Source: Candidatus Parcubacteria bacterium (lineage in GTDB: Bacteria; Patescibacteriota; Minisyncoccia; Phycocordibacterales; UBA6065). From it: a stretch of DNA of 35,434 nt. The stretch spans positions 1 through 35,434 of the forward strand of contig JAIFWQ010000001.1 in NCBI GenBank assembly GCA_019661795.1. The letters run 5' to 3'. Below the pieces are notes generated by a model. It saw only the letters and a list, made by a program, of their open reading frames with translations, had not been told where the DNA came from and did no database searches. Positions 1 to 35,434 of the stretch are shown one piece after another; position 1 is the first letter of the stretch; the number at the start of each line of letters is the position of its first letter. A program made the position numbers and the translations under genes.

Positions 1-81
1 GGAGGAGTTCTCGGCTTTATCAAGCCGACAGCGTTCGCTCTCAAGCCTTCGGATATCATCCTCGTCGTCTGTCCGCGGTAG
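1..81 (+). CDS. 3' end of an unidentified CDS cut by the window edge (...GFIKPTAFALKPSDIILVVCPR*)
   Basis: Frame 1 is open from base 1 to TAG at 79-81. It shows the C/G-ending codon bias of neighbouring genes better than the other two frames. A + strand terminator follows at 95-130. Confidence 0.3.
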   Translation, partial: GGVLGFIKPTAFALKPSDIILVVCPR

Positions 82-94
82 CTGGACGCCTTCG

Positions 95-130
95 GCCCTC
101 GCATAACTGTTATGCGAGGGCTTTTTCTTT
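95..130 (+). terminator. Rho-independent terminator
   Basis: 12-bp perfect stem GCCCTCGCATAA / TTATGCGAGGGC with loop CTG, followed by TTTTTCTTT. Confidence 0.7.
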
Positions 131-166
131 CAAAAAAGGCGAAAAATTGATACTGTAAGGGCCTAT

Positions 167-3100
167 ATGGCAGATCTTAAGAATCAAAAGCCCGCTTCCG
201 CGCCGGCTCCCAAGACCAAGCTCGTCGAGATAGAGGAGAAGATCCTCGCTTTTTGGGACAAAGAAGAGATATTCCAGAAATCGCTCGATAAGAAAGGCAA
301 AGAATTCGTCTTCTATGACGGCCCGCCGTTCGCGAACGGTCTGCCTCATTACGGACACATGCTCGCGAGCTTCATAAAAGACGCGATCCCGCGCTACAAG
401 ACGATGCAGGGATTCCATGTCCCGCGGCGCTGGGGCTGGGACTGCCATGGTCTGCCGGTCGAGACGCTCGTTGAAAAGGAGCTCGGGCTCAAGGCCAAAA
501 GCGACATCGTCGAATACGGCCTCGGAAAGTTCAACGACGTCGCCCGGGAAAGCGTCCTCCGCTATACGGACGAATGGCGCAAGCAGATACCGCGCATCGG
601 CCGCTGGGTGGATATGGACAACGACTATCGCACCATGGACGCGGCATACACCCAATCGGTATGGTGGGCGTTCAAGACGCTGTGGGACAAAGGCCTCGTC
701 TACGAAGGCTTTAAGTCCATGCAGATATGTCCGCGCTGCGGGACGACGCTCTCGAATTTCGAGGTCAATTTGGGATACAAAGACATAACCGACATTTCCG
801 TCTATGCGAAATTCAGGAGCAAGGACGATTCGAACGTCTATTTCATCGCCTGGACGACGACGCCGTGGACTCTGCCGGGGAATGTCGCTCTCGCTGTCGG
901 CGCGGATATCGACTACGCGCGAGTCGCTTTCGAAGGAGCGACGTACGTCGTCGCCCGGGACCGCGTCGCCGACGTATTCGCCGGCAAAGAGCATTCCCTC
1001 GAATCGGTGGTGAAGGGCGAAGACCTCGTCGGGATCGCGTACGAGCCGGTTTTTCCTTACTATGCCGACGATTCGCTTAAAAATTATGAGAACGGCTTCA
1101 AAATATACGCCGCCGATTTCGTGACGATCGAAGACGGAACGGGCATCGTCCACATCGCACCGGCGTTCGGCGATGACGACATGAAGCTTGGCGAACGGGA
1201 GAGCCTGCCTTTCATCCAGCATGTCGGCATGGACGGAAAATTCAAGAAAGAGGTCGCCGATTTCGCCGGCATGGACGTAAAGCCGAAAGACGATCATCAG
1301 AAGGCCGATGTCGAGATCATAAAATGGCTCGCGCGGCAGGGGCTTCTCTTCGACAAGAAGAAGATCATCCATCCATACCCTCATTGCTGGAGGTGCGAGA
1401 CGCCGCTCCTTAATTACGCTGCTTCGTCATGGTTCGTCCGCGTCACGGCGTTCAAAGACAAGCTCGCCGCAGCCAATAAAAAAATCTCATGGGTTCCCGG
1501 CGACATCCGCGACGGCAGATTCGGCAAATGGCTCGAAGGCGCGCGGGATTGGGCGATATCGCGCTCCCGATTCTGGGGCGCGCCTATTCCCGTATGGAAG
1601 GGAGTCGATTCAGGCAAGCTCTATCCGGTCGGTTCGATCGGCGACCTCGCCAAGCTCATAAAGAAGTCAGGCAATTCGTACCTCCTCATGAGGCACGGCG
1701 AATCGGAGGCCAACGCCAAAGGCGTTTCGAACGCGAACATAGACCTGTCGAACGGGTATCCTCTCACCGAAAAGGGCAGGCTCGAAGCCGCCGCCCAGGC
1801 AAAAAAGATCGCGGCGGAAGGCATCGACCTCATCATCGCCTCGGATTTCCTCCGGACGAAAGAGACCGCCCGCATCATCGCAGACGCCTGCGGCATTCCC
1901 GAGAACAAGATCATATACGACGTCCGCCTGCGCGAATACAACGTCGGCCCGGAAAGGGAAGGCAAGCTCTGGGCCGAGACCGACAAGCACGTCCGGACGC
2001 ACGGATTCTATCCCGGCATGGAAACTCCGGCGGAACTGAAGAAGCGCGTCTTCAAGGCGCTTTTCGATATCGACCGCGCGCATCAGGGAAAGAAGATACT
2101 CATCGTGAGCCACGGATCGCCTCTCAATACGATCATCCATGGCGTAGACGAAACGCCGAGCCAGGACAAAGTCCTCCATGACCAGAGGCGCCATTTCCAG
2201 ACGACCGGCGAATTGCGTCCGTTCGATTTCGTCCGCTTGCCCCATAACGAGGATTTCGACCTCGATCTTCATAGGCCATTCATCGATGACGTGGAATGCG
2301 TCGCTCCCGACGGCGAAAAGCTCGTCCGCGCGCCGGAGGTTTTCGACTGCTGGTTCGAATCCGGTTCAATGCCTTATGGCGAAGCCTGCTACAAAGGCAA
2401 AGCTCTGTCGCATTTCGATCCGAAGGGCAGACTCGGCGGCCTTCTCAAAAAGAAAGTCGGCTTTCCGGCGGATTTCATCGCCGAAGGTCTCGACCAGACC
2501 CGCGGTTGGTTCTATTCGATGATGGTTCTCGGCGTCGGAGTATTCGGCCAGAGCCCGTACAAGAACGTTGTCGTAAATGGTCTTATTTTGGACGAGAAGG
2601 GCGAGCACAAGCTCTCGAAGAGCCTCCAGAATTACCCCGATCCGATGAAGCTCGTCGGCACGTACGGCGCCGATTCTCTGCGCTATTATCTCCTTTCATC
2701 GCCGGTCGTCGCGGCGCAGGATCTCTGCTTTTCGGAAAAAGCCGTCGACGAAGTGTCGAAGAAGCTCATCCAGAGGCTCGATAACGTGCTCGCGTTCTAC
2801 GAAATGTATGCGGCGGATGCGAAGGGCAGTGAAATGAACAGCCGCGACGGCTTGAAAGCATCCGACAACGTCCTCGACCGATGGATCATCGAGCGCCTCC
2901 GCGAGACCCGCGACGAAACGACCAGATGGCTCGACCTCTATCAGCTTGACAAGGCCGCCCGGCCGATCATGTCGTTCGTCGACGATCTGTCGACATGGTA
3001 CCTGCGCCGTTCGCGCGACAGGTTCAAATCCGATGATCGGGCCGATAAAGAGGCGGCTCTTCGTACGACGAGATCCGTTTTCCGCCAGTTCGCCAAAATA

Positions 3101-3697
3101 TCCGCTCCATTCATGCCTTTCTATGCCGAATATCTTTTCGGCAGGGTGAAGCTCGCGTCCGATCCGGAGAGCGTGCATCTGTGCGACTGGCCGAAAGCCG
3201 AAAAATCCGACGCCAAGGTCGTGAAGGACATGGAAGAGACGCGCAGGCTCGTCACGCTCGCTCTCCAGGAGCGTTCGAAGGCGAATATAAAGGTGCGCCA
3301 GCCTTTGGCCAAGCTCTCCCTCAAGACGCCGTCGCTCGGATCCGAATTCATCGATCTCATACGAGAAGAAGTGAATGTGAAATCGGTCGAGTCGGACGAA
3401 AGCATCGCGGCCGAGACGCTCCTCGATACGAACGTCACCGAAAGCCTGCGCAAAGAAGGCGTCGTCCGCGACCTGATCCGCGCCATACAAGATCTGCGCA
3501 AAACGGAGGGGCTGTCGGTGGGGGACAAAGTCGCTCTTCTTCTCGATTCCGACGAGAAAGGCAAAGAGCTCGTCCATGCGTTCGCGCACGATGTCCGCCG
3601 GATCACGCTCGTCACAGGCATCGAATACGCCCATCTGCCTCATGCGTCGGAGCTCGCCATAGAAGAGCACCGATTCAGGATAGGATTGAAGAGATAA
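167..3697 (+). CDS. ileS: Isoleucyl-tRNA synthetase (class Ia) carrying an inserted histidine-phosphatase domain
   Basis: 1176-aa ORF. HIGH-type motif 'GLPHYGH', KMSKS-type motif 'KLSKS', editing-domain motif 'WTTTPWTLPGN', and 'DCWFESGSMPY'. An extra ~195-aa segment (about 1661-2262) carries RHGE and SHG phosphatase signatures (see findings). Confidence 0.96.
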   Translation: MADLKNQKPASAPAPKTKLVEIEEKILAFWDKEEIFQKSLDKKGKEFVFYDGPPFANGLPHYGHMLASFIKDAIPRYKTMQGFHVPRRWGWDCHGLPVETLVEKELGLKAKSDIVEYGLGKFNDVARESVLRYTDEWRKQIPRIGRWVDMDNDYRTMDAAYTQSVWWAFKTLWDKGLVYEGFKSMQICPRCGTTLSNFEVNLGYKDITDISVYAKFRSKDDSNVYFIAWTTTPWTLPGNVALAVGADIDYARVAFEGATYVVARDRVADVFAGKEHSLESVVKGEDLVGIAYEPVFPYYADDSLKNYENGFKIYAADFVTIEDGTGIVHIAPAFGDDDMKLGERESLPFIQHVGMDGKFKKEVADFAGMDVKPKDDHQKADVEIIKWLARQGLLFDKKKIIHPYPHCWRCETPLLNYAASSWFVRVTAFKDKLAAANKKISWVPGDIRDGRFGKWLEGARDWAISRSRFWGAPIPVWKGVDSGKLYPVGSIGDLAKLIKKSGNSYLLMRHGESEANAKGVSNANIDLSNGYPLTEKGRLEAAAQAKKIAAEGIDLIIASDFLRTKETARIIADACGIPENKIIYDVRLREYNVGPEREGKLWAETDKHVRTHGFYPGMETPAELKKRVFKALFDIDRAHQGKKILIVSHGSPLNTIIHGVDETPSQDKVLHDQRRHFQTTGELRPFDFVRLPHNEDFDLDLHRPFIDDVECVAPDGEKLVRAPEVFDCWFESGSMPYGEACYKGKALSHFDPKGRLGGLLKKKVGFPADFIAEGLDQTRGWFYSMMVLGVGVFGQSPYKNVVVNGLILDEKGEHKLSKSLQNYPDPMKLVGTYGADSLRYYLLSSPVVAAQDLCFSEKAVDEVSKKLIQRLDNVLAFYEMYAADAKGSEMNSRDGLKASDNVLDRWIIERLRETRDETTRWLDLYQLDKAARPIMSFVDDLSTWYLRRSRDRFKSDDRADKEAALRTTRSVFRQFAKISAPFMPFYAEYLFGRVKLASDPESVHLCDWPKAEKSDAKVVKDMEETRRLVTLALQERSKANIKVRQPLAKLSLKTPSLGSEFIDLIREEVNVKSVESDESIAAETLLDTNVTESLRKEGVVRDLIRAIQDLRKTEGLSVGDKVALLLDSDEKGKELVHAFAHDVRRITLVTGIEYAHLPHASELAIEEHRFRIGLKR

Positions 3698-3700
3698 CCC

Positions 3701-4204
3701 ATGTCGTACGCCGTCTACAATACCCGCGGCTTCATATTGGGGAGCGGCCCTTCAGGCGAAGCGTCGAAGCTCTATTCCATATACACGGAGGATTTCGGCC
3801 TGGTCCGCGCCAAAGCCCAGAGCGTGCGCCTGCTCCAATCGAAGCTCCGCTACAATCTCGAAGACTATTCGTTCTCCGCGGTCTCTCTCGTGAAAGGCAG
3901 GGAAGTCTGGAGGCTCACCGGCGCGGAGAATCTTTCGCAAAGATCGAACGACCTCCTCATCCGGGCGAGAACGCTCAATCTGATCCGCAGGCTCGTCCAG
4001 GGCGAAGAGAAGAACGAAGATCTGTTCGACGCGCTCCTTCTTCTTGAATCAGATGCTGCAGGCGCGACTGCTCCGTCGGAAGCTCTCATTCTGTCCCATG
4101 CGCTCTCGGCCCTCGGCTATCTCGATCTCGCGGCGCTCGAAGGCAAGAGCGAGAGGGAAAGGATACTCGCGATCAATAAGGCTCTCAAAGAGACCCAGCT
4201 CTAA
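3701..4204 (+). CDS. recO: Short RecO-like DNA repair protein (N-terminal OB-fold type, no obvious zinc-finger C-terminus)
   Basis: 167 aa. The N-terminus 'GFILGSGPSGEASKLYSIYTEDFGLVRAKAQSVRLLQSKLRYNLEDYSF' follows the usual RecO OB-fold pattern (GxVL..xxxGExdxxxxxxTxxxGxxxxxAkgxr). It starts 3 nt after the ileS stop. Confidence 0.5.
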   Translation: MSYAVYNTRGFILGSGPSGEASKLYSIYTEDFGLVRAKAQSVRLLQSKLRYNLEDYSFSAVSLVKGREVWRLTGAENLSQRSNDLLIRARTLNLIRRLVQGEEKNEDLFDALLLLESDAAGATAPSEALILSHALSALGYLDLAALEGKSERERILAINKALKETQL

Positions 4205-4227
4205 AGCGGCGATGCGAAATCGCCGCG

Positions 4228-4236
4228 TGTTATAAT
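4228..4236 (+). promoter_or_regulatory. Extended -10 promoter element (TGTTATAAT) 6 nt upstream of the ATG; candidate leaderless transcript
   Basis: TATAAT at 4231-4236 preceded by TGn. The ATG of the next CDS is at 4243. No SD-like sequence lies between them. Confidence 0.4.
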
Positions 4237-4242
4237 CTTTTC

Positions 4243-6180
4243 ATGTTCGAATCTGACAAGAGAAGCCCTTTGGAACGCCTCAAAAAGGGCCTGTATTCGA
4301 GAAATGCCAAAGAATCCGAAGCGCCGCGTCACGATATCCATATCGGGCGCTCGAATGTGTCCGAATCATGGGACGCCCCGAACGGGACCGAAGGCCCTGC
4401 GGACGACAAGCCGATCGAAGTGACCCCTGAAAGGCGCTATGCCTACAAGATCGCCTTCATCTGCTCGGCGCTCTTTCTCGTGGCCGCATTCGCCATAGCC
4501 GCCTACACCTTTTTCGGCGGCGGCAACTACATATCCGTCGAGAACGTCGACATCCAGGTCGAAGGCCCGTCATCCGTCGCGGGAGGCGAGCCTCTTTCGA
4601 TCGACGTATCGGTCGCGAACAAGAATCAGACCGACATCGACCTCGTCGACCTCGTCGTCGAATTCCCTCAAGGCACGAAGGATCCATCGAATCCGGCCAA
4701 AGACCTGTCCCGCATCAGGGTGTCTCTCGGCGACATCGGATCGCAATCGGTCGTCCAGAAGCCGTTCTCGGCCCTCATGTTCGGGCGCGAAGGCGAGGTG
4801 CGCGACATAAAGCTCACGGCCGAATACCGCACGGCCGATTCGAACGCCATTTTCTTCAAAGAGAAGATCTATCACGTGACGATATCCTCGTCGCCCGTCC
4901 TCGTTCTCGTCGACGCTCTCGACAAGGTGCTCGGCGGCGAGGCGTTCGACGTGACGATCACGGTGTCCTCCAACACGACCGCGCCGGTGAAGGACGTGCT
5001 CCTGTCGCTCGACTATCCGTTCGGCTTTTCGGTCATATCATCCGATCCCCAGGCGACGTACGGCGATAACGTCTGGCGCATCGGCGACCTCGCTCCCGGA
5101 TCCAAGCGTATGATCAAGCTCCGCGCCACGGCGACCGGCCAGGACGGGGAAGACAGGACGGTGCACGCGAGCGTCGGCATACAGAGCGCCGGCAACGAGC
5201 GCGAGATAGCGACGACGATCATAACCCAGGATCACACGTTCACTATCGAAAAACCGTTCCTCGGGCTCGACCTCGCTCTCGACGGACAGCGCGGCGATCT
5301 CGCGGCGGACGCGGGAAGGACCGTGCATGCGGACGTCATATGGACGAACAACAGCGGCACCCAGATCACGAACGCCCGCATAACGGCCAAGCTCGGCGGG
5401 AGCGCGCTCGACAAGAATTCCGTATCCGTCGACAACGGCGGCTTCTATGATTCGCTCACCAATACGATCACGTGGGAAGCCGGACGGACGGCGGGGCTCG
5501 ACACCATCGCTCCCGGCGACGACGGCAGGGTCGGTTTCTCGGTCGCGTCGACGCAGTCGGCTCCGAATCAGTCGCGTTCCGCCATCGATCCGGTCATCAC
5601 CATCGCCGTCTCCGTTTCGGGCAGCCGCACGGACGAAGCGGGCACGCCTCAATCTATAAATACCGCCGTCAGCCGGTCCATAAAGCTCCTTTCCAATCTC
5701 GGCATATCGTCCCGAGCCGTCTATTCGCAGGGTCCGTTCAAAAATAGCGGGCCGGTCCCTCCGAAAGTCGATCAGGCGACGACCTACACCATCGTCTGGA
5801 CAGTGACGAACACTTCGAATACCATCACAGGAGCGAAGGTGACGGCGACTCTGCCTCCGTATGTGGCTTGGACGGGGAACATAAGCCCTACGGGAGCCGA
5901 TATCAGCTATGACCAAAAGGGCGGCACGATCGTCTGGAACATCGGCGAAGTGCCGCGGAACGCGGATATAGGGTCGGGCGCCAAGCAGGTGGCCTTCCAG
6001 ATATCGCTCAAGCCTTCCGCGAACCAGGCCGGAACGGTTCCCGAGCTCGTCGGCCAGGCGTCGGTCTCGGGTACGGACGTGTTCACCGGCGCAGCGGCCA
6101 AAAATGCGGCCGGCAGCCTTTCAACGAGGATATCGACGGATCTCTTATACAAAGCGGGAGACGAAATCGTCCAAAAATAA
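4243..6180 (+). CDS. Type II membrane-anchored envelope protein with four CARDB/DUF11-like beta-sandwich modules; function unknown
   Basis: 645 aa. Charged N-terminus, then one TM helix 'IAFICSALFLVAAFAIAAYTFF'. Four similar modules follow, for example 'GEPLSIDVSVANKNQTDIDL', 'GEAFDVTITVSSNTTAPVKD', 'GRTVHADVIWTNNSGTQITN', 'TTYTIVWTVTNTSNTITGAK'. Confidence 0.8.
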   Translation: MFESDKRSPLERLKKGLYSRNAKESEAPRHDIHIGRSNVSESWDAPNGTEGPADDKPIEVTPERRYAYKIAFICSALFLVAAFAIAAYTFFGGGNYISVENVDIQVEGPSSVAGGEPLSIDVSVANKNQTDIDLVDLVVEFPQGTKDPSNPAKDLSRIRVSLGDIGSQSVVQKPFSALMFGREGEVRDIKLTAEYRTADSNAIFFKEKIYHVTISSSPVLVLVDALDKVLGGEAFDVTITVSSNTTAPVKDVLLSLDYPFGFSVISSDPQATYGDNVWRIGDLAPGSKRMIKLRATATGQDGEDRTVHASVGIQSAGNEREIATTIITQDHTFTIEKPFLGLDLALDGQRGDLAADAGRTVHADVIWTNNSGTQITNARITAKLGGSALDKNSVSVDNGGFYDSLTNTITWEAGRTAGLDTIAPGDDGRVGFSVASTQSAPNQSRSAIDPVITIAVSVSGSRTDEAGTPQSINTAVSRSIKLLSNLGISSRAVYSQGPFKNSGPVPPKVDQATTYTIVWTVTNTSNTITGAKVTATLPPYVAWTGNISPTGADISYDQKGGTIVWNIGEVPRNADIGSGAKQVAFQISLKPSANQAGTVPELVGQASVSGTDVFTGAAAKNAAGSLSTRISTDLLYKAGDEIVQK

Positions 6181-7548
6181 ATGAAGCACGAATCGAAGAA
6201 AAAAGAAGGCGAGAGCGCCGTGATGGAGAACATGATATCGCTCGCGAAGCGGCGCGGCTTCATATTCCAGGGTTCCGAGATATACGGCGGCCTCGCCGGC
6301 ACGTGGGACTACGGCCCGCTCGGCGTCGCCCTCAAAAATAACGTCAAAAACCTCTGGTGGAAGAGGTTCGTCGCCGACCGCGAAGACATGTACGGCATGG
6401 ACGCGGCCATTCTCATGAATCAGAACGCGTGGAAGGCATCGGGCCACGTCGCCGGGTTTTCCGACCCTCTCGTCGAATGCGAGAAATGCAAAAGGCGCTT
6501 CCGGGCCGACCAGCTCGACGCCGAAGCGCGCGAAAAGAGGAAATGCCCCGAATGCGGCGGCAAGCTCGGCGCCGAAAAGCAGTTCAATATGATGTTCAAG
6601 ACTCACGTCGGCGCCTCGGAAGACGCGGCGGCGGTGTCGTATCTGCGCCCCGAAACAGCGCAGGGCATGTTCGTCAATTTCAAGAACATCATCGACGCGT
6701 TCCATCCCAAGCTCCCGTTCGGCATGGCCCAGATAGGCAAGGCGTTCAGGAACGAGATCGCGCCGCGCGATTTCATATTCCGTACCCGTGAATTCGAGCA
6801 GATGGAGATCGAATATTTTGTCGATCCGAAGGATTGGAAAGATACCTTCGAACATTTCATACGGGAAGTCCGCGCGTTCACGGCCGACGTCGGCCTGCCG
6901 AAAGAGAAAGTCCACGAATACGAAGTACCGGGGGATTCGCTCGCGCATTATTCCAAGCGTACCGTCGACTTCGAATTCGACTATCCGTTCGGCAAAAAAG
7001 AGCTCTACGGCCTCGCATATCGCACCGATTTCGACCTGAAAGCCCATTCGGCTACCTCCGGCGTCGACCTTTCATACTATGACGAAGAAGCGAAAGCCCG
7101 CTTCGTGCCGCACGTTATCGAGCCGTCGTTCGGCGTCGACCGCACCGTCCTCGCCGTGCTCTCTGAAGCGTATCGCGAAGACGAGCTCGGCGGCGAGAAG
7201 CGCGTCTATCTCAAGCTCGCGCCTTCTGTCGCTCCGATCAAAGCCGCCGTATTCCCGCTCCTCAAAAATAAAGACGCGCTCACCGCGAAAGCCCGCGAGA
7301 TATATCAGGTCCTGCGCAAAGAATTCGCCAAAGGCTCGGGCGGCGTCGAATACGACGAGGTCGGATCCATAGGCAAGCGCTACCGCCGGCAGGACGAGAT
7401 CGGCACGCCGTACTGCGTCACCATCGACTTCGACACCATCGAAAAAGACGGCAGTCCCGTCACGGTGCGCGACAGGGATACGGGAACGCAGGAAGCGATA
7501 CCTCTCAAGGACCTCGTCTCGTTCCTTTCGCAGAAACTGAATCGATAA
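6181..7548 (+). CDS. glyQS: Glycyl-tRNA synthetase, dimeric class II (GlyQS type)
   Basis: 455 aa. 'RRGFIFQGSEIYGGLAGTWDYGPLG', 'YLRPETAQGMFVNF', 'FRNEIAPRDFIFRTREFEQMEIEYF' (class II motifs) and 'GKRYRRQDEIGTPYCVTID'. The start abuts the upstream stop. An alternative in-frame ATG lies at 6223. Confidence 0.95.
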   Translation: MKHESKKKEGESAVMENMISLAKRRGFIFQGSEIYGGLAGTWDYGPLGVALKNNVKNLWWKRFVADREDMYGMDAAILMNQNAWKASGHVAGFSDPLVECEKCKRRFRADQLDAEAREKRKCPECGGKLGAEKQFNMMFKTHVGASEDAAAVSYLRPETAQGMFVNFKNIIDAFHPKLPFGMAQIGKAFRNEIAPRDFIFRTREFEQMEIEYFVDPKDWKDTFEHFIREVRAFTADVGLPKEKVHEYEVPGDSLAHYSKRTVDFEFDYPFGKKELYGLAYRTDFDLKAHSATSGVDLSYYDEEAKARFVPHVIEPSFGVDRTVLAVLSEAYREDELGGEKRVYLKLAPSVAPIKAAVFPLLKNKDALTAKAREIYQVLRKEFAKGSGGVEYDEVGSIGKRYRRQDEIGTPYCVTIDFDTIEKDGSPVTVRDRDTGTQEAIPLKDLVSFLSQKLNR

Positions 7549-7553
7549 GGCTC

Positions 7554-8822
7554 ATGAATTTCAAAAAGACTATCCTTACGAACGGCGTGCGGATCGTCAC
7601 CGCGCCTTTGCCGGGCAACCCGACCGCGACCGTTCTGGTCACCGTCGGCACCGGCTCCTTCTATGAAGCGCCGGAACAGGGCGGTATTTCGCATTTTTTG
7701 GAGCACGCCTGTTTCAAGGGCACTTCCAAAAGGCCTTCCGCAAAACACATAACGACCGAGCTCGATACCATCGGCGCGATCTATAACGCCTTCACTTCGA
7801 AAGATATCACCGGATATTGGTCCAAGGCCGACGCCAAGCATTTCGGCCGCATCGCCGACATCGTCGCCGACATATTCAAGAATTCGACCTTTCCCGAAAA
7901 AGAGATCGAAAAAGAGAAAGGCGTGGTCATAGGCGAGATCGACATGTATGCGGACGATCCGCAGGAGAAGATCGGCGAAGCCTTGCTCAAGCATATGTAT
8001 AAAGGCCAGCCGGGGGAGCGCGAGGTGCTCGGAACCAAAGAGACCGTCCGCGCCATCACCCGCGACGCGCTCGTCGCATATCGAAGATCCCAATATACCG
8101 GCCCGAACGTCGTCGTCACCATCGCGGGCGGTGTGCCGGAAAAAGACATGCTCGCCTGGGCGGAGACGAATTTCGCCGATCTCGACGCTGCGCCAGCGAA
8201 TCCGGAATTCCCCACGAAAGACAGGCGGCAGGAAGGTCCCGAGACCGTTTTCATAGATAAGGATACCGATCAGGCGCATGTCGTCATGGCGTGGAGGACG
8301 TTCGACAGGCTCAACCCCGACCGCTATGCGGCGAGCGTCGTCAAAAATATCCTTCGCGGCGGCATGAGTTCGCGCCTTTTCATACGATTGCGCGATGAAA
8401 TGGGTTCCGGCTATTACGTTTCGGCCAACCATTCGCTTCATGCGAGCTTCGGCTTCTTTGCCATATCGACGGGCACGACTCACGAACGGGTTCCAGAGAT
8501 CGTATCGGCGATCATAGAGGAGACCGAAAGGCTCAAGACGGAGCCGGTGCCTCTCCATGAGCTTGAAAAGGTGAAGGAATTCATCCGCGCTCATCGTTTG
8601 ATGTCGCTCGAGACTTCGGACGACGTCGCGGAGTATTGCGCCGAACAGGAGACGCTCAAAAAGAACATCATGTCGCCCGAGGAATTGGACGCCGTATACG
8701 CGGAGATAACGGCCGAAGACGTCATGCGCGTCGCCCGGAAGATGTTCGATGGCGCGAAGCTCACCGCCGCCGCTATCGGAAAGGGGATAGATAAAGAAGC
8801 GGTCAAAAAGGCGATATCGTAG
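7554..8822 (+). CDS. M16-family (insulinase/pitrilysin-like) zinc peptidase
   Basis: 422 aa. Inverted zinc motif HxxEH in 'GISHFLEHACFKGT' near the N-terminus. Two-domain length is typical of M16. Confidence 0.88.
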   Translation: MNFKKTILTNGVRIVTAPLPGNPTATVLVTVGTGSFYEAPEQGGISHFLEHACFKGTSKRPSAKHITTELDTIGAIYNAFTSKDITGYWSKADAKHFGRIADIVADIFKNSTFPEKEIEKEKGVVIGEIDMYADDPQEKIGEALLKHMYKGQPGEREVLGTKETVRAITRDALVAYRRSQYTGPNVVVTIAGGVPEKDMLAWAETNFADLDAAPANPEFPTKDRRQEGPETVFIDKDTDQAHVVMAWRTFDRLNPDRYAASVVKNILRGGMSSRLFIRLRDEMGSGYYVSANHSLHASFGFFAISTGTTHERVPEIVSAIIEETERLKTEPVPLHELEKVKEFIRAHRLMSLETSDDVAEYCAEQETLKKNIMSPEELDAVYAEITAEDVMRVARKMFDGAKLTAAAIGKGIDKEAVKKAIS

Positions 8823-8828
8823 TATCAT
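8823..8828 (+). promoter_or_regulatory. -10-like hexamer TATCAT 7 nt upstream of the ATG (candidate leaderless start)
   Basis: TATCAT at 8823-8828 and ATG at 8836. It overlaps the end of the upstream gene. Confidence 0.3.
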
Positions 8829-8835
8829 AGAACCG

Positions 8836-9960
8836 ATGAAGATACCGAACGCGTCCCAAAGGATAGAGATAACCACGGGAACGATCGCCAAGGCGATCCT
8901 CCTTGTCATTGCCGCATGGGCCGCATTCATGCTCAAGGACATCATCCTCGTCGTCCTCACGGCCGTCGTCATCGCGTCTGCGGCCGAACCGGCCGTCGCC
9001 TGGCTCATGAAAAGAGGCATTCCGCGCGTCATATCCGCTATCGTGACGTATGGCGTCATCGCGGCCATGCTCATCGGCGCGTTCTACACGGTCGTGCCGC
9101 AGTTTCTCCAGGATACGTCGGAATTCTTGGGCTCGGTGCCTCAATACATCGAATCGTCGTCCCTGTGGAATCCTCTCGGCGAGAACGCCACGGAGCAATC
9201 CAAACAAGTGGCCGCGAATATCTCCCAGGGCATACAGAACGTCGCCCAGAAAAAGCTTTTCATAAACGCGACGGGGGGCACGACGGACCAATACTCGATA
9301 CAGGGGGTGCTCCAGTCGATCGACGAAGCGATCAGTTCGGTGTCCGCAGGCTTCGTCCATTCGGCGAGCTCGGTCTTCGGCGGCGTGCTGTCGTTCATAC
9401 TGATCGTCGTCCTTTCGTTCTATCTCGCCGTGCAGGAAGACGGCGTCGAGAAATTCCTCCGCGTCGTCATACCGGACAGCGAAGAATCTTATATCATCAA
9501 CATCTGGAGGCGGACTAAAACCAAGATCGGCCTCTGGATGCAGGGCCAGATCGTTCTCGCCATACTCGTCGGATTGCTCGTATATCTCGGCCTCATGGTG
9601 CTCGGCGTCAAGAACGCCCTCCTGTTCGCCGTCCTTGCGGCGCTCCTCGAAACGATCCCGCTCTTCGGCCCGATCATCGCCGCTATTCCTGCTGTCGCGG
9701 CCTCATATAGCGACGGGGGAACATCGTCCGCCCTCATCGTTGCCGGCCTCTATCTCATCATCCATCAGTTCGAGAACCACCTCATCTATCCTTTGGTCGT
9801 AAAGAAGATCGTGGGAGTGCCGCCGATACTCGTCATCCTGTCGCTTCTCGTCGGTTTCAAGCTCGCCGGCTTTCTCGGCATCATTCTGTCGGTCCCGGCT
9901 TCGTCCATGCTCGTGGAATTCATCGACGATATGGAGAAGAAGCGAAAGGTGGCCGCATAA
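8836..9960 (+). CDS. AI-2E family transporter (PerM/UPF0118-type permease)
   Basis: 374 aa polytopic membrane protein. The characteristic C-terminal region is 'ETIPLFGPIIAAIPA...IHQFENHLIYPLVVKKIVGVPPILVILSLLVG'. Confidence 0.85.
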   Translation: MKIPNASQRIEITTGTIAKAILLVIAAWAAFMLKDIILVVLTAVVIASAAEPAVAWLMKRGIPRVISAIVTYGVIAAMLIGAFYTVVPQFLQDTSEFLGSVPQYIESSSLWNPLGENATEQSKQVAANISQGIQNVAQKKLFINATGGTTDQYSIQGVLQSIDEAISSVSAGFVHSASSVFGGVLSFILIVVLSFYLAVQEDGVEKFLRVVIPDSEESYIINIWRRTKTKIGLWMQGQIVLAILVGLLVYLGLMVLGVKNALLFAVLAALLETIPLFGPIIAAIPAVAASYSDGGTSSALIVAGLYLIIHQFENHLIYPLVVKKIVGVPPILVILSLLVGFKLAGFLGIILSVPASSMLVEFIDDMEKKRKVAA

Positions 9961-9975
9961 TTCCCGCCAAAGAGC

Positions 9976-11415
9976 ATGTCAAAGACTTTCTACATAACGA
10001 CCACGCTGCCGTACGTGAACGCGGAGCCTCACGTCGGTTTCGCCATGGAGATCATCCGCGCCGACATCGCCGCGCGATGGAAGAAGCTCCAGGGATACGA
10101 GGTATTTTTTAATACGGGCACGGACGAACACGGGCAGAAGCTTTTCAAATCGGCGGAAGCGGCAGGGAAGCCGGTGAAGCAGTTCGTGGACGAGAGCGCG
10201 GAGAATTTCAAGAAGATCCTGCCCATCCTCGGCATCAGCGAAGACATACATTTCATCCGCACGACGGATTCTCATCATGAAAAGGCGGCCCAGGAATTCT
10301 GGAAAAGGGTGGAGAAGAACGGCTTCATATACAAAAAGAACTATAGATCGAAATACTGCGTCGGCTGCGAAGAGGTTAAGACCGAATCAGAGCTCGTGAA
10401 CGGCAGGTGCGTCATCCATCCCCAGCTCGATATCGAGGTCATCGAAGAAGAGAACTATTTCTTTAAATTCAGCGCGTTCGGAGACAGGCTCCTGAAGCTC
10501 TATGACAAGAAAGGCCATACCATCGTGCCGGATTTCCGCATGAACGAGATGAGAGAATTCATAAAGCGGGGCCTCGAGGATTTCAGCATATCCCGGCTTA
10601 AGACGAAAATGTCATGGGGCGTTCCCGTGCCGAACGATCCCGATCATGTCATGTACGTATGGTTCGACGCGCTCGTAAATTACATCTCCACCCTCGGCTG
10701 GCCGGAAGACGAAGCGACTTTCAAAAAATTCTGGGAAAAAGGCACGCCGACGCAGTATTGCGGCAAAGACAATACCCGTTTCCAGTCCGTCATGTGGCAG
10801 GCGATGCTCATGGCCGCCGAATTGCCCCCGACCCATACCGTGGTCGTGAACGGATTCATCACGGGAGACGGCGGCATAAAGATGTCCAAATCCCTGGGCA
10901 ACGTGGTCAGCCCGGTCGACGTCGTGAACGAATACGGGACCGATGCCCTGCGCTATTTCGTCTCGCGCGAGATCGGTCCGTTCGAAGATTCGTCCTTCAC
11001 CATGGAGCGATTCAAATCCGCATACAACACCAACCTCGCGAACGGCCTCGGCAATCTCGTGTCGCGGGTTATGAAGATGGCGACGACGAATCTCGAAAAG
11101 CCTGTAAAGTCCAAGGACGGCAAGTTCCCGAAAGAATATGAAAAAGCGCTCGATTCGTTCGATCTCCAGGCCGCCGCGAACGCCGTATGGAAGCGCGTGA
11201 CCGATGCGGACCAGCTCATCCAGGAAAAGGCTCCGTTCAAGCTCGTAAAGACGGACAAGAAAGCGGCGGTGAAAGTGATCGAAGAGCTCTGCGAAAGGCT
11301 CTATGAGATAGGCTCGATGCTCGCCCCGTTCATGCCGCAGACATCCGAAGCGATCAAGGCTCTCGTTCGCGAGAACAAAATGCCCGCCGCGCCGCTTTTC
11401 TTGAGGAAAGAATAA
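9976..11415 (+). CDS. metG: Methionyl-tRNA synthetase (short form, no C-terminal tRNA-binding domain)
   Basis: 479 aa. 'TTTLPYVNAEPHVGF' (HIGH region), 'KMSKSLGN', and a CxxC...C..H knuckle in 'YCVGCEEVKTESELVNGRCVIH'. Confidence 0.95.
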   Translation: MSKTFYITTTLPYVNAEPHVGFAMEIIRADIAARWKKLQGYEVFFNTGTDEHGQKLFKSAEAAGKPVKQFVDESAENFKKILPILGISEDIHFIRTTDSHHEKAAQEFWKRVEKNGFIYKKNYRSKYCVGCEEVKTESELVNGRCVIHPQLDIEVIEEENYFFKFSAFGDRLLKLYDKKGHTIVPDFRMNEMREFIKRGLEDFSISRLKTKMSWGVPVPNDPDHVMYVWFDALVNYISTLGWPEDEATFKKFWEKGTPTQYCGKDNTRFQSVMWQAMLMAAELPPTHTVVVNGFITGDGGIKMSKSLGNVVSPVDVVNEYGTDALRYFVSREIGPFEDSSFTMERFKSAYNTNLANGLGNLVSRVMKMATTNLEKPVKSKDGKFPKEYEKALDSFDLQAAANAVWKRVTDADQLIQEKAPFKLVKTDKKAAVKVIEELCERLYEIGSMLAPFMPQTSEAIKALVRENKMPAAPLFLRKE

Positions 11416-12263
11416 TGCGCCCTCGATTCATAGACATCCACGCTCATACGAATTTCACCGCTTTTGATGCGGACAGGAAACAGGTGGTCGAACGCGCTCT
11501 CGCGGCGGGCGTATGGATGATCAATATAGGAACCCAAGAGGATACGTCGAAAAAGGCGGTCGAGATGACGCGGGAATTTCCTGAAGGCGTGTACGCGATC
11601 GTCGGCTTGCATCCCGTACATGCGAATGCGTCGTTCCATGACGCCGAAGAGCTCGGAGATGATGCGAAAGGCTTCACATCGCGCGGCGAGACGTTCAACA
11701 AGGATTTTTATAGGAAGCTCATAAAGGAAGGCGGCGCGAAAGTCGTCGGAATAGGGGAGTGCGGCCTTGATTATTTCCGCGCGCAGTCTCCCGAAGAGAT
11801 CAAAAGGCAGAAAGACGCGTTCACCGCGCAGATCGAACTCGCTCTCGAGCTCGATCTGCCTCTTATGCTTCATGTCAGGAACGCGTATCGGGATGTTCTG
11901 GATATTTTAAAGCCATACAAGGAAAAATATGGCGACAAGCTCCGCGGCGACGCGCATTTTTTCGCCGGTACGGTCGAGGACGCGCGCGAATTCCTCGATC
12001 TCGGCTTTCACCTTTCATATACAGGTGTCGTGACATTCGCCAAACAATACGTCGAGCTTGTGAAGGCGACGCCGATCGACCGCATTATGTCGGAGACCGA
12101 TTGCCCGTACGTGGCGCCCGTTCCCGAGCGCGGCAAGCGTAACGAGCCGTCGTTCGTCACTCACATCGCCGACAAGATCGCGGGCATCAAGGACATGAAC
12201 GTCGATGAATGCCGCTCACAGCTCGTCGAGAACGCTTTTAAGCTCTTTAAATTGACTTCATAG
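11415..12263 (+). CDS. TatD-family metal-dependent hydrolase/DNase
   Basis: 282 aa. 'FIDIHAHTNF', 'IGECGLDYFR', 'LPLMLHVRNA', 'ETDCPYVAP'. The start overlaps the metG stop by 1 nt (TAATG). Confidence 0.9.
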   Translation: MRPRFIDIHAHTNFTAFDADRKQVVERALAAGVWMINIGTQEDTSKKAVEMTREFPEGVYAIVGLHPVHANASFHDAEELGDDAKGFTSRGETFNKDFYRKLIKEGGAKVVGIGECGLDYFRAQSPEEIKRQKDAFTAQIELALELDLPLMLHVRNAYRDVLDILKPYKEKYGDKLRGDAHFFAGTVEDAREFLDLGFHLSYTGVVTFAKQYVELVKATPIDRIMSETDCPYVAPVPERGKRNEPSFVTHIADKIAGIKDMNVDECRSQLVENAFKLFKLTS

Positions 12264-12340
12264 AGGGGAAGAGTAGTATCAAGAATGAAACGCTCAAAAG
12301 ACAACTTTAGGCGCACGTTTGAAAATACATAGAAGGAAAA

Positions 12341-12607
12341 ATGAATACGAATTCAGCTGTAACTCTTCGGCACAGGCCCATTATGCAGAAGTACCAGAAA
12401 ATCGTATGGGTCAAGCTCACCAAGGAGCCACTCACCCCCGGCGATTTCTCGGCAACGGAAGATCCGAATGCTTGCGATCGGCAGGGCGAAGATAATTTCA
12501 ATCTCCAACTCCAAGCGGTGCACCCTTTGAAGTATGGCATCTCTGCCGATGACGTTGGCCGACGCAATGGCGATTTCTGGAGGCCTGTCGGCTTCGTGTC
12601 CTGCTAA
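12341..12607 (+). CDS. Small hypothetical protein (88 aa), no recognised family
   Basis: GAAGGA SD-like sequence 5 nt upstream of the ATG. Its own strong terminator follows at 12623-12655. Local composition is less GC-rich than flanking genes. The antisense ORF (12307..12567) looks like low-complexity junk. Confidence 0.4.
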   Translation: MNTNSAVTLRHRPIMQKYQKIVWVKLTKEPLTPGDFSATEDPNACDRQGEDNFNLQLQAVHPLKYGISADDVGRRNGDFWRPVGFVSC

Positions 12608-12622
12608 GTTTCAATGTTCGAC

Positions 12623-12655
12623 AGCCTGTCCGTCCCGCGGACAGGCTTTTTATTA
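12623..12655 (+). terminator. Rho-independent terminator
   Basis: 10-bp perfect stem AGCCTGTCCG / CGGACAGGCT with loop TCCCG, followed by TTTTTATT. Confidence 0.8.
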
Positions 12656-12702
12656 GGATAAAAAGGGCAACGTCACGTTTTCATTATTTCCCACGAAGAT
12701 TC

Positions 12703-12730
12703 TTGCAAAAATAGGCTTTTCGAGTATCAT
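12703..12730 (+). promoter_or_regulatory. Candidate sigma70-type promoter of the rpsF-ssb-rpsR operon
   Basis: TTGCAA (12703-12708), 16-nt spacer, TATCAT (12725-12730). Confidence 0.45.
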
Positions 12731-12736
12731 GTGTGG

Positions 12737-12810
12737 ACTTGCTTTGGATAGTTTCCCGCCAAGGAAACGGCTTAACGCAAGGTCAGTTTATAAGCTTAGG
12801 TCATACAATA
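12737..12810 (+). promoter_or_regulatory. 5' leader of rpsF with a hairpin; possible S6:S18 autoregulatory leader
   Basis: The hairpin GTTTCC-CGCCAA-GGAAAC lies between the predicted promoter and the rpsF ATG. The only homology argument is analogy with known rpsF leaders. Confidence 0.2.
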
Positions 12811-13263
12811 ATGACTACAGAGACAGCTAAGACGGCAGGCACCGTCTACGAAGTGGGCTTCCACGTCGTTCCCACTGTTTCTCCAGAGAATCTCCCGAAG
12901 GAGGTGGATGCCATCAAGGCAATTCTTGGAGCGCAGAAGGCGACGATCATATCGGAGGAATTCCCGAAGCTTCGGAATCTTGCCTATACGATGATCAAGG
13001 CTATCGGCCCGGCCCGACATCGTATCGATTCGGCCTATTTCGGCTGGATCAAGTTCGAAGGCCCGAAAGAGACGGTCGCGGAGCTCGACAAGGCCCTCAA
13101 AGGCTCTGACAAGATCCTCCGTTACCTCATCGTGAAGACGGTCCGCGAGAATACGATCTACGGCCCGAAGATCCTTTCCGATGAGAAGAGGGAGATGACG
13201 GAAAAGAAGCCCCAGGCTTCGCAGGAAGAGATCGACAAATCCATCGACAAGCTGGTTGTCTAA
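12811..13263 (+). CDS. rpsF: 30S ribosomal protein S6
   Basis: 'YEVGFHVVP', 'RNLAYTMIK', 'YFGWIKFEGPKETVAELDKALKGSDKILRYLIVKT'. Classical rpsF-ssb-rpsR context. The tracked ORF opens at 12733 with GTG. The ATG at 12811 (MTTETAK...) is the more plausible start. Confidence 0.9.
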   Translation: MTTETAKTAGTVYEVGFHVVPTVSPENLPKEVDAIKAILGAQKATIISEEFPKLRNLAYTMIKAIGPARHRIDSAYFGWIKFEGPKETVAELDKALKGSDKILRYLIVKTVRENTIYGPKILSDEKREMTEKKPQASQEEIDKSIDKLVV

Positions 13264-13332
13264 TCCGAAGGCGAGCGTGATACAATAAAAGCAACTTGGT
13301 TCTCGTCTTTATAAATTAATAAGAGACCATAT

Positions 13333-13794
13333 ATGTATCTCAACAAAGCACTCATCGTCGGAAACCTTACCCGCGATCCCGAATTGAAGGCATTGCCTTC
13401 GGGAATGCAGGTAGCGTCGCTCTCCATCGCCACGAACAGCGTCTGGCGCGACAAGGACGGCAATAAAAAGGAAGACACCCAGTTCCACAACGTCGTCGTC
13501 TTCGGACGGCAGGCGGAGACTTCGGCCCAGTATCTGAAAAAAGGCCAGCAGGTGATGGTGGAAGGCAGGATCCAGACCCGGTCATGGGACGACAAAGGCT
13601 CGGGCGAGAAGAAATATCGCACCGAGATCGTCGCGGACCGCGTCCAGTTCGGCTCGAAGCCGGGCGGCGGCATGGGCGGAAACGGCGCGGGCGCTTCCGA
13701 AGCCCCGGCTTCATCCAAAGGCGGCAAGGCAGCAGCGGTAGACACCATCGAATATCCGAGCGAAGACATCAATCCGGAAGACATCCCGTTCTAA
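13333..13794 (+). CDS. ssb: Single-stranded DNA-binding protein
   Basis: OB-fold N-terminus 'LNKALIVGNLTRDPELKALPSGMQVASLSIATN...FHNVVVFGRQAE', Gly-rich linker, and the acidic tail ending 'EDIPF'. Confidence 0.95.
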   Translation: MYLNKALIVGNLTRDPELKALPSGMQVASLSIATNSVWRDKDGNKKEDTQFHNVVVFGRQAETSAQYLKKGQQVMVEGRIQTRSWDDKGSGEKKYRTEIVADRVQFGSKPGGGMGGNGAGASEAPASSKGGKAAAVDTIEYPSEDINPEDIPF

Positions 13795-13814
13795 AAGCGA
13801 ATTAGATTAAAATC

Positions 13815-14018
13815 ATGAGCAAACAGTGTTTCTTCAAACAGCATAATATCGAGCATATCGACTACAAGGACACGGACATCCTCAAGAAGTTCCTCAATCC
13901 TCACGCTCGCATCCAGGGCAAGAAGCGCACGGACGTCTCGGCGACGAACCAGCGCAAGCTCGCTTTGGCGGTGAAGAGGGCGAGATTCATGGGGCTCCTC
14001 CCGTACGTAGCGCGATAG
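13815..14018 (+). CDS. rpsR: 30S ribosomal protein S18
   Basis: 67 aa. 'IDYKDTDILKKFLNPHARIQGKKRTDVSATNQRKLALAVKRARFMGLLPY'. Confidence 0.95.
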   Translation: MSKQCFFKQHNIEHIDYKDTDILKKFLNPHARIQGKKRTDVSATNQRKLALAVKRARFMGLLPYVAR

Positions 14019-14024
14019 GCGAAC

Positions 14025-14063
14025 AAAAAACCGCTCCGGCTCTAGGCCGGGCGGTTTTTTTGT
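14025..14063. terminator. Bidirectional rho-independent terminator between convergent rpsR and efp
   Basis: A-run, then stem ACCGCTCCGGC / GCCGGGCGGT, then T-run. Confidence 0.75.
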
Positions 14064-14072
14064 TGGGAGAAC

Positions 14073-14645
14073 CTATTTCATCACGCGCTCTCTGTATTCG
14101 CCTGTCTCCGTGTTGATTCGGATCGTGTCGCCTTCGTTCACGAAGAGGGGAGCGGTGATCATGGCGCCCGTCTCTACTTTTACGAGCTTGTTGCCGCCGC
14201 GGGCGGTGTCGCCTTTGACGCCCGGAGGAGCTTCGACGACCTTAAGATCGACGGTCGCGTCGAGCTTCACGCCGAATATCTTCTCATCGAACACCATCGC
14301 GTCGTATACCGAATTAGGCTTGAGGAATTTCGCCTTCACGCCGAGGATCTCTTCCGATATTTTGAAGCGCTTGGACGGGTCGTTCGCTTCAGAGAACCAG
14401 AATTCGCCTTTCGTCGTGTAGAGATACTTCACTTCCTTCGAGTCGATCTCGGCTTCGGCGACTTTGTCTGACGCATGGAACGTCATGTCGGCGATGCGGC
14501 CGGAAAGGAGATTCTTTATCTTCGTCTTGTTCTGCGGCTTGCGCTGCTGCATGCGGAAGATGTGATTCTCCAGCACTTCGTAAGGCTCGTTGTCGACGAT
14601 GATGTATTTTCGGACGGTTATCTCGTTGTATTCGAGGAGAGACAT
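14073..14645 (-). CDS. efp: Elongation factor P
   Basis: 190 aa. It aligns without gaps to the E. coli EF-P N-terminus ('DNEPYEVLE...KIKNLLSG'). The C-terminal region is 'VVEAPPGVKGDTARGGNKLVKVETGAMITAPLFVNEGDTIRINTETGEY'. Confidence 0.95.
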   Translation of the reverse strand: MSLLEYNEITVRKYIIVDNEPYEVLENHIFRMQQRKPQNKTKIKNLLSGRIADMTFHASDKVAEAEIDSKEVKYLYTTKGEFWFSEANDPSKRFKISEEILGVKAKFLKPNSVYDAMVFDEKIFGVKLDATVDLKVVEAPPGVKGDTARGGNKLVKVETGAMITAPLFVNEGDTIRINTETGEYRERVMK

Positions 14646-14804
14646 AGGTTTGGTGCTGCTCGTTTATGGCTTAATAGGGCTTTACTCTAGCTTATCCACA
14701 TAGAAAAGGCAATTTTTACGATTTCTTTATGATTCCTTTATCGCTCGTTTCATATGATGGTTCCGGAACAGCCTACAGATCTTTGAGATGAAGTAACCAA
14801 GTGC

Positions 14805-14835
14805 AGAAAAGCCGCCCTGGAGGGGCGGCTTTTCT
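14805..14835 (-). terminator. Rho-independent terminator downstream of recA (palindromic, usable in both directions)
   Basis: AGAAAAGCCGCCC-TGGA-GGGGCGGCTTTTCT. Confidence 0.7.
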
Positions 14836-14853
14836 GTGACAGGGGAGAAAGAT

Positions 14854-15903
14854 CTAGCTCTCGTCGAGCTTCGCCCGGATCTTCTTTAGTATCTCGCTCG
14901 CGATCTTTGCATTCTCTTTGAGGAACTGCCTCGTGGCGTCGTAGCCGCGGCCGAGGGGGATCTTTTCGCCGTTCTCGGGAGCGTAGGCGTACGAAGCGCC
15001 GGATTTGACGATGACGCCTTTGCTTTCGCCGAGAGCGATGATCTCGCCTTCGCGCGATATGCCTTCGTTGTACATGAGGTCGAATTCGGTCTGCTTGAAC
15101 GGCGCGGCGATCTTATTTTTCACGACTTTGACGCGCACGCGGCCGCCGACGACCTCTTCGCCCTTCTTTATCTGCGCGATACGGCGGATATCAAGGCGGA
15201 CCGACGTGTAGAATTTCAAAGCCTTGCCGCCCGGGGTCGTCTCCGGATTTCCGAACATGACGCCGATCTGCATGCGGATCTGGTTTATGAATATGACCAC
15301 GGTCTTGGATTTCGCGGTGATGGCGGTCAGTTTGCGCAGGGCCTGGGACATGAGGCGGGCCTGCTTGCCCATGTGCTGGGCGCCCATATCGCCTTCGATC
15401 TCGTCTTTCGGCGTGAGGGCGGCGACGGAATCCACGACGATGACGTCGAGCTTGCCGGACCGTACGAGCGATTCGACGATCTCGAGCGCCTGTTCGCCGG
15501 TATCAGGCTGGGAGATGAGGAGCTCGTCGATCTTCACGCCGATCTTTTTCGAATATTCCGGATCCATGGCGTGTTCCGCGTCGATGAAAGCGCAGATGCC
15601 GCCGAGCTTCTGCGCTTCGGCGATGATATGGAGCGAAAGCGTGGTCTTGCCCGACGATTCCGGCCCGAATATCTCTATGATCCTGCCGCGCGGCACGCCG
15701 CCGATGCCCAGTGCAGCATCGAGGCCGATCGATCCCGTGGGTATGGCGTTCACGTTCACTTTCGGCTTCTCGCCGAGCATCATGATGGCCTCGTCGCCGA
15801 ATTTGATCTTGATGGCGTTGAGCGTGTCCTCGATGTTGGCCTTTTCTTTCGGCATGTCGGCTGCCGTCTCCTTTACCGCCGCGTCTTTTTTCTTCGCTGC
15901 CAT
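14854..15903 (-). CDS. recA: Recombinase RecA
   Basis: 349 aa. Walker A '[13 protein letters not shown]', '[11 protein letters not shown]', '[37 protein letters not shown]', '[28 protein letters not shown]'. Confidence 0.98.
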
Positions 15904-15904
15904 G

Positions 15905-16258
15905 CTAGTTGTAGGTTAATTGTAATGTCTGCCTGACCATCCTGCCGAACCTGTCCCGTGCTTCCACCGTTACGGCATTGTATCCCGGGGAAAGCAGGAT
16001 CTTTTCGTCATAGGCGCCGGATTCGTCGGTGAATATCTTGTCTCCGTTAAGCGTAAGGAAAGAGATGTTCTTCGCGGTGCCTTTTATGGATACGAGAGGA
16101 TCGCGCATGGCCGAACCGTCGGCAGGGGATTCCACCGAGAGCCGCGGCCCCTGGGCGAGGTCTTTCGCCCGGAACGCTCCGTATCCGAGTATGACGGCTA
16201 TGGCCGCGACGGAGATCCATATCTTCATGAGCCATTTAACTTGTCTCCTGTCTGTCAT
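15905..16258 (-). CDS. Small membrane-anchored protein with an Ig-like beta domain; function unknown
   Basis: 117 aa. N-terminal TM helix '[17 protein letters not shown]', then a beta-rich domain '[29 protein letters not shown]...[11 protein letters not shown]'. The stop abuts the recA start. TAGAAT lies 10 nt upstream of the ATG. Confidence 0.7.
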
Positions 16259-16294
16259 AGCCGGTTATATTCTACTCGAAAGGGGATAAAGGAA

Positions 16295-18637
16295 TTATAA
16301 AGAAGATCCGTCTTCTGCCCCCGGGCCGCTCTTTCCGCCATCCGCGCCATTTTCTGCGGAAGAAGCCGACGAGCCGCCCGATATGACCGATCGAGGCTTG
16401 GATCCATCAGCCGCGCCGATGACGCCGCGCTCTTCGAGGAGATCCATCAGCCGCGCCGCGCGGGAATATCCGACGCGCAATTTCCTCTGTATATATGAGG
16501 TCGAAGCTTTTCCGGCTTCCACGACGATCTGTTTAGCCTGCTCATACATATCGTCATCGTCGCCTTCGCCGCCCGGTTCGTCGCCGATACCGCCGCCGAG
16601 CGAATCGTCGAGCGTCGCGGAGAATATCGCCTTGTCGTTCTTCACGGCGGATTCCGTCAGGTTTATCTCGTCCGAGAGCTCTTCGATATGGCTGTCCGCG
16701 AGGAATTTGACCACCTTCTTCACTTCGGTTTCGGATATATAGGCGCACTGGATGCGGGTAGGCTTGGACATTTCGCCCGAAAGATAGAGCATGTCGCCCG
16801 CGCCGAGGAGCTTTTCAGCGCCGATGGTGTCGAGGATGGTGCGAGAGTCGACTTGGGACGCGACCTGCAGAGCGAGGCGGGCAGGGATGTTGGCCTTGAT
16901 GAGGCCGGTGATGACGTTGACCGACGGCCTCTGCGTCGAAAGCATCAAATGTATGCCCACGGCGCGGCTCATCTGGGCTAGGCGGACGATGCCTGCCTCG
17001 AGCTCGCGCGGATAGGTGCTCATGATGTCCGCGAGCTCGTCGATGACGATGACGATGTACGGCATCGGATCGGGACCGCGCTCTTCCAAACCTTCTTCGC
17101 CGTCTTTTTTCACTTTCACCTTCTTCGAAGCCGGCTCATAGACGTTCTTATGATATGACTCGATGTCGCGGACGCCGTGCGACTGAAGGATGTCGTAACG
17201 CCTGTCCATCTCTTTCGCCGCCCATTTGAGAGCGAGAATAGCTTTCTTGGCGTCGGTTATGACCGGGGTGAGAAGGTGAGGGATCTTGTTATAGAGCGTG
17301 AGCTCGACGCGCTTCGGGTCGATCATGATGAATTTGAGCCGTTCCGGCGAGCATCGATAGAGAAGGGAGACGATCAGCGCGTGGATAGTGACGGATTTGC
17401 CCGATCCGGTCGCACCGGCGATGAGAAGGTGGGGCATTTTCGCCACGTTGGCGAAATGCGACTTGCCGGATATGCCTTTGCCGAGGGATGCGAGGAGCGG
17501 CTTTTCAGATGTCTGGAATTCTTCGACGCTGAAAAGCGTGCCGAGGCCGACGGTGGTCTTGGTCGTATTCGGGATCTCGATGCCGACGAGCGATTTGCCA
17601 GGGATCGGCGCTTCGATGCGCAAAGGATGGGCGGCCAAAGCCAGGGCGAGGTCGTTCTGAAGCGCCACGATGCGCGAAAGCTTCACGCCCTCGGCCGGCT
17701 TCAGGGCGTATCGCGTCACGGAAGGGCCGATGGATACTTCATCCATCTCCACGTCGATGCCGAAATTCGAAAGCGTCCTCTTTATGATGTTGGCGTTCGC
17801 TTTGACGTCGCCCACCACAGGCTTGCCTTTGTCGCGCTCCAAAAGAGAGAGCGGAGGAGGCGTATACGCATGAGAAGCGTCGCGCTTCGAAGGCTTGATG
17901 AAGTCTTTCGTCTCGTCGCCTGCGCCTGCGGCGATCTTTATATCCTTCTTTTTATCTTCTTTCGTTTCTTTCGGCTTCTCGGCGACATCGCTTTTCGGTT
18001 TTTTCGCAGGTTCCGGCTCGGCATCGAACGGAAGGGCTATGTTTATCTCTTCGTCCTCGTCTTCCGTATCGCCTTCGGCGTCTTTTTCTTTGCCCTTATG
18101 GAAATTGAAGAGCGATTTGAGGTCGAGCTCTTCGTTAAAAGCGATCAATATGGATATCACGACCAGAGCGGAAAGGAATACGAGGCTCGCCGACGTGTCG
18201 AAGAGCTTCACGAAAGGCCATGCCAGCCATTTGCCGACGTAGCCGCCGTTCGGCGGAGTGCCGGGAGAGACGATGTCTATGATACCGAGAAGCGATACGA
18301 GAAAGAGGAGCGATCCGTAGAGTTTCGCCGAATCGAAATGCTTGTGAAGGTTCCGGAGGAATGTCAGGGCGAGGACGACGAATATAAGAGGGAGGAGGTA
18401 GTAGCCGACGCCGAGAAGATATAGAAGGCCGCGGAACGTGTAATGGCCGACGATGCCCGCTTTGTCCCAGATGGCGAGGGCGGTGAATATGGCGAGCACG
18501 AAGAACACGACGGCCGATACCCCTTGGAGCGTTTCGTCGGGCAGGTTCTTCAGGAAGCCTCTTTTCTTCTTTCCCTCTTCTTTCTTGCCGCTCTTTTCGG
18601 GCTTGTCCTCTCGTTCCTCGTTCTTTCTTTTGGCCAT
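16295..18637 (-). CDS. ftsK: DNA translocase FtsK/SpoIIIE
   Basis: N-terminal TM helices, a charged linker, Walker A 'GATGSGKSV', 'VIVIDELADIM', 'GIHLMLSTQRPS', and the gamma wHTH domain 'ASTSYIQRKLRVGYSRAARLMDLLEERGVIG'. The tracked ORF opens at TTG 18646. ATG at 18637 (MAKRK...) is preferred because the -10 box sits on 18646-18651. Confidence 0.95.
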   Translation of the reverse strand: MAKRKNEEREDKPEKSGKKEEGKKKRGFLKNLPDETLQGVSAVVFFVLAIFTALAIWDKAGIVGHYTFRGLLYLLGVGYYLLPLIFVVLALTFLRNLHKHFDSAKLYGSLLFLVSLLGIIDIVSPGTPPNGGYVGKWLAWPFVKLFDTSASLVFLSALVVISILIAFNEELDLKSLFNFHKGKEKDAEGDTEDEDEEINIALPFDAEPEPAKKPKSDVAEKPKETKEDKKKDIKIAAGAGDETKDFIKPSKRDASHAYTPPPLSLLERDKGKPVVGDVKANANIIKRTLSNFGIDVEMDEVSIGPSVTRYALKPAEGVKLSRIVALQNDLALALAAHPLRIEAPIPGKSLVGIEIPNTTKTTVGLGTLFSVEEFQTSEKPLLASLGKGISGKSHFANVAKMPHLLIAGATGSGKSVTIHALIVSLLYRCSPERLKFIMIDPKRVELTLYNKIPHLLTPVITDAKKAILALKWAAKEMDRRYDILQSHGVRDIESYHKNVYEPASKKVKVKKDGEEGLEERGPDPMPYIVIVIDELADIMSTYPRELEAGIVRLAQMSRAVGIHLMLSTQRPSVNVITGLIKANIPARLALQVASQVDSRTILDTIGAEKLLGAGDMLYLSGEMSKPTRIQCAYISETEVKKVVKFLADSHIEELSDEINLTESAVKNDKAIFSATLDDSLGGGIGDEPGGEGDDDDMYEQAKQIVVEAGKASTSYIQRKLRVGYSRAARLMDLLEERGVIGAADGSKPRSVISGGSSASSAENGADGGKSGPGAEDGSSL

Positions 18638-18645
18638 GATGAACA

Positions 18646-18654
18646 ATTATATCA
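18646..18654 (-). promoter_or_regulatory. Extended -10 element (TGATATAAT on the - strand) 8 nt upstream of the ftsK ATG
   Basis: The reverse complement of 18646-18654 reads TGATATAAT. ATG is at 18637-18635. Confidence 0.4.
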
Positions 18655-18757
18655 TCAATGGAAGGCGGCATCTGCGGGCGCAGTCGCTCCGCATTGCGTC
18701 CGCGCGCCTTTCGTGTCGCATGTGCATAAAGGTCTTTACGTCCTTTACGGGAGGTTT

Positions 18758-18862
18758 ATAATGGACATCACTTCTTGACAGATTTCCATAAAAGACATAT
18801 TATTTAAAGGACAAGATTCCTCTGCCCGAACCGGCCTATAAAGGACAATCTTATTAAAGACA
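18758..18862 (+). repeat. Array of five direct repeats, consensus WTAAAGGACA (operator-like)
   Basis: ATAATGGACA 18758-18767, ATAAAAGACA 18788-18797, TTAAAGGACA 18804-18813, ATAAAGGACA 18838-18847, ATTAAAGACA 18853-18862. Two pairs are spaced 15-16 bp apart. Confidence 0.5.
18775..18803 (+). promoter_or_regulatory. Near-consensus sigma70 promoter for the wHTH gene
   Basis: TTGACA (18775-18780), exactly 17-nt spacer, TATTAT (18798-18803). Confidence 0.55.
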
Positions 18863-18889
18863 GCCAAAATAACCTTAATTTGCAAAGCT

Positions 18890-19741
18890 ATGGAAGGGAC
18901 ACCTCATAATCAGGATAATCGCATCGAAGCGCGCCCTTCGGAGAAGGGTCTCGATGCGGGGATCGTTTTCGGACACAATTCACATTTCGCTTTCGTATAC
19001 AAAAAGACAGAAAAGCTCGTTACGGCGGTCTACATGATCACCAACTTCATCAAGGACAGCGAGCCCCTGAAATGGAAGATCCGCGAAAGCGCCCTCTCTC
19101 TTATGGCCCTTAATCTCGACTGGAGCACGGTCTCGCTCGCCGAGCGCCGCGACCTTCTCAAAGAATATCAGGCCCTCGCCCTCGAGATCGTATCTCTTTC
19201 GAGCGTAGCCCATCATTCAGGCCTTATTTCGGAGATGAATTTCCATATCCTTTCTCGCGAATTCAACAGCCTCGTATCCGTCATATCGAAGGACGAGAAC
19301 AAGAAGGCGAATGAGGAGACCATCATTCTCGATCCGCGATTCTTCGATACTCATGACGCCGAACCGCTTCCTCTGTCTGAAGCTTCTTTCTCCGCGCCTG
19401 TCGCGCCAATGCCCGCTGCGGCTCATAAAGGACATGTATCAAGGACATCGGTTCCTGCGGTCGACGAGTCCCGCACGATCCGCAAACCGGAGTATCTTCC
19501 TCTCAAGGACATGCAGCCGAAGCCTGAACGAGCGCTGCGAACGCCTGAATCAAAGGACAGCAGGCAGGGCGCCATAATCAAGCTCCTTTCAAAGAAAAGC
19601 GGCCTGAACATACGGGACTTCGCCGAGAACATCAAAGGCTGCAGCGAAAAGACCATACAGCGCGAGCTCCTCGCCATGGTAGCTACCGGTGTCCTTAAAA
19701 AGGAAGGGGAAAGGCGCTGGAGCACCTATTCTCTGGCTTAA
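18890..19741 (+). CDS. Putative transcriptional regulator with a C-terminal winged-helix DNA-binding domain
   Basis: 283 aa. Helical N-terminal domain, a Pro/Ala-rich linker, and C-terminal 'AIIKLLSKKSGLNIRDFAENIKGCSEKTIQRELLAMVATGVLKKEGERRWSTYSL', which resembles DeoR/MarR-like wHTH domains. Confidence 0.65.
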   Translation: MEGTPHNQDNRIEARPSEKGLDAGIVFGHNSHFAFVYKKTEKLVTAVYMITNFIKDSEPLKWKIRESALSLMALNLDWSTVSLAERRDLLKEYQALALEIVSLSSVAHHSGLISEMNFHILSREFNSLVSVISKDENKKANEETIILDPRFFDTHDAEPLPLSEASFSAPVAPMPAAAHKGHVSRTSVPAVDESRTIRKPEYLPLKDMQPKPERALRTPESKDSRQGAIIKLLSKKSGLNIRDFAENIKGCSEKTIQRELLAMVATGVLKKEGERRWSTYSLA

Positions 19742-19747
19742 GAGGCG

Positions 19748-19781
19748 AAAACCCCGGTCGGACCGGGGTTTCTTGCTTTTT
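19748..19781. terminator. Rho-independent terminator (bidirectional architecture)
   Basis: AAACCCCGGTC / GACCGGGGTTT stem with no spacer between the arms (the innermost pairs must open to form the loop). An A-run precedes it and TCTTGCTTTTT follows. Confidence 0.75.
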
Positions 19782-20315
19782 GGGCGGTTTTCATATAATA
19801 TAGTGCTGTGGAATAACCCCAGAAATAAGGCCTTACAAGGCCCATTTCGGTTATCCACATTGCCCGTTTTGCGCCTCATGGCGCGAAAACGTATAATAAG
19901 CGGGCTACAGCAAGGCAGTATTTTCGAGAGTTCTCCCGCGCTCTTGTCCATTGAAAACCTCATAGCGATACGAAAAGTTACAGTCCATCCGAATCCGTTC
20001 CGGACGGTTTCCCGATATTCCGCATTCATCCATACCCCTCACAACTATCCCCGTGATTGAGTCGACCCAGCGCTTTGTTCTCGAAGCCATTCGAAACCAA
20101 AGCGCTGGGAAAATAAATCCCGGGGAATAGTCGAGGACCGGTCGGACGGGTCGATCACATCGATCCGCACGGCGCGGTCCACGTCCTTCCTTTCGCCGTC
20201 GATAAGCGGAAGGGAAGATGAAAGATTATTCGTTTAGTCGACGGAATGGGAAAGCATCGTTTACAAATCAAAGCCTTTCCTTTAATTCCATCATTACTAG
20301 AAGCACACACAAAAT
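19782..20315 (+). other. ~530 nt non-coding, hairpin-dense region: long 5' UTR of the surface-protein gene or an unclassified structured RNA
   Basis: No convincing ORF. Strong helices include 19807-19859 (TGTGGAATAACC...GGTTATCCACA enclosing GGCCTTACAAGGCC), 19864-19890, 20067-20110 (12-bp perfect stem CCCAGCGCTTTG/CAAAGCGCTGGG), 20136-20180 (GGACCG...CGGTCC) and 20186-20216. Confidence 0.3.
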
Positions 20316-22253
20316 ATGTCAATCAAAACAACTTCGAAGGTTGTAGCAGCGGTCGTAGGTTTCGGCCTCGCCCTCTCGATCTTCGCAGGCGTAGCAGTTT
20401 CGTCAACGAACGCTCAGGCAATGACCTTGTCTCAGCTCGTCGACCTCTTTATCAGCCTCGGCATCATCTCTCCTGACAAGGCAGCAGCAGCTAAGGCAGC
20501 TGTTTCCTCTTCTACGACCGCATCGTCGGCTTCGTTCATGAAGGACCTCACGGTAGGTTCTTCTGGCGCAGACGTCTCTGCTCTCCAGAAGGCAGTCGGC
20601 GTATCTCCGGCAACGGGTTACTTCGGCTCTGTTACGAAGGCAGCCGTCGTCGCATACCAGAAGTCTCATGGTCTTCCTGCAACGGGTTACGTTGGAGCGC
20701 TCACCCGAGCTTCTCTCAACGGCTCGACGCCAGCGACCGGATCTACTGGCTCGACGGGCACCGTAGTCAACTCTGGCGTTGAGGGCATCCTCACCGCAGA
20801 CGCTGGCTCGCTCTCGAACATCACGCTTTACGAAGGTCAGACGATGGTCCCTGTGATCAACGTTAGGCTCCAGGCCAAGCTCTCGGACATCAACGTCCAG
20901 CGCATCCAGCTTGACCTCGGTTCGAACACGACCATCTACACCAAGGTCTTCAAGACCATGTATGTCGTAGATGACTCGGGCAAGGTTCTCGCTCAGGCAG
21001 ACCTCAACAGCAACACTGTTGTTAAGTCTGGCACGACGTACATCTTGACCCTCGGTGGATTCAGCTACACGGTTCCGAAGGACTCTACGAAGTACCTCAC
21101 CGTAAAGGCTGACCTCTACTCGTCGATCAAGTCTTCGGCAGCAGCAGGCTGCGACGGTACCGGCGACACGTGTACGATCACTGTTCCTGTGAACGGCGTT
21201 CGCGGCACGGACGGCGCTGGCATCGACCAGTACTCTCCTGCAACGTCCTTCTCGCAGGCAGTTTCGATCTCCGGATCGCTCACTGACTCTGCACAGCTCC
21301 TCGTCTCTACTGACGCTGCAAACTTCCTCGCATCGGATGTGGTAGCCGCAGCTGGTTCGAACAACAACCAGTATGACAAGCTCCCTCTCCTCGCGTTCGA
21401 CGTTCGCGCTCAGAAAGACGCGGTTCAGATCACCGACCTTAACGTCACCGTCAACGGTGTCGGCGCTGCTACGGCAACCGCTGCATACCTCTATGATGGC
21501 TCGACGCTCATAGGTTCGGCTTCTGTCAACAGCTCGTCCGGCGTAGCATCGTTCACGAACATCAACTACTGGGTTCCAAAGGATACGACCAAGGTCCTTA
21601 CCGTTAAGGCTGATATTCAGAGCGCTGCATCGACGAACTCGACGTTCAACGTAACCGTCGCTGCCGCTGGTCCTACGGCTAAGAACTCAGCAGGTTCTAC
21701 CGTAACCCCAACGGGCACGGCTACCGGTAACACGTTCAACGTTCGAAGCGTAGGTCCTGTATTCACCCTTAACTCGGCAACGATCACTAAGGGCGCTACG
21801 GCATCTCAGAACAACTTCTCGACCTCTACGGCCGAGGCAGTGTTCAGCATCACGATCCAGGCAGTCGGTGGAGATGTATTCTTCGGCACGCAGGCTGCAT
21901 CGACGACGTTCGGATTCTCCATCTACAAGGCTGGAGTCAAGAACGATGTCCCAGGTACCGGCGGTCTCGGAACTGCATCTTCGACCTCATGGTCTATCCC
22001 TTCATCGGGCGTAGTAACCTCTGGTCTTAACTCGACGACGGCATTCAAGCTCGCTCAGAACAACTCTGTAACGATGCCTGTATCGTTCGTCTTCGAAGGC
22101 AGGACGACTACTGGAGCACTCCTTCCAACCGCTTCATACGCAGTTGGTCTCGAGTCGATCAAGTGGTCTACTACTGACGGCGGCGTATCGAACACTTCGA
22201 CCTTCATGGCTGGTCAGTCAGCTTGGAGGACGACTTCTGTATCGCTTCCTTAA
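20316..22253 (+). CDS. Secreted surface (S-layer-like) protein: signal peptide, PG_binding_1-like domain, and a long Ser/Thr/Ala-rich beta region
   Basis: 645 aa. Signal peptide 'VVAAVVGFGLALSIFAGVAVSSTNAQA'. Peptidoglycan-binding motif 'GSSGADVSALQKAVGV...TGYFGSVTKAAVVAYQKSHGLPATGYVGALTRASL'. Codon usage (gca/gct, gtt/gta, tct, ggt) is visibly different from neighbouring genes. Confidence 0.85.
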   Translation: MSIKTTSKVVAAVVGFGLALSIFAGVAVSSTNAQAMTLSQLVDLFISLGIISPDKAAAAKAAVSSSTTASSASFMKDLTVGSSGADVSALQKAVGVSPATGYFGSVTKAAVVAYQKSHGLPATGYVGALTRASLNGSTPATGSTGSTGTVVNSGVEGILTADAGSLSNITLYEGQTMVPVINVRLQAKLSDINVQRIQLDLGSNTTIYTKVFKTMYVVDDSGKVLAQADLNSNTVVKSGTTYILTLGGFSYTVPKDSTKYLTVKADLYSSIKSSAAAGCDGTGDTCTITVPVNGVRGTDGAGIDQYSPATSFSQAVSISGSLTDSAQLLVSTDAANFLASDVVAAAGSNNNQYDKLPLLAFDVRAQKDAVQITDLNVTVNGVGAATATAAYLYDGSTLIGSASVNSSSGVASFTNINYWVPKDTTKVLTVKADIQSAASTNSTFNVTVAAAGPTAKNSAGSTVTPTGTATGNTFNVRSVGPVFTLNSATITKGATASQNNFSTSTAEAVFSITIQAVGGDVFFGTQAASTTFGFSIYKAGVKNDVPGTGGLGTASSTSWSIPSSGVVTSGLNSTTAFKLAQNNSVTMPVSFVFEGRTTTGALLPTASYAVGLESIKWSTTDGGVSNTSTFMAGQSAWRTTSVSLP

Positions 22254-22305
22254 CGGAAACGCTACTGGAGCATATGTCGGATCTAACGGTCTGACATAGT
22301 TTCGG

Positions 22306-22340
22306 CAAAAGCCGCATCGCAAGGTGCGGCTTTTGCGTTG
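22306..22340 (+). terminator. Rho-independent terminator
   Basis: CAAAAGCCGCA-TCGCAAGG-TGCGGCTTTTG, followed by a T-rich tail. Confidence 0.7.
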
Positions 22341-22346
22341 TCTGGT

Positions 22347-22352
22347 TATAAT
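22347..22352 (+). promoter_or_regulatory. -10 hexamer TATAAT 6 nt upstream of the ATG (candidate leaderless start)
   Basis: TATAAT at 22347-22352 and ATG at 22359. This is the same geometry as at 4231/4243. Confidence 0.35.
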
Positions 22353-22358
22353 GAAGCC

Positions 22359-23345
22359 ATGAAAGAACAGCGCGGATTCATAATGAAGCTCACGCTTTTC
22401 GTCGTCGCGGCATGCGTCCTTTTCATCGTCTTCGCATCGCTCGCGCGATATATCGGCCCGGGGACGTTCAATAATCTCGGCGACCTCTCGAGCAATTCGA
22501 ACCCATCCGGCTTTTCCGCCGACAGCAAGACCAACCCCCTTCTCGATTTCCTCGACACGTCCGGCGGCTCCGCTTCGTTCGGTGCGCCGAGCGGCGTTTC
22601 GAATACCCCTGCTTCGTCCCGTTCCGCCTATGCCGGCAGGATATCGCTTTCAAGCGGCAATGCGAGCTATTCCAATCAGCCGTTCGAGGAATACGTGACC
22701 ATCAGGAATTCTGGCAAAGGCTCGGTCAGCATCACGGGCTGGACGCTCACGAACGGCAAAGGAACCCGTCCGATCGAGACGAGTCAGAACAGCTACATAT
22801 ATCCTGCTGCGGATTCGGCGACTATTGGCCAGGGCACCGAATTCCTCGATCCATCGGGCGCGTTCCAGGTGGGACCGATCGTGCTTCGTCCGGGGGACAA
22901 TGCCATCGTGACGACGGGACGCCCGTTCTCGCAATTCCCGTTCTCTATATATACGAGCTTCCGCGAAAATATATGCGAAGGCTATCTCAAAAATTACCCG
23001 TTCGATCCGCCGCTCAACCAGTCGTGCCCATATCCGGCGAACGATCCGGCCATACGGACCGTGACGGACGAATGCTACGACTATATGCAGTCGCTCAGCC
23101 GATGCGAAGATCCGGAAAAATATGACAAGACCCGCTTCGAGCTCCAGACGATGCAGTGCAGGAATTTCATGACGTCGCGGCTCAACTATCCGTCCTGCGT
23201 GGCGAGGAACGGGAATTCCGCCGGATTCTCGACCAATCAGTGGCGCGTATTTCTGGGCAAAGGCAGAGAGCTCTGGGCGAGCCAAAGGGAGACGATCACG
23301 CTCTATGATTCGAAGGGGTTGATAGTCGATCAGATAAGTTATTAA
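22359..23345 (+). CDS. Membrane-anchored lamin-tail-domain (LTD) protein with a Cys-rich C-terminal domain
   Basis: TM helix 'LTLFVVAACVLFIVFASL'. LTD-like 'EEYVTIRNSGKGSVSITGWTLTNGKG...LRPGDNAIVTTG'. Six Cys fall in the last ~90 aa. The tracked ORF opens at TTG 22338; ATG 22359 is preferred. Confidence 0.8.
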   Translation: MKEQRGFIMKLTLFVVAACVLFIVFASLARYIGPGTFNNLGDLSSNSNPSGFSADSKTNPLLDFLDTSGGSASFGAPSGVSNTPASSRSAYAGRISLSSGNASYSNQPFEEYVTIRNSGKGSVSITGWTLTNGKGTRPIETSQNSYIYPAADSATIGQGTEFLDPSGAFQVGPIVLRPGDNAIVTTGRPFSQFPFSIYTSFRENICEGYLKNYPFDPPLNQSCPYPANDPAIRTVTDECYDYMQSLSRCEDPEKYDKTRFELQTMQCRNFMTSRLNYPSCVARNGNSAGFSTNQWRVFLGKGRELWASQRETITLYDSKGLIVDQISY

Positions 23346-23390
23346 ATTTTCTTCAGCGATCCTTTATCGCTCTCTTGAGATGATGGCTTC

Positions 23391-24632
23391 ATGCGAAAAG
23401 CAGCCATCATCTTTTTATGTTTTATATCCCTTCCGTTCGCCGCAGCGGGCAGCTCTTCTTCGATCGTCATAACGGAGATCATGTATGACCTTCCAGGAAC
23501 GGATCCCGGTCGCGAATGGGTCGAGGTAGAGAATACGGGCGCCGCGGCCATAGACTTTTCAACGTGGAAGCTTTTCGAGGCGAACATCAATCACAAGATC
23601 GCAGCCGTCGGTTCGGCCGAGCTTCCCGCGGGCGGTTTCGCTGTCATCGCCGATTCGCCTGAAAAATATCGCGCCGATAATCCCGGATTCTCGGGCCTGC
23701 TTTTCGATAGCGCCTTTTCTCTCGGGAACGAAGGCGAACCGATCGTATTGCGGGATGAAAGCGGCGCGGACATAGATTCCGTATCGTACCTGCCGGCATG
23801 GGGCGCGGCAGGCGACGGCAATTCGCTTCAAAAGGCAGCTTCCGGTTCATGGGTATCAGCTGTTCCCACGCCGGGATCCGCGACGGCTGCAGCAGGGAAT
23901 CAACCGGAGCCTCAACCTGAAACTACCGGCCCGATCGCAGATCCAGACACGACTTCGACCATCGCTCCGAATCCAGTTAAAAATCCGGAGATATCCACGC
24001 ACAGCAGCCAGGAAGAGGTAAACGTCTCGTACGAAAAGCCTCAATTCGAGATCACTGCAGGCCGGCCGCGCATCGGTTTCGTCGGCGCGCCGCTCCTTTT
24101 CGAAGCGAAAGTGACCAAGTCCAAAGGCATCGAGCCGGGAAGCGGTGTTCGGAGTGTCTGGTCGATGGGGGACGGGACCGAGATATCCGGCTTGTTCGTA
24201 TCGCACGCCTATGAATATCCGGGCGATTATATCGTCGTCGCCAATACCGATTCGGGCGGAGCGCATGCTGTGGCGAAAACCAATGTGCACATCGTAACGC
24301 CAAAGCTCGGCATATCGATCTATCAAGGATCTGTCCGCATATCGAATCTCGATCGAGGAGAGATGAACGTGGGCGGTTTCATCGTCGAAGATTCGAAGCG
24401 ACGCTCTATATTGCCGCGCGATACGATCATCGCTCCTCTGTCTTCGATCATGCTCTCTTCAGCCGAGGCCGGGTTCGGCGCGCCTGAAGGATTCATACGC
24501 ATCGCCGCTCCGTCAGGGAAGATATTTTCACAAGCGCCGGCTCCCGGAGAGCCTGTCATCGCCCTTCCCGCGGATTTCGACGCGGCCGCATTCCGGAGCC
24601 GTTTTGAAGAGCTTTATAAGCCTAATCGATAG
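23391..24632 (+). CDS. Secreted LTD plus PKD-domain protein
   Basis: 413 aa. Signal peptide 'AAIIFLCFISLPFAAAG'. LTD 'IVITEIMYDLPGTDPGREWVEVENTGAAAIDFSTWKL...GNEGEPIVLRDESGADIDSVSY'. PKD-like 'WSMGDGTEISGLFVSHAYEYPGDYIVVANTD'. There is a second degenerate LTD-like segment near the C-terminus. Confidence 0.85.
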   Translation: MRKAAIIFLCFISLPFAAAGSSSSIVITEIMYDLPGTDPGREWVEVENTGAAAIDFSTWKLFEANINHKIAAVGSAELPAGGFAVIADSPEKYRADNPGFSGLLFDSAFSLGNEGEPIVLRDESGADIDSVSYLPAWGAAGDGNSLQKAASGSWVSAVPTPGSATAAAGNQPEPQPETTGPIADPDTTSTIAPNPVKNPEISTHSSQEEVNVSYEKPQFEITAGRPRIGFVGAPLLFEAKVTKSKGIEPGSGVRSVWSMGDGTEISGLFVSHAYEYPGDYIVVANTDSGGAHAVAKTNVHIVTPKLGISIYQGSVRISNLDRGEMNVGGFIVEDSKRRSILPRDTIIAPLSSIMLSSAEAGFGAPEGFIRIAAPSGKIFSQAPAPGEPVIALPADFDAAAFRSRFEELYKPNR

Positions 24633-24640
24633 ATGATATT

Positions 24641-27619
24641 ATGAACGCATGTTCGACAAGGCTTTCTTCAGGTTCGCGCTCGGATTCTCGGCGATCGTGC
24701 TGCTTTCCCTCGCCGCTCTCTACGCGACCGGATATATGGAGAAGAAGAACGTTCCGGCGCAGACTGCGGCTGTCCGCTAGTCTGGCGCTCGCCTCGGCTG
24801 GATTTTCCTTTCTTTGCGGAGCTTTTTATCCCGCATATGCAGCTACGATCATAACGGAGAGCGTCGCTACGAGCACGGTCTGGAAGAAAGACGGCAATCC
24901 TTATCTTTTTCCGAGAGGCCTGTCGATTCTCCCGGGAGTTACGCTCGCTCTCGAGCCCGGCGTTATCCTGAAGGCATTCGGTCCTTATTTTTTCGAGATA
25001 CAAGGTAAGCTCATGGCGGAAGGGACGGCGAATGACCCGATCATCTTTACTTCTCTCTATGATGAAAGTTTTGGCGGCGAGACCGACGGCTATGCCTCGG
25101 TCTTTCCGTCAAATCCCGCATCGCCGGCCATCGTGGTTTCGGAGCATGACGGTAACATCCGGCTAAGCTTGAGCAACGATTCCGGCTTTGAAGGAGTCTC
25201 CTGGGCGTCCGATTTTGACGGCGGTCAGGGAAGGAGCGTCTATGTCGGCGATCCGGCGTCTTTCACATACGATATGCCGATCCCGTATGGGTCGAACGTC
25301 GAAGCGATCATCAGCAAGGTAAATCTCGCTACCGAAGAATGTCCATGGTCCCTGTACACGCGAAATATAAGCGCGGATTTCGCATGCCTCATCGGATATA
25401 CGCAAAGGATCGAAGCCCCGCTCGCAAGATATATGTCGGCTCCGCCTGCCGCGGGCGATTGGAAGTCGCTCCTCTTTTCGGAGGGCTCTCAAGGCGTTCT
25501 TTCCCATGTCATCATGCGATATGGCGGCGAACATCATTGTTCGAGCGGCTGTACCGATTCGCCGATGGTCATCGTCCGTCATGCGAATCTGTCGGTTTCG
25601 AATTCGTCCTTCGGCGATTCGCCGTCTGCGGCCATAAGCGTCGAAGAGGGCGGGCAAGTCAGCGTCGAAAGCGCGGCGATTTCGAACGTCGCCGAGGGAT
25701 TTCATATAACGGGCGGGCGAACTACGATCCATAATTCGAGCTTCGAAAACGCGGAGAATGGCGTATACATCGTGTCTGCGTACACGGGAACCGTCGATGC
25801 GACGGGAAACTGGTGGGGAGATCCGATCGGTCCGAAGCGCGATTTCAACGAGATCGGGAGCAGGGGCGCATGGGTGTTTCCCGGCACGATCTTTTCTCCA
25901 TGGCTCTCTTCGAAGTCTGATATCGGCGCATATTCGACTTCGACGTCTACGGCGTCGTCGACAGGATCAGGAACGCCGCCCGCGCCGGAAGGCGCGGGCG
26001 CTCCGAATCCCGTGATCATCGTGCCCGGCATCCTCGGTTCCGTCGAACACAACGGAAGATGGATAATCGATCCCATATTTCACGTCTATGACAGTCTCAT
26101 CGATACGTTCCTCGCGAACGGATACATCGCGAGCTCGACTCTATTCACTTTTCCCTACGACTGGCGGAGATCGAACGCTGAAACGGCCCTGCTCCTCAAA
26201 AAGAAGATAGGCGAGATCAAAACCCAATGTGCATGCTCGAAAGTCGACATCATCGCTCATTCGATGGGAGGTCTCGTCGCTCGCGCATACGCCCAGTCTG
26301 TCGGATATCAAAACGACATCGGCTCTCTGATCTTTCTCGGCACGCCTCATCGCGGCGCTCCAGAGAGCTATCTCGCGGCGGAGGCGGGCGAATTCGGATC
26401 TTCGCCGTGGGACCGCGTCCTTAAAATGCTCATCGACCTCTATGCCGTGGGTCAGGGCCGGGCGGACGGCTTCGACTATATCAAAAATCATCCGATCGCT
26501 TCGGTGAACGAGCTTTTGCCCATATATGATTATTTGAAGGCCGCTTCGACGAGCTCTATGACGCGATATCCCGACGGCTATCCCACAAATCCTTTTTTGG
26601 AAAATTTGAATCAGAGCCTGTCCGCTCTTCTCGGCTCTTCGATCCGGATCACAAATATATTCGGCGATGTCGGCACCGGAACCGTATCGGCTTTCGATAT
26701 AGGTCCCGGAGAAAGTTCTGGCCGCTGGATCCACGGCAAACCGACGAGCACGGAGTATGGAAGGGGAGACGGCACCGTGCCGCTTTCAAGCGCGATGCTC
26801 GGTGGCACTGCCGGTTCTCGGGATATTCCTGTTGCGGCGGGACATATCGAATTGCCGAGCGCTGTCGAATCGATCGCGCTCAAAAGCCTGACCGGGAAAG
26901 AAGCATCGACGACGGCCCGCCGCTTTCAGCCAGAACATATTTTGATGGCGATCATGCATTCGCCGGCCCATATGGCCGTCATCGCCCCGACCGGAGAAAG
27001 AACGGGCCGCGATTTTGCGACAGGAGGAGAGACGCAAGGCATACCCGGCTCATTCTATTCGGGAAACGAGAGCGAGATCGAATACGTGACGGTGCCCGAT
27101 CCTGCTTTTGGCGAATATAGGATAGAGACGGAAGGCAGAGGCGATGGCGCATATGCTGTCGAGATCCAAGACATATCGGATGCGACTTCGACGAAGTCTA
27201 TCTTCGAAGGAACTACATCCACAGGTCTCCGAGAAAATCTATTCTTCGATGTCGGCTCGTCCGGCACGTCTCCTATTAAGCCGGTGATTCCAGCGCATAC
27301 GGATATTCCGGAGATTCCGCCGCAGAAAGGCGATAAAACCGAAAAAGCCGAAGAGCCTGTCCGACTGCCCGATACAACCATGCGTCCCTCGGGATCTCGC
27401 TCTGCCGCGCATATGCCACCGGCCCCGCTCGCTCGAACATATATCGAGGATGTCGCGACGGCTTTGCCCAAACCTGAAATTCTGACAGCATCTCCAGAGT
27501 CGGTGTCAAAATATGCTGATGTCGCATCCGCACATCAAGGATTCACAGGCATATTGAAATGGTTCAAGGATCTGTTCGTACTACTAATGTTAGAATTGAA
27601 AAACAGATTTTTACATTAA
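24641..27619 (+). CDS. Large exported protein: right-handed beta-helix (PbH1/NosD-like) domain plus an alpha/beta-hydrolase lipase (LCAT/PGAP1-like) domain; 5' end uncertain
   Basis: 992-aa ORF. Signal-like 'LALASAGFSFLCGAFYPAYA/AT'. Beta-helix repeats end in 'ATGNWWGDPIGP'. Lipase signatures are 'NPVIIVPGILGS', GxSxG 'AHSMGG' (Ser codon 26261-26263), 'GTPHRGAP', 'GDGTVP' (Asp 26768-26770) and 'AAGHIELP' (His 26843-26845). Confidence 0.85.
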   Translation: MNACSTRLSSGSRSDSRRSCCFPSPLSTRPDIWRRRTFRRRLRLSASLALASAGFSFLCGAFYPAYAATIITESVATSTVWKKDGNPYLFPRGLSILPGVTLALEPGVILKAFGPYFFEIQGKLMAEGTANDPIIFTSLYDESFGGETDGYASVFPSNPASPAIVVSEHDGNIRLSLSNDSGFEGVSWASDFDGGQGRSVYVGDPASFTYDMPIPYGSNVEAIISKVNLATEECPWSLYTRNISADFACLIGYTQRIEAPLARYMSAPPAAGDWKSLLFSEGSQGVLSHVIMRYGGEHHCSSGCTDSPMVIVRHANLSVSNSSFGDSPSAAISVEEGGQVSVESAAISNVAEGFHITGGRTTIHNSSFENAENGVYIVSAYTGTVDATGNWWGDPIGPKRDFNEIGSRGAWVFPGTIFSPWLSSKSDIGAYSTSTSTASSTGSGTPPAPEGAGAPNPVIIVPGILGSVEHNGRWIIDPIFHVYDSLIDTFLANGYIASSTLFTFPYDWRRSNAETALLLKKKIGEIKTQCACSKVDIIAHSMGGLVARAYAQSVGYQNDIGSLIFLGTPHRGAPESYLAAEAGEFGSSPWDRVLKMLIDLYAVGQGRADGFDYIKNHPIASVNELLPIYDYLKAASTSSMTRYPDGYPTNPFLENLNQSLSALLGSSIRITNIFGDVGTGTVSAFDIGPGESSGRWIHGKPTSTEYGRGDGTVPLSSAMLGGTAGSRDIPVAAGHIELPSAVESIALKSLTGKEASTTARRFQPEHILMAIMHSPAHMAVIAPTGERTGRDFATGGETQGIPGSFYSGNESEIEYVTVPDPAFGEYRIETEGRGDGAYAVEIQDISDATSTKSIFEGTTSTGLRENLFFDVGSSGTSPIKPVIPAHTDIPEIPPQKGDKTEKAEEPVRLPDTTMRPSGSRSAAHMPPAPLARTYIEDVATALPKPEILTASPESVSKYADVASAHQGFTGILKWFKDLFVLLMLELKNRFLH
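24649..24780 (+). CDS. 43-codon ORF encoding a TM helix, out of frame with and overlapping the 5' end of the next gene. Either a separate small membrane protein or the true, frameshifted N-terminus.
   Basis: MFDKAFFRFALGFSAIVLLSLAALYATGYMEKKNVPAQTAAVR*. This frame has the genome-typical C/G-ending codons. The overlapping long-ORF frame here is full of rare-looking aga/cga/ata/agt codons. Confidence 0.35.
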   Translation: MFDKAFFRFALGFSAIVLLSLAALYATGYMEKKNVPAQTAAVR

Positions 27620-27625
27620 ACTTCC

Positions 27626-28294
27626 ATGAAAAAGACCCTTCTTGTCATACTCGCGCTCGTTATCGTCGGTTTCGGCGCTTTCGCATTCCTTACCCGTCCC
27701 GTCGCAGCCCCTACAGGGAACATCCAGTCTGCGGCAGATGCTCCCGCCGCGACCTCGTCAGCCGTGTATCGCATATCCCAGGCTTCTTCGAAAGTCGAAT
27801 TCCAAATACATGAAACGCTCTACGGCAAACCGAAGCTCGTTATAGGGACGACCAGCCAGATATCAGGAGACATCGCGGTCTCGGGCTCGAAGATCGATAT
27901 CGGCACGATAAAGATCGATGCGAGGACTCTGAAAACCGATAGTTCATCGCGCGATGGGGCGATCGATCGCTTGATCCTCAACGCAGGCAAGGAAGGGAAC
28001 GAATATATCGTCTTCAAGCCGACTTCGGCCGATCTCGCAGGAGCGGGCGCTCCGGGCAAACAGGTTTCTTTCAATGTGACAGGCGATCTCACGATATCAG
28101 GCGTGACCAAGCCGGCTACGTTCATGGTCACTGCGACGATCGCTGGCGACAAAATATCCGGAACAGCTTCGACGACGGTAAAAAGGTCAGACTACGGCCT
28201 CAAGATCCCGAGCTTTTCGTTCATAGCGGATGTCGGCGACCAGTTTTCGGTGAGCGCAGATATCGTCGCGGACAAAATATCAGCCGCACAATAA
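27626..28294 (+). CDS. YceI-family (lipid/polyisoprenoid-binding) periplasmic protein
   Basis: 222 aa. Signal or anchor 'LLVILALVIVGFGAFAFL', 'SSKVEFQIHETL', 'TLKTDSSSRDGAIDR', 'VTGDLTISGVTKPATF'. Confidence 0.88.
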   Translation: MKKTLLVILALVIVGFGAFAFLTRPVAAPTGNIQSAADAPAATSSAVYRISQASSKVEFQIHETLYGKPKLVIGTTSQISGDIAVSGSKIDIGTIKIDARTLKTDSSSRDGAIDRLILNAGKEGNEYIVFKPTSADLAGAGAPGKQVSFNVTGDLTISGVTKPATFMVTATIAGDKISGTASTTVKRSDYGLKIPSFSFIADVGDQFSVSADIVADKISAAQ

Positions 28295-28318
28295 AAAACC
28301 GCGAGACATTTCTCGTGG
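28293..28318 (-). terminator. Hairpin with its U-tail on the - strand (terminates a leftward transcript; may also stop yceI)
   Basis: AAAAAA-CCGCGAGA-CATT-TCTCGTGG on the + strand. The T-run exists only on the - strand. Confidence 0.5.
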
Positions 28319-28338
28319 TTCGCGAACCCTGAAGGTTT

Positions 28339-28566
28339 TCAGCAGTCAGCCGCCATCAATTGCAGGTCTGCCGTCGTAAAGGGGGCGCTCGATTGGCCGG
28401 GCTTGATCTTGCCGATGCGTTTGAGCTTGTTTGCGAGCACCTTGCGTAGGTGTGTTTTGCTGACGTCGGAGGGTCTTGCTTTGCCGTGTCGGATGGACAT
28501 AGATCGTATGGGGTTGGAGGAGAGCGGTTCGCTTTCCAGTATCGAATAAGGCCTAAAAACAGTCAA
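28339..28566 (-). CDS. Possible small basic protein (75 aa from TTG, or 53 aa from the internal ATG 'MSIRHGKARPS...'); no family recognised
   Basis: An ORF with a - strand terminator directly downstream (28293-28318). No SD was seen and the start is uncertain. Confidence 0.3.
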   Translation of the reverse strand: MTVFRPYSILESEPLSSNPIRSMSIRHGKARPSDVSKTHLRKVLANKLKRIGKIKPGQSSAPFTTADLQLMAADC

Positions 28567-28570
28567 TCGC

Positions 28571-28599
28571 TTGAAAAGTGGACAACTTCCTGCTAATCT
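28571..28599 (+). promoter_or_regulatory. Candidate sigma70 promoter of rplJ-rplL
   Basis: TTGAAA (28571-28576), 17-nt spacer ending in TGC, TAATCT (28594-28599). Confidence 0.5.
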
Positions 28600-28605
28600 C
28601 TATCC

Positions 28606-28771
28606 CGAAAGGCCGGAGAAAGCGCGGCGGCTCGAAGCAGGGGCAGAGAGCCATAATCCTTACTAAGGAAAGCCCGCTGAGGTCGAAACCAGCTGAACGC
28701 TGGTCTCAACTCCTCCGCGTCAGACGAAAGTTTGCGCGGCCTTTTAATTATCAGAGCTAGTCGACATATAC
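28606..28771 (+). promoter_or_regulatory. Structured ~165 nt 5' leader of rplJ; candidate L10(L12)n autoregulatory leader
   Basis: Several helices: CCTGCT...AGCAGG, the perfect hairpin ACCAGC-TGAAC-GCTGGT nested in GAGG...CCTC, and CCGCG...CGCGG. The position is that of known L10 leaders. Sequence homology was not verified. Confidence 0.35.
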
Positions 28772-29269
28772 ATGCCAATAACGAAGGACAGGAAGAAGGA
28801 GCTCATCAAAGAGCTCGAGACAGTCTTCAAGGATTCGAAAGGCGTGGTCTTCGTGGGCTTCAAAGGCCTCAAGGTGAACGACGCGAACAAGATGCGAATG
28901 GCATTCCGCTCGCAGGGCGTCGATTACATCGTGGCCAAGAAGACCCTCATGAACAGGGCTCTCGATGCCGCAAAGATCGAAGGCGCGAAGCCGGAGATCG
29001 CAGGCGAGGTCGCCGTCGCATACAGCGTCGACAATCTCACGCCGGCTCGGGAGATCGGCTCGTTCCTTAAAAAGAACAAGGACATGCTCCAGATCTTGGG
29101 CGGAGTCTTCGAAGGAAGATTCATCACCAAGGCGGACGTCGTGGCCTACAGCTCGATCCCTGACAAGAAGACCCTCTATGCCCAGATCGTCAATCTCTTC
29201 AACTCTCCGATACAGCGCACTGTCATCGCGATGAGCGAGATCGCCAAGAAGAAGGCTCCGGCGGCGTAG
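28772..29269 (+). CDS. rplJ: 50S ribosomal protein L10
   Basis: 165 aa. '[57 protein letters not shown]'. Confidence 0.95.
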
Positions 29270-29297
29270 GCAATTATCAAGCAATCATAAAAATCAT

Positions 29298-29678
29298 ATG
29301 GCAGAAACCCCAGCAAAGTTCAAGTCGATCGTCGATTCCCTCGAATCGATGTCGGTCCTCGACCTTCACGAGCTCGTGAAGCATCTCGAGGAGAAGTTCG
29401 GCGTCTCGGCGGCAGCGGTAGCGGCAGCTCCTGCGGCAGGCGCGGGCGCGGCGGCAGCCGAAGAGAAGTCTACCTTCACGGTAGAATTGAAGGACGGCGG
29501 CGCTTCGAAGATCTCCGTCATCAAGGTGGTCAAGGAAGCCCTCGGCCTCGGTCTCAAGGAGGCGAAAGACCTCGTTGACGGCGCTCCGAAGGTCCTCAAG
29601 GAAGGCGTCAAGAAAGAAGACGCAGAGAAGCTCAAGAAGGACATCGAAGCGGCAGGCGGAAAGGTGGAGCTTAAGTAA
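29298..29678 (+). CDS. rplL: 50S ribosomal protein L7/L12
   Basis: 126 aa. '[26 protein letters not shown]', an Ala-rich hinge, and '[56 protein letters not shown]'. Confidence 0.97.
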
Positions 29679-29686
29679 GACCCTTT

Positions 29687-29751
29687 CTCCCAAAACAAAA
29701 GCCGGAACATCCTCCCAGTCTATTAGGATGTTCCGGCTTTTGTTTTGGGAG
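29687..29751. terminator. Very long perfect inverted repeat (27-bp stem, 11-nt loop) acting as the rplL terminator
   Basis: CTCCCAAAACAAAAGCCGGAACATCCT (29687-29713) pairs perfectly with AGGATGTTCCGGCTTTTGTTTTGGGAG (29725-29751). TTTTGTTTT lies in the descending arm. Confidence 0.8.
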
Positions 29752-29785
29752 AACACGGGTTTGGTTGTGAAAAAAAGAGAAGAAT

Positions 29786-29812
29786 AAAAAAACCGGTGCC
29801 TATCAGGCGCCG
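29786..29812 (-). terminator. Rho-independent terminator of the leftward zinc-ribbon gene (overlaps its stop codon)
   Basis: CCGGTGCC-TATC-AGGCGCCGG. The A-run at 29786-29792 gives the T-run on the - strand. Confidence 0.6.
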
Positions 29813-30357
29813 GCTTCGAGAAGCAGTTTTTCATTGCCTCCGCATTTTTCGCAACGGGGCTTTTTGCCCGTCTTTTCCTTGGCGAACTTGAGATTACTGA
29901 AATCATGGCGCGATACTTCAAAGACCGTGCCGCAGGGGCATTCGATCGAAAGGGTCACTTTCGCATCGAGGTTTTCCTGCCTACGTTTTAGGCGCTCAGC
30001 GATTTTCTCTTTGACCGTCAGTCTTTTAGAAGAGATCTGGACGGGCTCGTAATGAAACGAGGGTACAGGTCGGATCGTTTTCGTGAAGGATTCACGAAGG
30101 GCTGGTCTGGGAATCAAGGCTGGCTTCGATATCGTCGGCGGTTTCTGAACCGCGAGCGGCGTGACTGCTGCAGGTTTTACGGGTGCCTTGGGGGTTTCGA
30201 TCGGTTTGGAGAAGAACGTCGCTGGAGAGCGTTTGATCTCCTTCAGTCCGATCTCGATCGCCTTCAGGATAACCTTGTTATAGGGGACTTTGATGTTGAC
30301 TGCTATGGTATCCGCTGCAAGTGCAGTAGTGGCAGGTATGAGGAATAGCGTTTGCAT
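29803..30357 (-). CDS. Hypothetical protein with a Pro-rich middle and a C-terminal CPCG...CEKCG zinc-ribbon-like motif
   Basis: 184-aa ORF ending 'LSIECPCGTVFEVSRHDFSNLKFAKEKTGKKPRCEKCGG'. It has its own terminator. Confidence 0.6.
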   Translation of the reverse strand: MQTLFLIPATTALAADTIAVNIKVPYNKVILKAIEIGLKEIKRSPATFFSKPIETPKAPVKPAAVTPLAVQKPPTISKPALIPRPALRESFTKTIRPVPSFHYEPVQISSKRLTVKEKIAERLKRRQENLDAKVTLSIECPCGTVFEVSRHDFSNLKFAKEKTGKKPRCEKCGGNEKLLLEAGA

Positions 30358-30476
30358 AAGGGCATATGTGGTTGTGAAAGAGTTTTCCTCCTATAAAGCT
30401 AACGCCGCTGCGCGATTTGTCAATCGTTTTCATATTGTCTTCGAGCGGCGCTTTGATATATACTGCAAACAATCCT

Positions 30477-31055
30477 ATGGTTATCCTCTCACGACTCTTC
30501 GGTTCCGAGCTCCGCGTCAAAATGATGCGCCTCTTTATCTTCAATCCTGATAAGGCGTTCGACGTCAAATACATAGAGGTCAAAACCGGCAGCCGCAGGC
30601 GCGAGATCGAAAAAGAAGCGGCATTCCTCAAAAAGACCGGTCTCGTCCGGACGTCGAGAAAAAAGAAGGTCCTGATCGTCTCCCTCGATCCGAAATTCAA
30701 ATATCTCGCCCCGCTCTCCGATTTCCTCGTAAAGACCCATTCGCTCGAGAACAGGTCGGTCGTCAAAAGGATCGAAAAGGCCGGCAAGATCAAGGCCGTC
30801 GTCGTGTCCGGCATATTCACGGGCCAGCCTGACAGCCGCCTCGACCTGTTCGTGGTGGGGGACAACGTAAGATCGTCATCCATGGACCGCATCGTCAAAG
30901 GCATCGAGTCCGATATGGGCAAAGACATACGCTATGCCGTTCTTTCCGCCCCTGATTACGCCTACCGCGTCAGCATGAACGACAAGCTCATCCGCGACAT
31001 CGTCGATTACCCTCATACCGTGCTTCTCGACAAGATAGGCATCGTCCATTCCTAG
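30477..31055 (+). CDS. Hypothetical protein with an N-terminal ArsR-like wHTH segment and a nucleotidyltransferase-like C-terminal half
   Basis: 'LFGSELRVKMMRLFIFNPDKAFDVKYIEVKTGSRRREIEKEAAFLKKTGLV' then 'AVVVSGIFTGQPDSRLDLFVVGD'. The tracked ORF opens at TTG 30417. ATG 30477 is preferred, with TATACT at 30459-30464. Confidence 0.65.
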   Translation: MVILSRLFGSELRVKMMRLFIFNPDKAFDVKYIEVKTGSRRREIEKEAAFLKKTGLVRTSRKKKVLIVSLDPKFKYLAPLSDFLVKTHSLENRSVVKRIEKAGKIKAVVVSGIFTGQPDSRLDLFVVGDNVRSSSMDRIVKGIESDMGKDIRYAVLSAPDYAYRVSMNDKLIRDIVDYPHTVLLDKIGIVHS

Positions 31056-31087
31056 CCCTTATTTAAAGGATTTCTTATCCCCAGCTC

Positions 31088-31118
31088 TTGCTTCATCGGA
31101 TTTTTTAATTGCTATAAT
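31088..31118 (+). promoter_or_regulatory. Candidate promoter with an extended -10
   Basis: TTGCTT (31088-31093), 19-nt spacer, TGCTATAAT (31110-31118). About 100 nt of leader lie before ATG 31218. Confidence 0.4.
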
Positions 31119-31217
31119 TGATACGTACAAAAGGTCGTTGCGGCGCTCTCCCTTGTGGCCGCACTTGGTACATTTTAGGCAGCATTATTATCAGTATCGT
31201 TAATTTCAATCATTATC

Positions 31218-31913
31218 ATGGTACTTCAAGCATGGGGAAATACGGTCACCGGCGCTTTCCAGGGAATCTGGGGCGGAACGGTCGCTCTTCTCCCTAGCCT
31301 CATAGCGGCTATCGTCATCTTCATCGTCGGCTGGATCATAGGCGCCCTCGTCGGTCGCCTCATCGCTCATCTCATCCGCGCGATCAAGCTCGACGCTGCT
31401 CTCGAGCAGGCCGGCTTCGGCGGCGTCATGAAGCGCGCAGGCTTCAGCCTCAACTCGGGCGCCTTCATCGGCGGCCTCGTCGAGTGGTTCATCATCGTAG
31501 CCTTCCTCGTCGCCTCGTTCGAGGTGCTCGGGCTCACGCAGGTCAACGTCTTCCTCCAGCAGGTAGTCCTCCTCTACTTGCCGCAGGTCATCGTGGCGGT
31601 GCTCATCCTCCTCGTATCGGTCGTCATCGCCGATACGCTCTCGAAGATCGTCGCCGGCTCGGCTCGCGCCGCAGGCGTCCACTCCGCGAACTTCTTGGGC
31701 ACCATCACGAAATGGGCCATCTGGATCTTCGCCCTCCTCGCCGCGCTCGTTCAGCTCGGCATAGCGGTGTCGTTCATCCAGACCCTCTTCACCGGAGTCG
31801 TCGTGGCTCTCTCGCTCGCGTTCGGACTTTCGTTCGGGCTCGGCGGACAGGAAGCGGCGTCCCGCTGGATACAGAGGACTCGCGAAGAGATCGCATCTCA
31901 TCATCGCGACTAG
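31218..31913 (+). CDS. Conserved TM-helix-repeat membrane protein (MscS N-terminal-like, TM_helix family)
   Basis: 231 aa. Repeated units resemble 'LLPSLIAAIVIFIVGWIIGALVGRLIAHLIRAIKLD' and 'YLPQVIVAVLILLVSVVIADTLSKIVAGSARAAGV'. Confidence 0.75.
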   Translation: MVLQAWGNTVTGAFQGIWGGTVALLPSLIAAIVIFIVGWIIGALVGRLIAHLIRAIKLDAALEQAGFGGVMKRAGFSLNSGAFIGGLVEWFIIVAFLVASFEVLGLTQVNVFLQQVVLLYLPQVIVAVLILLVSVVIADTLSKIVAGSARAAGVHSANFLGTITKWAIWIFALLAALVQLGIAVSFIQTLFTGVVVALSLAFGLSFGLGGQEAASRWIQRTREEIASHHRD

Positions 31914-31948
31914 CCCGATCACGGCTTCTCGCCGATCACTTTAGAAGA

Positions 31949-31988
31949 CAAAGCCGCGCCGCAGGGGAAAACTCCGGGCGCGGCTTTG
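31949..31988 (+). terminator. Strong hairpin downstream of the TM-helix gene (no clear T-run)
   Basis: 12-bp stem CAAAGCCGCGCC / GGCGCGGCTTTG with a 16-nt loop. TGCTATCAT (a possible extended -10 for doxX) follows. Confidence 0.45.
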
Positions 31989-32029
31989 CTATCATGGGAA
32001 GGCATTATCATTTAGCAAATTAGAGAATC

Positions 32030-32428
32030 ATGTCTTCCAAAAAGAAGGATATCCTGACCCTCGCCGTGCGGCTCATCGTCGGCGGCATATTTATCACAGC
32101 CGGCTGGATGAAAGTCTCGGCCATGGCGGCGACCCTCGGCTTCTTCAGCTCGCTCGGCATCCCGGCCTTCCTCGTGTACATCGTGTCGTATTCGGAATTG
32201 ATCGGCGGCATCCTCGTCGTTCTCGGTCTCTGGACCTGTGCGGCATCGTTCATCCTTGCCGTCATCATGGCCTTCGCCATGTGGTATAGCCGAAGCATGG
32301 GCTTCCAGGGGATCATGGCTCCGCTCGCCATCCTCGGAGGACTGCTCTCGATCATGGCGTCTGACGCCGGCGCATATGCGGTTCGCCTGAAAAAGGGATC
32401 CGACCAGGCCTCTGTGGCCTCGATATAG
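32030..32428 (+). CDS. DoxX-family membrane protein
   Basis: 132 aa with four TM segments. 'LAVRLIVGGIFITAGWMKV' and 'YSELIGGILVVLGLWT' are typical of DoxX. Confidence 0.85.
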   Translation: MSSKKKDILTLAVRLIVGGIFITAGWMKVSAMAATLGFFSSLGIPAFLVYIVSYSELIGGILVVLGLWTCAASFILAVIMAFAMWYSRSMGFQGIMAPLAILGGLLSIMASDAGAYAVRLKKGSDQASVASI

Positions 32429-32473
32429 GGCTGTTTTTTGGGCCATTCGGCCAAAGATCTGCCTAAGGACAGA

Positions 32474-32499
32474 AAAGCGGCGCTCGGATGCGCCGCTTT
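32474..32499 (+). terminator. Terminator-like hairpin after doxX
   Basis: AAAGCGGCGC-TCGGAT-GCGCCGCTTT, with a weak T tail. Confidence 0.5.
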
Positions 32500-32512
32500 C
32501 GCTTGGAAACGC

Positions 32513-32540
32513 TTGACGTTTAAATGGATATAAGTATACT
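32513..32540 (+). promoter_or_regulatory. Candidate promoter upstream of the 23S rRNA
   Basis: TTGACG (32513-32518), 16-nt spacer, TATACT (32535-32540). An AT-rich region follows. Confidence 0.4.
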
Positions 32541-32825
32541 TACTTTTACCTCAATATGGTTATTAATTTCACTTTCAAGCGGACTAAATAGGCCATTCAT
32601 TTGGCTCTGTTTCAGTTCCGCTCGAAAGAGCGGTTTTTAATTTTTTGAGGGGCTGTTTTTTGACAATAGAATCCCACCCTCGTTAGTCTTTTCAGCCCGT
32701 TAAAAGGCTGGATGGTCTTTTCAAGAGCGAAGAGGTGGCCGTTCCGTACGTTAGATCGTGCGGGACGAATCCTGCATTTTCCTGGAAAGAGAATGCAGCG
32801 ACAGGTAAATTAAATTGTAAGAAAA

Positions 32826-35414
<2,589 letters not shown>

Positions 35415-35434
35415 AGATCGGAAGAGCACTCGTC
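35415..35434. other. Illumina sequencing-adapter remnant at the contig end (not biological)
   Basis: AGATCGGAAGAGCAC is identical to the common 5' part of TruSeq adapters. The 23S similarity stops just before the universally conserved GGGGATAACAGG block that should follow. Confidence 0.9.

Follow-up and report, generated by a model that had tools for sequence, protein, structure and literature searches.

Few enzymes are as conserved as the aminoacyl-tRNA synthetases, and to our knowledge the accepted inserted catalytic modules of these proteins, the CP1 editing domain of IleRS, ValRS and LeuRS and the INS domain of ProRS, all serve the fidelity of aminoacylation. These modules act on the products of the synthetase itself and occur throughout their families. 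A curated NCBIfam model (NF040702, 'ileS_w_GNAT') also represents IleRS to which a GNAT enzyme domain has been added, and synthetases have been described as preferred hosts for domain insertion (PMC13114784). The CP3 subdomain of IleRS is peripheral and structurally variable (PMC7191050; PMC7955072). It contains a zinc knuckle in the Thermus thermophilus enzyme (PMC7191050), while the CP2-CP3 linker of yeast IleRS contributes to the tRNA CCA/reveromycin pocket (PMC7955072).

The ileS gene described here lies in a window of 35,434 nucleotides, the whole stretch of DNA analysed, from contig JAIFWQ010000001.1 of a Candidatus Parcubacteria bacterium; all features are on the forward strand. The encoded protein shares with Priestia megaterium IleRS2 (8C8U) and T. 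thermophilus IleRS (1ILE) the HIGH, KMSKS and editing motifs and the domain order Rossmann, CP core, CP1 editing, CP2, CP3, Rossmann, anticodon-binding and C-terminal. It differs from both in carrying approximately 193 extra residues as a separate enzyme fold in CP3 and in having lost the CP3 cysteines. Like CP1 and INS the extra fold would be a second catalytic domain within a synthetase, but unlike them it is not known to take part in the chemistry of aminoacylation, and it is lineage-specific, variable in copy number and site, and dispensable in ValRS.

The preliminary description of this DNA reported a single continuous ileS frame of 1176 residues, and this frame was recovered at positions 167–3697. 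The protein matched the ileS equivalog model TIGR00392 with 847 bits against a cutoff of 621.4 (E=1.7e-254), in two stretches with the insert between them, and the closest solved IleRS was 8C8U (E=5e-210). The AF2 model of the whole protein had a pLDDT of 86.9 and matched 8C8U, 8WND and 1ILE with E-values down to 1e-82 and TMt values of 0.79–0.86; the isolated IleRS editing-domain structures 1WK8 and 1WNY were also matched by the protein. The HIGH signature of the synthetic site (HYGH, residues 61–64, positions 347–358) was identified by motif position and by conservation in 76 homologues, where Pro60, His61 and Gly63 are invariant and His64 is at least 90% conserved. In the same homologues the editing-domain sequence WTTTPWTLPGN (residues 229–239) and Asp338 are invariant, the Thr-rich CP1 motif TTTPWTLPGN (residues 230–239) being encoded at positions 854–883, as are Lys815 and Lys818 of the KMSKS signature (KLSKS, residues 815–819, positions 2609–2623). 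Positions 2876–3694 encode the anticodon-binding domain (residues 904–1048, PF08264, E=1e-28) and the C-terminal DUF5915 tRNA-binding region (residues 1053–1175, PF19302, E=6e-19). Judged by these intact synthetic and editing motifs, the host is predicted to be a complete, functional type-2 (eukaryote/MupA-like) IleRS. It does not belong to the GNAT-carrying IleRS group, as it scored 314 bits against a cutoff of 1999 for NF040702 and only the IleRS parts were matched.

Within this frame an in-frame histidine phosphatase domain of branch 1 (His_Phos_1), as the preliminary description had proposed, was confirmed at residues 499–691 (positions 1661–2239) by Pfam, NCBIfam, homologue alignment, AF2 and Foldseek. 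PF00300 matched residues 506–664 with 100.3 bits (E=1.4e-28) against a gathering score of 21.7, or with 105.4 bits (E=3.8e-30) when the 200-residue segment was searched alone, and the profiles confirmed the nested order, with His_Phos_1 between two stretches of tRNA-synt_1. When the insert was deleted in silico and the flanks were aligned to solved IleRS, they aligned continuously to the Candida, yeast and human enzymes with a gap of 4–5 residues, bearing out the preliminary description, in which other IleRS have only a short linker at this point; query residues 480–691 occupy the place of 8C8U residues 460–478 (19 residues). The insert was originally placed at 1661–2262. The start of this interval was upheld, while the end had to be moved to roughly position 2239, because 'PHNEDFDLDLHRP' aligns to 'SHYVDDSIELHKP' of 8C8U and the host sequence therefore seems to resume at about residue 692. 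The location within the catalytic core required a similar adjustment. The domain does lie between the two halves of the Rossmann fold, but since the short loop it replaces belongs to the peripheral and variable CP3, it is outside the core proper.

The first half of CP3 (residues 476–498, positions 1592–1660), assigned from the AF2 secondary structure and the definition of CP3, is a β-hairpin followed by the helix 'IGDLAKL', with strands at 476–479 and 485–487 and the helix at 491–497. The second half (residues 692–728, PHNEDFDLDLHRPFIDD...VRAPEVFDC, positions 2240–2350) aligns to solved IleRS and leads into the second Rossmann half, with His702, Pro704, Asp707 and Arg721 invariant in the 76 homologues. 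The CxxC cysteines of the CP3 zinc knuckle are lost in the window protein (KGVDSGK), while cysteines at 479/482 were found in about a third of homologues. Many relatives retain a zinc knuckle of the T. thermophilus type together with the insert, and in many relatives the insertion loop separates the two halves of the knuckle. The GC content is continuous across the insert borders (0.58 compared to 0.55–0.60), and the junction residues Asn503, Phe688, Pro692, His693 and Asn694 are conserved in 120 homologues. An intein or mobile element was also considered as the source of the insert and rejected: Pfam revealed no Hint, intein or homing-endonuclease domain, the junctions lack nucleophiles, and the insert co-diverges with the host. 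The junctions read LIKK/SGNSY and FVRL/PHNED. Cys, Ser and Thr are all absent from position +1 following 'HN', and the 'PHN' at the downstream junction aligns to host sequence in 8C8U.

All four histidine-phosphatase motifs quoted in the preliminary description were found in place, these being LLMRHGESEAN at residues 506–516, SDFLRTKETARII at 559–571, LREYNVGPEREGK at 588–600 and ILIVSHGSPL at 644–653. The conservation of the active site was measured in 120 close homologues and in 178 divergent domains. Arg509 and His510 of the RHG motif (positions 1691–1696, with the codon of His510, the predicted phospho-accepting nucleophile, at 1694–1696) are present in 120/120 and 176/178 sequences respectively, and the two divergent domains without the pair are truncated. 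Arg563, the second phosphate-binding arginine (1853–1855), is retained in every sequence of both sets (120/120 and 178/178), while the conserved active-site Asn516 (1712–1714) is found in 120/120 and 164/178, and His649, the second active-site histidine (2111–2113), in 120/120 and 175/178. Glu590, the predicted general acid (1934–1936), is likewise invariant in the close set and is Glu in 169 and Asp in 8 of the 178 divergent domains. Gly511 is present in the window protein and kept in 119 of the 120 homologues. The full R-H...R...E/D...H set is thus retained in nearly all of the divergent domains tested, and the nested domain is probably catalytically active.

Structure prediction indicated that the insert folds confidently by itself, the AF2 model of the insert alone giving a pLDDT of 92.9 and a pTM of 0.90. 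Comparison using Foldseek gave a TMq of 0.76 to the broad-specificity phosphatase PhoE (YhfR) of Geobacillus stearothermophilus (1H2E/1EBB) and a probability of 1.00 to PhoE, PspA, CobC and TIGAR. PhoE was also the nearest relative by sequence, and it shares the fold, the size class of about 200 residues and the R-H-G...N...R...E...H set of the insert. The same short branch-1 group includes PspA, CobC/TTHB049, Rv3214, TIGAR and the riboflavin-pathway HFP 9MMH. The insert is thus structurally closest to small-molecule phosphatases (PhoE, PspA and CobC), and mutases were not among the best matches. PhoE-type enzymes are free-standing, in contrast to the nested insert, which is 20–28% identical to them; because of this low identity, and because every NCBIfam equivalog cutoff was missed, no substrate can be transferred from them. 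An identity as dPGM, GpmA or GpmB was rejected (GpmB NF002901, 73 bits against 261; dPGM_arch, 72 against 225; pgm_1, 29 against 81.7), as was identity as the alpha-ribazole phosphatase CobC (TIGR03162, 62.4 bits against a cutoff of 162.9) or as SixA (TIGR00249, 27.8 bits against a cutoff of 74.5, with a match to the N-terminal 80 residues alone). Glu619 and Arg627 were set aside as specificity determinants, since they belong to a 'GGES...R' motif that is common to many PhoE/GpmB/CobC-like proteins. The insert also matched the phosphatase half of the bifunctional RNase H-acid phosphatases of the Rv2228c/SCO2299 type (NF005567, E=2e-15, 57 against a cutoff of 326), where a CobC-like phosphatase is likewise joined to a nucleic-acid enzyme. 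In those proteins the fusion is end-to-end and the partner is RNase H, while in the window protein the phosphatase is nested in a synthetase. Using charge and pI as a proxy for tRNA binding, the nested domains had a net charge of about -1 and were no more basic than their free-standing relatives.

The insert was present in 120/120 of the nearest homologues (52–77% identity, on contigs of up to 729 kb) and in about 100 of the best 150 representatives clustered at 50% identity; among those listed from these 150, the hosts were restricted to IleRS and ValRS. A database search for homologues with the same insert showed it to be widespread, including 44 species-representative genomes of Patescibacteria, a lower bound as the scan favoured relatives in which two peptide patterns are matched. 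Hundreds of independent assemblies, some with contigs of 0.6–1 Mb, share the same junctions. An assembly junction at the borders of the insert, raised as a possibility in the preliminary description, can be excluded: about 100 independent clusters at 50% identity and the 44 species-representative genomes show this architecture. The identities of host and insert were strongly correlated (Pearson r=0.91), with the insert diverging faster (43% compared to 63%), and inheritance of the insert is largely vertical across the Paceibacteria-type Patescibacteria.

The CP3 loop is not the only position at which this domain has been accommodated. Some IleRS contain two His_Phos copies at two sites, and in three of these proteins (P0151, P0175 and P0209) the second domain occupies a loop that corresponds, by alignment of the flanks of P0151 and P0209, to residues 884–900 of the window protein (positions 2816–2866). 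In the window protein this loop is empty and disordered in the model, with an AF2 pLDDT below 50 at residues 886–894. In ValRS the domain occupies three different sites and reaches four tandem copies, giving at least five insertion sites and one to four copies across IleRS and ValRS; the sites named are the CP3 loop, an anticodon-domain loop, a 'TLGW' loop and CP2. Catalytic residues are kept in all of the multi-copy variants. Judged from the distinct insertion sites and from pairwise identities, the insertions appear to have been independent and repeated. In one syntenic pair of ValRS genes, from GCA_964560145.1 and the SRR12486993 assembly and approximately 88% identical in DNA, the sole difference was the presence or absence of the cassette. 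One free-standing homologue, at L045, lies between argS and an ileS that lacks the insert, in the order argS - His_Phos - x - ileS, and is a single case. The neighbourhoods of the other free-standing relatives revealed no recurring context and none that was tRNA-related, two of the hits being on contigs of 636 and 1362 bp, lengths that give little view of the surroundings.

The likeliest reading, on the strength of these comparisons, is that the protein is bifunctional, an IleRS that carries an active phosphomonoesterase as an accessory module. A branch-1 histidine phosphatase domain of approximately 193 residues, similar to PhoE, CobC and PspA, has been inserted in-frame into a 4–5-residue surface loop of CP3. 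Following the two-step mechanism of the family, the phosphoryl group of a small phosphorylated substrate would be transferred to His510, helped by Arg509, Asn516, Arg563 and His649 with Glu590 as general acid, and then released by hydrolysis. The module would be dispensable for aminoacylation itself, and its benefit may lie in tethering to, and co-expression with, a synthetase that is both essential and abundant, in the setting of a minimal genome.

A phosphatase that is functionally coupled to aminoacylation seems doubtful. It would act on the tRNA or on a nucleotide bound for the synthetase or made there, and might clear a 3'-phosphate or 2',3'-cyclic phosphate off damaged tRNA ends so that they can be charged, or dephosphorylate AMP or some other adenylate-derived product of synthesis and editing. 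Such coupling would be consistent with at least five independently acquired insertion sites, every one of them in IleRS or ValRS, the two closest class Ia synthetases of the editing type, with the catalytic residues retained in every multi-copy variant and with the gene order at L045, and the CP2-CP3 linker that forms part of the CCA/reveromycin pocket in yeast IleRS lies just upstream of the insertion (PMC7955072). Against it are the net charge of the nested domains, which free-standing relatives share, the closest structures, which are all small-metabolite enzymes, the neighbourhoods of the other free-standing relatives, and the scatter of the sites over the enzyme, which does not suggest a single fixed geometry. 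Coupling to aminoacylation, or action on tRNA ends, was offered in the preliminary description as speculation. As near-identical ValRS can dispense with the cassette and there is no bias toward basic charge, the evidence leans mildly against obligate coupling. The recurrent insertion in IleRS and ValRS, the conserved junctions and the L045 homologue nevertheless hint at a link to aminoacylation more specific than that of a passive module. Mechanistic coupling in a broader sense, taking in tRNA-end healing, the processing of adenylates or nucleotides, and self-dephosphorylation of the synthetase after attack by a kinase toxin, is a tentative possibility. The IleRS and ValRS of Paceibacteria would then be 'repair-and-charge' or 'self-protecting' enzymes, and repeated selection would explain the five or more insertion sites and the presence of up to four copies.

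Among the remaining explanations, a protein phosphatase that reverses phosphorylation of the synthetase or its partners is improbable. The superfamily does contain protein phosphatases (PGAM5, Sts-1 and SixA), and HipA/HipT-type kinase toxins inactivate synthetases, making it plausible that a phosphatase of this kind would be attached in cis to a protein of a class that such toxins are known to attack; the accessory pattern of presence and absence also resembles that of defence-type traits. However the similarity to SixA is weak, the top structural matches are metabolite phosphatases, and kinase or toxin genes were not seen beside ileS in the window. A catalytically silent module, either stabilising CP3 in place of the zinc knuckle or sensing a phospho-metabolite as an allosteric regulator of IleRS, is similarly unlikely. 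Such a role would fit the window protein, which lost the zinc cysteines and kept the insert, and the conserved junction residues, but many relatives hold both features. Pseudo-enzymes usually lose their catalytic residues, while here the nucleophilic histidine, both arginines, the glutamate and the second histidine are near-invariant across several hundred copies although the domain outpaces its host in divergence. The cassette-like polymorphism in ValRS, the several insertion sites and the tandem copies are features that an assembly chimera, a pseudogene or an intein-like insertion without cellular function might also produce. This explanation is extremely improbable and is effectively refuted by identical junctions in hundreds of independent assemblies, an open frame of continuous GC content, the co-divergence of insert and host, and strong purifying selection on phosphatase catalytic residues that a selfish element would not need.

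In one of the major classes of the Candidate Phyla Radiation (CPR), IleRS thus contains an unrelated and apparently active enzyme, and similar insertions are repeated in ValRS. Coupling of the phosphatase to aminoacylation or tRNA integrity would make it a synthetase-linked activity of a new kind. If it is instead an unrelated metabolic enzyme, the architecture would be a striking example of how a domain can 'piggy-back' on the essential genes of a minimal genome and would provide a natural system for identifying insertion-tolerant sites in class Ia synthetases. Consistent with the preliminary description, to which no described synthetase with a nested phosphatase was known, none with a histidine phosphatase was found in the searchable literature, which excludes most subscription journals, so that this absence is not proof. 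Whether the insert is a common and well-annotated IleRS variant has a divided answer, as it is common in Paceibacteria but poorly annotated, and no paper describing it was found. The nested genes are labelled 'class I tRNA ligase family protein' by NCBI and nothing more specific, a designation that may lead automated reconstructions to score IleRS and ValRS as missing in CPR genomes, and the same labelling may hide the phosphatase.

The ileS gene occupied positions 167–3697 of the forward strand as a single uninterrupted frame of 1176 aa. Its product was identified by NCBIfam as an isoleucine-tRNA ligase (TIGR00392, E=1.7e-254, 847 bits against a cutoff of 621), the next-best models being the type-2 enzymes MupA/MupB. 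Every testable feature of a type-2 IleRS was found in the protein, while assignment to the ileS_w_GNAT family was tried and rejected, the score lying below that model's cutoff. The synthetic-site motifs HYGH (residues 61–64) and KLSKS (815–819) were present, as were the editing-domain motif WTTTPWTLPGN and D338, and all four are invariant or nearly invariant across 76 aligned homologues. The full-length AF2 model had a mean pLDDT of 86.9 and a pTM of 0.76, and superposition on type-2 IleRS structures gave TMt values of 0.79–0.86. Nothing suggests that the synthetase is degraded, and the host IleRS appears intact.

The Pfam match to tRNA-synt_1 was split into two stretches, between which His_Phos_1 (PF00300) was detected at residues 506–664 (E=1.4e-28, 100 bits against a gathering score of 21.7). 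The profile search therefore bore out the nested histidine phosphatase of the preliminary description, which had also located the four phosphatase motifs and both histidine codons exactly, as judged from the ORF translation and alignment. The 200-aa segment singled out there gave a His_Phos_1 match of E=3.8e-30 when searched alone. The GC content is continuous over both insert borders. The nested domain is real and far beyond chance, and one polypeptide carries a complete IleRS together with a complete histidine-phosphatase active site.

The closest solved structure was the Priestia megaterium IleRS2 (PDB id. 8C8U, E=5e-210), in which residues 460–478 are replaced by residues 480–691 of the query. 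After residues 499–698 had been removed in silico, the flanking sequences gave one continuous alignment to the IleRS of Candida (442–549), yeast (436–552) and human, with a junction gap of only 4–5 residues ('TGVRN' in yeast), which confirms the short linker that the preliminary description gave for other IleRS enzymes. By the published CP3 boundaries of ScIleRS (459–526; PMC7955072) and CaIleRS (473–534; PMC7191050), the insertion point aligns inside CP3, a small peripheral subdomain that joins CP2 to the second Rossmann half, varies in topology among IleRSs and contains a zinc site in T. thermophilus (PMC7191050, PMC7955072). Because this module is peripheral and variable, the earlier wording that the domain lies inside the catalytic core is right in sequence terms only; structurally the domain is attached to a variable module at the protein surface. 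Many homologues have one CxxC motif on each side of the insert (CxxC...CxxC), which places it within the CP3 zinc knuckle of those proteins. About a third of the homologues have these cysteines, as does T. thermophilus IleRS. The window protein has KGVDSGK and VAPDGEK in their place (positions 1601–1621 and 2297–2317, residues 479–485 and 711–717), so its CP3 has probably lost zinc binding.

All 120 homologues share R509, H510, N516, R563, E590 and H649, and 119 of them share G511. The pattern R-H...R...E/D...H is retained in essentially all of 178 domains from far more divergent representatives; proteins with two domains keep it in both, and only truncated fragments depart from it. The insert was modelled with pLDDT values of 85–97 within the full-length protein, and with a pLDDT of 92.9 and a pTM of 0.90 alone (AF2). 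The nearest solved relative by sequence was PhoE (1EBB/1H2E, E=7e-10), a short free-standing phosphomonoesterase that gave a TMq of 0.76 by structure. The other structural neighbours, TIGAR, the riboflavin-pathway HFP 9MMH, the phosphoserine phosphatase PspA, CobC/TTHB049 and Rv3214, are likewise short free-standing phosphomonoesterases. All testable features of histidine-phosphatase branch 1 were found, and sequence and model together identify the insert as a bona fide, PhoE-like member that is very probably active, to which homology assigns no substrate. Identities as dPGM, GpmB, CobC, PspA or SixA were rejected, the insert scoring below every curated NCBIfam cutoff, and an intein reading was rejected because Pfam showed no Hint, intein or homing-endonuclease domain and the junctions lack intein nucleophile motifs.

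IleRS homologues with the same insert proved widespread. PF00300 was present in all 120 best homologues (52–77% identical, 1123–1221 aa), which lie on contigs of up to 729 kb labelled Paceibacterota, Taylorbacteria, Pacebacteria or Patescibacteria. When the insert alone served as query in an exhaustive HMMER search of 1.84 billion cluster representatives, 612 proteins were returned at E<=1e-10, and about 100 of the best 150 were whole or fragmentary IleRS in which the domain occupies the same place. At least 44 GTDB species-representative genomes contain the nested arrangement, a lower bound from a pattern-biased scan; all have Patescibacteria-type labels, Kaiserbacteria and Nomurabacteria among them. 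The domain is neither an artefact nor rare. Among the 120 homologues the pairwise identities of insert and host co-vary (Pearson 0.91), with the insert evolving faster (mean identity 43% vs 63%). This co-variation and the breadth of occurrence argue that the domain has long belonged to ileS and has been passed on mainly by vertical descent.

Some IleRS contain two His_Phos domains, arranged in tandem in CP3 (P0219, P0121, P0183, P0255, P0262) or with one in CP3 and the other at a second site (P0151, P0175, P0209). This second site corresponds to the loop of residues 884–900 (positions 2816–2866), where the anticodon-binding domain begins; it is empty in the window protein, where it forms the sole disordered stretch of the AF2 model. 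Six assemblies contain the P0151 type, in one case on a contig of 1.06 Mb. Copies within one protein are only 26–36% identical; the paired domains of IleRS relatives, which fall in this range, are both catalytically intact. Nested His_Phos_1 domains occur in ValRS from this bacterial group as well, at three sites (P0273, P0211, P0271, P0220, P0123 and others). One is the homologous CP3 zinc knuckle ('PVWYCAGCG...[His_Phos]...ECAKCG...DTLDTWF' in P0273), used in most of the top 120 ValRS matches, from Liptonbacteria, Colwellbacteria, Kaiserbacteria and Nomurabacteria. Another, the 'TLGW' site, follows 'DTWFSSGLWTFSTLGW' in P0271 and P0220, and the third follows 'QWF...' near CP2 in P0123, a partial protein with four tandem copies. 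IleRS-type and ValRS-type inserts are 29% identical between groups and 37–39% within them, and some IleRS copies are nearest to ValRS-type domains. The pattern suggests that related domains from a common pool were inserted several times, independently and long ago, rather than once.

Two ValRS differ in the presence of the domain: P0273 (934 aa) has the cassette and P0281 (730 aa) a short cysteine-free CP3, and outside CP3 they are 90–94% identical. Their loci are syntenic (TsaD - x - valS - PrsW - HSP20), and the valS genes (L089 2725–5529, L082 3001–5193) share 86–92% DNA identity except for a segment of ~625 nt, found in one only, that comprises the zinc knuckle and His_Phos. Such a near-identical pair indicates that the cassette is dispensable for ValRS, gained or lost via recombination, and provides a natural near-isogenic pair for testing the role of the domain. 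Taken across homologues, the phosphatase is indicated to be an accessory cassette under long-term purifying selection.

Free-standing relatives were also found. In locus L045 (2256–8470; record labelled Bdellovibrionales), a same-subfamily protein ('GNTYTLVRHGEAENNVLG...') is encoded at 3869–4606, 24 nt downstream of argS (2256–3845) and ~1.2 kb upstream of an insert-less ileS that starts at about 5840. The intervening ORF (4834–5517) appeared alternative-oxidase-like from motifs by eye. The neighbours of the other free-standing relatives examined were unrelated. Locus L086 (5001–6862), which belongs to another organism, has a His_Phos gene encoding two domains (P0140, 404 aa) with a single-domain His_Phos gene immediately after it, close to genes for RNase HII and dCTP deaminase, so that this phosphatase subfamily also forms multi-copy arrays outside synthetases.

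The insert is probably best regarded as an independent phosphatase module displayed on CP3 and acting on a small substrate. A phosphomonoester would be turned over through phospho-His510 with Glu590 as general acid, the mechanism established for the superfamily, and the module would owe its selective advantage to being linked to an abundant, essential enzyme and expressed along with it in very small genomes. The main alternative, true coupling to aminoacylation by repair of tRNA 3' ends or by processing nucleotides derived from adenylates, would agree with the confinement of hosts to IleRS and ValRS among the matches listed, the many independent insertion sites and the argS/His_Phos/ileS arrangement of L045; it is nevertheless rather unlikely, as the nested domains are neutral in charge, their structural neighbours are metabolite phosphatases, the insertion geometry is scattered and the domain is dispensable in ValRS. 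A non-catalytic structural or sensor role is improbable, a protein-phosphatase role equally hard to credit, and an artefact or selfish element scarcely credible.

Aminoacyl-tRNA synthetases are known as frequent hosts of inserted domains (PMC13114784), and IleRS with a GNAT domain already has a curated model (NCBIfam ileS_w_GNAT). In agreement with the preliminary description, full-text literature searches, whose coverage leaves out most subscription journals, found no description of a histidine phosphatase in any synthetase. Since the sequences and Pfam matches are already public, the architecture is undescribed rather than unseen; together with its breadth and recurrence it is likely to surprise a synthetase specialist. 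The identical deposited protein is labelled 'class I tRNA ligase family protein [Candidatus Parcubacteria bacterium]' at NCBI despite its ileS model score above cutoff, and the ValRS counterparts merely 'class I tRNA ligase family protein' or 'hypothetical protein'. IleRS or ValRS may consequently be scored as absent when the metabolism of these genomes is reconstructed automatically.

Two further synthetase genes lie near ileS, a class II enzyme with an HGTP anticodon domain (6181–7545) and a short 479-aa MetRS (9976–11412), and the His_Phos insert is absent from both. A 23S rRNA gene (32849–35434, forward strand) is cut by the window end; upstream of it there is no 16S rRNA or tRNA, the nearest gene being an MscS-like channel (31218–31910), and the rRNA genes therefore appear unlinked. 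A cluster of large proteins (4243–6177, 22338–24629 and 24641–27616), probably surface or secreted, includes one DUF11 protein, two with Lamin-tail and PKD domains, and a 992-aa protein with a beta-helix and an LCAT/PGAP1-like lipase domain.
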